Positions 1-64,000 of a stretch of DNA of 64,000 bases are shown here, one piece after another (position 1 is the first letter of the stretch; every line of letters begins with the position of its first letter). This stretch comes from Actinomycetota bacterium. GTDB taxonomy: Bacteria > Actinomycetota > Geothermincolia > Geothermincolales > RBG-13-55-18. Position numbers and translations under genes: made by a program. The notes under the pieces are model-generated. The model was not told where the DNA came from. It ran no database searches and was given only the letters and a program-made list of their open reading frames with translations. The DNA is taken from positions 10,701 to 74,700 of the forward strand of contig QZKE01000021.1 of the NCBI GenBank assembly GCA_003598015.1. The letters run 5' to 3'.

Positions 1-177
1 GAATACGAGTACGGAAAGTACCGTCTCAACTACAGGCCGTCGCCCATCCTGCCCGTGCGGGAATATATAGAGGGACAGGGCCGCTTCCGGCACCTGACGC
101 CCGAGGACATCGAGGCCATCCAGGAACGCACCATGGCGGAATACGAGAAACTGGTGAAACTCAGCGAAGAGGATTGA
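1..177 (+). CDS. 2-oxoacid (pyruvate):ferredoxin oxidoreductase beta-subunit, C-terminal end only (5' part lies outside the window)
   Basis: Not in the ORF track because no start lies in the window. Frame 1 is open from nt 1 to TGA 175-177: EYEYGKYRLNYRPSPILPVREYIEGQGRFRHLTPEDIEAIQERTMAEYEKLVKLSEED. The ...EYxxxQGRFxHL..EDIxxIQ tail is what I recall for PorB/KorB-type beta subunits. The next gene starts 4 nt later. Confidence 0.6.
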   Translation, partial: EYEYGKYRLNYRPSPILPVREYIEGQGRFRHLTPEDIEAIQERTMAEYEKLVKLSEED

Positions 178-181
178 TCTC

Positions 182-643
182 ATGACGGATGTGACTCAGT
201 TCGACCGCATCATAGACCGTTACGAAAAGACGGAGGAATCACTGCTGGCCATCCTGCAGGACTTCCAGCGCGAGTTCCACTATGTCCCCGAGGAGGGCAT
301 ACGCCGCCTGAGCGAGGTCATGGAGGTCCCGGAGAGCAAGATCTACGCCATGGGCACCTTCTACAAGGCCATTTCGCTCACCCCGCGCGGCAGGCACACC
401 ATCAAGGTCTGCACGGGGACGGCCTGCCATCTCAAGGGAGCGCCGCAGATCCTGGAGACGCTGGAGCGTGAGCTGAAGGTGAAACGCAACGGCACCACGA
501 CGGATGGAGAGTTCACGTTGGAATGCGTCAACTGCGTGGGGGCCTGCGCCATGGCGCCGTTGACCCTGATCGACGAGGAATACCACGGGCAGACCCGCTC
601 CTCGAAGATCATGGACATGGTCAAGAAACAGGTGGGGAGTTAG
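182..643 (+). CDS. NuoE/HoxE/HydC-like thioredoxin-fold [2Fe-2S] subunit
   Basis: 153 aa. Cys pattern [10 protein letters not shown] ... [12 protein letters not shown] is typical of the 24-kDa NuoE family. 4-nt gaps to both neighbours. Confidence 0.85.
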
Positions 644-647
644 GGAC

Positions 648-2504
648 ATGGGAGCCATCAACTCCATCGAGCAACTGGAAGCTTACCGGCAAGAGATCGC
701 GGCCGAGGTCAAGGCCGATCTTCCCACCGTGCTGGTGTGCTTCGGCACCGGATGCCAGGCCAATGGCGCCAGGCCAGTGGCCGAGGCCTTCAGCGATATC
801 ATTGCGGAACAAGGGCTCGAGCTGAATTTAAGCATCGGTATCAAGACCACGGGCTGCCACGGCTACTGCGAGAACGGGCCGCTGGTGGCGCTCCAGCCGC
901 AGGGTATCCTCTACCTCAAGGTCAAGCCCGATGACGTGCCGGAAATCGTGGAAAAATCCATCAAGAAGGGCGAGATCATCGAGCGGCTCATCTACAGGGA
1001 CAAGACCACGTCGGAGATGATAGCCGAGTACAGCGAGATCCCGTTCTACAAGCACCAGCATCGCATCGCGCTGAGGAACATCGGTGCGGTCGACCCGACC
1101 AATATCGACGATTACTTCCTGGCGGGCGGCTATGCCGGGCTGGTCAAGGCGCTGGGGATGAAACCGGACGACATCATCACCGAGATCGAAAATTCGGGCC
1201 TGCGCGGCCGCGGGGGAGGCGGCTTCCCCGCCGGGACCAAGTGGCGCTCCTGCGTGGCCGTGGACAGCGATGTTCGTTACCTGTTGTGCAACGGCGACGA
1301 AGGCGACCCGGGCGCTTTCATGGACCGCTCGATCATGGAAGGCGACCCGCATACGGTAATCGAGGGTATGATCATCGGCGCCATCGCCATAGGTGCGCAC
1401 ATGGGTTACATCTTCGTGCGTGACGAGTATCCCCTGGCGGTCAGGAACCTGAGTTCCGCCATCGAGGCGGCGCGCGAGAAGGGCCTGCTGGGCGAAAACA
1501 TCCTGGGCAGCGGTTTTTCCTTCGACATCAAGATCAGCCGCGGTGGCGGCGCTTTCGTGTGCGGCGAGTCTTCGGCCCTGATGCGCTCCGTGGCAGGTGA
1601 AGTGGGCGAACCCCGCGCCAAATACATCCGTTCGGTCGAAAGAGGCCTCTACGACAAGCCCACGGTCCTCAACAACGTCGAGACCTGGGCCAACGTACCC
1701 GAGATCATCGTCAAGGGCGCGGAATGGTACGCAAGCCTGGGCACCGAGGGCTCCAAGGGCACCAAAGTCTTCTCCCTGGTGGGCAAGGTCAACAACACCG
1801 GCCTGGTGGAAGTGTCCATGGGCATCTCCATACGGGAGCTGGTCGAGAACATCGGCGGCGGCATCCTGAACGGCAAGAGGTTCAAGGCGGTCCAGACCGG
1901 TGGCCCCTCCGGCGGCTGTATCCCGGAGCGCATGGCGGACCTGCCGGTCGACTTCGACAGCCTGACCGAGGCCGGATCCATGATGGGCTCGGGCGGCATC
2001 ATCGTCATGGACGAGGATACCTGCATGGTGGACGTGGCCAAGTACTTCATCAACTTCCTGGTGGAGGAGTCCTGCGGTAAGTGCACCCCCTGCCGGGACG
2101 GCCTGCCGCGCATGCTGGACCTGCTCACCGACATCACCGAGGGTCGGGGTGGGGAGGAGCACGTAGCCCTGCTGGAGGAGCTGTGCGACCTGCTGACTTG
2201 GGGAGCGTTATGCGGCCTAGGGACCTCGGCCGCCAATCCGGTGCTCTCCACCATAAAATATTTCCGTGATGAATACGACGCCCACATCAGGGATAAGAAG
2301 TGCCCTGCCGGCGTGTGCAAGGCGCTCATCACCTATTCAATTGACCCGGAAGCGTGCACCGGGTGTCTCCTGTGCGCCAAGAAATGCCCGCAGGAATGCA
2401 TCACGGGCGAGCGCAAGGAGCCGCATACCATCGATACGGCCAAGTGTATCAAGTGTGGCGTCTGCAGGGATGTATGCACCTACGATGCAGTGAGGGTTTC
2501 ATAG
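648..2504 (+). CDS. NAD(H)-binding FMN flavoprotein, NuoF/HoxF/HydB-like, with N-terminal thioredoxin-like 2Fe-2S domain and C-terminal 2x[4Fe-4S] domain
   Basis: 618 aa. [16 protein letters not shown] (FMN/NADH site), [10 protein letters not shown] (N3-type cluster), and C-terminal [12 protein letters not shown] plus [11 protein letters not shown] ferredoxin motifs. Confidence 0.9.
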
Positions 2505-2505
2505 C

Positions 2506-3234
2506 ATGGAAAAGGTAAGCGTGATCATCGACGGCAGGACCTTTGAGGCCGTGAAAGACCAGTGCGTGCTGGAAGTGGCGCACGCCAGCGGCATCTACAT
2601 CCCTTCGTTGTGCTACAACAGCGAGGTGACGAGCAGCGGCGGCTCCTGCCGCGTCTGCCTGGTGGAGGCCCATCAGAGAGGCAGGATGAGATTGGTCACT
2701 TCCTGCAACTACCCGGTGCGCGAAGGCCTGGAGGTAAAGACGGATACCCCCCTGGTGCACGGGATTCGCAGGGGCGTGCTGGAACTGCTGATGGCGCGCG
2801 TGCCGGACTCGGAAGTCATCCGGGAGATGGCCGCCGCTGAAGGGCTGAACGATGTTCGCTTCCGCAGGGATGAGGGCGAGAACGACCGCTACAAGTGTAT
2901 CGCCTGCGCGATGTGCACCAACGTCTGCGCCGAAGTGGTGGGCGTTTACGCCATAGCCATGACGGGCCGCGGAGCGGACAAGAAGCCCGCCACTCCCTAT
3001 TACAAGCCATCGGATGTGTGCATCGGCTGCGGCGCCTGCGCCTATGCCTGCCCCACCGGAGCCATCACCATCACGGAGGAGGATGGCATGCGCCGCATAT
3101 GGGGCAGGGATTTCAACATGGTCACCTGCAGCGTTTGCGGCACCCCCTACATTCCAGAAGCCCAGGTGGACTGGATAGTGAGGACAACCGGCAAGGACAG
3201 GTCGTTCTTCGATAAATGCCCCGATCACAGGTGA
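2506..3234 (+). CDS. HoxU / NuoG-N-terminal-like Fe-S subunit (2Fe-2S plus 4Fe-4S motifs), no catalytic domain
   Basis: 242 aa. N-terminal 2Fe-2S pattern (CYNSEV..SCRVCLVE..SC), then CIACAMCTNVC and CIGCGACAYACP. No H-cluster, molybdopterin or NiFe domain. Starts 2 nt after the NuoF-like stop. Confidence 0.75.
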   Translation: MEKVSVIIDGRTFEAVKDQCVLEVAHASGIYIPSLCYNSEVTSSGGSCRVCLVEAHQRGRMRLVTSCNYPVREGLEVKTDTPLVHGIRRGVLELLMARVPDSEVIREMAAAEGLNDVRFRRDEGENDRYKCIACAMCTNVCAEVVGVYAIAMTGRGADKKPATPYYKPSDVCIGCGACAYACPTGAITITEEDGMRRIWGRDFNMVTCSVCGTPYIPEAQVDWIVRTTGKDRSFFDKCPDHR

Positions 3235-3291
3235 TCCCCGGGGCGCGCCGGGAGGCGCCCGATAAGGTGGGAGCCTCCAAATCCATCGGGA

Positions 3292-5499
<2,208 letters not shown>

Positions 5500-5541
5500 T
5501 TACTCCCTTCCTCTCACTGACAAACTCGACTCCACCATACA

Positions 5542-5572
5542 TTCACCCACGCTTTTCGCAGAAGAACCACAT
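5542..5572 (-). promoter_or_regulatory. copy 1 of a 31-nt conserved upstream motif (upstream of katG)
   Basis: The plus strand reads TTCACCCACGCTTTTCGCAGAAGAACCACAT, 54 nt upstream of the katG ATG. It matches 41979-42009 at 29/31 positions. Confidence 0.6.
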
Positions 5573-5824
5573 TCTTTAACATACCCCTTTTTCGCATGGG
5601 ATAACTTTGTGCTTGGATTTTGCATTTGCCCTCCTTCCCGCCAACATCACGCAGTTGAGCAAGGCAGGTCCGGCTATCGGTAGAGTCCTCGCCATGCTTT
5701 TTTCCACCCCCTCTTTCATTCACTAAGCCGGGCAAAGTAGAATGAAGAACGATAGCAGCAGGGGGAATCATGCGGAGCCTAGCGGGAACTTTTCAAGAGA
5801 ATAGGGGAGAGGGGGAGAGTCCTG

Positions 5825-6580
5825 ATGTTCGATGAAGCGGAGTTCGAGAAAGCTCTGGCCACACCGAGGCTGCGGCAACCGCTGCCGGATTTCCTCCACG
5901 GCAACCGCGGGGGAGGCAAGGTCCGGGTCCTCGCCGAGCCCGAGCTTAATGCCATGACCAGGCAATGGTTCGTGGACTACGAGCGCAAGATCCAGCACTA
6001 CGCCGAACACGGCATCGACGTGGGCTGGACCCTCGAATGGTCCAAGAAATACTGGTGGAGCTGGCTTATGCGCGACATGTCCATGAACGACGAGCTCTAT
6101 GAGCCGGATCTACGCTACCGGGACGTGTCAACGTTCGGCCGGACCATCGTCGGCCTGGACGAGTTCGTGAAATATAACTTCGCGTTCTTCGACGCCATCC
6201 CCGACTGGCGGTACGATCCCCTTCCCGGGCAGATCTTCGTCGATCTCACCCCGGAAGGAGAGGTGCGTATCGTCGTACGCTACCTCGGCAGCGGACACTG
6301 GAGCGGCCCCCTCCGGCTCTACCCCTACGACGAGACAGCCCCCGCCCTCTACGGAACCGGCGTTTTCGTGCAGTGCGCGGGCATCGACCGCTACCATTTC
6401 AACCGGGAGGGGAGGATGTACGAGGGCGAGACCCTGTATGACATCCTGGAGGCGACACAGTCCGCCGGTATCCTGCCCCGCGACGACAGCTGGCAATTCC
6501 ACGCGCTGATGAAATCCACTAGACTGCTTGGAACCCTGCGCAGCCTACGGCAGAGAATCCCCTTTCTACAGAGTGGATAG
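5825..6580 (+). CDS. hypothetical protein, probably NTF2/SnoaL-like fold
   Basis: 251 aa, with a G-rich RBS (GGGGAGAGGGGGAG) upstream of the ATG. The C-terminal half (...IVVRYLGSGHWSG...TGVFVQCAGIDRYHFNREGRMYEGETLYD...) resembles the SnoaL/ester-cyclase pattern. This is a weak assignment. Confidence 0.4.
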   Translation: MFDEAEFEKALATPRLRQPLPDFLHGNRGGGKVRVLAEPELNAMTRQWFVDYERKIQHYAEHGIDVGWTLEWSKKYWWSWLMRDMSMNDELYEPDLRYRDVSTFGRTIVGLDEFVKYNFAFFDAIPDWRYDPLPGQIFVDLTPEGEVRIVVRYLGSGHWSGPLRLYPYDETAPALYGTGVFVQCAGIDRYHFNREGRMYEGETLYDILEATQSAGILPRDDSWQFHALMKSTRLLGTLRSLRQRIPFLQSG

Positions 6581-6809
6581 TTAAGGGCCGAACAGGCTAT
6601 ACCAAACTCGAACACCTATTGATTCTGCAAACAAGTTCAGGTCATGAATACTCAATATTCTGCCATATTATAGGTGTATCAGCCGCAAGATACATACTCA
6701 TCGGGCTGCCAGCCGGCTTGATGGGCTCTCCTCTCACCCCCGGCATCCTGACTCCTCCTTTCAGCCTTGAAGGACAGCAAGCCTGTCCTTCCTCAACCTG
6801 AATAGATCT

Positions 6810-6858
6810 TTGACAATCGCCGATCTGTATTATAATCTAATATGAAGTCTTATAATAC
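6810..6858 (+). promoter_or_regulatory. candidate sigma70-type promoter plus 9-bp inverted-repeat operator upstream of the IclR gene
   Basis: TTGACA at 6810-6815. TATAAT at 6831-6836 gives a 15-nt spacer; TAATCT at 6833-6838 gives a 17-nt spacer. Perfect inverted repeat GTATTATAA (6827-6835) / TTATAATAC (6850-6858) with a 14-nt spacer, in an AT-rich island. Confidence 0.45.
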
Positions 6859-6876
6859 AATACATAGCGAGAAGCG

Positions 6877-7665
6877 ATGGAAAAGAAAAACCCCAATGCG
6901 ATCGAGAAGGCGCTTGATATACTGCAGGCGTTTACTCCTTATAACCAGGAGATGGGAACGGGCGAGATAAGCGACACGCTGGGGCTGCATAAGGCTACCG
7001 CATCACGTATCTTGCGTACTCTGGCCGATAAAGGCTTCCTGCAGCAGGATCCCGATACGAAGAAGTTCACCCTGGGGCCTGTCGCCTCCGACATAGGCCG
7101 TGCCTATAACAACGGTTTGAGCTCCAACCTCGTGCAACTTGCAAAACCATATATAGATGATCTGAGAAGCTCCCTCGAGGAGACCGTGGTACTAGAAGTC
7201 CTCTCTGGTGAGAGCACGGTGATGGCCTACATCGCCGAGGGGCCTCAACGTGTGCGTATAGCGGGGACGGTGGGAGACAGGTTGCCCGTGCACGCGGCGG
7301 CGGGAGCAAAAGCCATCCTTGCCTTTTCTCCGCCAGAAGTCATCGAGAAACTGATAGGGACGGACCTGCAGCCCTTTACCGCGAAGACCATAACCAGTAA
7401 AAAAGCTTACAGGAATGAACTCTCCAAGATACGCCGCCAGGTGTTTTCGTTCGACGGGGAGGAGATAGACATCGGTATCAACGCCGTAGGCGCACCCATT
7501 TTCAACCACGAGGACAGGGCGGTAGCAGCGGTGGTAATAGCGGGACCTGCCCAGCGGGTTACGGGCGCGGGAGATTCCGAGGTGGTGCGGAAGGCAAAAG
7601 AGACGGCGGCGAATATCTCCGCACGCCTGCATTACGGAGGAGGTAACGCGGATGAGCGGAGTTAG
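6877..7665 (+). CDS. IclR-family transcriptional regulator
   Basis: 262 aa. N-terminal wHTH (IEKALDILQAF...GTGEISDTLGLHKATASRILRTLADKGFL) and a C-terminal IclR effector domain. Overlaps the next gene by 14 nt. Confidence 0.9.
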   Translation: MEKKNPNAIEKALDILQAFTPYNQEMGTGEISDTLGLHKATASRILRTLADKGFLQQDPDTKKFTLGPVASDIGRAYNNGLSSNLVQLAKPYIDDLRSSLEETVVLEVLSGESTVMAYIAEGPQRVRIAGTVGDRLPVHAAAGAKAILAFSPPEVIEKLIGTDLQPFTAKTITSKKAYRNELSKIRRQVFSFDGEEIDIGINAVGAPIFNHEDRAVAAVVIAGPAQRVTGAGDSEVVRKAKETAANISARLHYGGGNADERS

Positions 7666-8404
7666 GCTATATGACCTCAGCCAGACCTTCGGACATAATG
7701 CCCCCCTCTGGCCATATTTCCCCGATGTGAAAATCGAACGCTTCCATTACCACGCCAAATCGGGTGTACTCTCCCAGCAGATAACAACGTTCATGCATTG
7801 CACCACCCACGCCGATTCCCCGGCCCACGTCATCGAGGGCGCACCATACACCGACGAGATCCCCCTCGACAGCTATTACGGCACCGGGGTGGTTGTGGAC
7901 ATCCCTAAAGGGAAGTGGGAGGTCATCACGCCTGACGACCTGGAGAAGGCGGAGCCGAAGATCGAGACGGGTGATATCGTGATCATCCGCACCGGCTGGC
8001 ACCGTTACTACAGCGACTCGCGACAGTACTTCGCCTACTCACCAGGGCTCTACCGCGAGGCAGGGGAATGGTTCGTGGAGAGGAAGGTCAAGGCGGTAGG
8101 AGTGGACCACCAGGCCCTTGACCATCCTCTGGCCACGGCCATCGGGCCCCACGGAACCGGTCCCCTGCTCCCCGACGTCTGCGAGGAGTACCGAGCGGAG
8201 ACGGGCCGCGAGGTCATAGAGGACTTCCCGGAGTGGGAGCCCTGCCACCGCCTCCTTTTAGGCAACGGGATCATGGGTTGGGAAAACGTAGGTGGGGATA
8301 TAGACAAAGTGGTTGGCAGACGCGTTATCATCGCCGGATTCCCCATACGGTGGGAGAGAGGGGACGGGTCCATCGTCCGCCTCGTGGCCATCGTTGACGA
8401 ATGA
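7652..8404 (+). CDS. cyclase-family metal-dependent hydrolase (kynurenine-formamidase-like fold)
   Basis: 250 aa. HCTTHADSPAH matches the HxxTHxDxPxH metal motif of the putative-cyclase family. The RBS GGAGGAGG lies 8 nt upstream of the ATG. Confidence 0.8.
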   Translation: MSGVRLYDLSQTFGHNAPLWPYFPDVKIERFHYHAKSGVLSQQITTFMHCTTHADSPAHVIEGAPYTDEIPLDSYYGTGVVVDIPKGKWEVITPDDLEKAEPKIETGDIVIIRTGWHRYYSDSRQYFAYSPGLYREAGEWFVERKVKAVGVDHQALDHPLATAIGPHGTGPLLPDVCEEYRAETGREVIEDFPEWEPCHRLLLGNGIMGWENVGGDIDKVVGRRVIIAGFPIRWERGDGSIVRLVAIVDE

Positions 8405-8418
8405 AGGGGGGTAGCGAC

Positions 8419-8760
8419 ATGAAGAAAGTGGAGTTGAAGGACGCCAAACCCTATCAGGCGCCCAAACATTTCGGTATGACCGCCTTGAGGCTGCACGGAC
8501 GGGAGGAAACCGGGTCTCAGACCTTCTGGGTCGGTCTTTCCCGTTTCCTTCCGGGAGGGGGCGCCGAGTTCGATGCCTCTCCGGCGGAGAAGGTCTATTT
8601 CGTCCTGGAGGGAGAGGTGACTATAAAGTGCCAGTCCGGCGAGGTGAACACCCTCGGCCCCTGGGATTCCATCTACATCGGGGCGGAAGAGTCGAGGGCG
8701 ATCGTAAACGAGACCAACCAGCCCGCCAGCATGCTGGTGATTATCGGTTACACCGAGTGA
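8419..8760 (+). CDS. cupin-domain protein
   Basis: About 113 aa. The small beta-barrel pattern (...FWVGLSRFLPGGGAEFDASPAEKVYFVLEGEV...) is cupin_2-like. ATG 8419 has an AAGGGGGG RBS. The alternative ATG 8401 forms an ATGA overlap with the upstream stop. Confidence 0.7.
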   Translation: MKKVELKDAKPYQAPKHFGMTALRLHGREETGSQTFWVGLSRFLPGGGAEFDASPAEKVYFVLEGEVTIKCQSGEVNTLGPWDSIYIGAEESRAIVNETNQPASMLVIIGYTE

Positions 8761-8789
8761 ATGCAACGGGGCAAGGAAGGACTACCACG

Positions 8790-9569
8790 ATGCAGGTCGA
8801 GGAGATAAAAAACCTATTCGACCTCTCCGGAAGAGTGGCTGTTATCACCGGCGGCTCTGGGGGACTGGGACGGGCGGCGGCGGCAGGGTTGGCAACCTAC
8901 GGCGCCTCCGTAGTCATCACCGCCCGTAGGGTGGAAGCCCTGGAGGAAGCGGCGGCCGCGATCAGGCATGGGGGAGGTGAAGTGCTCCCTGTAAGTTGTG
9001 ATGTTACCGATGGGAAGAATGTCGAGGCCATGGTGGAGCGGACGCTGCGTGAATTGGGCAGAATCGACATCCTGCTTACCGCGGCGGGGATAGCCAGGCG
9101 CGCTCCCGCCGAGGAGCTGGGCATGGAGGATTGGGACCTGGTTATGGACACCAACGTCAAAGGCACTTTCCTCTGCTGTCAGGAGGCCGGAAGGGTCATG
9201 ATCAGCCAGGGAGGAGGCAAGATTATCACCGTATCCTCGGTCCGCGCCATCCTGGGCCATCCCCTCGGCTACGCCGCCTATGGGACGAGCAAGGGGGCCA
9301 TTAATCTGCTCACCCGCCAGCTGGCGGTGGAATGGGCCAAGCACAAGATAAACGTGAACTCCATCGCTCCCTGCATCTTCCGCACGCCCCTGACGGAGCC
9401 GGTCCTCTCCGATCCAGAGTCGGCGAAGGTATTCCTGGACCGCATCCCCTGGGGGCGGGCGGCGGAGCCTGAGGACTTTATCGGGTCTGCGGTCTTCCTG
9501 GCCTCGGCGGCATCGGACTTCATTACCGGGCAGATCCTCTATGTGGACGGCGGAAACGCCGCAAGCTGA
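8790..9569 (+). CDS. short-chain dehydrogenase/reductase (SDR)
   Basis: 259 aa from ATG 8790, with RBS AAGGAAGG. Motifs ITGGSGGLG (TGxxxGxG) and YGTSKGAI (YxxxK). The ORF-track start at 8628 overlaps the cupin gene and is unlikely. Confidence 0.9.
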   Translation: MQVEEIKNLFDLSGRVAVITGGSGGLGRAAAAGLATYGASVVITARRVEALEEAAAAIRHGGGEVLPVSCDVTDGKNVEAMVERTLRELGRIDILLTAAGIARRAPAEELGMEDWDLVMDTNVKGTFLCCQEAGRVMISQGGGKIITVSSVRAILGHPLGYAAYGTSKGAINLLTRQLAVEWAKHKINVNSIAPCIFRTPLTEPVLSDPESAKVFLDRIPWGRAAEPEDFIGSAVFLASAASDFITGQILYVDGGNAAS

Positions 9570-9587
9570 CGGGGGCGTGGATGAGAC

Positions 9588-10523
9588 ATGGACGGAGACG
9601 GCATGGGAAGGATTTCTGTCATAGGCGCCGGTCTCATGGGTCACGGTATAGCCCAGGTCTTCGCGGCACACGGACACGCGGTTTCCCTCATGGATGTGGA
9701 GCAGAGCTGTCTCGAACGAGCTTTGACGAATATCCGCGAAAGCCTCGCGCTGCTAGCGGAATACGATATCGTTCGAAGTGAGGATAGGGATGTAATCATC
9801 GATAGGATAACCACCACCACCAGCCTGCAGGAGGCCGCCGCCGGGGCGGATTTCGTCATCGAAGCGGTCTCGGAGAGACCAGACCTCAAGCGAAGCATCT
9901 TCCGCGAACTGGATGCGCTATGCCTGCCGCGGACAATCCTGGCCACCAATACCTCGGTTATCAGCATCACGGAGATAGCACGGGATGCCGCCAGCAGGGA
10001 GCGCGTCGTGGGAACCCACTTTTGGAATCCTCCACAACTGATTCCCCTGGTCGAGGTGATCCCCGGCCGAGACTCGGCCCCCTGGGCGATAGACCGCGCG
10101 TATGATCTCTTGCGTTCCGTGGGCAAGCACCCCGTGCGGGTGAAGAAGGACGCGCCCGGCTTCGTCGGCAACCGCATGCAGCACGCGCTGTGGCGCGAGG
10201 CCATCTCCATCGTGGAGCGTGGCATTGCCGATGCCGAGACGGTGGACGAGGTGGTGAAAATGGGATTCGGCCTGAGGCTGCCGGTGCTCGGCTCCCTAGA
10301 GAACGCGGACATGGTCGGCCTGGACCTCACCCTGCATATACACGACTACATCTTGCGGCATATCGAGGACTCACATGAGCCGTCGCGTCTCCTGAAGGAA
10401 AAGGTGGAGAGAGGAGAACTGGGGTTTGCGAGCGGAAGGGGATTAAAAGAGTGGACGCCGCAGAAGATGGGGGCATGCAGGGCTGGCTTGCAACGACACT
10501 TGATGGAATGGGGGAGCAGATGA
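9588..10523 (+). CDS. 3-hydroxyacyl-CoA dehydrogenase-family NAD-dependent dehydrogenase
   Basis: ISVIGAGLMGHGIAQ Rossmann motif, HFWNPP, GFVGNRM. ATG 9603 (MGRISVIGAG) is an equally good start. Confidence 0.85.
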   Translation: MDGDGMGRISVIGAGLMGHGIAQVFAAHGHAVSLMDVEQSCLERALTNIRESLALLAEYDIVRSEDRDVIIDRITTTTSLQEAAAGADFVIEAVSERPDLKRSIFRELDALCLPRTILATNTSVISITEIARDAASRERVVGTHFWNPPQLIPLVEVIPGRDSAPWAIDRAYDLLRSVGKHPVRVKKDAPGFVGNRMQHALWREAISIVERGIADAETVDEVVKMGFGLRLPVLGSLENADMVGLDLTLHIHDYILRHIEDSHEPSRLLKEKVERGELGFASGRGLKEWTPQKMGACRAGLQRHLMEWGSR

Positions 10524-11002
10524 ATGCGGATAGTCGGGGAAAGCGAACCGCGGCCGCTACGGCCAGTAGGCCGCAAGAAAGGCTGGTGGTCGAGGACGGA
10601 GAAAACATGCATGTGCTGGGCCGTTTCTTCCAGGCCATGCTCCTGAACCTCTTGAAGGAGCCGTCTAAGGTCAAGGCCGCCGAGGGGATGGATCTGACGG
10701 TGGCCGTCGATCCCTCGGGCCACCCCGACAATGCTTTGACCATGACCTTTTCAGGCGGACGGGTGATCCTGGAGAGCGGCATCGTGCCCGATGCGGACAT
10801 CGTACTTAAGTGCGAGACGGCGGTGCTGATGAAGCTGGCGCGCATACCCGCCGGGCCGGCTGTTGTTGGTTTTCTGAGGACACACGAGGGAAAGGCGCTC
10901 GTCGCCAGGATGCGCTCGGGCGAGCTGAAGATAAAGGGCATCACCCGGCATCCGTTGATGATGATGAGGTTCTCGAAATTCCTGGCTCCAAGCGCCGGTT
11001 GA
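10520..11002 (+). CDS. SCP2 (sterol-carrier-like) domain protein
   Basis: 160 aa from ATG 10520, which forms an ATGA overlap with the upstream stop. The ...DLTVAVDPSG...LTMTFSGGRVILESG...DADIVLKCETAVLMKLARI...ELKIKG pattern is typical of SCP2 domains. Confidence 0.6.
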   Translation: MNADSRGKRTAAATASRPQERLVVEDGENMHVLGRFFQAMLLNLLKEPSKVKAAEGMDLTVAVDPSGHPDNALTMTFSGGRVILESGIVPDADIVLKCETAVLMKLARIPAGPAVVGFLRTHEGKALVARMRSGELKIKGITRHPLMMMRFSKFLAPSAG

Positions 11003-11018
11003 TAGAGGGGGAGCGCGA

Positions 11019-11237
11019 ATGAACACGATTAACATCAACCTCGATGCTTGCGACGGGTGCATGACGTGCGTCAAGGCCTGCTTCGCAAACGTCCTGCGCT
11101 GGGAGAAGCCCGCGATGAGCCCCGTAGTGGCATACGCTGAAGACTGTGTCCACTGCAATGTCTGCGAGCTCTCTTGCCCGCGGGGTTGTATCGAGGTAAT
11201 CCCGGATTTCGCGTACATGCGCTGGTCGGCTCTTTAG
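11019..11237 (+). CDS. 2x[4Fe-4S] ferredoxin (AprB-N-terminal-like)
   Basis: 72 aa. CDGCMTCVKAC and CVHCNVCELSCP. Confidence 0.85.
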   Translation: MNTININLDACDGCMTCVKACFANVLRWEKPAMSPVVAYAEDCVHCNVCELSCPRGCIEVIPDFAYMRWSAL

Positions 11238-11281
11238 GCTCGGGGGATCGTTCCAGCGCAAGACCTTAGCAGGGGAAAGGG

Positions 11282-13006
11282 GTGAATGCCATGGCTGAAC
11301 TCGCATCACTGGGAGAGTCGATATCCACCGATATCTGTATCATGGGCGGCGGAATCGCGGGCCTCACCGCCGCCATCACCCTCAAGGAGAAGAGTCCCCA
11401 TCTCGACGTCCTTATAGTCGAGAAGGCCACTACCGGCTGGGCCGGAAAGGCGGACAGGGGCGGCGGGATACTGGCCTTCCTCACCCCGGATGATATCCCA
11501 GACGATTTCATACGCTTTCACGTGCACAACATCGGCTGCTTCCTCGAGGACCAGGAGCTGCTGAGCGAATACGCCCATACCTGCAACAGCGTTCTGGACT
11601 ACCTCGATGCCTGGGGGGCGAAACTGGCCAAGGAGAGGGACGGCAGCTGGAAGTACATAAAAACGCCCGGGGTGGATGTCCCGTGGGGCATGGCCAGCGT
11701 GGAGCTGGACATGTGCCGGTGCCTGCGCAAGCACGCCAGGAAGCTGGAGTGCAGATTCCTGGACAGAACGACCATGGTGGACCTGCTCAAGGAAGACGAC
11801 CGTGTCGTGGGTACCATCGGGTTCAGTATCGAGGACGGCGGCTGCTGTGTGGTAAGGTCTAAGGCGACCATCCTCGCCAACGGCAGCCAAAACTACCGCG
11901 TCCTCCCCATGTGGAGTCCCGGCCGCGGCGACGGCATAGCCGCGGCCTACCGCGCCGGAGCGCAGATGAGGAACGCCGAGTTCGGAAGCTTCGTGAACAT
12001 GGTGCACGCGGCGAGCCGCGAGGTCATCTTCGGCGCCGAGGACCACATGTACAACGCCTCCGGGGAGGACATATCCGCGAGGTACCGCCCCGGTGTCCAA
12101 CCGGACATCTGTGCCATGTCCGCCATCGGATGGTACAAGGAATACTTGAACAGCAACGGACCGGTGAGGATCAAGAGCGACGAGAACGTCCTCCAGGCCG
12201 GCGCGGAGGTTCTCTTCGCGAGCGACCTGGTCTGGGACCGCCCCGCTGCCATCGCCTTCTGGTCGCGCCTTTGGGAGAAGGGGAAGTCTGTCGAGGTCGA
12301 AGGCGCCGCGAATATGCCCGAGGTCATCCCGGGCTTCGTGGGAGAGCAATCGCCGGTCAAGGTCGATCACGGCATGGCCACCACCCTGCCGGGTCTCTAT
12401 GCCGTGGGGGACGTCAGCTACAGCGGCTCCGCATGGACGGGCGCCGTTCCTTCTCCGCCCGGCCGCATTCGCGGCACCGGCCTCATGAACGCGGTGTGGA
12501 GTGCCCGCAGGGGAGCCATGGCCGCGGCGGCGTACGCGGCTGGACTGGTCGAGATCCCTGGCGTGGACCACGCACAAGCCGCGGAGCTGAAGGAGAGGAT
12601 CTTCGCGCCCCTGCGCGGGGACAGGGGCGTCTCCGCCCTCGATCTCGTACGCGCGATCCAGGATGCGATAACCCCCGTTCGGTACAGCAACTGGAAAAGC
12701 GAGGAGCGTATGCGCGAGGCCCTGGGCAAGGTCCTCGAGGTCAAGGGCAGGCTGGCTGACCTGACGGCCGCCGATCCGCACGACCTGTCCCGCTGCAACG
12801 AGGCGGTGAGCATGGCCCTCTGCGCGGAGATGTTCTACCGCGCCTCCCTGGAGAGAAAAGAATCGCGTGGCTGGTTCGTGCGGGAGGACTACCCGGAGAC
12901 GGACAACGCGAACTGGCTGAAGTGGATCGTCCTCGAGGACAAGGACGGTGAGATGTCCGTCTCCACCGAGGATATCCCCATGGCTAGATATCCCATCAAG
13001 GTGTGA
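11282..13006 (+). CDS. FAD flavoprotein of the fumarate reductase / succinate dehydrogenase / AprA superfamily
   Basis: 574 aa. ICIMGGGIAGLTAA dinucleotide fold, LPGLYAVGDVS, and the C-terminal ERKESRGWFVREDYPETDNANW motif typical of this family. Confidence 0.85.
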   Translation: MNAMAELASLGESISTDICIMGGGIAGLTAAITLKEKSPHLDVLIVEKATTGWAGKADRGGGILAFLTPDDIPDDFIRFHVHNIGCFLEDQELLSEYAHTCNSVLDYLDAWGAKLAKERDGSWKYIKTPGVDVPWGMASVELDMCRCLRKHARKLECRFLDRTTMVDLLKEDDRVVGTIGFSIEDGGCCVVRSKATILANGSQNYRVLPMWSPGRGDGIAAAYRAGAQMRNAEFGSFVNMVHAASREVIFGAEDHMYNASGEDISARYRPGVQPDICAMSAIGWYKEYLNSNGPVRIKSDENVLQAGAEVLFASDLVWDRPAAIAFWSRLWEKGKSVEVEGAANMPEVIPGFVGEQSPVKVDHGMATTLPGLYAVGDVSYSGSAWTGAVPSPPGRIRGTGLMNAVWSARRGAMAAAAYAAGLVEIPGVDHAQAAELKERIFAPLRGDRGVSALDLVRAIQDAITPVRYSNWKSEERMREALGKVLEVKGRLADLTAADPHDLSRCNEAVSMALCAEMFYRASLERKESRGWFVREDYPETDNANWLKWIVLEDKDGEMSVSTEDIPMARYPIKV

Positions 13007-13081
13007 TGGTTTGACCGGGACCGATCGCTGCGGCAAGCCTTCACGCATAGAGGTCGAGGTGAATAGCAAGGAGGGTGAGAG

Positions 13082-13960
13082 ATGGGCCTGAGAAGCATGT
13101 TCGTGAGGATGGGGAAGGTATTCCCAGACCCGGTGAGCATGGACGACATCAGGAAAATGAAGCGCCGGGAGCTGACGGAGGAGGAGAAGGGCAAACCGTA
13201 TGAAAAGTACTACTTCAAGGAACTGGCCGAGATCCCCGCAGCCGACCTGGAGAAGGTCAACGCGGGACCCGTCGATCCCGCCGACGTCACCCCCATCCAG
13301 AACCGTAACGACCTCATGAAGCCGGGATACCTGGAGGTGGAGACCGGATACACCGTCATGCCGGACGGCAGCGGTTTCGCGGCCACGCTGGTGAAGATGC
13401 CGGGGGTGACGCCCGAGATGCTCGACTGGTGGTTCAACTGGCATCCCCTGGAGGGACTGAGGTACGCCATCTGGTGCCCGGTGGCGCATACCGACATCAG
13501 CGTGGAGAATCCCGCCCGGCACCTGGATAGCTCTGGAGTTCCCCTTGAAGAGAGGAATTACGGCAGCACCCACTACCCGGTCGAGGGTTTCAACACGGCG
13601 AGTTCGCAGAAGGTATGGATCGAGTTCTTCTCGCCGCAGGATTTCGGCCTGGACATGGCGATGTTCAAGGAGCCGGAGATATCCCGGGCCTACTGCGCCA
13701 ACGTTATCCTGGACCTTATGAAGACGCCCTTCAACGCGTTCTTTCACTCCGTACGTGAGGTCGAGGACGGGGTGGAGTACCGCAGCCGCTACTGGCTCGG
13801 CTACACCATGAACAACGGCGTTCCCAGGAGGGTGAAGCGGCCCCTGCCTTACAAGATGAGCGACCTGGCGCGCAACAACTGCCTGCACAGCCTCATCGAG
13901 TATAACAACCTGGCGTCTTTCCTGCCGCAGATATACGAGGAGATGGACGGCAGGATCTAG
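13082..13960 (+). CDS. probable DAPG-hydrolase / phloretin-hydrolase-family C-C hydrolase
   Basis: 292 aa. MPGVTPEMLDWWFNWHPLEGLRYAIWCPVAH and RSRYWLGY match my memory of the PhlG/Phy family. This needs HMM confirmation. Confidence 0.55.
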   Translation: MGLRSMFVRMGKVFPDPVSMDDIRKMKRRELTEEEKGKPYEKYYFKELAEIPAADLEKVNAGPVDPADVTPIQNRNDLMKPGYLEVETGYTVMPDGSGFAATLVKMPGVTPEMLDWWFNWHPLEGLRYAIWCPVAHTDISVENPARHLDSSGVPLEERNYGSTHYPVEGFNTASSQKVWIEFFSPQDFGLDMAMFKEPEISRAYCANVILDLMKTPFNAFFHSVREVEDGVEYRSRYWLGYTMNNGVPRRVKRPLPYKMSDLARNNCLHSLIEYNNLASFLPQIYEEMDGRI

Positions 13961-14011
13961 ACCAGCTCTAGCACTCGTTGCAGATGTAAGCCATCGCTCT
14001 ATCCATGATCC

Positions 14012-14848
14012 TTAGTCTTTCCTGGTCATTGCCAGCAGGATCTTTTTGACTTGATCGATCACCTCCTGCTTATCGTACTTGCCGAAAATCCAGTGGAGCT
14101 CCGCGGTGTATTCCGCGAAGCCCATGAGGGCGAATCCGATGATCTCGGGATTCATTTCCTGCAGGATCCCCCGGTCGACGGCTCTCTCCACGTCCCTGAT
14201 AACAGGCCTGACGATGTAGTCCAGGCTCTCCTTGTACTTCTCCATGAAGGCCGGATTGTCTGCGACGGCGATACCCCGCAACTGGTTCATCATATCCCGC
14301 CATTTGGGGTAGGCATCGAAGAAGGCGTCGGCTCTCTTGATGAGACGCTGGATAATATCCTCCTCCTGCCGTATGCTGTCCCATACTTGGTTGAACATCT
14401 GGTGGAAGATGTAATCGGTGCACTCTATGAAGAGCTCCTCCTTGTTGGCGAAGTATATGTAGAAAGTGGATTTACTCATCTGCAATTCGGAGACGATATC
14501 CTGGATACTCGTTTTGTCGTAACCCTTCTGGGTAAAAAGCCTCGCAGTCGTCTGGATGATCTCTTGCTTCCTGTCGATTGACACCCCCTTGCTTTCGGGC
14601 ATCTGCCTCTCCGCCTCATAGCGTTCCAGTTCATCCACGATGAACCTGATGGGCATATTCTCCTCTTCCCGCAGATTCTTGATGAGCTTGAGCCGGTCTA
14701 CTTGCTCTTCCGTGTAGTAAGCCATCGTCTTTCCGGTCTTTATGTGTGGGGATATAAGGCCCTCGCGTGCGTAATATCTGATAGTGGACTTGGGGATACC
14801 GGTCAGCGTCTCCAGTTCGCTTATCGTCAAGTATTTCTGCTTATCCAT
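14012..14848 (-). CDS. dual-HTH regulator: N-terminal MerR-type HTH fused to a complete TetR/AcrR-type regulator
   Basis: 278 aa. LTISELETLTGIPKSTIRYYAREGLI is a MerR HTH. IIQTTARLFTQKGYDKTSIQDIVSELQMSKSTFYIYFANKEELF is a TetR HTH, followed by a helical ligand domain. GC is visibly lower than in the neighbours. Confidence 0.8.
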   Translation of the reverse strand: MDKQKYLTISELETLTGIPKSTIRYYAREGLISPHIKTGKTMAYYTEEQVDRLKLIKNLREEENMPIRFIVDELERYEAERQMPESKGVSIDRKQEIIQTTARLFTQKGYDKTSIQDIVSELQMSKSTFYIYFANKEELFIECTDYIFHQMFNQVWDSIRQEEDIIQRLIKRADAFFDAYPKWRDMMNQLRGIAVADNPAFMEKYKESLDYIVRPVIRDVERAVDRGILQEMNPEIIGFALMGFAEYTAELHWIFGKYDKQEVIDQVKKILLAMTRKD

Positions 14849-15025
14849 GATCCATGACCGCCTCGCATCCCGATATCGATTGAAACGATTGTTATATTTA
14901 ATAGTTACTTAAGAGGTTTTGTCAAGTTATAGGCACTCTTAAATGTGATATCGCTATCCAATCGCGGAGGAAATAAGTACTCTGGAATCAAGCTTAATAG
15001 GGGGAAAGACGGTGTAATTAAACGC

Positions 15026-15085
15026 TTGACATATCCCCGGAGCATTTTTATACTATGATAATGTACCGTACCGTACGTTAGTACA
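15026..15085 (+). promoter_or_regulatory. sigma70-type promoter and GTAC-repeat operator candidate for the thiolase operon
   Basis: TTGACA 15026-15031, 17-nt spacer, TATACT 15049-15054. Immediately downstream lies TGTAC-CGTACCGTACGTTA-GTACA (15062-15085), containing four GTAC cores. Confidence 0.5.
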
Positions 15086-15147
15086 AAATATTCCACCAAT
15101 GGATTAGGCCTGGAGCGCTCTGCCGGTTCCAATGAAAGGAGACTCAT

Positions 15148-16350
15148 ATGGATAGAGGAGAGTTCGCGATTATCGGCACGGGAGAGGTGCCCTGCGGTAA
15201 CTATCCCGAGCGCTCGGAGTTTGAGACAGCCTATACCGTAGCCCGGGCAGCCATCAGGGACGCGGGGATCGATAAGGATGAGATCGGGGCGGTGGTATGC
15301 GCCCAGCATATCATGTCCAACCCCAACAACGACTACAACACGGAGATGGTATTCGGCAGACTGCCCGAGGCCATCGGGGCCAAGGGATGCAGGATCACCT
15401 GCATGACCTCATCGGGAGGCGCCTCCAGTTTCTCGCTGCGCAAGACGGTGGAGGGCATTCTGCATTCCGGAGAGACGGATACCGTCCTGGTGGTCCACGC
15501 CCAGCGTTTCTCCACCTTCACCCCCAACGAGCAGGCCAAGTATTTCTCCATCGCCGGCTCCGACGTGGAATGGGAAGTACCCTACGGCATGACCTATAAT
15601 GCCCTGGCGGCCATGGTCACCCAGGGATATATGGCCTACACGGGAACCACGATAGAACAGGTAGCCTCCGTCTGCGTCGCATGCAGAAAATGGGCCATGC
15701 TGCAGCCCAACGCCATGTTCAATAAAAAGGAGATAACCGTCGAGAAGGTGCTCTCGAGCCGCATGGTCGCCTACCCCCTTACCGCCTTTATGTGCAACGT
15801 ACTGGCCGACGGCGGCAGCGCCTTCGTCATGACCACCGCGGAGAAGGCGAAGAAGGTATGCGACAGACCGGTGTATATCCTGGGCGATGCCTCGAGCTAT
15901 TCCCATCGCACCATAACCAGGTCCAAGTCAAGGGACCTGGCCAAGATGGGCGAGTCCATGGCGCCCGTGGCCAGGGAGGCATACGAAAAGGCCGGCCTGG
16001 GGCCGGAGGACATGGATATCTACCAGGTCTACGGTTCTTATCCCGCCCTACAGCTCATCGTCATGGACGCCCTGGGCATCTGTGAGCCGGGGCGCTCCGG
16101 CGCTCTCGTGGAATCCGGCGAAACCTCACCCGGCGGAAAGTACCCGGTGACCACCAACGGCGAAGCGCTCTCCTTCGGCCATACCGGTACCGGCGTAGGC
16201 ATCGCCCTGCTGGTGGAGTCGGTACGGCAACTGCAGGGTAAGGCGGGCAAGGCCCAGGTGGAAGGTGCCAGGTTCCTGGTCGAGAACACGGGCGGTGGGG
16301 CCTTCATGGACTGCCACTTCACGATCCTGGGCAACGAGATTCCCCATTAA
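15148..16350 (+). CDS. thiolase-superfamily protein, SCP-x/BbsB-type (partner of a DUF35 protein)
   Basis: 400 aa with RBS AAAGGAG. Thiolase-like N- and C-domains (...CMTSSGGASS..., ...NTGGGAF...). Followed by a DUF35 gene, as in BbsAB-type pairs. Confidence 0.8.
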   Translation: MDRGEFAIIGTGEVPCGNYPERSEFETAYTVARAAIRDAGIDKDEIGAVVCAQHIMSNPNNDYNTEMVFGRLPEAIGAKGCRITCMTSSGGASSFSLRKTVEGILHSGETDTVLVVHAQRFSTFTPNEQAKYFSIAGSDVEWEVPYGMTYNALAAMVTQGYMAYTGTTIEQVASVCVACRKWAMLQPNAMFNKKEITVEKVLSSRMVAYPLTAFMCNVLADGGSAFVMTTAEKAKKVCDRPVYILGDASSYSHRTITRSKSRDLAKMGESMAPVAREAYEKAGLGPEDMDIYQVYGSYPALQLIVMDALGICEPGRSGALVESGETSPGGKYPVTTNGEALSFGHTGTGVGIALLVESVRQLQGKAGKAQVEGARFLVENTGGGAFMDCHFTILGNEIPH

Positions 16351-16384
16351 GACAAGCGTCTGGACAGAGCGTACGTCTTCAACG

Positions 16385-16855
16385 ATGAAGGAGGATGGAA
16401 AGGTGAGCGAGCAAAATGTAAGCATAAAGGACTTGCTGGGTCTTTCGGATGAAGAGATGCTGAAGCCCCTCCCGATCCCCACCAAGTGGTCCCAGCCCTT
16501 CTGGGACGCGGCAAAAGAGCATCGCCTGGTGCTCAAGAAGTGCAGCACATGCGGCAACATCGATCACCCGCCCTACCTCTACTGCACCGCCTGCCAGGCC
16601 GACGAGCACGAATGGATCGAGGCATCGGGCAAGGGAACCCTCTACGCGTATGCCGTCAACCATTTCGGAGTCCCCTTTCCCTTCTGGGATGACATGCCGT
16701 ACGTGCTGGCCATGGTCGACCTCCCGGAGGGTCCGCGCATGATCTCGAATATCGTGGAGTGCGACATCGAGAAGCTCGCGAACGGCATGGAGCTGGAGGT
16801 GGTCTTTGACGATGTATCCGGCGAGATCACCCTCCCCAAGTGGAAGCCTGCCTGA
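16385..16855 (+). CDS. DUF35 Zn-ribbon / OB-fold protein (BbsA-like thiolase partner)
   Basis: Rubredoxin-like CSTCGN...CTAC followed by an OB-fold (GTLYAYAV...VLAMVDLPEGPRM...). GTG 16403, with GGAGG 8 nt upstream, may be the true start. Confidence 0.8.
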   Translation: MKEDGKVSEQNVSIKDLLGLSDEEMLKPLPIPTKWSQPFWDAAKEHRLVLKKCSTCGNIDHPPYLYCTACQADEHEWIEASGKGTLYAYAVNHFGVPFPFWDDMPYVLAMVDLPEGPRMISNIVECDIEKLANGMELEVVFDDVSGEITLPKWKPA

Positions 16856-16885
16856 GGCCCAACCGGCGTGTGAAAGGAGCAGGAT

Positions 16886-17680
16886 ATGCCGGACTATCAA
16901 TACCTCATCTACGAGATAGAGGAGAATATCGGAAGAATAACCCTGAACCGCCCCAAGAAGCGCAACGCCCTCAATGCGGAGCTCATCGCCGAGCTCAAAG
17001 AGGCGGTGCCGCGCATGAACGCGGAGCCAGAGGTACGCTGCGCCATATTAACCGGAAGCGGAGACAAGGCCTTCTGCGCCGGCGCGGATCTCCCCATCTT
17101 CGACACCCTGCAGGAGGTGGAAAAGGCCTACGCTTACCTGCGCAACGACGGGGGAACCATCACGCGTGCCCTGGAGACGGCGGAGTTTCCCTGGATAGCG
17201 GCCGTGAAGGGCGCCTGCGTGGCGGGAGGGCTGGAGCTGGCCCTGTGCTGCGACATGATCGTGGCGGGCGAGAACTCGTTATTCGGCGTGCTGGAGATAA
17301 ACATCGGGCTGCTTCCCGGGTGGGGAGGTACGGTACGCTTGCCCAGGGCTATCCCGGTGCGCAAGGCCAAGGAGCTTCTCTTCACCGGGGCGATGATCGA
17401 TGCCCAGGAGGCATGGCGCCTGGGGTTGGTGAACAAGGTGGTCGCGGTGGACCAGGTGGAGGACGAGGCCATGAACATGGCGCGCACCATCGCTTCCAAG
17501 TCAAGGGCCGCCGTTCGCGCGGGAATGAACATCGTGAATAACTCCCTTACCTGTGACGACATCGACGCCGCCCTGGCCATCGAGCGGGGCACCATCATGA
17601 CCCTGGTGGGCGCGGAAGAGACGCGCAAGTACCTGGAGCCGGCCATCCGCATGATGCAGGATATGGAAAAGAAGGGTTGA
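16886..17680 (+). CDS. enoyl-CoA hydratase/isomerase (crotonase family)
   Basis: 264 aa. FCAGADL and GGLELALCCDMIVA oxyanion-hole segments. Confidence 0.9.
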   Translation: MPDYQYLIYEIEENIGRITLNRPKKRNALNAELIAELKEAVPRMNAEPEVRCAILTGSGDKAFCAGADLPIFDTLQEVEKAYAYLRNDGGTITRALETAEFPWIAAVKGACVAGGLELALCCDMIVAGENSLFGVLEINIGLLPGWGGTVRLPRAIPVRKAKELLFTGAMIDAQEAWRLGLVNKVVAVDQVEDEAMNMARTIASKSRAAVRAGMNIVNNSLTCDDIDAALAIERGTIMTLVGAEETRKYLEPAIRMMQDMEKKG

Positions 17681-17693
17681 GAGGGGAGCGCAT

Positions 17694-18854
17694 ATGGACT
17701 TCATGCTGACCGAGGAACAGAAGATGCTCCGGGATACCTTCCGCGAGTTTTCGCAGAAGGAGCTTACGAAGGAGTACGTACGGTGGTTGGATGAGAACTG
17801 CGACTTCCCCCCCGAGGACATGGTCAGAAAAATCGCGGACCTCGGCTTCTTCGGCATCTCCATTCCCGAGGAATACGGGGGAGCCGGAGCGGGCATGTTC
17901 GACCTTTGCGTGGCCCTGGAGGAGCTGGCCACGGCCAGTGTCGCCATGGCAATATCCATGGGGCTCACGCCCGCCTTCGGTGGAAGGCCCGTTGCCGAGC
18001 TGGGCACGGAGGAGCAGAAGCGCGAGCACCTGCCCAAGATCGCCGAGGGGAAGGAGAAGTGGTGCATGGCCCTGACGGAGCCCGCCGGGGGAACCGACAT
18101 CCTGGGGGCCATCGCCACCACCGCCGCAAGGGACGGGGACGCATACGTCGTGAACGGCTCGAAGATGTTCATATCCGGCGCCCACGTGGCGGATTGGATA
18201 TTGCTGATAGCCATCACCGACAAGGAGGTCAAGCGCTCGAAGGGCCTTTCCGTCTTCATCGTCGATGCCCGCAGCCCCGGCGTTACCATCAACCTCATCG
18301 ACAAGGTCGGCATCCATGCCTGCGGCACCACCGAGATCTTCTTCGAGGACGTGCGGGTTCCGGCGGCCGACCTGCTGGGTAGCGAGAACATGGGCTGGTA
18401 TCACATCCTGGGCACCCTCAACCCTGAACGTATCGGCACCTCCATGCTTTCGCTGGGCATCGCCAAGGCCGCCTTCGACGATGCCCTGCAGTATGCCAAG
18501 GATCGTACGGCCTTCGGCAAGCCCATAGGACAGTTCCAGATCATCCAGCACTATCTCGCGGATATCGCCATCGAGATCGAGAACGCCCGCAACCTCATTT
18601 ACAAGTGCGCATGGCTATGCGATGCGGGTGAGCGTTACGACGTGGAGGCCACCATGGCCAAGATCGTTGCCTGCCGCGCCTCGGAAAAGGCGGCCCTGCA
18701 CGGCATGGAGATATTCGGCGGGTACGGTTTCACCATGGAATACGACATGCAGCGGTACTTCCGCGACTACAAACAGATGATGTTCAGCCCCATCTCGGAC
18801 GAGATGAGCATGAACTATATCGCCCAGAGCTATGGACTGCCCAAGTCATATTGA
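17694..18854 (+). CDS. acyl-CoA dehydrogenase
   Basis: 386 aa. LTEPAGGTDI, and C-terminal FGGYGFTMEYDMQRYFRD. Confidence 0.9.
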   Translation: MDFMLTEEQKMLRDTFREFSQKELTKEYVRWLDENCDFPPEDMVRKIADLGFFGISIPEEYGGAGAGMFDLCVALEELATASVAMAISMGLTPAFGGRPVAELGTEEQKREHLPKIAEGKEKWCMALTEPAGGTDILGAIATTAARDGDAYVVNGSKMFISGAHVADWILLIAITDKEVKRSKGLSVFIVDARSPGVTINLIDKVGIHACGTTEIFFEDVRVPAADLLGSENMGWYHILGTLNPERIGTSMLSLGIAKAAFDDALQYAKDRTAFGKPIGQFQIIQHYLADIAIEIENARNLIYKCAWLCDAGERYDVEATMAKIVACRASEKAALHGMEIFGGYGFTMEYDMQRYFRDYKQMMFSPISDEMSMNYIAQSYGLPKSY

Positions 18855-18881
18855 GTGGTTGGCAATAGAGGAGGGATCTAG

Positions 18882-20438
18882 ATGTATACGTTAGGGGATG
18901 TACCAAGGAAGGGGAATACACTCTATCCGCACAAGGAGGCGATGGTATTTGAGGACACAAGGATCACTTACGCCCAGATGGAGGAGAGGGTAAACCGGCT
19001 CGCCAACGCCATCCTGGACCTCGGATACAAGAAGGGCGACCGCCTGACCATACTCGCGGAGAACACCTTTAAATACATGGAGGTCTATTTCGCCGCCGGC
19101 AAGGCCGGCATGAGCGTCACCCCCCTCAACTTCCGCCTCTCCGACGGGGAGCTCACCCATATCGTAAACGACAGCGAAGCCGTCCTCCATCTGGCGGGGG
19201 AGGGATACGAGGAACGGTCGCTGGGCCTGAAGAAGGAGTTCAAGAAGATCAAGGGATGGATCTCGCTGGACAAGGAGAGCGACGGCTATCTCTTCTACGA
19301 GGACCTCATGGTCGGTGCCTCGCCCAATGATCCCTGGATAGACGTGGACGAGGACGAGATGGCCATACTCATGTACACAGGGGGCACCACCGGGCTCCCC
19401 AAGGGGGTCATGCTCTCCCACCGCAACCTGATGACCGCGGCATACGGCTGCATCCTGGTTTCGGGTTTCAATGCCGACGATGCCACCTGCTTCGTCCTTC
19501 CCCTCTTCCATATCTCCCTGTGGCCGGCTCTGTGCGTGCTCATGATGGGGGGGAAGGTGGTCATCATGCCGCGGCCAGACCTGGTGGAGATATTGCGGTT
19601 GATCCAGGACGAGCAGTGCACGCACATCAACCTCGTCCCCACCATCTACGGCTGGCTACTGAACCTACCCCAGGTAGACGAATACGACCTCTCGAGCCTG
19701 AGGATCATGACCTATGCCGGGAGCCCCTTCCCGCCCGATGTGCTCAAGCGGTGCATAAACAAGTTCGGCAATATCTTCGCCCAGGGTTATGGACTGACCG
19801 AGGCGGCTCCGGTAGTGTCTTTTCTCATGCCCGAGGACCACGTGCTGGAAGGGCCGGATGAGCTCACCAGGCGGCTTAGCAGCGCCGGTAAGGAAGCCCA
19901 CGTCGTAGAGGCAAGAGTGGTGGACGAGAACGACGAGCCGGTGCAGGTGGGCGAGATCGGCGAGATCGCAGCCCGCGGCAGGAACATCATGATGGGCTAC
20001 TGGAAGAACCCGGAGCTCACCGCGCAGGTGCTCAGGGGCGGCTGGCTGCACACCGGCGATATGGGCACGGTCGATGAGGACGGATACATCTATCTCATGG
20101 ACCGCAAGGCGGACATGATAATCACCGGGGGAGAGAACGTCTATCCCAAGGAAGTCGAAGATGTGCTCTACGAGCATCCCGCCGTACAGGAATGCGCGGT
20201 CGTGTCCGCGCCGGACGAGAGGTGGGGGGAGAAAGTCCAGGCGGTAGTCGCCTTGAAGGAAGGGGCCTCCGCTACTGAAGAAGAGCTGATCGCGCACTGC
20301 AAGAAGAGTCTCGCCGGCTATAAATGCCCCAAGGCCGTGCAGATATGGGATTCCCTGCCCAAGACCCCGATCGGGAAGATCGTGAGAAAGGATATAAAGA
20401 AGAGTTTCTGGGGCGACCAGGAAAAGAGAATCGGATAA
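18882..20438 (+). CDS. AMP-dependent acyl-CoA synthetase/ligase
   Basis: 518 aa. YTGGTTGLPKGV, GYGLTE, GWLHTGDMG and PKTPIGKIVRK motifs. Confidence 0.9.
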   Translation: MYTLGDVPRKGNTLYPHKEAMVFEDTRITYAQMEERVNRLANAILDLGYKKGDRLTILAENTFKYMEVYFAAGKAGMSVTPLNFRLSDGELTHIVNDSEAVLHLAGEGYEERSLGLKKEFKKIKGWISLDKESDGYLFYEDLMVGASPNDPWIDVDEDEMAILMYTGGTTGLPKGVMLSHRNLMTAAYGCILVSGFNADDATCFVLPLFHISLWPALCVLMMGGKVVIMPRPDLVEILRLIQDEQCTHINLVPTIYGWLLNLPQVDEYDLSSLRIMTYAGSPFPPDVLKRCINKFGNIFAQGYGLTEAAPVVSFLMPEDHVLEGPDELTRRLSSAGKEAHVVEARVVDENDEPVQVGEIGEIAARGRNIMMGYWKNPELTAQVLRGGWLHTGDMGTVDEDGYIYLMDRKADMIITGGENVYPKEVEDVLYEHPAVQECAVVSAPDERWGEKVQAVVALKEGASATEEELIAHCKKSLAGYKCPKAVQIWDSLPKTPIGKIVRKDIKKSFWGDQEKRIG

Positions 20439-20455
20439 GGATTCAGGAGGTTATC

Positions 20456-21820
20456 ATGGCCAAGAAAGACAATCCCTTCAAGAACCTGCTCAAGCCGATC
20501 AAAATCGGGCCGGTCGAGCTCAAGCACCGCATGGTGCTCGCACCGATGAACGACACCCTCTCCGGCCATAACGGCGAAGCGACAGAGCAATTGATCTCCT
20601 ACTACGCCGCTCGGGCCAGGGGCGGGGCATCCCTGGTCATAACCGGCGCGATAATGGGGACAAAGCTGGCTTCGCAATTCGTATGGGGGCGCAACCTGTA
20701 CTGTTTCCATCCCGGCCACATCCAGGGGCTGAAACTGTTGACCGATCGCATCCATTACTTCAGCTCACAGGCCTGTGCCCAGATCACCATCGGGTTCGGG
20801 CGCCAGGGGCATTCCGCCGACCACCACGAGCTCGCTCCCGCTGCCACGGCGGGCCTTCCCTATGAGATCGCCCTCGAAAAAGGCCCCAAAGCCATCGAGA
20901 TCGCGTGGAAGAACATCGAGCATCCTCGCTCCTTCCTGGTGGGCCAGATGACCCGGGAGATGACCATCGATGAGATACACAGCGAACAGAAGGAATTCGC
21001 CCGCAGCTGCCAGCTGCTGGTTATCGCCGGGTTCGACGCCATCGAGATCCACGCGCCCCATGGCTACCTGGAGCACCAGTTCCTATCCCCCTTTTCGAAC
21101 AAGCGTACGGATATGTACGGAGGGGAATGGAGAAACCGCAAGCGTTTCTTAAACGAGGTCACCGAACAGGTACGCTATGCCGTAGGCACCGGTGTCGCCC
21201 TTGGAGTACGCATCAGCGCCGAGGAGCATATGGAAGGGGGCCTTACCCGCGAGGAGATGATCGACGTCGGCAAGGACCTCGAGGAACGCGGCATCGACTA
21301 TCTGAGCCTCTCCGACGGCGGCGGATACGAGGAGGGCGGTCACCTGGTCCCGGACAAGGACCGAGCCAAGCACATCCCGGAACACGGAAGGGACTTCAAG
21401 AAAGCCATCAAGATCCCGGTCATGGTCGCCTCCCAGCACGACCCAGTCAAGGCGGACGCAGATATCGGCGATGGCATGTTCGATCTCTCGGCCCTGGGAC
21501 GGCAGCTGTTCATCGATCCCGAGTATCCCAACAAGATAGCGGAGAATCGCCCCGACGATATCAAGAGATGCCGCTATTGCCATACCTGTCTTGGCATATC
21601 CCTGGCCGGGGCCGGCATCGCATGTCCGCACAACCCGGAGCTGGGTCGTGAGTACGCCAACCCTGAATATATGATCGGACCGCGCACCGAGCAGGAGCTC
21701 ATCATTTCGCGCGGCATGCTGGCCGGTGACATGCCCTGCCTGGACAGACCGTGGTGGAAGCCGGAATTCCCGATTGTCGAGAAGGCCTGGCGTAAATTCC
21801 GCGGCCCCGGCCGGAGATAG
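20456..21820 (+). CDS. Old-Yellow-Enzyme-family FMN oxidoreductase with a 4-Cys Fe-S motif and no C-terminal FAD/NAD(P)H domain
   Basis: 454 aa from ATG 20456, with RBS AGGAGG. HAPHGYLEHQFLSP OYE motif. CRYCHTC-x11-C resembles the 2,4-dienoyl-CoA/enoate-reductase cluster motif. The protein ends about 200 aa short of full enoate reductases. Confidence 0.8.
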   Translation: MAKKDNPFKNLLKPIKIGPVELKHRMVLAPMNDTLSGHNGEATEQLISYYAARARGGASLVITGAIMGTKLASQFVWGRNLYCFHPGHIQGLKLLTDRIHYFSSQACAQITIGFGRQGHSADHHELAPAATAGLPYEIALEKGPKAIEIAWKNIEHPRSFLVGQMTREMTIDEIHSEQKEFARSCQLLVIAGFDAIEIHAPHGYLEHQFLSPFSNKRTDMYGGEWRNRKRFLNEVTEQVRYAVGTGVALGVRISAEEHMEGGLTREEMIDVGKDLEERGIDYLSLSDGGGYEEGGHLVPDKDRAKHIPEHGRDFKKAIKIPVMVASQHDPVKADADIGDGMFDLSALGRQLFIDPEYPNKIAENRPDDIKRCRYCHTCLGISLAGAGIACPHNPELGREYANPEYMIGPRTEQELIISRGMLAGDMPCLDRPWWKPEFPIVEKAWRKFRGPGRR

Positions 21821-21873
21821 GAAGGCATCAGGCAAGTTCGCGGCCGGCGAAGCCTCAAGTCAAGGAGGAGATC

Positions 21874-22893
21874 ATGAGTGAAGGATTCGAGAAGGACGGT
21901 TTCTTCAAGATCGACCCCGAGCCCCACCTGCTGGGAGAGATGGAGCCCATCAACCATTTCCCCGGGGTGCAGATGTGGTGGCGGGCGATAGAGAACATCA
22001 GGCGGCCTCTGTTACTGGGAATGAAGCCCTATGTTTTCGAAGGACTGGACCCCAAGGAGCTGAATAAGGATGAGGACCCCGAGGCGCTCCTCGAGTATAT
22101 GGACAAGTACGGGGTGGACATCGCCTGCTGCCTGCCCGAGTCGATGATGGACACCACCGGCTATACCAGCCGCTGGATGAGCAACGGGGCCATGGCCAGG
22201 GTGGTGGATTCCCACCCCGACCGCTTCATGTACCAGCCCAACATCTCCCCCATCAAGTTCAAGGGCGTGCAGAACACCATTTGGGAGTTGGAGTACTGGG
22301 TGAAGGAGAGGGGAGCGAAGATCTTCAAGTTCTATCCCCCCGAGGACACCTACATGAACGACCCCGACCTCTGGCCCTTCTACGCCAAGGCGGAGGAGCT
22401 CCAGATAGTCCTGGACATCCACACCGGCTTCTGCTGGGTCCCCCCAGGCAAGAGCAAGTACGCCCTGCCCCTGCAGCTTGACGACGTGGCAAGGGACTTC
22501 CCCGACCTCAAGCTGGTGGCCTTCCACATGGGCTACCCATACTGCGACGACCTCAACATGGTGGCCATGGGGCACCCCAACATCTATCCCTGCCTCTCCC
22601 TGCTCATCCCCTGGGCGATAGGGGCGCCGCGTAAGTTCGCCAAGATCCTCGGCGAGGCCATGCGTTTCGTGGGCCCGGACCGCATCATCTGGGGCTGCGA
22701 CTACGCAGGTTTCGGAGTGCAGATCAAGACGGCGGTAATGGGTCTGCGAACGTTCCAGTTCCCCGAGGACATGCAGGAGGATTACGGTTACCCCGCCCTC
22801 ACCGACGAGGACCGCGCCAAGATCTTCGGCCTCAACCTGGGCGCCTTGCTGGGGGTGGATACCTCGAGGAGAAGGGTGGGAACCAAGGGATAG
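21874..22893 (+). CDS. amidohydrolase-2 (TIM-barrel metal hydrolase/decarboxylase) family protein
   Basis: 339 aa. ...VAFHMGYPYCDD..., IIWGCDYAG, and the C-terminal ...RAKIFGLNLGALLG tail typical of PF04909-like proteins. Confidence 0.65.
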   Translation: MSEGFEKDGFFKIDPEPHLLGEMEPINHFPGVQMWWRAIENIRRPLLLGMKPYVFEGLDPKELNKDEDPEALLEYMDKYGVDIACCLPESMMDTTGYTSRWMSNGAMARVVDSHPDRFMYQPNISPIKFKGVQNTIWELEYWVKERGAKIFKFYPPEDTYMNDPDLWPFYAKAEELQIVLDIHTGFCWVPPGKSKYALPLQLDDVARDFPDLKLVAFHMGYPYCDDLNMVAMGHPNIYPCLSLLIPWAIGAPRKFAKILGEAMRFVGPDRIIWGCDYAGFGVQIKTAVMGLRTFQFPEDMQEDYGYPALTDEDRAKIFGLNLGALLGVDTSRRRVGTKG

Positions 22894-23153
22894 GTTCCGT
22901 CAAGGAAGGCCTTTCGCGTCGACGGGATCGAGGTCGGATGCGGGTTGTGAGAAGCCGCTTTTCTCGTGCAGGGATGGCGGCGCCTATGAGGCTGCGAAAA
23001 AGTCACCGTACGACATTCGCTTTGGACGACATGGCGAGGGCGATTGGCTCAATGTGCGCGCAGGAAACTCAATGCCTATATCCGGAACGGAGTAAGATAG
23101 TCACATCGTTTGGTGGAAACGGGAAATACCGTTGCATAGACAGGGGGTGCACC

Positions 23154-23774
23154 ATGGAGATCTCGGTAAGTGATTGGTTGCAGGCTGCGGACCACGAGGT
23201 CGAATTGCGACGATGGCGTGAGCAGTCCGGCGGAAAGACGAAGCACTTTTCGGTCGAACATCATTTCCCGCACACCTCCCCCGAGATGGTTTTCTGGTAC
23301 CTGACCAACTTCGACCGTGAATCATACCTTATGTGGCACCCCGCGCATATCGGACTGCAGTGGGAAGATAAAGTGGCGGGGCCTGGCGCCATACATATCG
23401 CATGGGAAAAGGTCCTGGGGAAGCTGGCGGCATATCGCATCCGTCTGGATACGCCGGATGTGTCTCCCATCCCCCCAAAGGAAACGAGTATCGCAGTTAT
23501 GTTGAACGTCATCGATACGGAAGGCGAGATCCTTTTCTACATCCTCAACGAGATCGAGCAGGTAGCCGAGGGGATGAAGATAACCTGCACCTTTATATTC
23601 CCCGAGGCGGCCCCTGAGGAGTTTATCGAAGCCCATCGCCAACACAACATCGAGGAACTACAGGGTCTGGTAAACAAGGCGGTTCCTTATCTGATCCAGA
23701 AGACCTTCGGCTATATGATCGAGCCCGGGAAGCTGGCCGCATACGGTCTGATCGTCCCGGCGGATGCTTCGTAG
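23154..23774 (+). CDS. hypothetical protein (local resemblance to the core of the 13082-13960 hydrolase)
   Basis: 206 aa from ATG 23154, with RBS AGGGGG. SPEMVFWYLTNFDRESYLMWHPAHI compares with [27 protein letters not shown]. The ORF-track N-terminal extension from 22938 is not protein-like. Confidence 0.5.
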   Translation: MEISVSDWLQAADHEVELRRWREQSGGKTKHFSVEHHFPHTSPEMVFWYLTNFDRESYLMWHPAHIGLQWEDKVAGPGAIHIAWEKVLGKLAAYRIRLDTPDVSPIPPKETSIAVMLNVIDTEGEILFYILNEIEQVAEGMKITCTFIFPEAAPEEFIEAHRQHNIEELQGLVNKAVPYLIQKTFGYMIEPGKLAAYGLIVPADAS

Positions 23775-23777
23775 ATC

Positions 23778-25007
23778 TTGGCCGCCGCTAAAGCGGAATA
23801 TGGATGGGGGGAACGGGTATTGAAAGCAAGTGAGGTATTCCATACTACACCTCCGGATGGTCTTTACCGGGTAGGGGTCAGGATCGCATGGCTGGAGTTC
23901 GAGGGGCGCAAGTTACGCGTGGTGATCTGGTATCCCGCCCTGGAGGTGGAAGGCGCCGAGCCGTATGTGTTCAAGCACGATGAGATAAAAGCCGCGGTGA
24001 AGGGATCGGCCGTCCTAGACGCTCCACCCGACAGGTCGGGTGCGCCCTATCCCCTGATCGTCTATTCACCAGGCCTGACCGGCCCCGCTGACGTCTCGGT
24101 ATTCTACACCCAGAACCTGGCGAGCCATGGCTACATCACCATTGGCATCGATCACCTGGATGCGGGACAATGGGACCTTATGTTCAGGGATGGCAACTGG
24201 AGAAACCTCCTGCGCTTCTTCCCGAGGATACTCAAGGAGTTCGTGGTGGGGAATCCAAGCGATACGGTGCTCGTTGCTTTCTCGGGGCATTTCCGCGGCA
24301 CTGAGTTCGGCTTGAGCTACCGCCCGCCGGAAGCGCGCCTCGTATTCGACCAGGCTGCAGTATGGAACGAGGATGCTTCGTCCCCGCTGCATGATATGAT
24401 CGCATGCGATACCATAGGTATGACCGGCCATTCCCTGGGGGCGTGGACATCCCTTCTCTTCGGGGGGATGTCGCTCAAGTATGATGCCGCATTATGCTCA
24501 AGCGATTTCAGTATCAACAGGGGATGTATCGCCGATCACGACCCCGGCTGTACACTGTCAGCCAGGTCACTGGAGAACCCCTTTACGCTGCGGGATGAGA
24601 GAGTAAAGGCGATACTCCCCATGGGCTCGCCGATCTTTCACAGGAACGCACCCGAGAACGCGGCGGAGATCAAGGTTCCACTGTTATTTCTGAGCGGCGA
24701 CGACAGGAGATGGGAAGCCACCGTCTACAGGCAGAAAGAGGTCTACGATAGCGCGCCCAGCCCGAAATACATGGTCATCATCAAAGATACCGACCACTTC
24801 GTTATCTGCGATATGTTGCTTGGTTCGCCTTACACGAGACGCGCTCCCCTCCCAAGATTCAGGGCGCATTTCCGGGAGAAGGCGCAGGCTTACAAGGATT
24901 ACTCGGCAGCCTTCTTCGATCTCTATCTCAGGGGTGATGACGGGAAGGCGGCCATCCTGAAGGAGCCGAACCAACCTTTCGTAAAACAAGTGTGGCACGA
25001 AACCTGA
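23778..25007 (+). CDS. alpha/beta hydrolase (PAF-acetylhydrolase / dienelactone-hydrolase-like)
   Basis: 409 aa. GMTGHSLGAW nucleophile elbow and late DTDHF. Starts with TTG 23778; TTG 23820 with an upstream G-rich RBS is an alternative. Confidence 0.7.
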   Translation: MAAAKAEYGWGERVLKASEVFHTTPPDGLYRVGVRIAWLEFEGRKLRVVIWYPALEVEGAEPYVFKHDEIKAAVKGSAVLDAPPDRSGAPYPLIVYSPGLTGPADVSVFYTQNLASHGYITIGIDHLDAGQWDLMFRDGNWRNLLRFFPRILKEFVVGNPSDTVLVAFSGHFRGTEFGLSYRPPEARLVFDQAAVWNEDASSPLHDMIACDTIGMTGHSLGAWTSLLFGGMSLKYDAALCSSDFSINRGCIADHDPGCTLSARSLENPFTLRDERVKAILPMGSPIFHRNAPENAAEIKVPLLFLSGDDRRWEATVYRQKEVYDSAPSPKYMVIIKDTDHFVICDMLLGSPYTRRAPLPRFRAHFREKAQAYKDYSAAFFDLYLRGDDGKAAILKEPNQPFVKQVWHET

Positions 25008-25160
25008 TTGCCCGAGAGGTTTTATCCCCCCGCGCCGGAGGCAGTGACCGCGGCGTCCATCCAGGGGCTCGAGGATTACGATGGGTTTGACGACCGCCAG
25101 CGGCACGCGGTTTATAGGGAAAACGCCCTGGCTCTGTTTCCCCGCTTCGCATCCGCATAG
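25008..25160 (+). pseudogene. possible remnant of an amidohydrolase-2 C-terminus
   Basis: Open for 50 codons directly after the upstream TGA: LPERFYPPAPEAVTAASIQGLEDYDGFDDRQRHAVYRENALALFPRFASA*. The ...R..(I/V)..ENA..LF ending is the usual tail of PF04909-type proteins. There is no start codon and no upstream body. Confidence 0.3.
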
Positions 25161-25456
25161 GCGATTCTTTCAGATACGGCGGAACGTCTGCTTCAGCGGT
25201 GAACGCGTGAATCAACGTCCCGGAGTATCGCAATCCCGATGGATGCCTCAACCCCGCGGCACGGATCGACATGACGCAGGCGATGCCTTCCACGGATCCG
25301 GCTACCGGAAGCGCCAAGTGCGTCTATGGTGGAAGGGTAGACGGTCCGGACTAGTGAGTATGCGCATATATAGATCCCGCACCGGGAGTGTAGAATATCT
25401 GTATCGGGAGGTACGTCTATTTGATCTCAGCTGGAAGTTGAGGGAGGAGCGCGATC

Positions 25457-26953
25457 ATGAGGACCAAGCAAGAATACATCAGGGGTCTATCGAAGATGCG
25501 GCGGAACATCTACTTCGATGGTGAATTGATCGACCGCGACAGCGAACTGCAGATGGACTGCATCAACGTTATCGGGACCACTTTCGACGAGGCGGAGAAG
25601 CCCGAAAACGAAGATCTCATGACCGCGACCTCCCATCTCACCGGCCACAAGATCAACCGCTTCACCCATATCCACCAGAACACCGAGGACCTGCACAGGA
25701 AGCAGGACATGACCAGATTCCTCTGCCAGAAGGTCGGGGGATGCATACAGCGCTGCATGGGCATCGACGGGACCAACGCCATCTACAACGTCTCCTACGA
25801 GGCGGACAAGCAGAACGAAGGCGCCACCACGTACCACGAGAACTTCAAGAAGTGGCTCGTACGTTTCCAGGACGAGGACCTGGTAGGCTGCTGTGCCCAG
25901 ACGGACGTGAAGGGAGACCGCATGCGCCGGCCGGCCGACCAGCCGAACCCCGGCGCCTATGTGCGCATCAAGGAGAGGCTCGAGGACGGCATCGTGGTCG
26001 AAGGGTGCAAGCTCCACATCTCGGAAGCCTCGGTCGCCGACGAGGTCCTCGTGGTGCCGACCCGCGCCCTGCGCCCCGAGGACTCAGACTATGCCGTCGC
26101 CTTCGCGGTTCCCGGCGACTGGGAAGGCATGAAACAGGTGATTACCGTCCACAACCTGCGTCCGAGGGAGGTCTACAAACGGGGGTTCGTCCCCGGAGCG
26201 ACCGATTCCTACCTCATCTTCGAGGACTGCTTCGTCCCCTGGGAGAGGGTCTTCCTGGCGGGCGAGCACCTGCACGGAGGAGCCCTCGCCCTGCTCTTCG
26301 CCCTCTTCCACCGCCACTCCTATTCGGGATGCAAGCCGGCGATCGGGGACATCATGCTGGGGACGGCGGCCCTGGCGGCGGAGATGAACAACATCCACAA
26401 ACAGCCTCACGTGCGGGAGAAACTGGCGGAGATCATCATGCCGGGCGAACTCGGCTACGCCGCGGGATACACGGCGTCGGCCCTCGGAAAACCCGAGGTT
26501 TTCCTGCCGGGGGTCGGATTCGTGCCCTACGGCCCCGGCTCCTACATCCCGCATTCGATATACTGCAACGTCGGCCGCTGCCTCACCGGCGAGGCCGTCT
26601 GGCGTGAATCGGAGATCCTCTGTGACATCGCGGGCGGCGTCGTCGCCACCTTCCCGCACGAGAAGGATTTCACGAATCCGGAGACGGGCGAACTGCTCAG
26701 GAAATACACCGAGCGCAATCCGGATATCCCGGTCGAGGACCAGGCGCAGTTCTGGAGATACCTCGGAGACCTCCTCTGCTCGGCGACGGGTGGGATCGTG
26801 AATATCGGTAACTACCACGGCGGCGGTTCCCCCATCATGGAACAGATCGCGATCACGACCCAGTACGATATCGAGTCCAGAAAAAAGCTGGTGCGGTACC
26901 TGGCCGGGATGAGCGGCGGCGATCGCGAGGTCCTTGCCGAGCGGAACAGATAG
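25457..26953 (+). CDS. 4-hydroxybutyryl-CoA dehydratase / vinylacetyl-CoA isomerase family (AbfD-like, HpaB fold)
   Basis: 498 aa. CIQRC (compare the CxxxC pair of AbfD) and HRHSYSGC (His-x6-Cys) match the [4Fe-4S] ligand pattern I recall for AbfD (C99, C103, H292, C299). Confidence 0.8.
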   Translation: MRTKQEYIRGLSKMRRNIYFDGELIDRDSELQMDCINVIGTTFDEAEKPENEDLMTATSHLTGHKINRFTHIHQNTEDLHRKQDMTRFLCQKVGGCIQRCMGIDGTNAIYNVSYEADKQNEGATTYHENFKKWLVRFQDEDLVGCCAQTDVKGDRMRRPADQPNPGAYVRIKERLEDGIVVEGCKLHISEASVADEVLVVPTRALRPEDSDYAVAFAVPGDWEGMKQVITVHNLRPREVYKRGFVPGATDSYLIFEDCFVPWERVFLAGEHLHGGALALLFALFHRHSYSGCKPAIGDIMLGTAALAAEMNNIHKQPHVREKLAEIIMPGELGYAAGYTASALGKPEVFLPGVGFVPYGPGSYIPHSIYCNVGRCLTGEAVWRESEILCDIAGGVVATFPHEKDFTNPETGELLRKYTERNPDIPVEDQAQFWRYLGDLLCSATGGIVNIGNYHGGGSPIMEQIAITTQYDIESRKKLVRYLAGMSGGDREVLAERNR

Positions 26954-27089
26954 GTCTATATCCATACGGGGTCTCAAGGGAAACCGAGAGCGACCGGAAT
27001 CCGCATGATGGTAGGATTTAGGCGGATCAGGAGCTTAGGCGCCGGGCCCGCCCAATGGCAATAGGCTTGCATAAGAGTGCGATCAGCAC

Positions 27090-28832
27090 ATGTCCAACAT
27101 GGACCCGAGGGGGGAGAAGATGAAATCGTTGAAGAGGTTTCAGCCCGACTGGCGAGAGGACGTTCCGGCGGCGGACTCATACCGGTCCATTTTCAAATAC
27201 GACCCGAACAAGTTCAAGCACCCCAGCACCGGCTGGTACGAGATGTTCAAGAGCGAGTTCGCAATGACCGACGCGGACTTCCAGGAGAGGCAGCCGGGCG
27301 GCGATGAACGGGTCGTGCTCGACCGCAAGCCACGGCTGAGCGAAAGCCAGGTCAATGCCTTCAGGAGGATCGTCGGGGAGGAAAACGTCGCCACCGACGA
27401 CTACAGCAGGGTCAAGTTCAGCCATGGCAAATCCCTCGATGAAGCGCTTGCCCTCAGGGTCGGCAAGGTGGGCAGGGTACCCGACCTCGCCGTGCATCCG
27501 CGCAACAAGGAAGAGATCGCGGAGATCGTCAAGTACTGCAATGCCGAGAGGATCCCCATCATCACCTATGGAGCCGGATCGGGAGTGGTCCTGGGCATGA
27601 GGGCCAGCGAGGGCGGCATCGCACTGGTCCTGAGGACCCACATGAACAAGGTCTTGTCCATCAGCGACCTCAACCAGACAGCGGTGGTCCAGCCCGGGAT
27701 AATAGGCCCGGATTACGAAGCAGCCCTGAATGATGCTCCCAGGCTGTTCGGCTCAACGCGCAGCTACACCTGCGGTTATTTTCCGCAGTCCTTCGAGCTG
27801 GCGTCGGTGGGCGGGTGGATAGCGACCCTGGGATCAGGGCAGGCTTCGACCTACTACGGCGACGCCTGCGATATCGTTCTCAGCCAGGAGGTTGTGACCC
27901 CGGTTGGAGAGATAAAGACCAAGGATATCCCCGGAACCGCCACCGGGCCCAAGGTGAACGACATCCTCAAGGGAAGCGAGGGAACCTACGGCATCCTGGT
28001 CGAAGCCACCATGAAGATCTTCAGGTACATGCCCGAGAACACCCAGCGCTTCTCCTTCATGTTCCCCTCGTGGGAGTCCACGGTTGATGCGGCCAGGGAG
28101 ATCATGCAGGGCGAGTTCGGCCTGCCGGCGGTGTTGCGCATCTCGGATCCCGAGGAGACCGAGATCGGGCTCAAGCTCAAACTGAAGGGCTTCACCGGCA
28201 GCATCCTCGACGGGCTTCTGAGGAGGCGGGGATTCATTCCCATGCAGCGCTGCCTGTGCATCGGGACGGTGGAGGGCGAGGAGGGATACGCGAAACACGT
28301 CAGGAAGATGGCCTCGAGGATCGCGCGCTCCCTGGGCGGCATGTCGCTTACCGGTTACGCCACCCGGCAGTGGGAGCACGGCAGATATTCCGACGTGCAC
28401 ATGAGGGAGGACCTGCTGGACTACAGCATCATCATCGACACGCTGGAAACCGGCGTCACGTGGGAGAACCTGCATCGGCTGCATGGGGGAGTGCGGTCAT
28501 TCGTGAAGCGAAGGCCGGGGACGATATGCATGACCCATGCTTCGCACTTCTACCCGCAGGGGACCAACCTGTATTTTATCTTCATGATGAGGCCCAAGGA
28601 CGCCGAAGAGTTCTTCCGCTTCCGCGAGGGGGTGGTGGACAGGATGGTCGAACACGGTGGATCCATCAGCCATCACCATGGCATCGGCACGATGTTCGCA
28701 CCCTGGATGGAGCCCCATCTCGGCCGGGAACAGATGGAGGTGCTGCGGGCGCTGAAGAAACACTTCGACCCGCGCAACATCATGAACCCGGGCGGAGTCC
28801 TCGATCTGGATCCACGGGAGGAAGCGGATTGA
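27090..28832 (+). CDS. FAD-linked oxidase, alkyl-dihydroxyacetonephosphate-synthase (AGPS)-like subfamily
   Basis: 580 aa. RVKFSHGKSLDEALALRVGKVGRVPDLAVHP..., ELASVGGWIATLGSGQAS, and C-terminal GGSISHHHGIGT...DPRNIMNPG are collinear with my memory of AGPS rather than plain GlcD. Confidence 0.7.
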   Translation: MSNMDPRGEKMKSLKRFQPDWREDVPAADSYRSIFKYDPNKFKHPSTGWYEMFKSEFAMTDADFQERQPGGDERVVLDRKPRLSESQVNAFRRIVGEENVATDDYSRVKFSHGKSLDEALALRVGKVGRVPDLAVHPRNKEEIAEIVKYCNAERIPIITYGAGSGVVLGMRASEGGIALVLRTHMNKVLSISDLNQTAVVQPGIIGPDYEAALNDAPRLFGSTRSYTCGYFPQSFELASVGGWIATLGSGQASTYYGDACDIVLSQEVVTPVGEIKTKDIPGTATGPKVNDILKGSEGTYGILVEATMKIFRYMPENTQRFSFMFPSWESTVDAAREIMQGEFGLPAVLRISDPEETEIGLKLKLKGFTGSILDGLLRRRGFIPMQRCLCIGTVEGEEGYAKHVRKMASRIARSLGGMSLTGYATRQWEHGRYSDVHMREDLLDYSIIIDTLETGVTWENLHRLHGGVRSFVKRRPGTICMTHASHFYPQGTNLYFIFMMRPKDAEEFFRFREGVVDRMVEHGGSISHHHGIGTMFAPWMEPHLGREQMEVLRALKKHFDPRNIMNPGGVLDLDPREEAD

Positions 28833-28909
28833 ACCGCACCCCGTACCTCGGCGCTCTCTGCATGAGATTACGGGAAGGCGGCCAGCCATGCGAGGCGAGG
28901 CCCCCCGGC

Positions 28910-29090
28910 TCAAGGCCTGTATTTCTTCACCGCAGCGAGCATGGCTTTGACGTTCTCGGGCTTGGCGTCGATGGGGATCGAGCAGCCGGAGCTCAGGATG
29001 AACCCCCCCGTCCTGGCCGATCTCGGTGATGAGTCTGTGGCAGTACTCGTCAACCTCATGTTCATCGGTCAAGGGGAGTGTGAGGCACAC
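28910..29090 (-). pseudogene. C-terminal remnant of a uroporphyrinogen-decarboxylase (URO-D/MtaA-like) family gene, frameshifted in a C7/G7 run
   Basis: The minus strand reads ...LPLTDEHEVDEYCHRLITEIGQDGG in one frame, then FILSSGCSIPIDAKPENVKAMLAAVKKYRP* in the frame offset by one. The junction is at the homopolymer 29003-29009. GGFILSSGCSIP....EN(I/V)KAM is the characteristic URO-D-family C-terminus. The upstream roughly 280 codons are absent and the amidohydrolase gene begins to overlap here. Confidence 0.55.
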
Positions 29091-30507
29091 CGTCCCGCAT
29101 GACCAGGGCGGGACTTCTCACCGCCGCGATATTCTCCAGCGGATCGTTTTCGTACAGAACTATATCACCCCGATATCCCGCTTTGATCCGCCCGACGTCA
29201 TCTACGCGCAGCAGCCTGGCCGCATCGATGGTCGCGGACCGCAGGGCCTGCGCGTTGCTCAAGCCGGCCTCGGTCATGCGGCACAACTCCTCGGGAAGGA
29301 TCCCCATCATCATGTGCACGCCGGCATCCGACGCGGCGCCGATGAGGATACCGCTGTCCGCGAGCAGCTTCAGGTTGCGCATCTTCTGGAACACGAGATC
29401 CCGCACGAACGCCAGGTCCATGATCTTGCGGCGCGGCTTCAGGCCGTAGATATCCTGCCCCGCCGCGACCTCGTGCAGCAGGCGGGTGATATCCCCCCGC
29501 GGCCTGGGCAGGAGATTGGACTTGCCCTCCTCGATCATGTGCAGGAACTTCTGCGGTTCGTGCGCGAACGCGGACTGCTCCAGGTCCGACGTCACGGGGA
29601 GGCCGCGTTCGGCCATCCTGGCGAGGGTCCGGGCGTCGATCTCGCCGTCCTCGGTTATGTGCTCGAGGGTATCGAAGGGCAGCTCGAGCAGCTCTTTCAG
29701 GTCCTGCAGCCAGTAATGATGCACGGCCACCGGCAAGCCGTGATGGTGCGCGCGGTCCGCGATGGCCCGGAAGAGCCGCGCGGAGGGTTTGCTCAGCGGC
29801 GTCCGGGCCATGTCGAAGAGGGCACCCTGGTAGCCGATCTTGATCCAATCCACACCCGCCCCGGCCAGTCTATCGACCCACGAGACGGCATCCCGTTCGC
29901 CGGCGAGCTCCAGCTTCAGCGGTCCTCCCAGGACGCGCTGGTAGAATTGATCCCTGGGTACGTACGGCGGATAACCGCCTTCCACGGTGAGCATGGGACC
30001 CGCGCACAGGACCCTGGGAAAACCCGAGCACGCATCCTCGGCGAGCGATTTGAACAGGAGCGAAACCCTCAAGACCGACATCATGTCCCGCACCAGGGTG
30101 ACGCCGCTCTGCAATTGGGCGCGATGGTTGAGGTATACCTGTCTCAACAGCCACCGGAAATCCGAGATCCCGGGCAGCGCGGTGATGAAGATGCCGCAGA
30201 TATGCACATGGCAGTCGATGAGTCCCGGAAGGGCGAAGCGGTTCCTGCCCTCCAGGACCTTTAATCCCCGGGAATCTAATTCACCGGCGGGGGCGACCAG
30301 GGATATCCTTCCATTTTCCAGCTTGATGTCGCTGGGCTCAGCCCGGGTGCGTTCCTCTTCCACGTCCACCAGGCGGACATCCTTCAGGAGCACCGGTACG
30401 TCTTTGTATTCGTATGCAGGTCCCTTCCATGCTCGGTGTGCGGCGCCGGCGGCGCGCGCGAAGCTCTCCACTGCGTGCATCAGCGAAGCAACGGCATGCA
30501 TGGACAT
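29062..30507 (-). CDS. amidohydrolase-family metal-dependent hydrolase
   Basis: 481 aa. LPGLIDCHVHI metal motif, and ...GDIVLYENDPLENI... near the C-terminus. Confidence 0.8.
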   Translation of the reverse strand: MSMHAVASLMHAVESFARAAGAAHRAWKGPAYEYKDVPVLLKDVRLVDVEEERTRAEPSDIKLENGRISLVAPAGELDSRGLKVLEGRNRFALPGLIDCHVHICGIFITALPGISDFRWLLRQVYLNHRAQLQSGVTLVRDMMSVLRVSLLFKSLAEDACSGFPRVLCAGPMLTVEGGYPPYVPRDQFYQRVLGGPLKLELAGERDAVSWVDRLAGAGVDWIKIGYQGALFDMARTPLSKPSARLFRAIADRAHHHGLPVAVHHYWLQDLKELLELPFDTLEHITEDGEIDARTLARMAERGLPVTSDLEQSAFAHEPQKFLHMIEEGKSNLLPRPRGDITRLLHEVAAGQDIYGLKPRRKIMDLAFVRDLVFQKMRNLKLLADSGILIGAASDAGVHMMMGILPEELCRMTEAGLSNAQALRSATIDAARLLRVDDVGRIKAGYRGDIVLYENDPLENIAAVRSPALVMRDGVPHTPLDR

Positions 30508-30641
30508 GATGCGTCTATCCTTTCAGCAACCTGGGTACAGCCCGTCAGTATTATAGGCCATTGCGGGGCACTGCCGCTCTTGCAAGAACCGGATCTACCA
30601 TGCGCGAGGCATCGCTGGCGATGCGAGCGTGCGGACCGGCC

Positions 30642-33395
30642 CTATTTACTGCTCGCGATGTCGCTCTTCTTTTTGCCGGGGATGAGACCCAGCAGGGGCT
30701 TGACGGCCTCGCCCAGGAGCATGATGGCCAGGGTGATGCCCAGACAGAGCGCCCACTGCCGGGGCGTGAGCGCGGTGGTGTTGAAGGCATCCTGCAGCAG
30801 CGGTATCTCGGTTATGACCACCATCCCCGCGATGGCCCACAGGAAGGAGAGGAAGAGCTTGAGGTTGGAAAGGCTCTCGCGGCGGAAGACGCTGATATCG
30901 GGGTAGCGCAGGTTCAGGGCTATGGCGATGTGGGATATGGCGAATACCGTGAGCGCCATGGTCTGCGCCGTGGCCGCGTTGTTGTCGGTGTGCATGACCC
31001 ATTGCCGCGCCAGCAGTGCGGCGGCAGCCATGAGTATCCCCGAGAAGGCGATCTGGATGCCGGTGCGCAGGTCGATGATGGGTTGACGGGAGGGCCTGGG
31101 CTTGCGCTGCATGAGACCCGGCGTAGGCGTGTCGAAACCCAGGGCCGCCCCGATGAAGAGCAGGGCGCCGAAGTGCACCCATATCACCTGCCCGGGCGTG
31201 AAGAGGGAGACGCTCAACAGGACGCCGGCCGCGAGGAAGCCCAGGATGAAGCCGACCAGGTTGGACATCTGCATGCGGATGAATTTCATGAGGTTGTCGT
31301 AGATTATGCGCCCTTCCTCGACGGCGCCTACGATGGTGCTGAAATTGTCGTCGGCCAACACCATGTCCGATGCCCCCCTGGCCACATCGGTGCCGGAGAG
31401 GCCCATGGCCACGCCGATGTCCGCGGTCTTGAGGGCGGGCGCGTCGTTGACCCCGTCGCCGGTCATGGCCACGATATCGCCCCTGACCTGGAGGCTCTTC
31501 ACCATGCGCACCTTGTCCTGGGGCGCCACGCGGGCCAGCACCCCTATGCCGTCGATCTGGCTCGCCACCTCTTCGTCGCTCATGGCCTCGAAATCCGTGC
31601 CCGTGATCACCCGACCCTCTATGCCCAGTTCGCGGGCGACGGCCGCCGCGGTGACCGCGTGGTCCCCGGTTATCATGCGTACATGGATGCCTGCCTTCTT
31701 GCTCTCGGCGATGGAGTCCTTGGCCTCCTTGCGCGGGGGGTCCTGAATACCGACCAGGGAAAGGAGGGTCAGGTCACTTACATCCTGAAGGAGGTCTCCC
31801 CCGGGGTCGAAGGTCTGCGGGTCGAAGTCGCGGCTGGCCACGGCCAGCTCGCGCAGGCCGTCCCCGGCCAGTTTCTCGATCACCTCACTCACCTGCCCGG
31901 CCATTTCATCGTCGAGGGAGGCCGTTTTCCCGTCCAGCATGCGGATATGGCTGGAACGTTCCATGAGTTTATCCGGCGCTCCCTTGACGAAGCAGCGGAC
32001 CACCTTATCGCCCGCTCCGGCGTCCATCTCGTGGAAGGTGGCCATGAGCATGTACTGGGAATCGAAGGGCAGGGTGGCCAGGCGCGGGAAATGCGCCCGG
32101 GTTGCCTCGGCGTCTATGCCTTGTTTGGCCGCCAGGACGACCAGGGCGCCCTCGTTGGGGTCACCGACGCATTTCCCGTCGTGCACGGTGGCGTCCGAGC
32201 AGAGCACCATGGGAAGGAGCACCGGTTCCAGGTCCACGTCTCCCTGGCCGGCGATGCGCTGTATGTCGCCGTCGGTGGAGTAGCCGTGCCCGGTCACGTT
32301 ATAGCGGGCTCCGGGCAGGATGAGGGTGCGCACGGTCATCTGGTTCATGGTCAGGGTACCCGTCTTATCCGAGCAGATGGCCGAGGTGGAACCGAGGGTC
32401 TCCACCGAGGGCAAGTGCTTGATGATGGCTTTCCTCCTGGCCATGGCCACGGTCCCGATGGAGAGGATGGAGGTCACCACCGCGGGCAAGGCGTCGGGGA
32501 TGGCCCCCACGGACAGCGCCACGCCGAGGGTGAAGAGGGCCGAGAACTCCTCACCTTCAATCAGGCCGGAGACCAGCACGCTCGCGAAGGCTACGCCGGC
32601 CATGATCAGGATGATGCGTATGAGCTGGTCCAGCTGCTTCATCAGCGGCGTCTTCTCTTCCCTGGCTTCCTGAAGGCTGTCGGCTATCCCCCCCACCTGG
32701 GTGGACATGCCGGTGGCCGTGACCATCATCTCGCCGCGTCCCCGCGTGGCGTCGGTGTTCATGAACAGCATGTTGACGCGGTCGCCCAGGGGCACATCGG
32801 GCGTGGCAATGGCATCCGTGCTCTTGAGTACGGGCGAGCTCTCCCCGGTGAGCGTGGATTCCTCCACCTCCAGCGTGGCGGCCGAGAGCAGCCTTCCGTC
32901 GGCGGGGATGCGGTCGCCCTCGCGGATTAGCAGTATGTCCCCGGGGACGAGCCTGGCCGCGGGCAGCGAGACCACTTCTCCGTCGCGCCTCACGTGGGCC
33001 TCCGGCACCAGCATCCCTTTCAGGGCATCCACGCTGCGCTGGGCTTTGCTCTCCTGTATCATGCCCAGGATGGCGTTGAACACGGTGACGCAGACCAGGA
33101 GGCCGGTGGTGGAATAATCGCCGATGATGATGCTGACCGCCGCGGCTCCCACCAGTACCAGCTGCATAAGCGGGCGGTACTGGCGCAGGAAGGCCGCGAC
33201 CACGGATTCCCGTTTCTCCTCCGCGAGCTCGTTGGGCCCGTACTCCTCCAGGCGCTTCTCAGCCTCGGCGGCGCTCAGCCCGGATGAGGGACCGACACCG
33301 AGCTTGCGGGTACATTCCTCGACGTTGAGGGCGTACCAGGCGGCGTCCGCTCCTGCTGAAGTGGTAGGCTCCCCCTGTTTGCGCTTCCTCTTCAT
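30642..33395 (-). CDS. cation-transporting P-type ATPase (P2-like)
   Basis: 917 aa from ATG 33395 (MKRKRKQGE...). CSDKTGTLT, MITGDH and MTGDGVNDAPALK. The TM4 motif reads PDALP instead of PEGLP. Confidence 0.9.
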   Translation of the reverse strand: MKRKRKQGEPTTSAGADAAWYALNVEECTRKLGVGPSSGLSAAEAEKRLEEYGPNELAEEKRESVVAAFLRQYRPLMQLVLVGAAAVSIIIGDYSTTGLLVCVTVFNAILGMIQESKAQRSVDALKGMLVPEAHVRRDGEVVSLPAARLVPGDILLIREGDRIPADGRLLSAATLEVEESTLTGESSPVLKSTDAIATPDVPLGDRVNMLFMNTDATRGRGEMMVTATGMSTQVGGIADSLQEAREEKTPLMKQLDQLIRIILIMAGVAFASVLVSGLIEGEEFSALFTLGVALSVGAIPDALPAVVTSILSIGTVAMARRKAIIKHLPSVETLGSTSAICSDKTGTLTMNQMTVRTLILPGARYNVTGHGYSTDGDIQRIAGQGDVDLEPVLLPMVLCSDATVHDGKCVGDPNEGALVVLAAKQGIDAEATRAHFPRLATLPFDSQYMLMATFHEMDAGAGDKVVRCFVKGAPDKLMERSSHIRMLDGKTASLDDEMAGQVSEVIEKLAGDGLRELAVASRDFDPQTFDPGGDLLQDVSDLTLLSLVGIQDPPRKEAKDSIAESKKAGIHVRMITGDHAVTAAAVARELGIEGRVITGTDFEAMSDEEVASQIDGIGVLARVAPQDKVRMVKSLQVRGDIVAMTGDGVNDAPALKTADIGVAMGLSGTDVARGASDMVLADDNFSTIVGAVEEGRIIYDNLMKFIRMQMSNLVGFILGFLAAGVLLSVSLFTPGQVIWVHFGALLFIGAALGFDTPTPGLMQRKPRPSRQPIIDLRTGIQIAFSGILMAAAALLARQWVMHTDNNAATAQTMALTVFAISHIAIALNLRYPDISVFRRESLSNLKLFLSFLWAIAGMVVITEIPLLQDAFNTTALTPRQWALCLGITLAIMLLGEAVKPLLGLIPGKKKSDIASSK

Positions 33396-33554
33396 GCTGA
33401 CCTCATTCCCTCGCCCGTGACTCTGCATCCACACTTTCATGTAATTCGGCTTCAGGCGGGGGTTTAATTAGTGGGCGCATCGCATACGGTTCGCACGAGG
33501 CCGCTCCACCGGCGCGGCGGTTTCCCGGATACGGGGACCGGAAGGCCGTCCGCC

Positions 33555-36053
33555 CTAGGGAGCGTACCCCACCACGTCGTGGCCGCCGTCCCAGGTCCCG
33601 TTGTAATTGAAGTACATAGGCCTCTCTACCATGATGTCGGGGCCCTCCGTGACCCGCAGGCGGCAGGAGAGCTGGTAGCCCACCCCGGCATGCATATTGA
33701 CCGGTAGGGTGTAGCGGCTCTTGGGAGCTATGGGAACGATGCTGGGGGCAAGGGGCCCTACCTCCTGGGTATAGTAGGCCACCTCCACCTTGGCCTCCGC
33801 ATCCCCGGTGTTCTGGATGCACAGCCACTCCTCGAAGTTGTTCCCGGTGAAGCCCTCTGCGAAGAACCAGGTGCCGGCCTGGTAGGGGACCCCGATGACG
33901 CAGTGGCCGCCCTGCCAGTGATGGTAACCCATGCCCAGGTAGTCGAAGTACATGGGCCGTTCGGCCAGGAAGACCGAAGCGCAGTCCAAATGGACGGACA
34001 CGTCCTTCAAGGTCCCCACCTGGGAGGGCACGAAGATGGTGAAGCGCCGGCCGGCCTCTATAGTGTAGCTCTTGGGGACCGGCTCACCCTGCCCCGGCCC
34101 CAGTTGGTAGGTGGCCTCCACGGTGATGGGGAAGGCGTTGGGGTTCTGCAGGGTTATCCACTCCTCGAACTCGCTGCGGGTGGTGCCCTCGGCGAAATAG
34201 TACTCCCGGGCCAGGTTGGGTGCTCCCATCACGCAGTGGCCCCCCTCCCAGTTCCAGGCGTTGGTTCCCTGGTAGGTGAAGTACATGGGGCGCTCGGCCA
34301 CTACGGGCTGGGTGGAGGTGAGCTCCAGGGAGGTCTGGTAACCGTTGCCCAGGATCTGATTGACCTTGAAGCTGGCGCGGGAGTGGGCGGCAACGGATAA
34401 GCCGGTGACCTCCTTGAGCCCCTCTTCCTGGGTCTGGAAGCGGAAGATGAGATCGGCTGCGGCGTCCCCCGGGTTGAGCACGCATATCCATTCCTCGAAG
34501 CCCGGTCCAGTATAACCCTCGGCGAAATACCAGCTGTTCGAGGGAATGGTTGCGCCGATGGTGTCATGGCCCCCCGACCACATGCCGCGGTAATCGAAGT
34601 ACATGGGACGCTCGGCCACGATAGACTGTTGGTACTCAACCTTTACGGAGACCTCCTTATCGGGGCCTACCGTAGCGTTGACGTTAACCGTGAACCTGGA
34701 CTTGGCTGGGACCTCCACCTGCTGCTCCTGGGTGCTCCCGTCGGTGAAGAGGTAGGTTATGGTGGAGGCCGCCGGGTCGTCCCCGGGATTGCCCAGACAG
34801 AGGTATTCCTGGAAGCCGCTCCCCGTGTAGCCCTCGGCGAAGTAGTAGGTGCCGGGCAGGTCGCCGGCCCAGACCTGGGTGCCGCTCGTGCTGTTGTAGG
34901 TCCCGGCATAGAACTCCCCCTGATACTCGACCATGCTGTGGATGAAAGGGTTGTCGGTCGGGTCCGCTATCCCGAAGCCGTTCGCGTTCACCTGGGTCCA
35001 CTTCGTGCCGCCGTCGTAGCGCCACACCTGGCAGCCGTTGACGTCGTTGGAGGTCCCGGCGTAGAGACTGCCCTTGAAATCGTCCATCGCCCAGATGTCT
35101 TCGTTCAAGGCCGGGTCGGCTATCCCGAAACCGTTCTGATTTACCTGCGTCCAGTCCGTCCCCCCGTCGTAGCGCCACACCTGGCAGCCGCCGCCGTGGT
35201 TGGGTGACTCCGCATACAACACCCCGTTGCAGACGGTGAAATTATGGATGGAACTGTTGTTGACAGGCGTGGCTATGCCGAAGCCGTTCTGGTTCACCTG
35301 CGTCCATGCGGTCCCGCCGTCATAGCGCCATACCTGGCAGCCCGAGACCTGGTTCCAGGTGCCGGCGTATATGTCGCCGGCGCAGCTTGCCATGCTCCAT
35401 ATCTGCCTGTTATCGCCGGGCACGGCTATGCCGAATCCATTCTGGTTCACCTGCGTCCAGGTGGTCCCACCGTCGTAACGCCATACCTGGCAGCCTACGC
35501 TCCCACTACGGGCCCCGGCGTAGATGCGGCCTTCGTGGACGACCATGTCGTGCGCGCCGCTGTTGATGGGAGGAAACGATACGCCATCGAAGCCATTCAC
35601 GTTCACCTGGTTCCAGTCCGTCCCGCCGTCGTACCTGTATACCTGGCAGCCCTCGAAATTGTTCCAGGTGGAGGCATAGAGCACACCGTCAAGGATGGCG
35701 AAGCTGTCGACCGCCTGGTTGTGGGCGGGGGTCCCTATCCCGAAGCCGTCCTCGCTCACCTTGGTCCACGAGGTATCCCCGTTGTACTCCCATACCTGGC
35801 ACCCGTTGATCTCGTTCCACGTGCCCAGGTAGAGGCGGTCGTTGTACACGACCATGTCGTGGGCGAGCTTATTGCTGGCGGGCACGGGGATGCCGAAACC
35901 GTCCTGGTTGACCTGCTTCCAGGAATAAACGTGGGCAAGGGTAGAGGTGGCCGAGACGGCCGTGAGCCCGATAGCCGAAAGACAGGCCATGACGGAAACA
36001 AGAAGGATTGTCGCGAGAATCGACCTGAAAGCTGTTCTCCGCAAGGTATTCAT
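33555..36053 (-). CDS. secreted repeat protein: signal peptide, seven ~50-aa propeller-like blades, four ~105-aa YFAEG...ERPMYF modules
   Basis: 832 aa from ATG 36053, with RBS GGAGGAAGGGG. N-terminus MNTLRRTAFRSILATILLVSVMACLSAIGLTAVSATSTLA. Blades follow the pattern W(T/K)QVNxNGFGI...(L/I)YAGT...GCQVWRYDGGT. The modules are listed in the findings. Confidence 0.85.
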   Translation of the reverse strand: MNTLRRTAFRSILATILLVSVMACLSAIGLTAVSATSTLAHVYSWKQVNQDGFGIPVPASNKLAHDMVVYNDRLYLGTWNEINGCQVWEYNGDTSWTKVSEDGFGIGTPAHNQAVDSFAILDGVLYASTWNNFEGCQVYRYDGGTDWNQVNVNGFDGVSFPPINSGAHDMVVHEGRIYAGARSGSVGCQVWRYDGGTTWTQVNQNGFGIAVPGDNRQIWSMASCAGDIYAGTWNQVSGCQVWRYDGGTAWTQVNQNGFGIATPVNNSSIHNFTVCNGVLYAESPNHGGGCQVWRYDGGTDWTQVNQNGFGIADPALNEDIWAMDDFKGSLYAGTSNDVNGCQVWRYDGGTKWTQVNANGFGIADPTDNPFIHSMVEYQGEFYAGTYNSTSGTQVWAGDLPGTYYFAEGYTGSGFQEYLCLGNPGDDPAASTITYLFTDGSTQEQQVEVPAKSRFTVNVNATVGPDKEVSVKVEYQQSIVAERPMYFDYRGMWSGGHDTIGATIPSNSWYFAEGYTGPGFEEWICVLNPGDAAADLIFRFQTQEEGLKEVTGLSVAAHSRASFKVNQILGNGYQTSLELTSTQPVVAERPMYFTYQGTNAWNWEGGHCVMGAPNLAREYYFAEGTTRSEFEEWITLQNPNAFPITVEATYQLGPGQGEPVPKSYTIEAGRRFTIFVPSQVGTLKDVSVHLDCASVFLAERPMYFDYLGMGYHHWQGGHCVIGVPYQAGTWFFAEGFTGNNFEEWLCIQNTGDAEAKVEVAYYTQEVGPLAPSIVPIAPKSRYTLPVNMHAGVGYQLSCRLRVTEGPDIMVERPMYFNYNGTWDGGHDVVGYAP
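33558..34853 (-). repeat. four tandem ~320-bp coding repeats (YFAEG...ERPMYF modules)
   Basis: The repeats begin TYYFAEGYTGSGFQEYLCLGNPG, SWYFAEGYTGPGFEEWICVLNPG, EYYFAEGTTRSEFEEWITLQNPN and TWFFAEGFTGNNFEEWLCIQNTG. Each ends in (A/V)ERPMYF.Y....W.GGH. Confidence 0.8.
34863..35924 (-). repeat. seven tandem ~150-bp coding repeats (propeller blades)
   Basis: Recurring DNA strings such as ccgtcgtagcgccacacctggcagcc with about 150-bp periodicity. Blades 4-6 are nearly identical at the protein level. Confidence 0.8.
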
Positions 36054-36836
36054 TGGCCCCTTCCTCCTCTCCATGTCTGGTTCAAAGGGATAAGCGTTGT
36101 GCGTTTCATATCGCCCCGGAATACAATGTCGGCAGCCTCCATCATGCATATGCCATGAGGTTGAGCACATAGCGCTCAGCCCGCAAGCAGCCGGTTGCGA
36201 AGCTCGTTCCACGTTCGGCTGCCTGTAATGCAGTGGTGCGGATAATCGCGTGATTCCCCATAGCGTTTCCCGATGCATTTATTCTACCTGAACCGCAGGC
36301 GGTTTTCATGGGAAGGTGAAGAATGAAGACGTTTTTTGGGATGATAAGAAGCGGGGGACAGGCATGATGTCAGTCAAAGATGCATAATCCGCATCCGCTT
36401 CGATGCCAATATCGCCATCCTCAATGAGGAGATCGAGCACGAGGCATGGTTCTCCGAGTTCCTGGGAGAGGGACCCTCGGGTCACTTCGCGCGCAGGACT
36501 CGCGGAGAGCCGCCGTTCGTGTCCGGGTTCCTCCATCCCTGATGAATCGTACAAAGGCTGCGAAACAAGGCCGGGCTGCATCACGCGGCACGGCCTCTCT
36601 CTATTCAAGATGCAGGCACGGAGATATATGATGGGTGTGCCGGCGTATGTCATGCCCAAAGATACGAAGCGCGAAAGCTTGCATGGATCGGCTGTACGGG
36701 ATGGGATAATCAGGGGGTAGTGATTATGGACAAGGGGGATGGTCCTGGAGATGGACGTCGACGTGGTAGTTCCCGGCCACGGCCCGGTGTGCGACAGAGG
36801 CGCCCTCTCCCTGGCACAACCTGTAGGGGAGCGAGA

Positions 36837-36914
36837 ATGAAGCTGGTCACCTATGTGCGGGAGGACGGATCGCAACATCTGGGCGTCCTGGCCGAGGAGG
36901 GGGGGACTGTTTAG
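36837..36914 (+). pseudogene. 25-codon N-terminal stub resembling fumarylacetoacetate-hydrolase (FAH) family proteins
   Basis: RBS AGGGGAG, then MKLVTYVREDGSQHLGVLAEEGGTV followed by TAG. MKLVTF..dG....G.l..dg is the usual FAH-family N-terminus. No continuation is recognisable in any frame. Confidence 0.35.
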
Positions 36915-36985
36915 TCTATGGTTGCAGGCCCGAAGCCCACGGCACCGCATCGCCGACCGGCACAGACCTCGGGGGGTTGAAACGT

Positions 36986-38491
36986 ATGAACCTGGCTGAT
37001 TTTCTCATCGAAACAACAGGCCGCTTGCCGGATCAGAACGCATTGAGCTTCAAGGGAGAGACGGTATCCTTCCTGGAGATGGACCGCCGGGTCGACGCCC
37101 TGGTGCGCGGGCTCGGCCGCCGGGGGCTGGGGCTCGGGGACAGATGCGTCCTGATGATGCCGAACTCCATCGCCTGGGTACTGTTATACTACGCCCTCGC
37201 CAGGCTCGGCGCCGTCGTTGTGCCCGTCAACCCCGTCTACCGCAGGGGCGAACTGCAGCACATCTTCAGCGACTCGGGGGCGAAAGCCTTCATCGGACAC
37301 GCCGATTTCCTGGATGAAGCGATGCCCGTCGTCGAGTCGCTGCAGCAAATGAGCATCCGCATCGTGGACGGCGAGGCTGTCCCCGCCGGGTGTGTCCCCC
37401 TGTCCGGACTCTTCGACTACTCGCGGAGTACCGTGACCTACGCCGCGACCGCCGCGGGAGACCCCTTCGCCATCATCTATACCAGCGGCACTACCGGGCT
37501 GCCTAAGGGAGCGGTGCTCACCCACGGCAACCTCATGAGCGATGTCCTAGCCGTATCGGGGCTGCGTACTTCCGAGCCGGGAGACATCGTGCTTTCGGCG
37601 CTGCCCCTCTTCCATATCTACGGGCAGACCCACGCCCTCAACCTGTCCATCTACAGCGGGCTGACCCTGCGCATGTGGGACCGTTTCGACCCCGCCGAGA
37701 TCATCGCGGCTATCGAGGAGGAGGGAAGCACCGTCCTCTACGCGGTGCCCACGATGATAAACCGGCTGGTGGAGCAGGCAGACTCCTCTCTCCCGCGAAG
37801 GTCCAGCCTGCGTTTCTGCGTATCGGGCGGAGCTTCGCTCCCCCTCGAGGTCTTCAAGCGTTTCGAGGAGATCTTCTCTACCTGGATCATGGAGGGCTAC
37901 GGGCTCACGGAATCCTCGCCGACCTGCCTCGAGAACCCGCCTGGACGCACCCGCATCGGTTCCATCGGATTCCCCGTCCCCGGATTCCGGGCCCGCGTAG
38001 TCGATGACGAGGACAACGACGTTCCGCCCGGCGAAGTCGGCGAACTGGTGATCGCCGGTCCGGGGGTTATGCAGGGGTACCTCAACCAGCCGGAGGCCAC
38101 CGCGGCCACCCTCAAGGGGGGCTGGCTGCACACCGGCGACCTGGCCCGCCAGGACGAGGACGGATACTTCTATATAGTGGACCGTAAGAAGGAGATGATC
38201 ATCAGGGGCGGCTACAACGTCTACCCGCGGGAGATCGAGGAGGTCTTCTACGAGCACCCCGCCGTGCTCGAGGCCGCGGTGCTGGGCATTCCCCATCATG
38301 ACCTGGGGGAGGAGGTGGCGGCCGCGGTGGTCCTCAAGCCGGACGCCGGGGCGAGCGAAGAGGAGTTGCAGCAGTTCGTCAGGGAGCGCATCGCGCCCTA
38401 TAAGTACCCCAGGGTGATAAAGCTGGTGGACGAACTGCCCAGGAATTCCGCCGGCAAGGTCCTGAAGCGCGATATCTCGCTGGAGGGTTAG
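36986..38491 (+). CDS. AMP-dependent acyl-CoA synthetase/ligase
   Basis: About 501 aa. YTSGTTGLPKGA, GYGLTE, GWLHTGDLA and PRNSAGKVLKR. TTG 36977 is an alternative start. Confidence 0.9.
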   Translation: MNLADFLIETTGRLPDQNALSFKGETVSFLEMDRRVDALVRGLGRRGLGLGDRCVLMMPNSIAWVLLYYALARLGAVVVPVNPVYRRGELQHIFSDSGAKAFIGHADFLDEAMPVVESLQQMSIRIVDGEAVPAGCVPLSGLFDYSRSTVTYAATAAGDPFAIIYTSGTTGLPKGAVLTHGNLMSDVLAVSGLRTSEPGDIVLSALPLFHIYGQTHALNLSIYSGLTLRMWDRFDPAEIIAAIEEEGSTVLYAVPTMINRLVEQADSSLPRRSSLRFCVSGGASLPLEVFKRFEEIFSTWIMEGYGLTESSPTCLENPPGRTRIGSIGFPVPGFRARVVDDEDNDVPPGEVGELVIAGPGVMQGYLNQPEATAATLKGGWLHTGDLARQDEDGYFYIVDRKKEMIIRGGYNVYPREIEEVFYEHPAVLEAAVLGIPHHDLGEEVAAAVVLKPDAGASEEELQQFVRERIAPYKYPRVIKLVDELPRNSAGKVLKRDISLEG

Positions 38492-39672
38492 GCGTCCTCC
38501 CGCGGCCGGTTACGGCCCAGCTTCTCATGGGCGCCCACCCATTCATCCGAGGTTATCGCCCCGACCAGGGATATCTCTCCGGCCAGCACTACCGCCGCGA
38601 CGATCTCGGCGAACTTCCCGGCGTTTCCCGCGCCCCTGCAGCCGAGGATGTCGAGGCACTCTCCCTGCGTAGGCAGGCTGGTTCCGCCACCGACCGTGCC
38701 CACGATAAGCGACGGCAGGGTAGCGGCGAAGTAGAGGCCGCCCTCGGCGGGCCTCAGGTCTAGGATATCCACGTGAGATTCGGCGACGTTCGCCGCATCG
38801 TTGCCGCAGGCGATGAAGAGCGCGGCGATGCCGTTGGCGGCGTGAAACCCGTTGCTCACGCAGCCGGCGTAGATGGCGCTCAAGGTCCCGCTCAGGAAGT
38901 TGTCGAGTACGACAGCGGTCGTGGTCCGCAGGCGCTCCCTCAAGACGCCCTCGGGTATCTCCACCTCGGCGGTTACCTTCTTGCCCCTGCTCTTGAGCAC
39001 GTTTATCTGAGAGTACTTCTTGTCCGAGCAGAACTTGGAGGCCAGGTTGAAGGACTCTACCGCGTCCCAGCCCGGGTACGACTCCGCTATGTCCCGGCAG
39101 ACCTGGCTGGTAGCCAGGTTCACCATGTTCTGACCCGCCGCGTCCCCGGTATGGAAGCCGAAGCGTACGTAGACGTTTCTGCCCAGGTTGAAGATATCGA
39201 CGTCGCTCAGTCTGCCGTGCGACGTCGTCTTGCTCACGGCGGCGTCCATGATCTCGCGCTTGTCCGCGAGCCACCGGGTAAACTTTTCCGCTTCCGCGAG
39301 GGAGGAGAAGCGGAACATCGGGGCGCGCTGCATATGGTCCTCGAATATCTTCACGCGGCATCCCCCCGACTCCCCGATCACTCGCATGCCCCGGTTGTAC
39401 GAGGCTACCAGCGAGCCCTCCGTGGTGGCCAGCGGCACGTAGAATTCACCCCGGGCGTGGTCCCCGTGGATGAGCAGGGGACCGGCGAGCCCGATGGGGA
39501 GCCTGGCCGTGCCGATGTAGTTCTCGATGTTGCCCTTGACGGTTTCGGGAGAGTAGGGGTCTCTTTTTATCCATGCGATGCCCGCCCCCCTCTCCTCGAC
39601 GAAGAGCTGCCTCTGGAGGACATCCTTTTCCTCGCCGCCCCGCGGAAGCCTGCGTGTTTCGTACGAACCCAT
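38488..39672 (-). CDS. hydroxymethylglutaryl-CoA reductase, class I (short, soluble, archaeal-type)
   Basis: 394 aa. TTEGSLVAS, GDAAGQNM and GTVGGGTSLPTQ correspond to the class-I EGCLVAS / DAMGMN / GTVGGGT motifs. Its stop overlaps the convergent ligase stop (38488-38491). Confidence 0.85.
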   Translation of the reverse strand: MGSYETRRLPRGGEEKDVLQRQLFVEERGAGIAWIKRDPYSPETVKGNIENYIGTARLPIGLAGPLLIHGDHARGEFYVPLATTEGSLVASYNRGMRVIGESGGCRVKIFEDHMQRAPMFRFSSLAEAEKFTRWLADKREIMDAAVSKTTSHGRLSDVDIFNLGRNVYVRFGFHTGDAAGQNMVNLATSQVCRDIAESYPGWDAVESFNLASKFCSDKKYSQINVLKSRGKKVTAEVEIPEGVLRERLRTTTAVVLDNFLSGTLSAIYAGCVSNGFHAANGIAALFIACGNDAANVAESHVDILDLRPAEGGLYFAATLPSLIVGTVGGGTSLPTQGECLDILGCRGAGNAGKFAEIVAAVVLAGEISLVGAITSDEWVGAHEKLGRNRPREDA

Positions 39673-39712
39673 GACGCCGTGTCCTTTCCGTCATACCTGT
39701 CTTGGCCGGCCT

Positions 39713-40684
39713 CTACCTGGCCAGCATCTGCCCCAGCCGCCACAGGCCAGGGCTCAATTCCTTGCGCTTGGAGACGACCTCCTCCAGGGGGATCAACGCC
39801 ACGCCGTTGTATCTCCAGCCGACCAGCATGCCCGTCTTACCGTCGGCCAGGGCCCGTACCGCCGACGATCCCAGGCGGGCGGCGAGATAGCGGTCGTAAA
39901 CCGTGGGTGCGCCACCCCGCTGGACATGACCCAGGATGGTAACCCGTAGCTCGAAATCGAGCTCATGCTGGCGCTCTCTCATGTATGCGGCGATCTTTTC
40001 GACGTTGTTCCTGGCGCCGTCGGCGATGACCGCGATGGCGTACCTCTTTCCCCGCTCGTAGGCCAGGTGCAGTTCCCTGGCAACCTCCTCAGGCTCCATC
40101 TCGAACTCCGGCGTGACGATGACCTCGGCCGCACTGGCGATGCCGGACATCAGTGCCAGGTAACCATAGTCCCTTCCCATCACCTGCACAAGGAAGGCGC
40201 GGCGGTGGGATTCGGCTGTCGTCCTTATGCGATCGAGGGAAGAGATGATGGTGTTCAGGGCGGTATCCACGCCTATGGATATATCCGTGCCGTAGAGGTC
40301 GTTGTCCACGGTGGAGGCCACTCCCACCACCGGGTATCCATGGCAGTGGAGGGCGAAGGTGCCCTTCTGGGAGCCGCTGCCGCCGATGACGATGAGGCCG
40401 TCCATATCCATAGCGTTGAGGTTCGCAATCGCCGCGAGCTGCGCCCCCTCGTTTTCGAAGGCCGCACACCTGGCAGTGCCCAGGAAGGTGCCGCCTTCCT
40501 GCATCGATTCCTCCAGGTCCCCGACGCTTATGGGGACGATGTCCCCCTCTATCAGGCCGTCATAGCCCCTTTTTACGCCGAGGACTTCTACTCCCAGTTC
40601 GACACCCATGCGGTAAACGGCGTTTACCGCGGCGTTCATGCCGGGAGCGTCTCCACCACTGGTGACCACCGCGATGCGTCGCAT
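39713..40684 (-). CDS. pfkA: 6-phosphofructokinase (PfkA family)
   Basis: 323 aa. IAVVTSGGDAPGMNAAV, STVDNDL, MGRDYG and GHVQRGG. Confidence 0.9.
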   Translation of the reverse strand: MRRIAVVTSGGDAPGMNAAVNAVYRMGVELGVEVLGVKRGYDGLIEGDIVPISVGDLEESMQEGGTFLGTARCAAFENEGAQLAAIANLNAMDMDGLIVIGGSGSQKGTFALHCHGYPVVGVASTVDNDLYGTDISIGVDTALNTIISSLDRIRTTAESHRRAFLVQVMGRDYGYLALMSGIASAAEVIVTPEFEMEPEEVARELHLAYERGKRYAIAVIADGARNNVEKIAAYMRERQHELDFELRVTILGHVQRGGAPTVYDRYLAARLGSSAVRALADGKTGMLVGWRYNGVALIPLEEVVSKRKELSPGLWRLGQMLAR

Positions 40685-40808
40685 CTCATTTCCCCTTCAC
40701 ATCGTTATCCGCCAAGCTTCGTCGATCCGGCGCTCAAGACCCGATCGCGTTCATTGGGTACGCGGGTTTCGTGGTTGCCGGTGGGGCGTTAGTGCCGCAT
40801 ACAGTCCT

Positions 40809-41879
40809 TCAGGCAACCGTTACCCCTGCGCACAGGTAGACGTCCTGAATGGCATGGAAAAGCTCTATACCTTCCTGCATGGGCTTCTGGAAGGTCTTCC
40901 GGCCGCTGATCAAGCCCATACCTCCGGCCCGCTTGTTGATCACCGCCGTGCGAACGACGGCGGAGAGGTCGTCCTTGCCGGATTCGCCGCCCGAATTTAT
41001 CAGACCCACCCTGCCCATGAAGTTGTTGGCGACCTGGTAGCGGGTAAGGTCGATGGGATGGTCGGAACATAACTCGTCGTACATCCTGTCGTCGTATCTG
41101 CCATAACTGATACCCGATTGGTTGAGGGCGATGTAGCCGCCGTTCTTGTCGGGCTGTTTCTGCTTGATGATGTCGGCTTCGATGGTAGCGCCAAGGTAAT
41201 CGGCCTGCCCGGTGAGATCCGCCGCGGTGCTGTAGTCCCGGCCTTTCTGCCTGTAGGCCTGGTTGCGCAGGTAGCACCAGAGGATGGTGCCCATGCCCAG
41301 CTCGTGCGCAGCGCGGAAAGCCTCACCGACCTCCTGTATCTGGCGCTTGCTCTCCTCGGAGCCGAAGTAAATAGTGGCTCCAACGGCTACGGCGCCGAGC
41401 TCGAAACCCTGTTGCACGGCGGCGAAGGGTATCTGGTCATACTCGTTAGGGTAAGTGAGCAGTTCGTTATGGTTGAGCTTGAGGATGAAGGGTATCTTGT
41501 GGACGTATTTTCTGGCCACGCTTCCGAGCACGCCGAGGGTGCTGGCGATGCCGTTGCATCCGGCCTCGATGGCCAGCCTGATGATGTTCTCGGGGTCGAA
41601 ATAGATGGGATTGGGTGCAAAGGAGGCTCCGGCGGAGTGCTCGACGCCCTGGTCGACGGGGAGGATGGAGAGGTATCCCGTATCCCCCAGCCGGCCATGC
41701 CCGAACAGTGTCCCGAGGTTCCTCAACACCGCGGCGTGGCGATCCGAGGGGAGGAATACGCGCTCCATCCAATCGGGGCCGGGGATATGCAGGTTTTCAG
41801 TCGGGATCTTGGGTGCAGAGAAATCGAGAAGATAATCGGCTTCCTCCCCGAGCAATCCGCGGATCTCGTCGTAGTCCAT
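40809..41879 (-). CDS. fbaB: class I fructose-bisphosphate aldolase, FbaB/DhnA type
   Basis: 356 aa, collinear with E. coli FbaB as I recall it: [50 protein letters not shown]. Confidence 0.9.
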
Positions 41880-41978
41880 GGTGACACCCCCTGAGCATTA
41901 CCGGACATCTCCAATCGTTTCGGGCTCGAGATCAATGGTTCTTTCCCGAGGCCGGGACCATACTAGTCTCATCATCGC

Positions 41979-42009
41979 TTCACCCACGCTTTTCGGAGAA
42001 GAACCATAT
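41979..42009 (-). promoter_or_regulatory. copy 2 of the 31-nt conserved upstream motif (upstream of fbaB)
   Basis: The plus strand reads TTCACCCACGCTTTTCGGAGAAGAACCATAT, 99 nt upstream of the fbaB ATG. Confidence 0.6.
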
Positions 42010-42052
42010 CAATATACTACCATCTTGCGTGCAGGTCGTTGCAGCAAGCAGG

Positions 42053-42457
42053 TTACAGGAAGAGGCGGGTGAGCGAGGTCGCGATGATGCTTACCACGCC
42101 GGTCAGGAGCGCCCCCCATGCCAGGTCGACGACGGTCACGATCACCGGCCATTCCTTGAGGGTCGCCTGGTTGGTGAGGTCGTAGGTGGCATAAGCGAAC
42201 AAGCCCAGGATCGCGCCGAGCCCGAATACCTTGAGATAACCCGTTTCGTTGCTTACCGCTCTCACCACTACCAGGACCGCGGCCCCCAAGGCATATATGA
42301 GGTAGAATACGGCGGCCGGCGCCAGCCTGGGTTTGTCGGCCAGAAGGGAACCTATACGTGCCTGGTAGAAGCGTTTCGACATGGCGAAGAGCCACACGGA
42401 ATCTATAGCCAGCATGGGCAGCAGGAAACAGAAATAGGCGATGACATAAGTCTTCAT
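42053..42457 (-). CDS. small integral membrane protein, DUF2177-like
   Basis: 134 aa with four predicted TM helices. The N-terminus ...LLPMLAIDSVWL...RFY... resembles DUF2177 as I recall it. Confidence 0.55.
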   Translation of the reverse strand: MKTYVIAYFCFLLPMLAIDSVWLFAMSKRFYQARIGSLLADKPRLAPAAVFYLIYALGAAVLVVVRAVSNETGYLKVFGLGAILGLFAYATYDLTNQATLKEWPVIVTVVDLAWGALLTGVVSIIATSLTRLFL

Positions 42458-42469
42458 GATTGTACTCTC

Positions 42470-43258
42470 CTATGTTCCTCGAGCACGTTTCTTGAACCAG
42501 GGGATGAAGACGCTCGTCGTCCGCTTATATTCGTCCCATCCCGGGGTCTTCTCCATCAGCTTCTCGGTCATAGGTATGCCGGATACGAAGAGGAGCATGC
42601 CCGTTATGACCAGGGGCCCGATAACGCCGATCCATCCCCATGGCTGATTGAGGGCGATGACGAAGATGCCCCACCACATGGTCGCTTCGCCGAAGTAGTT
42701 GGGATGGCGCGTGTACTGCCATAGACCCCTGTCGATGATGGTCCCGCGGTTGGCCGGGTCCTTGAGGAAGGTGTCGAGTTGGTGATCGCCGATGGTCTCG
42801 AAGAGGAAACCGATCACCCAAATGGCCAGGCCGATATAATCGGACCATACCAGGGTCTCTCTGATGCCCGACATGATGAGCAGCACGGGTGTGACGTTGA
42901 GCATGAGGATGAAGCCCTGGAAGAGGAAGAGCTGGAAGTAGCCGCGCAGGACGAACCACTCCCCCCATTCCTCGCGGAATTTCACGTAACGAGGGTCCTC
43001 CCCCCGGCCTTTGTTGCGGCGGAATATGCGTATCCCCAGGCGCAGGCCCCATACGGTCACCAGGGCCGCAACCAGGAGCTGGCGCGCCCCGAAATCGGCG
43101 TTGATGATAAGTACCACCCAGCTCACGACGATGAAGCTGGGGCCCCAGGCGATATCCAGGATGCTGTTGTCCTTGATGATAATGGCGACGACGAAGAGGA
43201 CGCTGAAGTAGGCGAAAGCGGTTATCGTCGCAAAGAGTACTGTCTCCGGGATATTCAT
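42470..43258 (-). CDS. DUF1295 / steroid-5-alpha-reductase-like membrane protein
   Basis: 262 aa, polytopic. GLWQYTRHPNYFGEATMWWG is the family signature. Confidence 0.7.
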   Translation of the reverse strand: MNIPETVLFATITAFAYFSVLFVVAIIIKDNSILDIAWGPSFIVVSWVVLIINADFGARQLLVAALVTVWGLRLGIRIFRRNKGRGEDPRYVKFREEWGEWFVLRGYFQLFLFQGFILMLNVTPVLLIMSGIRETLVWSDYIGLAIWVIGFLFETIGDHQLDTFLKDPANRGTIIDRGLWQYTRHPNYFGEATMWWGIFVIALNQPWGWIGVIGPLVITGMLLFVSGIPMTEKLMEKTPGWDEYKRTTSVFIPWFKKRARGT

Positions 43259-43284
43259 CTGCCTCCTTCCCTACACCATCATTA

Positions 43285-44064
43285 TCACTGCTCGGTAAGG
43301 CCTCTTTGTATGATGTCCCTCACGTCGCGGCTGAGCCTGTCGAGGGATTCGTCATCGTACTCGTCTATGTCAACCGGCGCATGGATCTTCATCGTGGCGC
43401 GCCCGGGGAAGAGGTCGAGGGTTTTGGGCGGCAGTATCTCGCGCGTGCCGGTGATGGTGACGGGCAGGATGGGCAGGCCCAAGTCCCGCGCGAGAACGAA
43501 AGCACCCTTCTTGAACTCACCCAGTTCACCGGTGCGGCTGCGCGTGCCCTCCGGCAGCATGATGATGGAGGTACCGCCCGTGGCCTTCTGCCGCGCTTTT
43601 TCCAGAGATCTGTATGCCTCCTTCGGGTTCGAGCGGTCGATTACGATATTGCCTCCCTTCTCGACAGCGTAGCCGAAGACGGGGTATCTCTTGAGCTCGG
43701 TCTTGATCACCCACTTGAGGTCTATGCCCAGCCACCCGAAGAGGACGAAGATATCATAGGAGCTCTGGTGGTTGGAAGCCACTATATACGATTGGCCTTT
43801 CCCGATATTCTCCCTTCCTGTCACGGTGACCCGCATAGGGGTGATGAAGCTATTGAAACGGGACCACCACACGCCCGTCGTCCGGTTGGCGACCCTATCG
43901 TCGAAGAGGAAGACGAAGACGGCGCCGAGCCCTACGAAGAAGCAGGTAGAGAGGATCAGAAGGGGCAGGAATATCAGCCATTTGTACGGCTGGTAGAGCA
44001 GCCACGGAAGCTCCCTGCGGGCCTTCGCTTCAGCCGCGCGTCGCGCGGGAGTACCTACACCCAA
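43285..44064 (-). CDS. 1-acyl-sn-glycerol-3-phosphate acyltransferase (PlsC/LPLAT family)
   Basis: 259 aa. NHQSSYD (HX4D) and LPEGTRSRTG, with an N-terminal TM segment and a TTG start. Confidence 0.85.
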   Translation of the reverse strand: MGVGTPARRAAEAKARRELPWLLYQPYKWLIFLPLLILSTCFFVGLGAVFVFLFDDRVANRTTGVWWSRFNSFITPMRVTVTGRENIGKGQSYIVASNHQSSYDIFVLFGWLGIDLKWVIKTELKRYPVFGYAVEKGGNIVIDRSNPKEAYRSLEKARQKATGGTSIIMLPEGTRSRTGELGEFKKGAFVLARDLGLPILPVTITGTREILPPKTLDLFPGRATMKIHAPVDIDEYDDESLDRLSRDVRDIIQRGLTEQ

Positions 44065-44293
44065 GCTCCTGACAACCCCCCGTTCAATCCATGCCGAGCA
44101 GGTCGTGGCGTTAGGAGTTATTTTACCCGCCGGTCACCCATTTTAAGCTCACATTTCGGGAGGAGAGACCGTTCAAGCGCACGGTTTCTCCGCTTCCATA
44201 CCCGGAAGGAATGTGGAGATAAATGCGGTAAATGGTTGTAATATTGCTATGGCGGATCCTTTCGGCTGGGATAAGTGAGGTAAGGAGTCAGCA

Positions 44294-44826
44294 ATGCGGT
44301 ACCCGCATCTCTGCAGCGAAGGCACGATCGGAAAGGTGGTTACAAGGAACCGAGTGGTAATGGAGCCCATGGGGACGGGAATGGCGAACTACGACGGCAC
44401 TCCATCTCAACAGCTCATCGACTATTACGGGGAAAGGGCGAAAAACGGGCTGGGCCTGCTCATCGTAGAGGTCACACGGGTCAACAGCGTCCATGGGGCG
44501 ACAATTCCCAGGCAGCTGTCCATGGCCCATGACCGCCACATCGCGCCCTTCGCCGCGAGCGGGAATACCGGCCCGAGTTCATCGTCTCTCATATGCTGGT
44601 GGAGATAGGGGGTGGGGAGATAACGCTGCAACACATGAAATCCGGCGACCGCATCTCACGTCAGATCGACAACGTTGTCCTGGCCGTGGGTGCCAAAGAG
44701 GATAAACGCCTAGCCGGGGAGCTCGAGCAGGTTTTTACGCGCGTCCGCACCGTAGGCGACGCGCATCGGGTGGGTCGCATTCATAACGCGGTGCGGGATG
44801 CCTTCGATACCGCCTGGGAGCTGTAG
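44294..44826 (+). pseudogene. 2-enoate reductase / 2,4-dienoyl-CoA reductase-type gene with a large internal deletion
   Basis: RBS AAGGAG. The first ~85 codons form an OYE N-terminus (MRYPHL...IGKVVTRNRVVMEPMGT...YYGERAKNGLGLLIVE). The frame then decays and stops at 44608. The overlapping ORF 44593-44826 encodes only the extreme C-terminus of the FAD/NAD domain (DNVVLAVGAKED...VRTVGDAHRVGRIHNAVRDAFDTAWEL). Confidence 0.6.
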
Positions 44827-44890
44827 GCAGGGGGCCAGTTCCTGTGCGCGTCCTTCTCCTTCCCGGGGGGACGGCAGGCGAGGCCCGATC

Positions 44891-45928
44891 ATGAAAGGGG
44901 TTCAATTGAAACGCAAGGACAGGATCATGGGAGTGGCGGCGGCGGGGATGGCGGGCTGGGCGGCATACAGCTACGCAAAGGCGAACAAGCCGGTGCCGCC
45001 GGACGATGAGGTGCGGGCGTATACCAGAGCGCTGTTCGAGGGGGTGGGGCTGGGAGAGCTCTACGGCACCTGGAGGGAGGACGCGCTCGACCTGGGGGAC
45101 CGCAGGCTGGCCCTCTACCATTTCGAGAGCGAGCCGGGCGATCCGGTGATGGTCTTCGTTCCGGGCACCAGCGTTTACGCGCTACTCTATGCCGAGTATA
45201 TGTTCAAGCTTAGCCGGCAGGGCTTCAACGTCATAGGTTTTGACCCGCGCGGCCACGGCAGGAGCAGCGGCAAGCGCGGGGTCTATACCCTGGGCAAACT
45301 GGTGGAGGACGCCTTGGCGGTGATCGACTACGCCTTTGAGACCTGTGGCGACAAGGTAGCGGTTTCCGGCTCCAGCCAGGGTGGCATGATCGCCTTCTAC
45401 TGCGCGGCGGCGGAGCCGCGCCTGAAGGCGGCCGTATGTCATAACGTCATCGCGCCCGACGAGCCTGACAACGAGCGCATGACCCGCTGGGCCGGCCTTT
45501 TCCGACCCTTGATGCCCTTCCTGCCCCACCTGCAGCCGCTTATGGATTCACCGCTGGGAAGATTGATGACCCCCGTCTCCCTCTACCTGGATCTGGAGGC
45601 GGAGACCTGCCGGCTCATACCCGATGTGGGTCGATTCCTCAAAGAGGATCCGCTCGTCGCGAGCGCCGTGAGCCTCTCCGCCCTGCACTCCCTGCCGACC
45701 ACCCCCCTGGCTCGCAGGGTGGAGGAGATCGAGACCCCCGTCATGGTTATCCACGCCGGGCGGGACGATATCTTCCCGGAGGACTACGTGCGCCGAGTAT
45801 ACGACCGCCTCAACTGCGAGAAAAAGTTCCTCTACCTGCCGGACGCGCCACACCTGGTGATGACCGACTACGTGGACGATATCATCCCTCCGCTATCCTC
45901 ATGGCTCGAGGAGATGATGCAGAGGTGA
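44891..45928 (+). CDS. alpha/beta hydrolase (lysophospholipase / monoglyceride-lipase-like)
   Basis: 345 aa from ATG 44891. RGHGRSSGKRG, the VSGSSQGG nucleophile elbow, and late PHL. Confidence 0.8.
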   Translation: MKGVQLKRKDRIMGVAAAGMAGWAAYSYAKANKPVPPDDEVRAYTRALFEGVGLGELYGTWREDALDLGDRRLALYHFESEPGDPVMVFVPGTSVYALLYAEYMFKLSRQGFNVIGFDPRGHGRSSGKRGVYTLGKLVEDALAVIDYAFETCGDKVAVSGSSQGGMIAFYCAAAEPRLKAAVCHNVIAPDEPDNERMTRWAGLFRPLMPFLPHLQPLMDSPLGRLMTPVSLYLDLEAETCRLIPDVGRFLKEDPLVASAVSLSALHSLPTTPLARRVEEIETPVMVIHAGRDDIFPEDYVRRVYDRLNCEKKFLYLPDAPHLVMTDYVDDIIPPLSSWLEEMMQR

Positions 45929-46740
45929 GGATCCATTACCTGAACTGCGGCACCATGCATCCGCGCTTCACCTCGCTTATCGTACCTCACATGGACAGGG
46001 TCCCCTGCCTCTGCCTGCTCGTCGAGACGGATGACGGGTTGATTCTGGTAGATGCCGGTTTCGGTACGCAGGACATGGAGGACACCAGCCGCCTGGGGGC
46101 GGGCAACCTGATACTGAATACCCGGCCGGATGCCGAACAGACGGCCGTGCGCCAGGTCGAGCGGCTGGGCTACGGGCGCGAGGACGTCCGGCATATCATC
46201 TGCACCCACCTGGACCGCGACCACGCCGGCGGCCTTGGCGATTTTCCCCATGCCCGGGTGCACGTGACCGCCGACGAGCACGACGCGGCGCTTAACCCCA
46301 GGGACGCGCGGGAGAGGGAAAGGTACCGGTCCTGCCACTTCGCCCACGGACCTGACTGGGCGATCGTCGAGGGTTCCCGGGGGGAAGAGTGGTACGGCCT
46401 GGAATGCGTACGGGACTTGCCGGAACTTCCACACGGGATACTGCTGATCCCCCTCGCCGGGCATACGCGCGGCCACTGCGGCGTGGCGGTGGACAGCGGA
46501 GACGGCTGGATCCTCCATTGCGGGGACGCCTACTACGTGAAAGAGGAGTTAAGGGAGGACGGCAGGACTCCCCTGGGCGTCGCGGGTTTCCGGCGCATCG
46601 CCCACTGCGACTACAAGCGGGCCATGGAACAGGTCGAGCGGCTGAAGGAAGTCTTGAAGCGGGATACCGGCGGGTTAACGCTCATAGCCTCCCACGACCA
46701 GTTCGAATACCGTAACCTCTTCGGCAAGCCGCTCGATTGA
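45925..46740 (+). CDS. MBL-fold metallo-hydrolase
   Basis: HIICTHLDRDHAGG motif. GTG 45925 forms a GTGA overlap with the upstream stop; ATG 45901 is an alternative start. Confidence 0.8.
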   Translation: MRIHYLNCGTMHPRFTSLIVPHMDRVPCLCLLVETDDGLILVDAGFGTQDMEDTSRLGAGNLILNTRPDAEQTAVRQVERLGYGREDVRHIICTHLDRDHAGGLGDFPHARVHVTADEHDAALNPRDARERERYRSCHFAHGPDWAIVEGSRGEEWYGLECVRDLPELPHGILLIPLAGHTRGHCGVAVDSGDGWILHCGDAYYVKEELREDGRTPLGVAGFRRIAHCDYKRAMEQVERLKEVLKRDTGGLTLIASHDQFEYRNLFGKPLD

Positions 46741-46755
46741 CGCGGGGGTGAGGAC

Positions 46756-47202
46756 ATGCCCGCGAAGGATTTCTCAACTGTCATCGAGATAGCTGCTCCG
46801 GCGCAGCGCGTCTGGGACGTGCTTACCGACTTCGCATCGTATCCGCAGTGGAATCCCATGATCAGGCGGGCCAGCGGGGAGCTGCGCGTCGGTGCGCGCC
46901 TGAAGGTGCGCTACCAGCCCCGCGGCAGCCGGGGATATACCTTCCGGCCGAAGCTGCTCGCCGTGGAGCCCGGCAGGGAACTGCGCTGGTTGGGATGGCC
47001 GCGCTTCCCCGGGATCTTCGATTTCGAGCACTACTGGATCATGGAGGATAAACCGGACGGGAGGGTCGCGCTGCGGCACGGGACCATCATCTCCGGCCTG
47101 CTCGCCGCGAAGGTGGCGGAAGCCATGGAGAGGGCATCCAAAAAGCCCTTCGAGGAGATGAACCGTGCCCACAAGCAGCGCGCGGAAGGCAAGCTCCCTT
47201 GA
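46756..47202 (+). CDS. SRPBCC (START/polyketide-cyclase-like) family protein
   Basis: 148 aa. IEIAAPAQRVWDVLTDFASYPQWNP is a typical SRPBCC N-terminus. Confidence 0.75.
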   Translation: MPAKDFSTVIEIAAPAQRVWDVLTDFASYPQWNPMIRRASGELRVGARLKVRYQPRGSRGYTFRPKLLAVEPGRELRWLGWPRFPGIFDFEHYWIMEDKPDGRVALRHGTIISGLLAAKVAEAMERASKKPFEEMNRAHKQRAEGKLP

Positions 47203-47309
47203 TGGGCTCCGGATTCTTTAGCGCAACGAGAAGTCGCGCCCGGCGGTTCCTCGTCTCCCCGGGCCCCTGAGGGACACCACGTGCAGCCCGTCCGTGGTAT
47301 TCCTCGAGG

Positions 47310-47353
47310 TTGACAACTAGATATTATATGCATAATATTATGAATATAATATT
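47310..47353 (+). promoter_or_regulatory. consensus-like promoter with overlapping palindromes in a ~60-bp AT-only island
   Basis: TTGACA 47310-47315, 17-nt spacer, TAATAT 47333-47338. Palindrome TATGCATA at 47327-47334. Perfect inverted repeat AATATTAT (47334-47341) / ATAATATT (47346-47353) with a 4-nt spacer. Confidence 0.55.
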
Positions 47354-47393
47354 TGTCGAAACCAAGAGCGCATCTAGGGATGGAGGCAGAAGA

Positions 47394-48455
47394 ATGAGCG
47401 AGCATATCTACGAGGAACTGGGCCGGCACCTGGACAAGGCCGTGGCCGGCGTGCCCATGTCACCGAAGCTGATAGAGATCCTCGAGATCCTGTATCCGGG
47501 CGAGGAGGCCGAAGTCGCGCTGGAACTCGCCATCTACGAGAACCGGACCCTGGCCGATATGGAGGCGGCGCTGCCGGAGAAGGCGGGAAGGCTGGAGGGG
47601 CTCCTGGACAGCATGGCCCATCGCGGCACCGTGTTCACCGAGGAGAAGCCGGGCAATGAACGCATATACCGCTTGCTTCCCAGCATCGTGGGTTTCGTGG
47701 AGGTCCCCTTCCTGGACGGCCTGGACACACCGGTGAAGCGCGAGCTTTCTCGCCTATGGAAAGAGTACATAAACGAGGGATTCGGGGAGGAGATGGCCAG
47801 GGGAATACCACTTATCAGGGTTGTGCCGATCGCGGAATCATTTGAAGACGCTTCCGAAGTGCTTCCCTTCGACGCCATCGCGCAGAAGCTAGACGAAGCG
47901 ACTTTCATGGCCGTCGGCCACTGCCCTTGCCGCCAGATAGGCAAGTATACCGGCGAGGGCTGCGACCGCCCCACCGAGCGGTGCATGCACTTCGGGAGCC
48001 TGGGCCGTTACATGGTGGAGATGGGCAAAGCGCGCGAGTTGACCAGGGACGAGGCGCTCGACATGCTGCGCAGCGCTACGGAGGAGGGTTTGGTGCACGT
48101 CTGCGACAACCTGGAGGGAAGCCTGCGCACCATCTGCAACTGCTGCCCATGCTGTTGCGGCTTCTTCCGTGTCAGGTCGCAGAGGGGGTTGGAGACGTAT
48201 ACCCGATCCAACTACATGGCATGCGTGGAGGCCGGCGACTGCATCGGCTGCGGTACCTGCGAGGAGAGGTGTCCGGTAAACGCCATCGCCGTCGTCGATG
48301 GCGTCGCGGTGGTGGATGGCGACGTCTGCATAGGGTGCGGCGTGTGCACTCCCACCTGCGAGGGCGCTGAAGCCATCAGGTTGAGACGGCGGGAGCAGAC
48401 GAGTGCCCCCCCCGACCTGCAGAAATTCCTGGCCGCCCGCATGAAAAGCGCCTAG
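47394..48455 (+). CDS. uncharacterised Fe-S protein: Cys-rich core (HCPCRQ..., CNCCPCCCG) plus C-terminal 2x[4Fe-4S] ferredoxin domain
   Basis: 353 aa from ATG 47394, with RBS GGAGG. CIGCGTCEERCP and CIGCGVCTPTC. The ORF-track extension back to 47310 lies in the AT-rich promoter. Confidence 0.75.
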   Translation: MSEHIYEELGRHLDKAVAGVPMSPKLIEILEILYPGEEAEVALELAIYENRTLADMEAALPEKAGRLEGLLDSMAHRGTVFTEEKPGNERIYRLLPSIVGFVEVPFLDGLDTPVKRELSRLWKEYINEGFGEEMARGIPLIRVVPIAESFEDASEVLPFDAIAQKLDEATFMAVGHCPCRQIGKYTGEGCDRPTERCMHFGSLGRYMVEMGKARELTRDEALDMLRSATEEGLVHVCDNLEGSLRTICNCCPCCCGFFRVRSQRGLETYTRSNYMACVEAGDCIGCGTCEERCPVNAIAVVDGVAVVDGDVCIGCGVCTPTCEGAEAIRLRRREQTSAPPDLQKFLAARMKSA

Positions 48456-48511
48456 GCAATACGGGTAGCGCCTATATATAACCGACGGGGGCTGTGGTTG
48501 GTGAGGGGAAG

Positions 48512-49102
48512 ATGATGTCGAGCACCAGGAACGAGAGGAAAGACAGGAGTCGCGAGAGGATCATCGAGTCCGCGGGGTCACTCGTGCGCGGGAAGGGCAT
48601 CTCCGGAGCGAGTGTCGCCGGCGTGATGGAGGGCGCCGGGATGACCGTGGGCGGGTTCTATGCCCACTTCCCATCCAAGCAGGCGCTCGTGGTGGAGGCT
48701 CTGCGCCATACGCTGCGCAAGTCGCGCGCGCTGCTCGCGGCGCCGGCCGGCGACATGAAAGGTGCGGACTGGCTGAGAGCGGTGGCGAGGAGCTACCTGT
48801 CGAGGTCGCACCGGGACCACCCGGAGAGCGGTTGCCCCCTTCCCGCCAACCTGGGGGAGATAGCCAGGGGGAGCCCGGCCGTGCGCAGGGTGCTTGCCGG
48901 GGAGATTGGCGATATGCGGGACGAGCTGGCATCACACCTGGTGGAGGATGGGCTCGAAGAGGCGGACAGCGAGGCGCTCGCCATGCTGGCTACCATGGTC
49001 GGAGGCCTCACCCTGTCGCGCGCCCTGCGGGGCAGCGATCTTTCCGACCAGGTCCTGCAGGCCTGCCGCCGTCATATCGAGAGATCTTTGTCCAATCACT
49101 GA
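48512..49102 (+). CDS. TetR/AcrR-family transcriptional regulator
   Basis: About 196 aa. RIIESAGSLVRGKGISGASVAGVMEGAGMTVGGFYAHFPSKQALV HTH. Confidence 0.85.
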   Translation: MMSSTRNERKDRSRERIIESAGSLVRGKGISGASVAGVMEGAGMTVGGFYAHFPSKQALVVEALRHTLRKSRALLAAPAGDMKGADWLRAVARSYLSRSHRDHPESGCPLPANLGEIARGSPAVRRVLAGEIGDMRDELASHLVEDGLEEADSEALAMLATMVGGLTLSRALRGSDLSDQVLQACRRHIERSLSNH

Positions 49103-49319
49103 TCACTGATCCAGTCATTCTCGGGGATCACTGCCCGGATCTGCACTATGCCGCATCCACCGCCGCCTTTGTACCAGGACCATGTCCCGGGATCCGTGTC
49201 TGCGACCCTGAAAGTCCCGCTTTTGATACCATCGCTTCGCAGACAATGTTGTCACACCAGGCCTCGGAACGCGGGATCTTCACGAGTCACTACCTCTTGC
49301 TTTCCTTACGAGGGTTTTG

Positions 49320-49358
49320 GCCTTTTAATAGTGATATGAAAAGGCATCGGTTTTCTTG
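49320..49358 (+). terminator. possible intrinsic terminator hairpin
   Basis: GCCTTTT (49320-49326) pairs with AAAAGGC (49339-49345) across a 12-nt loop, followed by ATCGGTTTTCTTG. The stem is weak. Confidence 0.25.
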
Positions 49359-49374
49359 CTGTAAGGGGGCTGAG

Positions 49375-51075
49375 ATGAAGAGGATGGGCGGCCGCTTGTG
49401 TTCGAGCATGCTTGCATCGGCGGTTACGATCGCGGTTGCGATGGTTGCGGTTGGCTGCGGCCAGGGTAGCGGGCAACAACAGGTATGGGATTTCGACCGG
49501 CCCTCGGATTTCATCTTCGACCGCGAGTTGATCAGCGTGAACGCGGGGGACGACTCCATCGCCGAGCTGAAGGAACTCCCGGAAGACGCCTTCTGGAACG
49601 TGACCTACGAAGTGCCCCTTCCCGAGCAGGCCCCGGAATACCACCAGGTCGCCTTCGACGCGGACGGCAACATCGTGGCTGTCGGCTCCAATACGGACAT
49701 GCCAAAAAGGCCGATATCGGGGCAGCTCCTGGTCGCCAAGTACGACCGGGACGGCCAGCTCCTGCCCGGCTGGCCCAAGTTCCATACCGATCCGGTCTAC
49801 AGGTGGAACGAAGGGGAGGACGTCGCCCTGGACGAGTCCGGCAACATGGCTATCGCGGGCTATTCCATAGTGGACGGGCGGTCGTGGATCTTCTCCATAT
49901 GGAGGTTGGGGCCGGACGGCAGTATGCTCCCCGGCTGGCCGCAATACGTAGCGAGCAACCAGGCCTACGGCACCGGGATCATCGTCGACTCCAGCGGGGA
50001 TATCGTGGCCTGCGGGGCTTCCGGCCCAACCGGTCATGACCAGATCCTGCTGGCGAAGTACCGGACTGACGGCACCCCGGTGGAGGGATGGCCAAAGGCC
50101 TACAACCCCGTCACCGGTCAGGGGGCTTTCTCCTACGACATCATGCAGGATGCGGACGGGAACCTGGTCGTCGTGGGGTATGCGGGGTCCGCTTCCGGGG
50201 GCCGCGACGCGGTCCTCTACAAGCTCGATCGGGATGGTAATGTGCTCCCCGGCTGGCCCAAGGTCTGGGATTCCGGCCCGGGTACGTATGACGAGTACTT
50301 CGCGGCATCGCAGGAAGGCAGCGGCGATTACTGCATAGTGGGTACGGCGGAGGGGATGAACGAGGACAGCGGAAAGCTGCTGGTGACCCGTTACAGTGTG
50401 GACGGCGAGCAGCGACCCGGCTGGCCGCAGGTCTACGACCGGGAAGGGGTGCGCAATTACAGCCCTCCGGATGCCTGGCGCGGCAGCGTGGACAGTCTGG
50501 GCAATATCGCGGCCGCCTTCATCGCCCAGTCGGTGACCCCCGAGGTCCTGACGCTGGAATACGGACCGGACGGCTCCCTGGCGGGCGGCTTTCCCAAGAC
50601 GGTCGGCAGGGAGGGTTATCTGGTGGGGATGCGCTCCTGCAATATCGATGGTTTCAACAATATCTATACGGCGGGGTTCTCCCACCGTGCAGACGACGAG
50701 GACATCGATCACACCACTTTCCTCGCCAAGTACCCCCCCGCGCCCTATTCAACCGGCCGGCCGGCCCTGATCACGGAGTCGGGGCTCGCATACACGAAGC
50801 TCATGGGATTCAGCGAGACGGTGGGGGAAGGAAGCGAGGGCAGCGCCGTGTATCAACTCTCACCCGACGGGACAGCCTGGTATTACTTCGATGGCTCGGG
50901 GTGGGAAGAGGCGGCAACAAAGTATGAGGCCAACACGGCGGAAGAGATAGACGGCAATATAGGCGATTATGCGCAAAAGATCGGGCCGGGAACGCTCTAC
51001 ATAAAGGCGTTCCTGGTCAGCGACGGCGCCCAGAAGGTCCAGCTCGAGGCGATAACCGTCAATTATGAAGGGTAA
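49375..51075 (+). CDS. lipoprotein with alternating DGN(I/L)V..G / DG..LPGWP repeats (propeller-like)
   Basis: 566 aa from ATG 49375, with RBS AAGGGGG. Signal peptide with lipobox ...VAMVAVGC. At least six DG(Q/S/T/N)..(L)PGWP(K/Q) units alternate with DxxGN(I/L)V(A/V)VG-type units. Confidence 0.75.
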   Translation: MKRMGGRLCSSMLASAVTIAVAMVAVGCGQGSGQQQVWDFDRPSDFIFDRELISVNAGDDSIAELKELPEDAFWNVTYEVPLPEQAPEYHQVAFDADGNIVAVGSNTDMPKRPISGQLLVAKYDRDGQLLPGWPKFHTDPVYRWNEGEDVALDESGNMAIAGYSIVDGRSWIFSIWRLGPDGSMLPGWPQYVASNQAYGTGIIVDSSGDIVACGASGPTGHDQILLAKYRTDGTPVEGWPKAYNPVTGQGAFSYDIMQDADGNLVVVGYAGSASGGRDAVLYKLDRDGNVLPGWPKVWDSGPGTYDEYFAASQEGSGDYCIVGTAEGMNEDSGKLLVTRYSVDGEQRPGWPQVYDREGVRNYSPPDAWRGSVDSLGNIAAAFIAQSVTPEVLTLEYGPDGSLAGGFPKTVGREGYLVGMRSCNIDGFNNIYTAGFSHRADDEDIDHTTFLAKYPPAPYSTGRPALITESGLAYTKLMGFSETVGEGSEGSAVYQLSPDGTAWYYFDGSGWEEAATKYEANTAEEIDGNIGDYAQKIGPGTLYIKAFLVSDGAQKVQLEAITVNYEG

Positions 51076-51215
51076 CGGTCCAGTTGCCGGGAGACGGGAC
51101 AGGATAAGGCACATGCGGGCGAGGCTGCGCGATACGGCTGTATCCGCTACCGCAACGGAGGGTACCGATCCGTCCCAATGTAGTGGCCCATATCTGGGGA
51201 ACAAGGGGTGGATGC

Positions 51216-51695
51216 ATGAAGATCCGGGACGCGGGCGGGGAAGATATCCCGCTACTGGCCGGCCTTATCCGCGAGTCCTTCCGCGACGTGGCCGAGCGTT
51301 TCGGCCTCACGCGTGAGAACTGCCCCACCCACCCCTCCTTGTGCAGCGAGGCATGGATCGATGCCGCCATGGCCAAGGGCATCAGGTATTTTATCCTGGA
51401 GGGCGAAGAGCGGCCTTGCGGATGCGTAGCCCTCGAGCGGGCGGGCGACGAGGTCTGCTATCTCGAGCGCCTGGCGGTCCTGCCGCCGTACAGGCGAAAG
51501 GGATACGGGGAGGCGCTGGTAAGAAAGGCCATGGAGGAGGCGAGAGCCGCCGGCGCCCCGCGTCTCGAGATAGGGATAATCTCACAGCAGCGCGAGCTCG
51601 TAGACTGGTACGCGAGACTCGGCTTTGGGGAGAAGGGAAGGAAGAACTTCGAGCACCTGCCCTTCGAGGTGACCTTCATGTCCTATGGGCTGTAG
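51216..51695 (+). CDS. GNAT-family N-acetyltransferase
   Basis: 159 aa. LAVLPPYRRKGYGEALV acetyl-CoA motif. Confidence 0.85.
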   Translation: MKIRDAGGEDIPLLAGLIRESFRDVAERFGLTRENCPTHPSLCSEAWIDAAMAKGIRYFILEGEERPCGCVALERAGDEVCYLERLAVLPPYRRKGYGEALVRKAMEEARAAGAPRLEIGIISQQRELVDWYARLGFGEKGRKNFEHLPFEVTFMSYGL

Positions 51696-51863
51696 GCCAG
51701 CCGCTATGTCCCACATGGAACCGTCGCCTATGCGGCTGAGAAGTGGCTGACTCAATAGATTGTTAGCATTGCAAATGATCTTGATTGCCTGTAAGTTGAT
51801 GTAAAGACAATTGTCGCAAGGTCCTGGAGAAGGAAGAGGATTGCAGGAGTCCGAGACGGGATA

Positions 51864-52919
51864 GTGAGGATGATGGAGAGGAATCTCAGGCTCGTATGCA
51901 GTAAAGCCCTGCATGAGGATGCGGGGCGGGGGATGCCGCCCGTGGCGGATGAGGACGGATATCTCCTGGATGCTTATTCCCGCGCGGTTTCCGGTGCCGC
52001 GGAGAAGGTCAGCCCATCGGTGGTGAACATCTCCGTGACGCAGAAAGCGCAGAGGCGCGAAAGACCCGGAGGGCTTCCATCCGGGGAGACGCAGGGTACA
52101 GGCTCCGGCTTCATGTTCACCGGAGACGGCTTCATCCTCACCAACAGCCACGTGGTGCAGGGAGCCCGCAAAGTGGAGGTCACCCTGCCCGACGGCAGGA
52201 ATTTTCGGGCCGATATAGTGGGAGACGACCCCGACACCGACCTGGCGGTGGTCAGGATAAGCGCACCCGGGCTGGAACCGCTGTGCCTGGGCGATTCCCA
52301 GTTGCTGCGCGTGGGCCAGCTGGTCATCGCCGTGGGTAATCCCTACGGCTTCCAGTGCACGGTGACCGCCGGGGTCATCAGCGCCCTGGGGCGTTCCCTC
52401 CGTTCCCGCTCCGGGCGGCTCATAGACAACGTCATTCAGACGGATGCCGCCCTGAATCCCGGTAACTCCGGGGGCCCGCTGGTGAACTCGCGGGGGGAGG
52501 TCATCGGGGTGAATACAGCCGTCATCTATCCCGCCCAGGGGCTGTGCTTCGCCATCGCCGTGAACACCGCCAAGTTCGTGGCGGGCAGGCTCATACAATA
52601 CGGCCGGGTGAAGCGCTCCTATATCGGGGCGGCGGGACAGGACATTTCCCTCAACCGGAGGGTGGTGCGCTACCACGACCTGCCGGTGAGCAAGGGATTC
52701 CTGGTGACCCAGATGGAGCCCGACAGCCCGGCCGCGCGGGCCGGCCTCAAGGAGGGGGACATCATCGTGGCCTATAACGGCTGCCCCATCGCTGGCGTGG
52801 ATGACCTGCACCGCATGCTCAGCGAGGAACAGATAGGCGTGAAGTCCAGCCTCACCGTCATCAAGCGTGCGAACAAGAGAGAAGTCGAGATAGTGCCGGG
52901 GGAGAAGAAGACCGGCTAA
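51864..52919 (+). CDS. HtrA/DegP-type trypsin-like serine protease with PDZ domain
   Basis: LTNSHVV (His), DLAVV (Asp), GNSGGPLVN (Ser), and a C-terminal PDZ (...AGLKEGDIIVAYNG...). The start is ambiguous (GTG 51864, ATG 51870 or ATG 51873). Confidence 0.85.
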   Translation: MRMMERNLRLVCSKALHEDAGRGMPPVADEDGYLLDAYSRAVSGAAEKVSPSVVNISVTQKAQRRERPGGLPSGETQGTGSGFMFTGDGFILTNSHVVQGARKVEVTLPDGRNFRADIVGDDPDTDLAVVRISAPGLEPLCLGDSQLLRVGQLVIAVGNPYGFQCTVTAGVISALGRSLRSRSGRLIDNVIQTDAALNPGNSGGPLVNSRGEVIGVNTAVIYPAQGLCFAIAVNTAKFVAGRLIQYGRVKRSYIGAAGQDISLNRRVVRYHDLPVSKGFLVTQMEPDSPAARAGLKEGDIIVAYNGCPIAGVDDLHRMLSEEQIGVKSSLTVIKRANKREVEIVPGEKKTG

Positions 52920-52929
52920 GGGGAGCGGC

Positions 52930-53547
52930 ATGCGCAAGGTCCTTATTGCCTGGGTGGTGGGGGCTACCACCTGCGCGGCGGCAGCGAGCCGCCTGCAGCC
53001 CAGGTCGATGCTGCATCCGTGCGACTGGTCCATGCACGAGGAGGGTTCGGTAAGGCGCGTTTACCGCAGCCTATCCCACTTCCTCTACCACCTCAGGGAG
53101 CTCATGAGCGTCCAGGCCCCCATCTCCGAGGTCTATCTCGGTCGCGCCATCTCCCCGGCCTTCCGGGAACGCATCATGCTGGTCACCGCCTATGCCAACG
53201 AGTGCTCGTGGTGACAGTTCGCGCACGGGCGGTTCGGTCGGATCGCGGGGATGACGGGGGAGGAGCTGAGGGAACTGGTGGAACTGGATCCCGAGAGGTT
53301 CGATGCGCGCGAGCACGCGGCCCTGTGCTGGGTGCGGGAGACGCTCACGCGCAGGGAGGGAGCCTCGAGAGATACACTCGAGAGGTTCGAGCGGGCCTTC
53401 GACGAGCGCCAGCGCAGGCATATCGTCGCCACCATGAAAGCGATGTACTTCTTCAACCTGGCCGGCAATACCCTGGACGGCTGGCTGCGCCGCATGCTCG
53501 GCCAGCGCGAGGATGCGCACGAAGCCTGCGTGCTATCCCGCGATTGA
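52930..53547 (+). CDS. AhpD/carboxymuconolactone-decarboxylase-family protein with an in-frame TGA (53212-53214) at the second redox Cys position: candidate selenoprotein (or nonsense pseudogene)
   Basis: The ORF track splits it into 52930-53214 and 53251-53547. Both are in the same frame, with no other stop between them. The read-through gives ...TAYANE-C-S-W-[TGA]-Q-F-A-H-GRF..., which fits the CxxCxxxH motif of AhpD (CSHCLVAH in M. tuberculosis AhpD, from memory). Confidence 0.6.
53218..53249 (+). other. hairpin downstream of the in-frame TGA (candidate bacterial SECIS)
   Basis: Drawn by eye. 53218-53223 (UUCGCG) pairs with 53244-53249 (CGCGGG, two G-U pairs). An inner helix runs around 53224-53228 / 53238-53241. 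The apical GGUU lies about 20-23 nt after the U of UGA. Not energy-evaluated. Confidence 0.35.
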
Positions 53548-53634
53548 GAGGGCAACAATCGCTTTTCAGGGCATGTCGCACCGATGATCTGTGCAAGCTG
53601 CCGCATACTATCGTCAGGAGTAGGGAAGAAACGG

Positions 53635-54330
53635 ATGAAGACTATCGGATTGATCGGCGGAATGAGCTGGGAGTCGACGGCGGAGTATTACCGCATCATC
53701 AACCAGGCCGTGAAGGAGAAGCGGGGCGGCCACCACTCGGCAAGGCTGGTTCTCTATTCCGTGGATTTCGAGGAAATAGAGGATCTGCAGCACCGCGATG
53801 GGTGGGAGGAGTTGACGCAGCTCATGATAGATGCGGCCCGGCGGGTGCAGGGAGCCGGGGCGGACTTCCTGCTCATCTGCACCAATACCATGCACGTGAT
53901 GGCAGGGGAGGTGGAGGAGAGCCTCGATATTCCTTTGCTGCATATCGCGGATGCCACGGCGCAGGAGATAAAGGGGCAGGGTCTCACCAGGGTAGGGCTC
54001 TTGGGCACCAGGTTCACCATGGAGCAGGATTTTTATAGGGGAAGGCTGGAGGGTGCATACGGCATCGAGGTCCTTGTCCCCGGGGAGGACGACAGGAGAG
54101 CCATCCACGCCATCATCTACGACGAGCTGTGCCACGGAATCGCAAAAGCAGCTTCGCGGGAGTTGTTCATGCGGGTCATGGATGACCTGGTAGCGCTGGG
54201 TGCGCGGGGTATTGTCCTGGGTTGCACGGAGATCCCGCTGTTGATCGGACAGAATGACGTCGGGGTTCCCGTGTTCGATACCACCAGGATCCACGCGCTG
54301 GCCGCCGTGGAGCGCGCAGTGAAGGGATAG
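53635..54330 (+). CDS. aspartate/glutamate racemase family protein
   Basis: 231 aa from ATG 53635. MKTIGLIGGMSWEST and LGCTEIPLL are the two catalytic Cys/Thr-region motifs of Asp/Glu racemases. Confidence 0.85.
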   Translation: MKTIGLIGGMSWESTAEYYRIINQAVKEKRGGHHSARLVLYSVDFEEIEDLQHRDGWEELTQLMIDAARRVQGAGADFLLICTNTMHVMAGEVEESLDIPLLHIADATAQEIKGQGLTRVGLLGTRFTMEQDFYRGRLEGAYGIEVLVPGEDDRRAIHAIIYDELCHGIAKAASRELFMRVMDDLVALGARGIVLGCTEIPLLIGQNDVGVPVFDTTRIHALAAVERAVKG

Positions 54331-54539
54331 AGCGCAGGATCTCTCGATCATCGCACCTGCGCAACGATGGCGGTAGATAGACTGCCATTAACGCAAGCCC
54401 GACCATCCGTCGCTCATGCTTCTTGGGAAGATAAGATCATTGTCCACTTAGCAGAATCTTAACAGTCGCGAGGTATCATCAGTGCAACATAAGGGAGCGA
54501 GCGGGGAGAGAAAACGATGAGCGATATAGGGGGTATGGG

Positions 54540-55040
54540 ATGAAAGCGACTGTGGTCATACTGACCGTATTACTCTGCGGAACCGCGCTTTTCGTCGCTG
54601 GGTGTCCGCGGGCTGAAAGACTGGCTGGATCGGAAGAGGCGGGGACCTCCGGCGAAACGGGGGAGAGTTCCGCCCAGGGCTCGGGGGCGTTCACGGAGGT
54701 CCCCGGCGAGATAAGCATCTATCCCGGCGCATCCCAGGTCGGCAGCGGCAGGGATATAACCGTGAGCGGCCTGAGGATAGAGGGGACCATCGACGGTGCA
54801 ACCTATCATGTCGAGGCAGATTACGATGATGTGGCGGCATGGTATCGTGAACAGCTTTCGGGGGCACTGGAGTTCGCCGCTACTGTAAGCGGTGAGCGGG
54901 GCAGCGGGAGAGGCACGATATTCGTCTTGCTCTCCGGCTCTGGCATCGGTACGGCGGTCACCGTGGCCACCGCGGAGGGCGGCTCGGGCACGACCATCAA
55001 CATCGGCAGCTGGCAGGGCTCTGTACAGGAGGGGACGTAA
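54540..55040 (+). CDS. hypothetical lipoprotein
   Basis: 166 aa. Signal peptide with lipobox LFVAGC and a G/S/E-rich linker. Confidence 0.6.
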   Translation: MKATVVILTVLLCGTALFVAGCPRAERLAGSEEAGTSGETGESSAQGSGAFTEVPGEISIYPGASQVGSGRDITVSGLRIEGTIDGATYHVEADYDDVAAWYREQLSGALEFAATVSGERGSGRGTIFVLLSGSGIGTAVTVATAEGGSGTTINIGSWQGSVQEGT

Positions 55041-55187
55041 CACGACCGCCAATCGTTAAGAAAACAGGTTGCGAGGAGTGTGGAATTATATCTCGTCGGA
55101 GGTGGAGCAAGGCGAGCGGCGGGACTGCCGGAAGGGTCGTGCGCAGGCGCCGCTTCTAGGTCGCCGCTGGAGCATGAGAACCCACAG

Positions 55188-56171
55188 TCATCCCATATTG
55201 CGTATCCTCTCAGCGCGCTCGATAGCTGGTGAATGAGTATTTAAAGAGCGTGCAAAGAATCTAGCTGAGCCTTTTGGGGGGTCGAGCGGCTGGTTGAAAA
55301 GCATATGGCTTATGAACAATCCGCCCCATAACGAACTGCGCGATCTCGAGATATCGGACATCTCGATGGCCCTTGTTACATCCTCCGGGCTCTTTGTCAG
55401 TAACAGGGCGTGTTCGTCGGCCAGATGATCCCGGCTCTTCGGGATTACGGCAAGGAAATAGGCAAACCACAGCGGAAGGAGGATTATGGAAAGCGCTCCA
55501 CCTATGATGTGCAGGAGGGTTCCGTAAACGGGATGGTAGTTGAATTGCATGACCGTGGGATCGTCATACAGGTCGGGCATCAGCCAGTTACGGCGTTGCG
55601 ATGACTGGGAGAGAAGGATAGCGCCCGAGATGCCGGTTCCCAGCGCCCAGAGTCTGATATCGCCGGTCAAGATGTGATAAATCTCATGCGCGAACATGGC
55701 CTCGAGTTCTCCCCGGTCCAACCTCTCCACTGCCTCTCTGCTGACCAGGATTTCAGCGTTATCAGGATTCGAACCTACGCTCTGGCAATTGATCCCACCC
55801 ATAATCACGGGCCTGCATCCAATAACAGGTAAGCCCGCCGCCAGGGATACCCCTTCTGCAGCGAGAACAAGTTTTTGCATATCAATGTCTGCCAGGATCG
55901 CTGGCGGAAAGATCCTTTTAAACACGTCCTTGCTGCTACGAAGACCAAGATAGAAAAGTAGCGGGAATGCAAGGAGCGTTACGCCCGTGGAGATGGCTAA
56001 GATAATGAGCATCTCTACTCTCCAGCGCATATCCTCCGGGCTAAATAAAAGTGTTACGAGGAAGACCACGATCAAAGCAATGAGAAAGAAAAGTAGTGCA
56101 GCCAGAAAGACCCTTCGCCTGTTTGACCGTATCGCATCAAGAACGAATGTCTTCTCATGTATATCAGGCAT
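55188..56171 (-). CDS. M48-family (HtpX/Ste24-like) membrane zinc metalloprotease
   Basis: 327 aa with N-terminal TM helices. FAHEIYH (HExxH), SRDHLADEHA and a THSPAIERAERI tail. GC is visibly lower than the surroundings. Confidence 0.75.
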   Translation of the reverse strand: MPDIHEKTFVLDAIRSNRRRVFLAALLFFLIALIVVFLVTLLFSPEDMRWRVEMLIILAISTGVTLLAFPLLFYLGLRSSKDVFKRIFPPAILADIDMQKLVLAAEGVSLAAGLPVIGCRPVIMGGINCQSVGSNPDNAEILVSREAVERLDRGELEAMFAHEIYHILTGDIRLWALGTGISGAILLSQSSQRRNWLMPDLYDDPTVMQFNYHPVYGTLLHIIGGALSIILLPLWFAYFLAVIPKSRDHLADEHALLLTKSPEDVTRAIEMSDISRSRSSLWGGLFISHMLFNQPLDPPKGSARFFARSLNTHSPAIERAERIRNMG

Positions 56172-56313
56172 GATCTTGTCCCTGGTTCAGCATTAGCTTT
56201 TTCTCGTGATAATCCATCTGTCCTGCCGTAGTAGGATCAACAATGTTTGACTCAATGTTAAGTTCCACGCATAGTGCAGCTTTCCTTGCCGTATATGGAT
56301 CCGTTGCCCGGCG

Positions 56314-57912
56314 TTAATCTCGTGTGCCGCCGGGGATGGGCATACCGCTCACCGGGTCGGCGCCCTCGAGCAGGTACTCGGCCGCCTTGAGGCCGCTGAG
56401 CATGGCCGAGGGAACACCTCCCAGGGCGAGCGTGGAATAGGCCTGATACCCGGCCATGTACAGGCGGGGTATGGGAGTGCGGATAAGCTCCACGACCTCC
56501 TGGTCCGATCCCTCGAGATATTCCCAGGACCACCCGGCCACCGCCCCCCCGCTCCTGCCGCCCCTTTCCTCGAAGGTGAGGGGCGTGGCAACGTCCATGT
56601 ATAACACGGCGTCCTGCAGGCCGGGGATGAAACCGGATGCCTCCCCGACCAGGGCGTCCGCAAGGGATTTCTTGTAGGCGAAGTAACCCGGGATGCGCCG
56701 TTTGCGCCGCGGCCGGAAGCGCGCGAAGTGCCGGAAGGGGGCTGCGACCCTGATAACCAGGACGGCACGGCCCTCGGGGGCCAGCGCGGGGTCGTCGGCG
56801 CTGAGCAGGGTGGCCTCCAATTCCTCGCCCGCCAGGGCCTCGGGGTCGATCTCCGGGGCGTCCCAGTCCGGGCCCCCTTCACGTGGAGGGACCTCGCCTC
56901 CATCCCTGCGGTAGATGATGCGGCTGGCGTCACGGTACGCGGAAAGGTCTGCGCGCGACTCGTCCAGACCCAGGCACACCTGCAGGTTGGAGGCGGTCTG
57001 ACGCGCCTCCGCAACCGCGCGGTACACCTCGTCGGGAACCGCGTCGCGGGGGAGAAGCCGCAGGAAGGTAGCCTTGAAATCGGCGTTGGAGATCACGGCA
57101 TCCGCCTCCAGCCGGGTGCCGTCAGCGAGGAAGGCACCCGCGGCCATTCCCTTTTCCACCAGGATCTCGACGGCTTCGGTACGCAGCCAGAGGCTTCCCG
57201 GGCCTCCGGGGTTGAGCAGGTGCTCATCCGCCGCGCTCCCGCCGGCTCCAAGAACGGGAGCTTCCCAGCCGAGGCTTGCCGCCAGAGTGTCGCTGAGCCC
57301 GCGGATTCCACCCGACGGATAATGGATGCCCCTGTCGCAGAGGAGGGACCACATGGCCGCGAGCAGGGTGATGCCGGAGTAGGGTTCGCGGCTCCCCATA
57401 CTGCCCAGGATGCGCCGCAGCCTCCAATCCCCGATGAGCCTGTCGAGGTAGCCCGCGGCGCTCACGGATTCCGCCTTGCGTGAACGCGATACCCCTTCCT
57501 TCGCCAGGCGGTCCTGCAGGGCCGATATCTCCCTCATGTGACTGAAGAAGCGGCTTATGCCCGCCTCCTCGTCGGGGAAGAGCACCGCCAGCCGGGTGAT
57601 CATCTCCGCATAGGGGAGAGAGAGGGGGGCCCGCAGGCCGAAGGCACTGAGCTCGTAGTACACGCGCTCCAACTCCAGGGGTTCGTCTATTCCCACCTTT
57701 ATCAGAGTATCCCTGACCAGGTCCGGGCTGCTGAAACCCAGGGGCCCCATGGGGAAGTCGAAACCCTTGCGGTGGTACGCGTAGGCGGTGCCGCCGGGAT
57801 GGGGATCCGCCTCCAGCACCAGGACCCGCATGCCCTCCTCGAGCAGGCGGGCCGCTGCGGTGAGGCCGCCGATGCCCGCGCCTATTATCAAAGCGTTATA
57901 TCTTTCCGTCAT
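56314..57912 (-). CDS. phytoene-desaturase-family (CrtI-like) NAD(P)/FAD-dependent oxidoreductase
   Basis: 532 aa from ATG 57912. NALIIGAGIGGLTAAARLLEEGMRVLVLEA dinucleotide fold and a C-terminal ...GGVPSAMLSG... motif. Confidence 0.8.
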   Translation of the reverse strand: MTERYNALIIGAGIGGLTAAARLLEEGMRVLVLEADPHPGGTAYAYHRKGFDFPMGPLGFSSPDLVRDTLIKVGIDEPLELERVYYELSAFGLRAPLSLPYAEMITRLAVLFPDEEAGISRFFSHMREISALQDRLAKEGVSRSRKAESVSAAGYLDRLIGDWRLRRILGSMGSREPYSGITLLAAMWSLLCDRGIHYPSGGIRGLSDTLAASLGWEAPVLGAGGSAADEHLLNPGGPGSLWLRTEAVEILVEKGMAAGAFLADGTRLEADAVISNADFKATFLRLLPRDAVPDEVYRAVAEARQTASNLQVCLGLDESRADLSAYRDASRIIYRRDGGEVPPREGGPDWDAPEIDPEALAGEELEATLLSADDPALAPEGRAVLVIRVAAPFRHFARFRPRRKRRIPGYFAYKKSLADALVGEASGFIPGLQDAVLYMDVATPLTFEERGGRSGGAVAGWSWEYLEGSDQEVVELIRTPIPRLYMAGYQAYSTLALGGVPSAMLSGLKAAEYLLEGADPVSGMPIPGGTRD

Positions 57913-58094
57913 ATACGGCCTTCTTCCCACCGGGAGTCCGTGCCTCTGAATAGTGATATTATTCCCCTCGCTTCCCAAGAAGTAGACATCAAGCGGGTAT
58001 CTCACCATGCATGCCCTGAAACGCCGAACCGGCCAGTGTAAATGTGCGGTGATAGAATAGGGGAATGCGGACAAGCCGAGGAAAGGGGAAAGCC

Positions 58095-59639
58095 ATGCAT
58101 GCAATACCCAGGATATTGGCAAAGACGGCCGCCTTGGGGGCGGTGCTTGCCGTAGTCGAGCCCGTCATCGTCGAGCGACGTAAGCGCAGCGAGAGGCGCG
58201 ATCCCATGGTGTGGTCGGCGAAGGCCGGCGAGGGTTTTCTGTTGAAGAACGCGGAGGTCGTGGACGTGCTCACGGGCGCGGTCATGCACAAGCGGGGGGT
58301 CCTGGTGAAGGATGGAAGGATCGAGGACATCCTCACGGAGAAGAAGGCCGCGTCCGTGGAGGGCGTCAAGACCCTGGACGCGGCGGGGTGTTTCGTGATA
58401 CCGGGGTTGATCAATACCCACTGCCACATGCTCCTCACCATGTCTCTAAGTCTCAGCCCTGATATCCTGGCTGTGACGGGGAGGCAGATTGAGCGCAATT
58501 TCGAGGAGTGCATCACTCACGGCGTGACCACGGTGAGAGATGCCGGAACCTGGCCCGTGCTTATGCGCCGCTACATGGACCGCATTGAGGGAGGTGAATT
58601 GCTGGGGCCGCGCATCCTCTCCGCTTTTTCCTTCATCAACGCTCCGGGAGGATACCCCTCGGATTACGTCAAGATGCCTTCTTTCCTGGATGCGAAGTGG
58701 GGGCCCTTCGTCCATCAGGTCACTACTCCCCAGGAGGCCAGGGATGCCGTGAGGAGGAACGTGGAATGGGGATCCAACTTCATCAAGCTGGCCTTCGACG
58801 ACCACCAGTTATTCATGGGGCAGAAGGCCATACCGGTCCTGAGCGACGAACTGCTGAGCGCCACGGTAGATGAGGCTCACGCCCATGGCCTCAAGGTATC
58901 CGCACATCATCGCTTCCGCAGGGGGTTGGTCAGGGGCAACGATTTCGCCCTGGACGGTATGGAGCATATCGCCGCCGACGATATTCTCGACGATTCCGAG
59001 GTGGAGGCATTCGTCGCCGCAGGACGCTATATCATCCCCACCGTACAGACGGGATGGGCCCTGAGTGGGATCAGCAGAAGCGATCCCTACCTCGAGGACC
59101 CCCGGGTACAGCACAACCTGGCCAGCCGCCTGGAGACCATCAGGTCCGTATATCCCTCCTTATGCGAGCCACCGGTATATCGAGGCCTGTTAGCCTACGA
59201 GAGGAACTACCGCGACCCGTCATATACCGAACGACGCCACATCATGTATACCCTGGATCCGAAGATCGCCACGGAAGGGATCGTCAAGGGGACAGAGAAC
59301 CTCAATAAGCTTTACCACGCCGGAGCGCTAATCGGGTGCGGCAACGACGGGGGGGTACCCCAGATCGCAGCGGGAATCCTGGGCATCGAGATGGTCCTCC
59401 TGGGATCCAGTACGGATATGGAGCCCCTGGACGTGCTGCAGGCGGCGACCATCAACAACGCCCGCATCATCGGCATGGAGGAGGAGCTGGGCACGGTGAG
59501 CAAGGGCAAGCTGGCCGACCTGGTGCTGCTCCCCGGCAATCCCCTGGATAACATGGAACACGTGCTGCACCCCAACGCGGTGTTCAAGGAAGGGCAGCTT
59601 GTGTTCACGTCGCACAATCCCGACCTGGGAGCCCATTAG
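58095..59639 (+). CDS. amidohydrolase-family metal-dependent hydrolase
   Basis: 514 aa from ATG 58095, with RBS AAAGGGGAAAG. VIPGLINTHCHM, and ...GKLADLVLLPGNPLDNM... near the C-terminus. Confidence 0.8.
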   Translation: MHAIPRILAKTAALGAVLAVVEPVIVERRKRSERRDPMVWSAKAGEGFLLKNAEVVDVLTGAVMHKRGVLVKDGRIEDILTEKKAASVEGVKTLDAAGCFVIPGLINTHCHMLLTMSLSLSPDILAVTGRQIERNFEECITHGVTTVRDAGTWPVLMRRYMDRIEGGELLGPRILSAFSFINAPGGYPSDYVKMPSFLDAKWGPFVHQVTTPQEARDAVRRNVEWGSNFIKLAFDDHQLFMGQKAIPVLSDELLSATVDEAHAHGLKVSAHHRFRRGLVRGNDFALDGMEHIAADDILDDSEVEAFVAAGRYIIPTVQTGWALSGISRSDPYLEDPRVQHNLASRLETIRSVYPSLCEPPVYRGLLAYERNYRDPSYTERRHIMYTLDPKIATEGIVKGTENLNKLYHAGALIGCGNDGGVPQIAAGILGIEMVLLGSSTDMEPLDVLQAATINNARIIGMEEELGTVSKGKLADLVLLPGNPLDNMEHVLHPNAVFKEGQLVFTSHNPDLGAH

Positions 59640-59657
59640 AAGGCCGTCACGGGTGGG

Positions 59658-60422
59658 TCAGGCGGACCATCCGCCGTCGATGTAGATAACCTGGCCGGTG
59701 ATGTAATCGGCGGCGTCGGACGCCAGGTATACCACGGCCTCCGCCAGCTCGCCCACCCTGCCCATCCTTCCCAGGGGGGTGCGCGCGATGATGGCCTGCG
59801 TCAGCTCCTCGCTCTTGGTGACGTATTCGCTCAGGCCCACCTCGAAGAAGGAGGGGCCGAGGGCGTTGACGTTTATCCCGTAGGGGGCCAACTCCAGGGC
59901 CATGGTGCGGGTGAGTTGGTTGACGCCCGCCTTGGAGGCCCCGTATACGGAGGCGAGCGGGCTGCCGGAGGCAGCCGCGGCCGATGAGATGTTGATGATC
60001 TTACCCCCGCCGCGCTCCATCATGTGCCTGGCCACCGCCTGGGAGAAGAAGAAGAGCCCCTTGAGGTTGGTGCCTATTATCTTGTCCCATGACCATTCCT
60101 CGACGTCCACGGCGTTGCAGCGGATGGGATTGGTGCCGGCGTTGTTGACCAGGATGTCGATGGCCGCGAACTCCTCTATCGCCCTGCTCACGGTGGCCTG
60201 GATCTCCTCGACAACCATTATGTCGGTGGCGAGGGGCAGGGCCCGCCTGCCCAGGGCGCGGATCTCCTCCGCCAGCTCCCGGTTGGGCTCCAGCTTGCGC
60301 GAGGTGAGCACGAGGTCGGCTCCATGGCGCGCCAGGCCCAGGGCTATGCCCCGCCCCAGGCCGCGGCTGGTCCCGGTCACCAAGGCCACCTTTCCCTCCA
60401 GGGTATCCGTCTGCATGGTCAT
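59658..60422 (-). CDS. SDR-family oxidoreductase (FabG-like)
   Basis: 254 aa. VTGTSRGLGRGIA, NNAG and YGASKAG. Confidence 0.9.
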   Translation of the reverse strand: MTMQTDTLEGKVALVTGTSRGLGRGIALGLARHGADLVLTSRKLEPNRELAEEIRALGRRALPLATDIMVVEEIQATVSRAIEEFAAIDILVNNAGTNPIRCNAVDVEEWSWDKIIGTNLKGLFFFSQAVARHMMERGGGKIINISSAAAASGSPLASVYGASKAGVNQLTRTMALELAPYGINVNALGPSFFEVGLSEYVTKSEELTQAIIARTPLGRMGRVGELAEAVVYLASDAADYITGQVIYIDGGWSA

Positions 60423-60572
60423 ATCAACCTCCGTTTCGCTCCGGCGGCCAGAACAGCGGTTATCTCCATTCTACAGTGGCAGGAAGGCGGGGCACATATG
60501 GACGCGCGGACGGCGCTTGCTTTAATCTTAAGGGAAACGGGGTAACAGGATCAGAGGGAAAGGCTGCCGGAG

Positions 60573-61418
60573 ATGTGGTGGAGATATGTCTTCATCCGCC
60601 CGCTCTTCGCCATCGCGGGCAATTCGAGCAAATACGATCTCAAGGTGACGGGGGTGGAGAACGTTCCCCACTATGGCCCCTTCATCGTGGTGTCTAACCA
60701 CCAGAGCAGCCTGGACATCGTGGCTATCTCACTGGCGCTCAAGCCGGCGCTTACGCACAGCCACATGTGGCCATGGGCCAAGACGGATATCGAAAAGGGC
60801 AGAGAGGGACCCATGGGCTGGGCGCTGTGGAAGGTCTTCGGGGTCATCCCCATCGACCGCGAGAAGAAGGACCACTCGGAAGCCATCATGCTCAGCCTGA
60901 AATACCTGCGCCGCCGCGAGCTGGTCTTCGTCTTTCCGGAGGGGACGCGCAGCAGGCCCAAGGAGCTCAAGCCCTTCCAGTTCGGGGTGGCCAACCTGGC
61001 TCGGGCGGCTCCCGCGCCCATCCTTCCGGTCGCCACCTACAAGAGGGATGACGGCGGGATACAGGTGAACATCGGCAAGCTCTTCACCCTGCCCCCCAAG
61101 AAGAGGATGTTGGAGAAGCTGGGGGATCTCGAGGAGAAGGCGGAGGGCCGGTTCATACAGCAGGTGGAAACGTTGCGGCAGTGGGCGGACACCGTGCCCA
61201 AGGACAAGAAGGGGATGAAACTCATCGCCAAGATGGTGAGGATAGTGACGGATTTCGTGTCGCGCCAGGATATCGGCTTCGACCTCTTCTTCCGCCTGGC
61301 GGAGGAGGAGGACAACGAATACATCAGGGATAAGGTCCTCGAGTTGCTCCCGAGTGACTGGAAAATAGTGGAGCCCGAGGGAAGACCCAAACCCCTCTCC
61401 ATCATCAAGAAGGATTAG
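60573..61418 (+). CDS. LPLAT/PlsC-family acyltransferase with a ~90-aa C-terminal extension
   Basis: 281 aa. SNHQSSLD (HX4D) and FPEGTRSRP. Confidence 0.8.
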   Translation: MWWRYVFIRPLFAIAGNSSKYDLKVTGVENVPHYGPFIVVSNHQSSLDIVAISLALKPALTHSHMWPWAKTDIEKGREGPMGWALWKVFGVIPIDREKKDHSEAIMLSLKYLRRRELVFVFPEGTRSRPKELKPFQFGVANLARAAPAPILPVATYKRDDGGIQVNIGKLFTLPPKKRMLEKLGDLEEKAEGRFIQQVETLRQWADTVPKDKKGMKLIAKMVRIVTDFVSRQDIGFDLFFRLAEEEDNEYIRDKVLELLPSDWKIVEPEGRPKPLSIIKKD

Positions 61419-61455
61419 GGGGTCAGCCTTGTACACGGGACATTTTCGTGACCCT

Positions 61456-61546
61456 CGTCGTCGCGAGCGTAAGCGAAGCGATCTCGTCCGGACCACGGCC
61501 GGTCTCCGGAGGAGATTGCTTCGTCGCTGCGCTCCTCGCAATGACG
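61456..61546. repeat. long imperfect palindromic (hairpin-forming) intergenic element
   Basis: The left arm 61456-61491 (cgtcgtcgcgagcgtaagcgaagcgatctcgtccgg) is the imperfect reverse complement of the right arm 61506-61546 (ccggaggagattgcttcgtcgctgcgctcctcgcaatgacg). The core CGAAGCGATCTC / GAGATTGCTTCG pairs at 11 of 12 positions. Confidence 0.7.
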
Positions 61547-61597
61547 TTGGCGGCAAATGTCCCCTGCCCGGGGATGAGCGCACAAGGAGGAGGAGAT

Positions 61598-62992
61598 ATG
61601 CTCTGGACCATCGAGGCTAAGGACGAGTACGGCTACGGCTATACCGCGGGCAGGTGCCAGGAACGGCTTTTCAGGGTCGTACTGAACCGTGCCGCTTCAT
61701 CGTTGAACAAGGCGGGGGCGGACCCGGCGCTCACACATGCTAAGGCGAAGCGGCACCTGGTAATGCTCGAGGATCGCTATCCGGCTCAGCTGGAACGGAT
61801 AGGAGGACTCGCGAGCGCCCTGGGCGTCGAGCCGCACGAGGTCGTGTCGGGCGGGATGGCCCTGGCGTCCCTCTCCGGCACGGCATGCACCAACTTCACC
61901 GCCGTGCCCCCGGCGACTTCCGACGCCGGGATATACGTCTCCTGGAACCTCGATCTCTCGCCCTTCTTCCGGCTGCTCATCGGCAGGATGCCTCTCTATA
62001 TAAGGGATGTAGCGGGCAGCAAGCCGTACGTGTGCATGGGGCTGCCGGTGCTCTTCGGGGTGGGGGTGATGAACGGAGACGGCCTCTCCGCATGCGTGAA
62101 CTCGGTGGGAGCCATGGACAGCGGGGAGGGCCTTACCTTCTTCGAGCTCAACAACCTGGCCATGGAGACACAAGCGACGGTAGACGGGGCGGTGGAGGTA
62201 TGGAGGGATAACCCGCGCGAAGTGGTGCCCGGGCTGGCCATCGCCATCATCATGAACTCCAACAGCATCTTCGCCGACTTAGGCGGCGACGCCGCGGTCA
62301 TCGAGCACTCTCACAACCACATGGCGGTGGAGAAGGCCGCGGGACACGACGGGGTGCTGGCCTCGGCCAACCACCACCAGTTCCTGGACCGCTCCCTGTC
62401 GGGCGGCGCCGACCCCGTGATCGAGCCGCAGATCGCCGGCTCCTATGCGCGCCTGGCCCGCATGTGGGAGCTGCTGGATGACTTCAGGGGAAACATCGAT
62501 CCGCTCACCGCCAGGATGATCGCCAGGGACCACGGGCTCAACTACTCCACCCTGGCCGAGTTCGGGATCGAGCGCAGCTATTACGAGGAACGCATCGACG
62601 ACGCCACCATCTGCTGCCATCCCTGGAACCTCCTCCGCCACCTGCGGCGCCTGGAATTCGAGGACGCCCTGGTCGAGCTGAATGTCGCCTACACCCTCAA
62701 CCACATCCTCATGGACCCCAAGCGCTGCACCATCTATATCACCCTGGGGAAACCCTGCCGCAAGCAGTACATCCCCATCTGGCTCGGCGACGCCCTGCGC
62801 ATGGAATGGGCGGACGAGGCCAGGGGGGAGATTGACTACGCTCCCGACCTCCTGCCCAGGGCGCACGCTGCCCGTAAGGACATCTTCCGCCGTCCCGACC
62901 CCACGCAGGCGAGCGAATCCATCCGTTCCGTCGGCTTGAGGCTCTTCGCGGCCCTGGATCGCATGATGGCCTCGCGGATCGTCAAACAGTAA
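61598..62992 (+). CDS. C45-family Ntn hydrolase/acyltransferase (acyl-CoA:6-APA acyltransferase-like)
   Basis: 464 aa from ATG 61598, with RBS AAGGAGGAGGAG. ...LSGTACTNFTAV... with the presumptive nucleophile Cys, then ...YVSWNLDL.... Confidence 0.6.
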   Translation: MLWTIEAKDEYGYGYTAGRCQERLFRVVLNRAASSLNKAGADPALTHAKAKRHLVMLEDRYPAQLERIGGLASALGVEPHEVVSGGMALASLSGTACTNFTAVPPATSDAGIYVSWNLDLSPFFRLLIGRMPLYIRDVAGSKPYVCMGLPVLFGVGVMNGDGLSACVNSVGAMDSGEGLTFFELNNLAMETQATVDGAVEVWRDNPREVVPGLAIAIIMNSNSIFADLGGDAAVIEHSHNHMAVEKAAGHDGVLASANHHQFLDRSLSGGADPVIEPQIAGSYARLARMWELLDDFRGNIDPLTARMIARDHGLNYSTLAEFGIERSYYEERIDDATICCHPWNLLRHLRRLEFEDALVELNVAYTLNHILMDPKRCTIYITLGKPCRKQYIPIWLGDALRMEWADEARGEIDYAPDLLPRAHAARKDIFRRPDPTQASESIRSVGLRLFAALDRMMASRIVKQ

Positions 62993-63091
62993 CAGGCTTG
63001 ACCCCAAGGCCTCGAGTGACCGGTATCCACGCGGGGCCGGTATCGTCGAAGAAGGATTCTTGCGGCCACGACACCAATCGGCCCCCGGGCC

Positions 63092-64000
63092 TCAAGCCTG
63101 GCCTGACCCCATCCTCGGTCTTCCGAAGGCGCGCGCGGTGATCTTGCGCTCCAGTACCAGGGCGGCGCCCCCCGGATCTGAGATAGTAAAATCTTCCATG
63201 TAGCGGTCGAGCTCCAGCTCACCCGCCCCGGCGGATCGCGCCGCACTTGTCGCCAGTTGTACGGCCTTTTCCTCCATCGTGTCGGTGGCGGAGGCGAGAT
63301 CGGGAAAATCGTAGCGCCCGTCGGATGCAAAGGCGCGGTAGGTCTCATCCGGCTGCCTGCGCACGATCACATCCTCGCGGTGGCTCACCACGCCGGCAAC
63401 GGCCCCCACCGCGTTGGCCACATCCATGAAGGGTGGGATCACGCACTCGCTGGAGAGAAAGGAGGCCACCGGAGCCAGGAAGAGGGCCGCGGGCGCCCCG
63501 GCCGCCAGGATAGGAGCCTTGAGCGACAGGTCAAGGCGCACGCCGCGCGAGTCACCGCCGTCCATCCACCTGTCCAGCAGGGCCCTGTCGCTGTCCTCCA
63601 GCTCGAGGAGGAAGATGAGCACCTGCCTGGCGATGATCTCGCGGGCCCTGTCCCTGACGTTCTCGATGAGTTCGTCGGGGGAAACCCCCACCAGCTTCCC
63701 CGCCGCTTCCACAGCGGAGCGCGAGAGAGAGACATCTCCCACCGCGCATGCGCCGGCGGCGTTGAAAATATCGGTGGGGGTCAGGGAGGCGCGCATGACC
63801 GCCCCCTGGTGCTCGAGGTTCATGAGGCGCAGGGAGACCTCGGGGTTAAGGTCAGATGTCTTGAGCTCGAGATGGGAGAGGGGCCCGCTCTCGAGCCTGC
63901 GCGCCAGTTCCACGTCGGAGTGGTCGCCTTCAGCCGTGTCTCCGTCCTCCACCCTGACCCAGAAGGTCATCATGTCCGGGACGGACCACCGGGAACGGGA
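63092..64000 (-). CDS. hydantoinase/oxoprolinase (ASKHA)-family protein, C-terminal part; probably continues beyond the window
   Basis: SLTPTDIFNAAG is typical of hydantoinase_A-type proteins. The frame stays open from ATG 63973 to the window edge at 64000. Confidence 0.5.
   Translation of the reverse strand, partial: SRSRWSVPDMMTFWVRVEDGDTAEGDHSDVELARRLESGPLSHLELKTSDLNPEVSLRLMNLEHQGAVMRASLTPTDIFNAAGACAVGDVSLSRSAVEAAGKLVGVSPDELIENVRDRAREIIARQVLIFLLELEDSDRALLDRWMDGGDSRGVRLDLSLKAPILAAGAPAALFLAPVASFLSSECVIPPFMDVANAVGAVAGVVSHREDVIVRRQPDETYRAFASDGRYDFPDLASATDTMEEKAVQLATSAARSAGAGELELDRYMEDFTISDPGGAALVLERKITARAFGRPRMGSGQA

Follow-up and report, generated by a model that had tools for sequence, protein, structure and literature searches.

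The phloroglucinol pathway characterized by Zhou et al. (2023) serves as reference for the locus analysed here. In that work, Trp20 and Tyr22 tell dihydrophloroglucinol cyclohydrolase (DPGC) from isatin hydrolase, and the dehydrogenase CsTfD has lost the equivalents of Lys56 and Asn221 while retaining Ser117, His138 and Asn188. Mycobacterium phloroglucinol clusters that include DAPG_hydrolase were already reported in the same study; a cupin goes unmentioned. In the published gut pathway enones are reduced by Fcr/ERED, and an Fcr that takes flavanones to dihydrochalcones is already present in Eubacterium ramulus. Here, we analysed a 64,000-nucleotide stretch of genomic DNA (the window), whose host is an uncultured, probably anaerobic actinobacterium. 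The best overall explanation of its nine-gene operon, which we regard as reasonably likely, is an IclR-controlled funnel for acylphloroglucinols with a coupled flavoenzyme. Family memberships, signatures and conserved gene neighbourhoods, all read from sequence, underlie this proposal.

The nine-gene operon and its putative control region

Nine tightly packed, co-directional genes occupy positions 6877-13960 of the forward strand. All open reading frames were found at the coordinates given below, and a separate metagenome gene call on the source contig returned identical gene models. The genes encode, in order, an IclR regulator, a cyclase-family hydrolase, a cupin, a short-chain dehydrogenase/reductase (SDR), a 3-hydroxyacyl-dehydrogenase-family enzyme (3HCDH), an SCP2-like protein, a ferredoxin, a flavoprotein and a DAPG/phloretin-hydrolase family enzyme. 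A first-pass annotation had described the IclR gene as overlapping the first of eight co-directional genes by 14 nt, the others being separated by short gaps or ATGA overlaps, and both points were confirmed. ATGA overlaps join cyclase to cupin and, if the SCP2-like gene starts at 10520 (the gene caller favours 10475), 3HCDH to SCP2-like gene. The gaps are 29 nt for cupin/SDR (counted from the true SDR start, ATG 8790), 18 nt for SDR/3HCDH, 16 nt for SCP2-like/ferredoxin, 44 nt for ferredoxin/flavoprotein and, the largest, 75 nt for flavoprotein/hydrolase. Most of the operon genes inspected have ribosome-binding sites of the GGAGG type. Conservation of the neighbourhood, proposed earlier as a check, was borne out by three further Actinomycetota MAGs (L001, L002 and L007), in which the gene order is identical at 56-94% amino-acid identity. 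Thus, the arrangement is not due to chance, and the nine genes form a real operon.

A putative promoter and IclR operator was identified from sequence at 6810-6859 (+), its function being inferred. TTGACA (6810-6815) and TATAAT (6831-6836) are separated by a 15-nt spacer and overlapped by a perfect 10-nt inverted repeat, TGTATTATAA-N14-TTATAATACA (6826-6835/6850-6859). A consensus promoter scanner gave no call at 6810-6836, because it requires a spacer of 16-18 nt. In L001, L002 and L007 a TTGACA box followed by a similar AT-rich palindrome lies upstream of the IclR orthologues. The regulator itself (6877-7665, +, 262 aa) matches HTH_IclR (1e-16) and IclR_C (4.5e-39), and stays under all NCBIfam equivalog cut-offs. 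A second regulator, a MerR-TetR fusion (14012-14848, minus strand; MerR_1 1.5e-19, TetR_N 8.3e-17), is transcribed towards the operon and away from the one that follows. In Desulfobacterales and Thermoleophilia loci, genes for homologues (26-35% identity) immediately precede ferredoxin-flavoprotein cassettes, and from this association we infer that it possibly belongs to the same regulon.

The candidate phloroglucinol block

Profile searches for the cyclase, DAPG_hydrolase, SDR and 3HCDH families, suggested with the first-pass annotation, returned Pfam matches for all four. The cyclase-family metal hydrolase (7652-8404, +, 250 aa; Pfam Cyclase 3.7e-37) contains the HCTTHADSPAH motif, as had been noted earlier. 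Akin to CsDPGC, for which the same has been reported, its closest solved structures are isatin hydrolases (~1e-11). The motifs W20-P-Y22-F and H-x3-H-x-D-x3-H are common to this protein and to all cyclases found adjoining PGR/TfD/BKACE genes, making it a candidate enzyme of the DPGC type.

The previous family calls for the cupin, SDR and 3HCDH also stood. The 3HCDH (9588-10523, +, 311 aa; 3HCDH_N 6.3e-62, 3HCDH 4.4e-20) was aligned with C. butyricum HBD (4kue): Ile takes the place of Lys56, and Gly, together with a loop insertion, that of Asn221; Ser117, His138 and Asn188 remain. Like CsTfD, it is without both CoA-binding residues, and its residue pattern marks it as a candidate TfD-type 3-hydroxyacid dehydrogenase acting on (S)-3-hydroxy-5-oxohexanoate.

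The classical SDR (8790-9569, +, 259 aa; adh_short_C2 3.5e-62) is a candidate NADPH-dependent phloroglucinol reductase (PGR). It holds the SDR position of a cupin-SDR-3HCDH-cyclase block found in ~18 loci, in 12 of which a BKACE gene comes after the block. In Firmicutes loci this position is taken by a clear orthologue of 5g4k (L042 SDR, 1.1e-101); the operon SDR is only 37-53% identical to the SDRs of those loci. We treat 5g4k as the Clostridium PGR, although its PDB label reads only SDR oxidoreductase. The operon SDR scores 160 bits against 5g4k, compared with 202 bits against a Thermotoga 'gluconate 5-dehydrogenase' (1vl8). Since the solved PGR-type structure is not its closest match, the protein is assigned as PGR by conserved synteny only, and the refuting alternative named earlier, that it groups with an unrelated SDR clade, stays possible.

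The small cupin (8401-8760, +, 119 aa; Cupin_2 1.5e-9) lacks the HxH...E...H motif in alignment, and hence the canonical His metal ligands. Its homologues (45-83% identity) adjoin the SDR at 16 loci across several phyla. Cupins of this kind regularly accompany the PGR/TfD/DPGC genes, a block membership not recognized before, and we regard this one as a conserved accessory with no role assigned.

The C-C hydrolase and its ferredoxin-flavoprotein companion

The last gene (13082-13960, +) encodes a 292-aa C-C hydrolase that had been read as DAPG/phloretin-hydrolase-like, a reading that absence of a family match would have refuted; the match to DAPG_hydrolase is strong (7.7e-66). Its nearest solved relatives are the M. 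abscessus phloretin hydrolase 5xe5 (2.6e-40) and PhlG 3hwp (8.6e-37), and residues H136, E168, H269 and E273 are kept in 48-50 of 50 homologues. A PhlG orthologue is ruled out (127 bits against an equivalog cut-off of 600).

Upstream lie a 72-aa 2x[4Fe-4S] ferredoxin (11019-11237, +; Fer4 families), with the Cys motifs CxxCxxCxxxC and CxxCxxCxxxCP, and a FAD flavoprotein of the fumarate-reductase/AprA superfamily (11282-13006, +; 574 aa from GTG or 571 aa from ATG 11291; FAD_binding_2 1.9e-22, Succ_DH_flav_C 2.7e-15), in agreement with the original description of both. The gene order is the same as in aprB-aprA, and the ferredoxin is likely the small subunit of the flavoprotein. The latter falls far under every NCBIfam cut-off. 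Its top PDB sequence match is PAPS reductase alpha (8a8o, 9.5e-27), and its predicted structure (pLDDT 87) has 8a8o, FrdA and AprA as top folds at 20-22% identity. FrdA His44, His232 and His355 are not kept, and with most of the known FrdA/AprA catalytic residues replaced, the sequence does not reveal which reaction it catalyses. It is an uncharacterised subfamily of AprA/FrdA-fold enzymes, and a literature search found no paper describing such a ferredoxin-flavoprotein enzyme.

To place the pair, 78 genome loci with 90 flavoprotein copies were surveyed, spanning Actinomycetota, Desulfobacterota, Bacillota and Holophagales. Of the 90 copies, 86 are immediately preceded by a ferredoxin homologue, and 56 have a same-strand DAPG-hydrolase gene no more than 1.5 kb away; 33 copies have none nearby. 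Flavoprotein clades follow the type of neighbour, namely DAPG hydrolase, S15 CocE/NonD hydrolase or EthD protein. In ~18 loci the ferredoxin/flavoprotein/hydrolase cassette stands beside the phloroglucinol block. The pair regularly accompanies Phy-type hydrolases, a new association that extends to the gut flavonoid degrader E. ramulus, and functional coupling of flavoenzyme and hydrolase seems quite likely.

C=C reduction beside a carbonyl or carboxyl group is typical of this flavoprotein superfamily (fumarate, urocanate and acrylate reductases, KstD). In the reading we prefer, the enzyme would be an NAD(P)H-independent, iron-sulfur-fed ene-reductase that saturates chalcone-type enones at their alpha,beta double bond, a step that the unrelated Fcr/ERED carries out in the gut pathway. 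In E. ramulus ATCC 29099, a four-gene island between an integrase fragment and glgC/D encodes a FabK-like reductase, a 274-aa DAPG hydrolase, the ferredoxin and the flavoprotein. We take this hydrolase to be the published Phy because its length matches and because >90%-identical Phy matches have been reported in E. ramulus MAGs, not on the strength of a sequence comparison. Being encoded in the same island, the FabK-like ene-reductase could be the C=C reductase there instead of the flavoenzyme, whose ene-reductase role would be redundant in E. ramulus because Fcr is already present. A specific function as chalcone/enone reductase is offered only tentatively; what we infer is a hydrolase-coupled redox step that has not been described.

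Homologues of the E. ramulus chalcone isomerase (CHI; 3zph, 9e-12) occur in 11 loci, arranged for example as ferredoxin-flavoprotein-hydrolase-CHI in L022 and L062 and as ferredoxin-flavoprotein-CHI in L024. CHI-bearing cassettes cover all published steps from flavanone to phloroglucinol, the reductase excepted. The window itself contains no chalcone isomerase.

The SCP2-like protein (10520-11002, +; 160 aa, or 175 aa from 10475) is the weakest family call in the operon. The earlier SCP2 label falls below the Pfam cut-off (E = 0.013) and holds at the level of predicted fold: with core pLDDT 84-90, the top matches are exclusively SCP2-fold (UbiJ-SCP2, AF1534, Thermus SCP2; probability ~1.0, TM ~0.5). 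The family (n = 43) consists of close relatives only, and the gene is limited to L001, L002, L004, L006 and L007, each time immediately before the ferredoxin. Four genes had been considered unexplained; cupin, ferredoxin and flavoprotein are standard companions, leaving the SCP2-like gene alone as lineage-specific. Its product may carry a hydrophobic ligand.

Proposed pathway and fate of triacetate

The dihydrochalcone or acylphloroglucinol funnel originally suggested is supported by the cyclase W20/Y22, the TfD signature and the conserved hydrolase His/Glu residues, and we hold with considerable confidence that the operon channels acylphloroglucinols into ring-opened products, most likely with oxygen-independent opening of the phloroglucinol ring. 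Neither of the two outcomes named earlier as refuting this funnel has clearly occurred. With no biochemical data for any of these proteins, the substrates, the direction in which the flavoenzyme works and what becomes of triacetate are all inferred. Inputs would be plant compounds of the acylphloroglucinol type (dihydrochalcones, chalcones and fragments derived from flavonoids). Ferredoxin and AprA/FrdA-fold flavoprotein would act as one two-subunit redox enzyme partnering the hydrolase; enone saturation would render a chalcone-type substrate cleavable, and the SCP2-like protein may pass on poorly soluble substrate. The hydrolase would split the acyl side chain from the ring, yielding phloroglucinol and a carboxylic acid; the SDR would reduce phloroglucinol to dihydrophloroglucinol with NADPH; the Mn-type cyclase-family hydrolase would open the ring to (S)-3-hydroxy-5-oxohexanoate; and the TfD-type dehydrogenase would oxidize this free acid to triacetate (3,5-dioxohexanoate), the outputs being ring-opened C6 acids.

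The known terminal enzyme had been listed as missing, and indeed searches of the window and of ~82 kb of the 92.7-kb source contig turned up no BKACE lyase. Triacetate would have to be processed by other enzymes, possibly once the ligase/thiolase-like operon next to this one has activated it with CoA. In L001, O-demethylase genes (corrinoid protein and URO-D) flank the operon, which fits methoxylated plant phenolics.

An IclR-headed operon with a phloroglucinol-type core

Nine co-directional open reading frames (6877-13960, + strand) encode, in order, an IclR regulator, a cyclase-family hydrolase, a cupin, a short-chain dehydrogenase (SDR), a 3HCDH-family dehydrogenase, an SCP2-like protein, a ferredoxin, a flavoprotein and a DAPG/phloretin-type hydrolase. 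The Pfam families represented are IclR, Cyclase, Cupin_2, classical SDR, 3HCDH, Fer4, FAD_binding_2 with Succ_DH_flav_C, and DAPG_hydrolase. The genes are joined by one 14-nt overlap, two ATGA overlaps and gaps of 16 to 75 nt, most of those inspected have a GGAGG-type ribosome-binding site, and the gene models are identical in a public gene call of the source contig (JGI metagenome 3300038436). Upstream of the IclR gene lies a candidate promoter/operator, with a TTGACA box, a TATAAT box 15 nt further on and a perfect 10-nt inverted repeat (TGTATTATAA-N14-TTATAATACA, 6826-6859). A comparable TTGACA box and palindrome precede the IclR orthologues of three related Actinomycetota MAGs (L001, L002 and L007). 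Since these MAGs also keep the gene order, at 56-94% amino-acid identity, the nine-gene operon delineated in the first-pass annotation is real and conserved. A 251-aa protein with a weak SnoaL/NTF2-like match is encoded shortly before the IclR gene (5825-6580, +). In the Desulfobacterales locus L005, a 65%-identical homologue is found at a distance of 4 kb from the hydrolase, ferredoxin and flavoprotein genes (hereafter the trio), and the protein may act in the same pathway as the operon.

Anaerobic phloroglucinol degradation proceeds via phloroglucinol reductase (PGR, an SDR), dihydrophloroglucinol cyclohydrolase (DPGC, cyclase family, Mn2+), 3-hydroxy-5-oxohexanoate dehydrogenase (TfD, 3HCDH fold) and a triacetate lyase of the BKACE family (Zhou et al. 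2023, PMC10470551). In the same study, CsDPGC was told from isatin hydrolase by Trp20 and Tyr22, and CsTfD was found to lack the CoA-binding Lys56 and Asn221 of 3-hydroxybutyryl-CoA dehydrogenase but to keep Ser/His/Asn (PMC10470551). The window cyclase (Pfam Cyclase, 3.7e-37) contains both DPGC residues (APLW20PY22FP). In an alignment, the WPYF signature and the metal motif HxxxHxDxxxH were common to this protein and 13 cyclases of phloroglucinol-type clusters, and every cyclase found adjoining PGR/TfD genes has WPYF and the His/Asp metal motif. Aligned with 4kue, the 3HCDH protein has Ile at position 56 and Gly, with a loop insertion, at position 221, and retains S117, H138 and N188. Hence, the earlier reading of these two proteins as DPGC and TfD types agrees with the published signatures. 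The proposal that the SDR is a PGR is only partly supported. Its position in the conserved block cupin-SDR-3HCDH-cyclase, termed here the phloroglucinol block, speaks for it; in Firmicutes this position holds a protein scoring 1e-101 to 5g4k, which we take to be the Clostridium phloroglucinol reductase, the PDB label naming only an SDR oxidoreductase. Identity to SDRs in the same syntenic position is 37-53%. However, the window SDR scores higher to 1vl8, a Thermotoga 'gluconate 5-dehydrogenase' (202 bits), than to 5g4k (160 bits). Its NADPH motif reads T-A-R-R, the criterion for a PGR being TR(S/N).

Clusters combining phloroglucinol genes with a DAPG hydrolase have already been published (Zhou et al. 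2023, PMC10470551; Mycobacterium) and the operon core is therefore a further case of a known cluster type. With the C. scatologenes cluster (PGR, DPGC, TfD, TAL) of that study it shares the first three enzyme families (SDR, cyclase hydrolase and 3HCDH-fold free-acid dehydrogenase), the DPGC and TfD signatures and a regulator at the cluster head. It differs in gene order, the cyclase standing first, in the shorter subtype of its cyclase (250 aa versus ~312 aa), and in the additional cupin, SCP2-like protein, ferredoxin and flavoprotein; the SDR is 37-47% identical to Firmicutes PGR orthologues.

The last gene had been assigned to the DAPG/phloretin hydrolase family, and its product indeed matches DAPG_hydrolase (PF18089) over the full length of the model (7.7e-66, positions 4-223 of 223). 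H136, E168, H269 and E273 are kept in at least 48 of 50 homologues; this His/Glu/His/Glu set presumably corresponds to the Zn ligands described in the PhlG structure paper. The nearest solved relatives are PhlG and the phloretin hydrolase (Phy) of M. abscessus (5xe5), and these as well as E. ramulus Phy share the Pfam family, the conserved His/Glu residues and a similar length with the window protein. Identity to the E. ramulus homologue is 33-38%, and the N-terminal region is ~20 residues longer. Because the PhlG equivalog model NF047887 fails (126.7 bits, cut-off 600), the substrate is left open. A 278-aa open reading frame in the downstream operon (22938-23774, +) has no Pfam match but is homologous (9e-21) to a 188-aa protein encoded between flavoprotein and hydrolase in L007 (11760-12326), which itself matches DAPG_hydrolase (1.6e-14). 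Judged by this relationship, the window probably encodes here a further DAPG-hydrolase-like protein that is either strongly diverged or truncated.

The cupin (Cupin_2, 1.5e-9) is not mentioned by Zhou et al. 2023, who reconstituted the pathway with four enzymes (PMC10470551). Its homologues adjoin the SDR gene in 16 loci from several phyla and share the block FW-G-LS(H/R)FLPGGGA...EK-Y-VLEGE. In none of 20 homologues were the metal-ligand motifs G(X)5HXH(X)3-4E and G(X)5PXG(X)2H(X)3N present, and a quercetinase- or Dke1-like dioxygenase was rejected on the absence of the His ligands. A role as substitute for TAL was likewise rejected, because the cupin co-occurs with BKACE in Firmicutes. The first-pass annotation had listed it as an unexplained part of the operon. 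No role was found, but the cupin is not peculiar to this operon; by its gene context it is a predicted conserved accessory of the phloroglucinol block, of unknown role. The SCP2-like protein stays below the Pfam SCP2 cut-off (16.2 versus 21.3 bits). The top Foldseek matches of its model are all SCP2 proteins (probability ~1.0, E ~3e-3, TM 0.39-0.56, mean pLDDT 68), and support for the predicted SCP2 fold is no more than moderate. The gene is confined to the window lineage and loci L004 and L006.

Triacetate disposal and neighbouring genes

A BKACE-type triacetate lyase had been noted as missing, and a wider search gave the same result. Using tblastn with 10 BKACE proteins (PF05853, 1.3e-96), none was detected in the window; none was called in ~82 of the 92.7 kb of the source contig (window and further stretches), and the operons of L001, L002 and L007 have none within 10 kb. 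BKACE genes occur in 12 of the ~18 loci with a phloroglucinol block. In contrast to the C. scatologenes cluster, the window is also devoid of a family-I CoA-transferase and a canonical thiolase. Since all three are absent, the fate of triacetate in the window lineage is unexplained. The operon suggests that the phloroglucinol route operates in some lineages although the known triacetate lyase is absent. In three Holophagales loci (L043, L060 and L061), the order hydrolase-cyclase-cupin-SDR-3HCDH precedes genes for a two-subunit CoA-transferase and a thiolase, which take the place of BKACE. This layout fits the older CoA-dependent triacetyl-CoA scheme, which was reportedly proposed for Pelobacter acidigallici.

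A second operon (15148-22893, +) follows a near-consensus promoter (15026-15054). Its products are an SCP-x-type thiolase-like protein and its DUF35/ChsH2-type partner, together with enoyl-CoA hydratase, acyl-CoA dehydrogenase, AMP-ligase, OYE flavoprotein and Amidohydro_2 proteins. In L007, an 89%-identical Amidohydro_2 gene stands directly upstream of the IclR operon. The second operon could oxidize arylpropionate freed by the hydrolase or activate triacetate, and it is a candidate for triacetate handling by proximity only. A DeoC/LacD-family aldolase gene (40809-41879, -) adjoins genes for phosphofructokinase and HMG-CoA reductase. It was considered as the 3-hydroxy-5-oxohexanoate aldolase known from an aldolase-dependent variant of the phloroglucinol route and dismissed as glycolytic on account of the phosphofructokinase neighbour, without comparison to a reference aldolase.

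Between the two operons an unusual fusion of a MerR N-terminus to a TetR regulator is encoded (14012-14848, -). Homologues with 26-35% identity are found immediately upstream of ferredoxin-flavoprotein cassettes in Desulfobacterales (L004 and L005) and in many Thermoleophilia loci. Beyond the second operon, genes for an HpaB/4-hydroxybutyryl-CoA-dehydratase-family protein (498 aa) and a 580-aa FAD-linked oxidase (FAD_binding_4) were found (25457-28832, +); homologues of the oxidase are encoded near the trio in loci L032, L038, L062 and L067. At the other end, a four-subunit 2-oxoacid:ferredoxin oxidoreductase followed by NuoE-, NuoF- and NuoG-N-terminal-like proteins is encoded at 648-3234 (+) and ~4 kb further upstream on the source contig (6562-9996 of the contig stretch L080). 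This gene set close to the operon may form a module for low-potential electrons. A KatG catalase-peroxidase gene (3292-5487, -) lies in this otherwise anaerobe-like context.

The ferredoxin-flavoprotein pair and its hydrolase neighbours

The flavoprotein belongs to the fumarate-reductase/AprA superfamily, has no characterized close member and contains only the FAD_binding_2 and Succ_DH_flav_C domains. Its top PDB sequence match is the alpha subunit of an archaeal PAPS reductase (8a8o, 9.5e-27). The structural model (pLDDT 87) matches 8a8o, FrdA and AprA at 20-22% identity, which is similarity at the superfamily level only and does not reveal a substrate. The protein falls below the cut-offs of all curated NCBIfam models, including the top-scoring PRK08275 (184 bits, cut-off 587) and the aprA model TIGR02061 (57.7 bits, cut-off 641.75). 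FrdA His44 is replaced by Gly, the HPT motif is absent and His232 and His355 are not conserved, whereas the equivalent of FrdA Arg390 is kept (R395). The GGH motif of PAPS reductase aligns to G-E-Q, its His being replaced. No sat, qmo or dsr genes are present in the window and no sdhB/C genes nearby. Consequently, an APS/PAPS-reductase or fumarate-reductase function was rejected on the widely failing curated models, the replaced key His residues and the lack of a sulfur or respiratory context.

Resemblance to AprBA and the archaeal PAPS reductase is limited to fold and gene order. In both, a gene for a small 2x[4Fe-4S] ferredoxin precedes that for a ~570-aa FAD subunit, these proteins are the best structural matches (TM 0.78-0.80), and the FAD of the window flavoprotein is apparently non-covalent. 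The window ferredoxin, however, lacks the long AprB tail, and its context is aromatic catabolism without sulfur-metabolism genes nearby. With the soluble fumarate-reductase family (fumarate, urocanate and acrylate/cinnamate reductases; 3-ketosteroid delta-1-dehydrogenase) the flavoprotein shares the FAD_binding_2 fold with capping domain and, as proposed here, the transfer of hydride to or from a carbonyl-conjugated C=C bond. Electrons would be supplied by a dedicated ferredoxin subunit rather than by modules of the haem, FMN_bind or OYE type; the His residues with which the family binds carboxylates are not conserved and the substrate is unknown.

The phloroglucinol likeness of the operon might be superficial. 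In that case the SDR would be a dehydrogenase of sugar acids or of the FabG type, the cyclase an amidohydrolase akin to arylformamidase, and the substrates of the 3HCDH protein would be CoA esters; some other compound would then be degraded, and the AprA-like pair would belong to sulfur or dicarboxylate metabolism. Database names point this way: the top NCBIfam and PDB matches of the SDR are gluconate-5-dehydrogenase-like, the sole NCBIfam match of the cyclase is an arylformamidase, and the top named matches of the flavoprotein are fumarate, APS and PAPS reductases. These matches are far below the curated cut-offs, however, and the WPYF and TfD signatures together with synteny to BKACE-containing clusters indicate phloroglucinol. 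With the active-site His residues of FrdA and AprA replaced and neither sulfur-metabolism nor sdhB/C genes in the vicinity, we give this explanation hardly any credence.

A genome-wide scan with alignment of flavoprotein homologues yielded 78 loci with 90 flavoprotein copies. Carriers are Actinomycetota, Desulfobacterales, Holophagales and many Bacillota, the latter including Eubacterium ramulus, Roseburia, Sporobacter termitidis, Fusibacter, Anoxynatronum and Alkalibacter. Besides E. ramulus, cultured carriers are Fusibacter sp. 3D3, Anoxynatronum buryatiense and Holophaga foetida, among others. A gene for a small 2x[4Fe-4S] ferredoxin stands directly upstream of the flavoprotein gene, in aprB-aprA order, for 86 of the 90 copies, and the two products are read as subunits of one putative enzyme. 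For 56 copies, a DAPG-hydrolase gene is found on the same strand within 1.5 kb. In a distance tree, flavoprotein clades follow the type of neighbour, namely DAPG hydrolase, S15 CocE/NonD hydrolase or EthD-domain protein. Because the clades follow the neighbouring enzyme, we infer functional coupling rather than accidental linkage. In the S15 type (L008-L013, L018, L027 and L036), a paralogous ferredoxin-flavoprotein pair is followed by a CocE/NonD-type S15 hydrolase instead of a DAPG hydrolase. In the EthD type (L022, L040, L044, L054, L067 and L078), the pair precedes an EthD-domain protein and an ABC transporter. Proteins with two EthD domains, similar in size to chalcone isomerase (CHI), precede the hydrolase in Holophagales.

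The database names of more than 200 homologues are all generic. The 90%-identity cluster of the E. ramulus flavoprotein has 702 members. Literature searches for a link between Phy or DAPG hydrolases and a ferredoxin or flavoprotein retrieved nothing relevant. In Yang et al. 2021, ten STRING partners of the F. plautii phy gene were expressed, and tested only for flavone reduction. On the basis of full-text searches and an August 2026 review without mention of them, both the conserved ferredoxin-flavoprotein partner of Phy-type hydrolases and the BKACE-less layout appear to be undescribed.

Links to flavonoid degradation and candidate roles of the pair

In E. ramulus ATCC 29099 (L033), the flavoprotein gene is part of a four-gene island encoding a FabK-like FMN reductase, a 274-aa DAPG hydrolase, a ferredoxin and the flavoprotein, flanked by an integrase fragment and glycogen genes. 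The ferredoxin-flavoprotein pair of E. ramulus carries the accessions WP_021737970/WP_021737969. The hydrolase has what we take to be the length of the phloretin hydrolase published by Schoefer in 2004. Phy matches of >90% identity were reported in E. ramulus MAGs (Goris et al.). The FabK-like gene (NMO family; L033 1226-2209) stands directly beside the trio here and in 13 other Lachnospiraceae/Eubacterium loci. It was considered as the published flavone reductase FLR and discarded, since a PDB search identified it as FabK-like (7l00, 3.6e-73) without a match to FLR; it is not the published enzyme, and what it does in flavonoid degradation has not been described.

Homologues of the E. ramulus CHI (3zph, 9e-12) were detected in 11 loci, arranged as ferredoxin-flavoprotein-hydrolase-CHI in L022 and L062 and as ferredoxin-flavoprotein-CHI in L024. 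The trio is immediately adjacent to cupin-PGR-TfD-DPGC-BKACE and an MFS transporter gene in Fusibacter, Anoxynatronum and related loci. As far as gene content can tell, the CHI/trio cassettes lack, of the published steps leading from flavanone to phloroglucinol, only the reductase, which in the known pathway is the unrelated OYE-type flavanone-cleaving enzyme Fcr/ERED. In the gut pathway of E. ramulus and Flavonifractor plautii (FLR, CHI, Fcr/ERED and Phy), phloroglucinol is released at the end by a C-C hydrolase of the type found in the window; a trio like that of the window adjoins the Phy-length hydrolase gene of E. ramulus, and CHI homologues occur in related loci. The window itself has no CHI, FLR or Fcr. 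Fcr/ERED is moreover an OYE-type NADH enzyme, and the AprA/FrdA-fold flavoprotein lacks its Oxidored_FMN and FAD/NAD(P) domains. Common ancestry was hence dismissed, and the likeness we propose is one of function. The papers found do not describe a role for the ferredoxin-flavoprotein pair in the gut pathway.

We propose that the pair would act as a ferredoxin-fed reductase, saturating a chalcone-type enone before the C-C hydrolase cleaves it; the SCP2-like protein might serve to carry the hydrophobic substrate. This proposal rests on guilt by association, and it is weakened by the fact that E. ramulus already has Fcr, as well as the FabK-like reductase in its island.

A second role cannot be excluded, in which the pair acts after the hydrolase on the released side-chain acid, as hydroxycinnamate/arylacrylate reductase, arylpropionate dehydrogenase or an aryl-lactate/arylpyruvate-type dehydrogenase of the unresolved flavonol (auronol) branch ending in arylacetates. 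The variable hydrolases (DAPG hydrolase, S15 esterase) would then merely free the acid from different conjugates, in keeping with the pairing of different hydrolase families with different flavoprotein clades. Frd-family flavoproteins typically bind carboxylates, and R395 is kept; the carboxylate-binding His232 and His355 of FrdA, however, are not. Genes for an IorA-like arylpyruvate:ferredoxin oxidoreductase in 7 loci and the ligase/ACAD/ECH/thiolase-like second operon of the window would suit an acid substrate, whereas the clusters of L042, L051 and L063 comprise only hydrolase, ferredoxin-flavoprotein and phloroglucinol pathway, with no genes for the acid. The enzyme cleaving alphitonin to 3,4-dihydroxyphenylacetate and phloroglucinol was still listed as unknown in a 2025 study. 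For E. ramulus, in contrast, no unsaturated acid is expected, as it excretes the arylpropionate end product and phloretin is the intermediate. On balance, we consider a role after the hydrolase rather unlikely.

Adjacency in 56 of 90 cases would also be compatible with the hydrolase and the pair forming a second set of ring reductase and beta-diketone ring hydrolase, parallel to PGR and DPGC, that acts on a less readily reduced phenol, such as resorcinol or an acyl- or alkylresorcinol, by low-potential reduction followed by retro-Claisen ring opening. DAPG-type hydrolases carry out retro-Claisen cleavage of beta-dicarbonyl systems, and resorcinol reductase has been described as ferredoxin-dependent, its genes not being found in the literature searched. 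This reading is less likely because of the links to CHI and Phy: the E. ramulus hydrolase in the same arrangement has the presumed length of the characterized phloretin hydrolase, an enzyme that reportedly needs no reductase in vitro, and co-location with CHI and the phloroglucinol pathway would remain unexplained. Furthermore, resorcinol would yield 5-oxohexanoate, a product that would not enter the TfD step. We therefore regard a ring reductase as very improbable.

Returning to the proposed enone reductase and its wider setting, the ferredoxin and the AprA/FrdA-fold flavoprotein may constitute an unrecognized, widespread enzyme of anoxic flavonoid/acylphloroglucinol catabolism. It would form a unit with Phy-type C-C hydrolases in organisms ranging from Actinomycetota and Desulfobacterota of soil and sediment to Lachnospiraceae of the human gut, and would perform either the step so far attributed only to Fcr or an 'unknown enzyme' step (e.g. 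auronol-to-arylacetate cleavage), the window in addition representing BKACE-independent triacetate disposal. We consider that this hypothesis could equally well prove right or wrong. Phloroglucinol is the hub of oxygen-free flavonoid and tannin mineralization and as such bears on carbon storage in peat and sediment and on the gut products of dietary polyphenols. The set of published enzymes is incomplete: in reviews and in a 2025 study, enzymes around the Phy step are given as unknown, and the pathway is known mainly from Firmicutes. The operon and the 78 related loci provide a testable candidate, a conserved iron-sulfur flavoenzyme that accompanies a C-C hydrolase in at least four phyla. Should it prove to be a low-potential reductase, the electron and energy balance assumed for anaerobic flavonoid degradation would change, and a further marker gene of polyphenol turnover would become available for metagenomes.

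O-demethylase genes surround the operon in L001 (one corrinoid protein and three URO-D genes). No Mo-oxidoreductase, URO-D/corrinoid or CHI genes were found in the window; the only trace is a fragment at 28913-29078 (-), where two short tblastn matches (64-69% identity over 25-32 aa) to a URO-D-type methyltransferase encoded inside the L001 operon suggest that it may be the remnant of an O-demethylase gene.

Follow-up and report, generated by a model that had tools for sequence, protein, structure and literature searches.

The two short open reading frames between positions 52930 and 53547 of the window (the whole stretch of 64,000 nucleotides analysed here) are a single gene, which encodes a 205-residue redox protein of the AhpD type. 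Very probably the product is one selenoprotein with the AhpD/CMD fold and a putative oxidoreductase, its internal UGA being read as selenocysteine (Sec) and a downstream hairpin with a GGUC loop serving as the SECIS element.

The frames 52930-53214 and 53251-53547 lie on the plus strand in one shared frame, and the sole stop between them is TGA 53212-53214. Both this and the read-through peptide, ...LVTAYANECSW*QFAHGRFGRIAGMTGEELRELV..., had been given by an earlier sequence-only reading; no other intervening stop was found, and the peptide agrees with the translation letter for letter. The features referred to below are as follows.

51870-52919, plus strand: HtrA-like serine protease gene (Trypsin_2 and PDZ; precomputed Pfam families), upstream of the selenoprotein gene
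52920-52925, plus strand: Shine-Dalgarno-like GGGGAG, 4 nt 5' of the ATG, found by sequence inspection; putative function
52930-53547, plus strand: coding sequence of the putative AhpD-like selenoprotein, complete; 205 residues with Sec as residue 95, terminated by a TGA of its own at 53545-53547
52939-52989, plus strand: hydrophobic stretch near the N-terminus (residues 4-20, VLIAWVVGATTCAAAAS), where the Kyte-Doolittle score peaks at 1.98 (residue 4)
53167-53169, plus strand: codon of Glu80, the E of E-x11-C-x-x-U-x3-H, equal to Glu118 of M. tuberculosis AhpD; invariant in alignments A3 and A4
53203-53205, plus strand: TGC codon of Cys92, the first residue of CxxU; invariant in alignment A3
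53212-53214, plus strand: in-frame UGA, putatively read as Sec95, aligned to the second Cys of the AhpD CxxC
53224-53226, plus strand: CAC codon of His99, the H of CxxUxxxH, equal to His137 of AhpD; CAC in 19 of 19 sequences
53229-53246, plus strand: SECIS-like hairpin with a 7-bp stem (5' arm 53229-53235, loop GGUC 53236-53239, 3' arm 53240-53246)
53527-53529, plus strand: codon of Cys200, a third Cys close to the C-terminus; Cys in 17 of the 19 sequences of the alignment column

The coding sequence is supported by a full-length syntenic Cys orthologue (P0001) with 61% identity across 90% of the length. The GC content at third codon positions (GC3) is 0.87 upstream of the TGA and 0.83-0.85 downstream of it. 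The internal TGA falls on the second Cys of E-x11-C-x-x-C-x3-H, the proton-relay signature of AhpD, which sits on a two-helix hairpin (relay residues from PMC3141380). The active site of the window protein, Glu80-x11-Cys92-Ser-Trp-Sec95-x3-His99, has exactly the AhpD spacing. The E, C and H of the signature are invariant in the family, and the second Cys of CxxC is invariant across 25 full-length Cys homologues. An in-frame UGA that aligns with Cys in homologues is what a selenoprotein gene would be expected to contain, and the alignment argues for such a gene here.

With C placed at the stop, the 205-aa product matches the Pfam CMD family PF02627 with 29.9 bits (cut-off 23) over residues 71-118. 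The match runs across the TGA, in agreement with the earlier proposal that both halves form one CMD/AhpD domain protein of about 205 aa. Against TIGR00778 (ahpD_dom) the window protein scores 27.1 vs. a cut-off of 27.8, and seven of nine relatives pass with 29.5-41.2. The more specific models give no assignment: TIGR00777 (AhpD proper) yields at most 15.8 bits vs. 191.95, NF041047 (GSU3128) at best about 22.1 vs. 110, TIGR01926 (peroxidase-related, the COG2128 AhpD-like model) at best 22.5 vs. 81.8, and NF053654 (YciW-related) at best 13.6 vs. 310. Judged by these scores and the active site, the gene is one that would work like the NF041047, TIGR01926 and NF053654 families, yet it is a member of none of them. 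Also considered was the namesake enzyme of the Pfam family, gamma-carboxymuconolactone decarboxylase, which has a three-helix CMD motif without CxxC or a proton relay (PMC3141380). It was rejected since CxxU together with the Glu and His relay is present, and the protein therefore belongs to the AhpD-like redox branch.

Codon 95 is TGA in 18 of 19 GTDB species-representative genomes and in all 41 metagenome loci. Altogether it is carried by 59 of the 60 related loci, which represent various species and samples and show 39-76% protein identity to the window protein, whereas the syntenic orthologue of Ca. Solincola daggyaiensis (L007/L002) has TGT. TAA or TAG at this codon, extra stops and frameshifts were never seen among the 60. 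The Sec to Cys ratio of 59:1 is valid only for the clade with the search pattern FRE[QR][IV]M[IL][VT]T, because Sec forms were the main source of the pattern, which would miss the Cys homologue P0005 (FREKIM). A library of 1.8 billion proteins contains 18 diverged N-terminal fragments, every one ending in C-x-x-stop, and at least 18 C-terminal fragments that begin just past the TGA point. The motif xxAHxxFGRxAG is kept downstream of the TGA, including the catalytic His before the next ATG, and dN/dS downstream is below 1 (0.17-0.46 in the closer relatives). Such conservation of the UGA and of the downstream frame over diverged orthologues is expected of selenoproteins and points to one in this clade.

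The sequence-only reading had offered as its alternative a TGC/TGT-to-TGA nonsense mutation, with the two reading frames as decaying halves of a pseudogene. The TGA is indeed one base from the TGT of the orthologue, and pseudogene-like small fragments of Oxidored_FMN (104 and 77 aa) occur elsewhere on the same contig. The comparative data nevertheless refute this explanation and leave it with a negligible probability: the same TGA stands in nearly all loci, unaccompanied by any other lesion, and the part downstream of it is under purifying selection. Moreover, the identical 94-aa fragment was read on three contigs, and the contig is listed for two samples, so that a one-off assembly error is also unlikely.

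It would be conceivable, too, that the UGA is a true stop and that two polypeptides assemble, the second being made by re-initiation at the downstream start (53251 in the window). Gene callers do find a start codon for the C-terminal frame at every locus, and no sel genes were found in a search that covered the contig (92.7 kb) and the related loci. But the stretch from the TGA to the ATG, QFAHGRFGRIAG, is conserved as protein and matches the Cys forms, in which its translation is certain. It holds the catalytic His99, whose codon lies past the TGA but ahead of the next ATG, so that this residue can be made only by read-through of the UGA. Downstream starts are not fixed and drift among loci from +2 to +26 codons. 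Two separate polypeptides would break the catalytic helix between its redox residues and lose one that never varies among the Cys homologues, and the GGUC-loop hairpin would be left without a role. We regard two separate polypeptides as very improbable, and translation through the UGA into a single selenoprotein is strongly preferred.

The hairpin begins 14 nt past the UGA, overlaps the codons R-F-G-R-I-A and has its loop at nt 25-28 counted from the U of UGA. Of 47 distinct sequences, 44 have it at the same place and the remaining three have a different 8-bp hairpin. All 161 cells of register A pair (100%), with compensatory changes at two pairs; none of 500 shuffles reaches that, and slid controls give 28-41% pairing. 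For register B, 10 sequences have CG and 6 have GC at pair 18-36. In about half of the relatives the register is shifted by one base, giving the loop GGUCG. The Gly codon of the hairpin is GGT in 18 of 18 sequences vs. a genome-wide background of about 12%, and synonymous sites are frozen at the hairpin only (other conserved Gly columns: 1.75-1.83 bits). The two Cys forms use different codons for F-G-R and lack the hairpin. Its conservation partly reflects the protein, since it overlaps the conserved FGR peptide motif.

Energy folding of positions 53205-53275, which had been suggested as a check of the hairpin, gave a value no better than shuffles (z = +0.24), and the case for the hairpin is for this reason built on comparative evidence. 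Relative to synonymous recodings the hairpin is modestly more stable (z from -0.5 to -2.6, weakly significant per sequence). At gathering thresholds, Rfam gave no match in the window, as expected for a short bacterial SECIS. A hairpin 3' of the UGA had been drawn from the sequence, and its presence now has comparative support; the GGUU apex assigned to it does not hold, the real apex being GGUC, 5 nt farther. A stem-loop 3' of the UGA with a conserved G (GU) in an apical loop within about 16-37 nt has the form of a bacterial SECIS, and the window hairpin is a good candidate for one.

The SECIS of E. coli fdhF similarly lies immediately 3' of its UGA inside the coding sequence, and its apical tetraloop GGUC is identical. 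The fdhF loop is at nt 22-25 vs. 25-28 here, one codon farther from the UGA; the 7-bp stem of the window hairpin has no bulged U; and its relatives vary, with the shifted GGUCG register in about half of them and a different hairpin in three. The hairpin is also an example of dual coding: it fixes GGU for Gly in high-GC genomes, and base pairing couples the residues that flank FGR (R...I vs. A...N).

Conservation downstream of the TGA demands read-through, which would also be provided by recoding of the UGA as an amino acid other than Sec, whether by near-cognate read-through (Trp or Cys), by a suppressor tRNA or by lineage-wide reassignment. The Sec machinery was not seen on the contig or the related loci: selA, selB, selD and tRNA-Sec are absent from the 92.7-kb source contig, the part outside the window included, and from related loci totalling about 535 kb (288 kb + 247 kb searched by tblastn, the queries being SelA, SelB and SelD of E. 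coli; tRNA search of the window and loci). This result is uninformative rather than negative because the search extended to the contig and these loci alone. Elsewhere in Actinobacteria the Sec trait has been recorded (PMC1794560). Reassignment is out, since UGA is a normal stop elsewhere and terminates 26 of 46 contig genes, including the selenoprotein gene itself. In a scan of the window, also with relaxed lengths, this TGA alone had a coding signature on both flanks, and no second selenoprotein gene was found. Furthermore, homologues have a redox Cys at this site, a classic Sec/Cys pair, a SelB-type GGUC loop lies at the expected distance downstream, and CxxU AhpD-like selenoproteins are already established. 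Recoding to another amino acid is accordingly given only a slight probability. The proposal of Sec at the second Cys of CxxCxxxH, made originally from the sequence, gains support from the conserved TGA, the conserved and covarying hairpin, and the TGT of the syntenic orthologue.

The fold was examined with an AlphaFold2 model of the Cys orthologue P0001, and not of the window protein (pLDDT 86.3; above 90 for most of residues 51-190). The model predicts an all-helical AhpD fold. With it, the top Foldseek matches are all AhpD-like, the best being P. aeruginosa AhpD 7XW1 (TM 0.82 on target). By sequence the closest PDB entries, at E of about 4e-6, are proteins of the PA0269 type from P. aeruginosa and Agrobacterium (7XW1, 2O4D/2IJC, 2GMY), which are also nearest by predicted fold (TM up to 0.82) and have the catalytic helix hairpin at an identical place. 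The PA0269-type proteins are soluble, about 145 aa long and of the CxxC kind, with 22-24% identity, whereas the window protein has about 50 extra N-terminal residues (hydrophobic segment and linker) and would carry Sec for the second Cys. Residues 4-20 form a putative signal anchor or signal peptide: nine of ten family members have their hydrophobicity maximum at the N-terminal end, and in the orthologue model residues 2-27 are a helix of low confidence. At the other end, Cys200 is conserved family-wide and is seen in most of the C-terminal fragments.

M. tuberculosis AhpD (PDB 1GU9; Glu118, Cys130, His132, Cys133, His137) shares the identical spacing, and Sec would replace its Cys133. The similarity is, however, distant in both sequence and structure (Foldseek E about 2, TM about 0.46-0.57). 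The equivalent of His132 is Trp in the window protein, no ahpC is adjacent, and the catalytic hairpin, which AhpD has in the C-terminal half of its domain, occupies the N-terminal half here, the arrangement of the PA0269 type.

These comparisons suggest the following scheme. The UGA at 53212-53214 would be decoded as selenocysteine, the GGUC hairpin recruiting SelB with Sec-tRNA(Sec) to the ribosome paused there, as the conservation of the hairpin implies. Sec95 would then take the place of the exposed, attacking Cys133 of M. tuberculosis AhpD. In the mycobacterial system, Cys133 attacks AhpC, and AhpD is recycled by the lipoamide-dependent Lpd/SucB. The window protein is most likely a selenol/thiol-disulfide oxidoreductase that may reduce an oxidised partner or peroxide via a Cys92-Sec95 selenylsulfide, the centre being re-reduced possibly by a lipoyl protein. 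Two relatives (L020 and L021) carry an in-frame fusion to a GCV_H domain (PF01597, 118-120 bits). The fusion of this lipoyl carrier suggests an electron donor and a lipoyl link similar to that of mycobacterial AhpD, and it provides a testable electron-donor hypothesis for an AhpD-like selenoprotein. The catalytic activity, the partner and the membrane topology given here are what we infer for the window protein.

The proposed reaction is drawn by analogy because the neighbourhood contains no conserved partner gene. At the loci examined there is no conserved operon partner, peroxiredoxin and lipoamide dehydrogenase are also absent nearby, and no peroxiredoxin gene adjoins any locus, so that the ahpC linkage of AhpD proper is not seen. 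The selenoprotein gene starts 10 nt past the stop of the HtrA-like gene, and the two are probably co-transcribed. The HtrA-like gene adjoins in only the four closest loci (the window, L005, L007 and L009), while the neighbours at other loci are unrelated (DUF308, DUF1622, HD_5, histidine kinase, amine oxidase and others). The stress cluster in which the gene had been placed by the sequence-only reading is weak in this light.

AhpD-like or CMD selenoproteins with CxxU have been described as 'AhpD-like 1' (COG2128) and 'AhpD-like 2' or 'CMD domain-containing protein' (PF02627) by Zhang and Gladyshev (PMC1088965, PMC2398784, PMC13188914); the earlier statement that such proteins form a recognised family was correct. 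The window protein resembles them in its PF02627/AhpD core, Sec at the second CxxC position, the existence of Cys homologues, and a SECIS-type hairpin that closely follows the UGA and whose apical loop contains G. It differs in that its clade is far under the cut-offs of the curated models linked to these families, in a comparison that left out the published representative MBW1767730.1, and in that members have an N-terminus of hydrophobic residues and a Cys conserved near the C-terminus. The loci found come only from Actinomycetota or unclassified metagenome-assembled genomes. By these sequence comparisons the gene is assigned to a new AhpD-like selenoprotein clade of Ca. Geothermincolia and other Actinomycetota; the kind is already known, the host lineage has been little studied, and no curated selenoprotein model covers the clade.

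A stronger proposal is that of a distinct, uncatalogued AhpD-core selenoprotein family of anaerobic Actinomycetota (Ca. Geothermincolia and some metagenome-assembled genomes labelled Acidimicrobiia), with Sec near-fixed and Cys forms a rare exception, a SECIS embedded in the codons of the invariant FGR motif, through whose stem the flanking residues covary with the RNA, a membrane tether and recycling by a lipoyl carrier that two genomes have as a GcvH fusion. We consider this possible but rather doubtful as a whole; if true, it would describe a selenium-dependent, lipoyl-linked reductase at the membrane. General knowledge of selenoproteins is unchanged by the window gene. Annotation of every genome and metagenome examined splits the gene into two hypothetical reading frames of about 95 aa, and for this reason a redox enzyme and evidence for the use of selenium in Ca. 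Geothermincolia at present go unnoticed. A clade-specific profile would mend dozens of records.

The reading frame at 52930-53547 (+) spans 206 codons, with TGA 53212-53214 as its sole internal stop. Read-through gives ...LVTAYANECSW*QFAHGRFGRIAGMTGEELRELV..., which recovers the single interrupted frame described for the two annotated ORFs in the sequence-only reading. With Cys put at the stop, the 205-residue product matches the Pfam CMD family PF02627 at 29.9 bits (cut-off 23) over residues 71-118, the TGA lying inside the match, and scores 27.1 against the AhpD core-domain model TIGR00778, just under its cut-off of 27.8. GC at third codon positions is 0.87 upstream of the TGA and 0.83-0.85 downstream; among the TGAs of the 64-kb window, this one alone has a coding signature on both sides. 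Because the gene starts 10 nt past an HtrA-like protease gene and carries its own ribosome-binding site, GGGGAG, the two are likely co-transcribed.

The closest full-length relative, a Cys-bearing orthologue of 210 residues from Ca. Solincola daggyaiensis (P0001; class Ca. Geothermincolia, Actinomycetota), shares 61% identity with the query across 90% of the query length. Its active-site stretch is ...ANMCAWCQFAH..., with TGT at the position of the window's TGA, and its neighbours are arranged as in the window, HtrA before the gene and then amine oxidase, amidohydrolase, and acyltransferase after it. When P0001 was searched without a profile against 1.8 billion representative proteins, many fragments of ~95 residues came back, including 18 diverged N-terminal ones, each ending C-x-x-stop, and at least 18 C-terminal fragments starting shortly past that point. 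The sequence-only reading had proposed comparing orthologues at this column. Among species-representative genomes, TGA occupies the Sec codon in 18 of 19 loci, and TGT only in the Solincola genome; the 18 are metagenome-assembled and labelled Actinomycetota (several Ca. Geothermincolia, two Acidimicrobiia) or just 'bacterium'. Metagenome contigs carry TGA in 41/41 loci. The related loci share 39% to 76% protein identity with the window product; none has TAA or TAG at this codon, the frame is open throughout, and xxAHxxFGRxAG comes next in all. Against closer relatives, dN/dS in the region 3' of the hairpin is 0.17-0.46, and the upstream region is similar.

A nonsense mutation is excluded by this retention of TGA within an open, constrained frame. 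An assembly error is likewise excluded, since the truncated 94-residue product is found on three contigs, and the TGA recurs across related loci. The window's metagenome contig (92.7-kb; JGI 3300038436, Ga0394679_034733) is listed for two samples. A changed genetic code is excluded as well: UGA terminates 26 of the 46 contig genes, including the selenoprotein gene itself, so it is not reassigned. The proposal that UGA 53212-53214 encodes selenocysteine in an AhpD-like protein is thereby strengthened; given the conserved TGA, the Cys orthologue, and the downstream hairpin, we consider it very probably correct.

The hairpin itself had to be redrawn. Folding of 53205-53275 by itself, a check suggested earlier, is unremarkable (z = +0.24), and the GGUU apex originally drawn is unsupported; comparison of 47 distinct downstream sequences gives a GGUC loop instead.

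SECIS-like hairpin and its forms in the 47 sequences
53229-53235 / 53240-53246 (+): arms of the hairpin, with loop GGUC at 53236-53239
Register A, GGUC loop: 23/47
Register B, 3' arm shifted by one base, GGUCG loop: 21/47
'FAR' variants, a different 8-bp hairpin: 3/47

Counted from the U of UGA as nt 1, the stem joins nt 18-24 to nt 29-35, leaving the loop at nt 25-28. All 161 cells of register A are paired (100%), with compensatory change at two pairs (GC/AU; AU/GC/GU); this was matched by 0/500 shuffles, and slid controls were 28-41% paired. In register B, the six inner pairs hardly vary, and pair 18-36 switches between CG (10 sequences) and GC (6). The hairpin lies across codons for a conserved F-G-R motif, and RNA constraint therefore has to be judged at synonymous sites. 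The Gly codon of the motif is GGT in 18/18, a codon with a share of about 12% among the Gly codons of these genomes, while codon entropy at other conserved Gly columns of the gene is 1.75-1.83 bits. His +4 is CAC in 19/19 and Arg +9 only CGG or CGA. The two Cys forms code F-G-R as TTC GGA CGC and TTC GGC AGG, and the hairpin is absent from this downstream region in both. The residues beside FGR covary with the stem: register A has R-FGR-I and register B has A-FGR-N. The gene neatly illustrates how a SECIS can limit the choice of both codons and residues. In E. coli, the fdhF SECIS (sequence taken from the K-12 genome) has an identical GGUC apical loop, placed one codon nearer the UGA (nt 22-25 vs. 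25-28). The architecture is as expected of a SelB-binding bacterial SECIS, and SelB would be predicted to bind it.

No tRNA-Sec and no homologues of SelA, SelB, or SelD occur in the window, 19 kb more of the contig, or the related loci (~535 kb in total), a result close to the chance expectation for four genes in few-megabase genomes and hence of little weight in either direction. Other Actinobacteria are documented to have the Sec-decoding trait (PMC1794560). Our literature search found no published link between Geothermincolia and selenocysteine; the present data add Ca. Geothermincolia to the lineages with likely Sec use.

[quoted passage not shown] In that enzyme, the exposed Cys133 is the residue that enters the mixed disulfide with AhpC, whereas Cys130 is partly buried (PMC6626918). 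Sec95 would therefore replace the attacking residue, as is usual in Sec/Cys pairs. Among proteins of solved structure, those of the PA0269 AhpD-like type are nearest in sequence (E about 4e-6). The AlphaFold2 model of P0001 is all-helical (mean pLDDT 86.3), with P. aeruginosa AhpD 7XW1 (TM 0.82 on target), Atu0492, and PA0269 as best structural matches. A hydrophobic stretch of ~20 residues opens the window protein and 8/9 relatives examined and could be a signal anchor or signal peptide. A third Cys (Cys200; 53527-53529), in an xxCxL context 5-8 residues from the C-terminus, is present in 17/19 family members, Cys forms included; it may serve in resolving or partner docking, and falls in a low-confidence region of the model (pLDDT 54).

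The one functional hint comes from two loci in which a PF01597 domain (118-120 bits) follows the selenoprotein in the same ORF, with no stop between them.

Fusions of AhpD-like selenoprotein and GCV H-protein (lipoyl carrier), uncultured bacterium MFD04716 bins
L020:2914-3924
L021:2905-3930

The fusion points to a reductant that depends on lipoyl. In mycobacteria, AhpD recycling is carried out by Lpd/SucB, which are lipoamide-dependent (PMC6626918), and with the fusion this makes it plausible that a lipoyl carrier reduces the Cys92-Sec95 selenylsulfide.

CxxU selenoproteins of the AhpD-like (COG2128) and CMD-domain (PF02627) types have been described since 2005 and rank with the most abundant selenoprotein families of prokaryotes in ocean metagenomes (PMC1088965, PMC2398784); a 2026 review has several AhpD-type entries (PMC13188914). 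The phenomenon itself is well known, and the window gene, of the same superfamily, would work like these proteins. The window protein and nine relatives nevertheless all score far below the cut-offs of NF041047, TIGR01926, and NF053654, which points to a new AhpD-type selenoprotein, arguably a new clade. The result also corrects the annotation of a gene split in two.

The HtrA neighbour is confined to the window and three related loci (L005, L007, L009). More distant loci have unrelated neighbours (DUF308, DUF1622, HD_5, PAS histidine kinase, amine oxidase, and others), with no peroxiredoxin or lipoamide dehydrogenase near the gene in those examined. Between L009:1936-3612 and window 51870-53547, HtrA is 91% identical and the selenoprotein only about 50%, suggesting either much faster divergence of the latter or replacement in the same slot. 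Small membrane proteins adjoin the gene in distant relatives, DUF308 at L011:3568-4113, L015:2235-2810, and L016:1932-2501, and DUF1622 at L018:2383-2808 and L022:2278-2724; we know of no functional link. Other genes near the selenoprotein gene and elsewhere on the contig are as follows.

54540-55040 (+): 166-aa protein, lipoprotein-like N-terminus, no Pfam match, conserved in L004 and L005
55188-56171 (-): 327-aa membrane protein, weak Peptidase_M48 match
44294-44826 (+): two short overlapping genes (104 and 77 aa), the first matching Oxidored_FMN
182-3234 (+): NuoE-like (2Fe-2S), NuoF-like (Complex1_51K, 618 aa), and Fer2_4/4Fe-4S (242 aa) trio
3292-5349 (-): catalase-peroxidase (katG-like, 685 aa), adjoining the trio

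The first two, together with HtrA, give a hint of a neighbourhood concerned with quality control of envelope proteins, limited to the closest relatives. Oxidored_FMN members typically have several hundred residues, and 44294-44826 resembles a pseudogene or a fragment of a gene. On the source contig, a DDE transposase adjoins a HepT-like/nucleotidyltransferase toxin-antitoxin pair (L024:1287-3579, some 6-8 kb before the first position of the window), suggesting that this end of the contig is mobile or variable. Directly upstream of the window is a gene set of the pyruvate:ferredoxin-oxidoreductase type.
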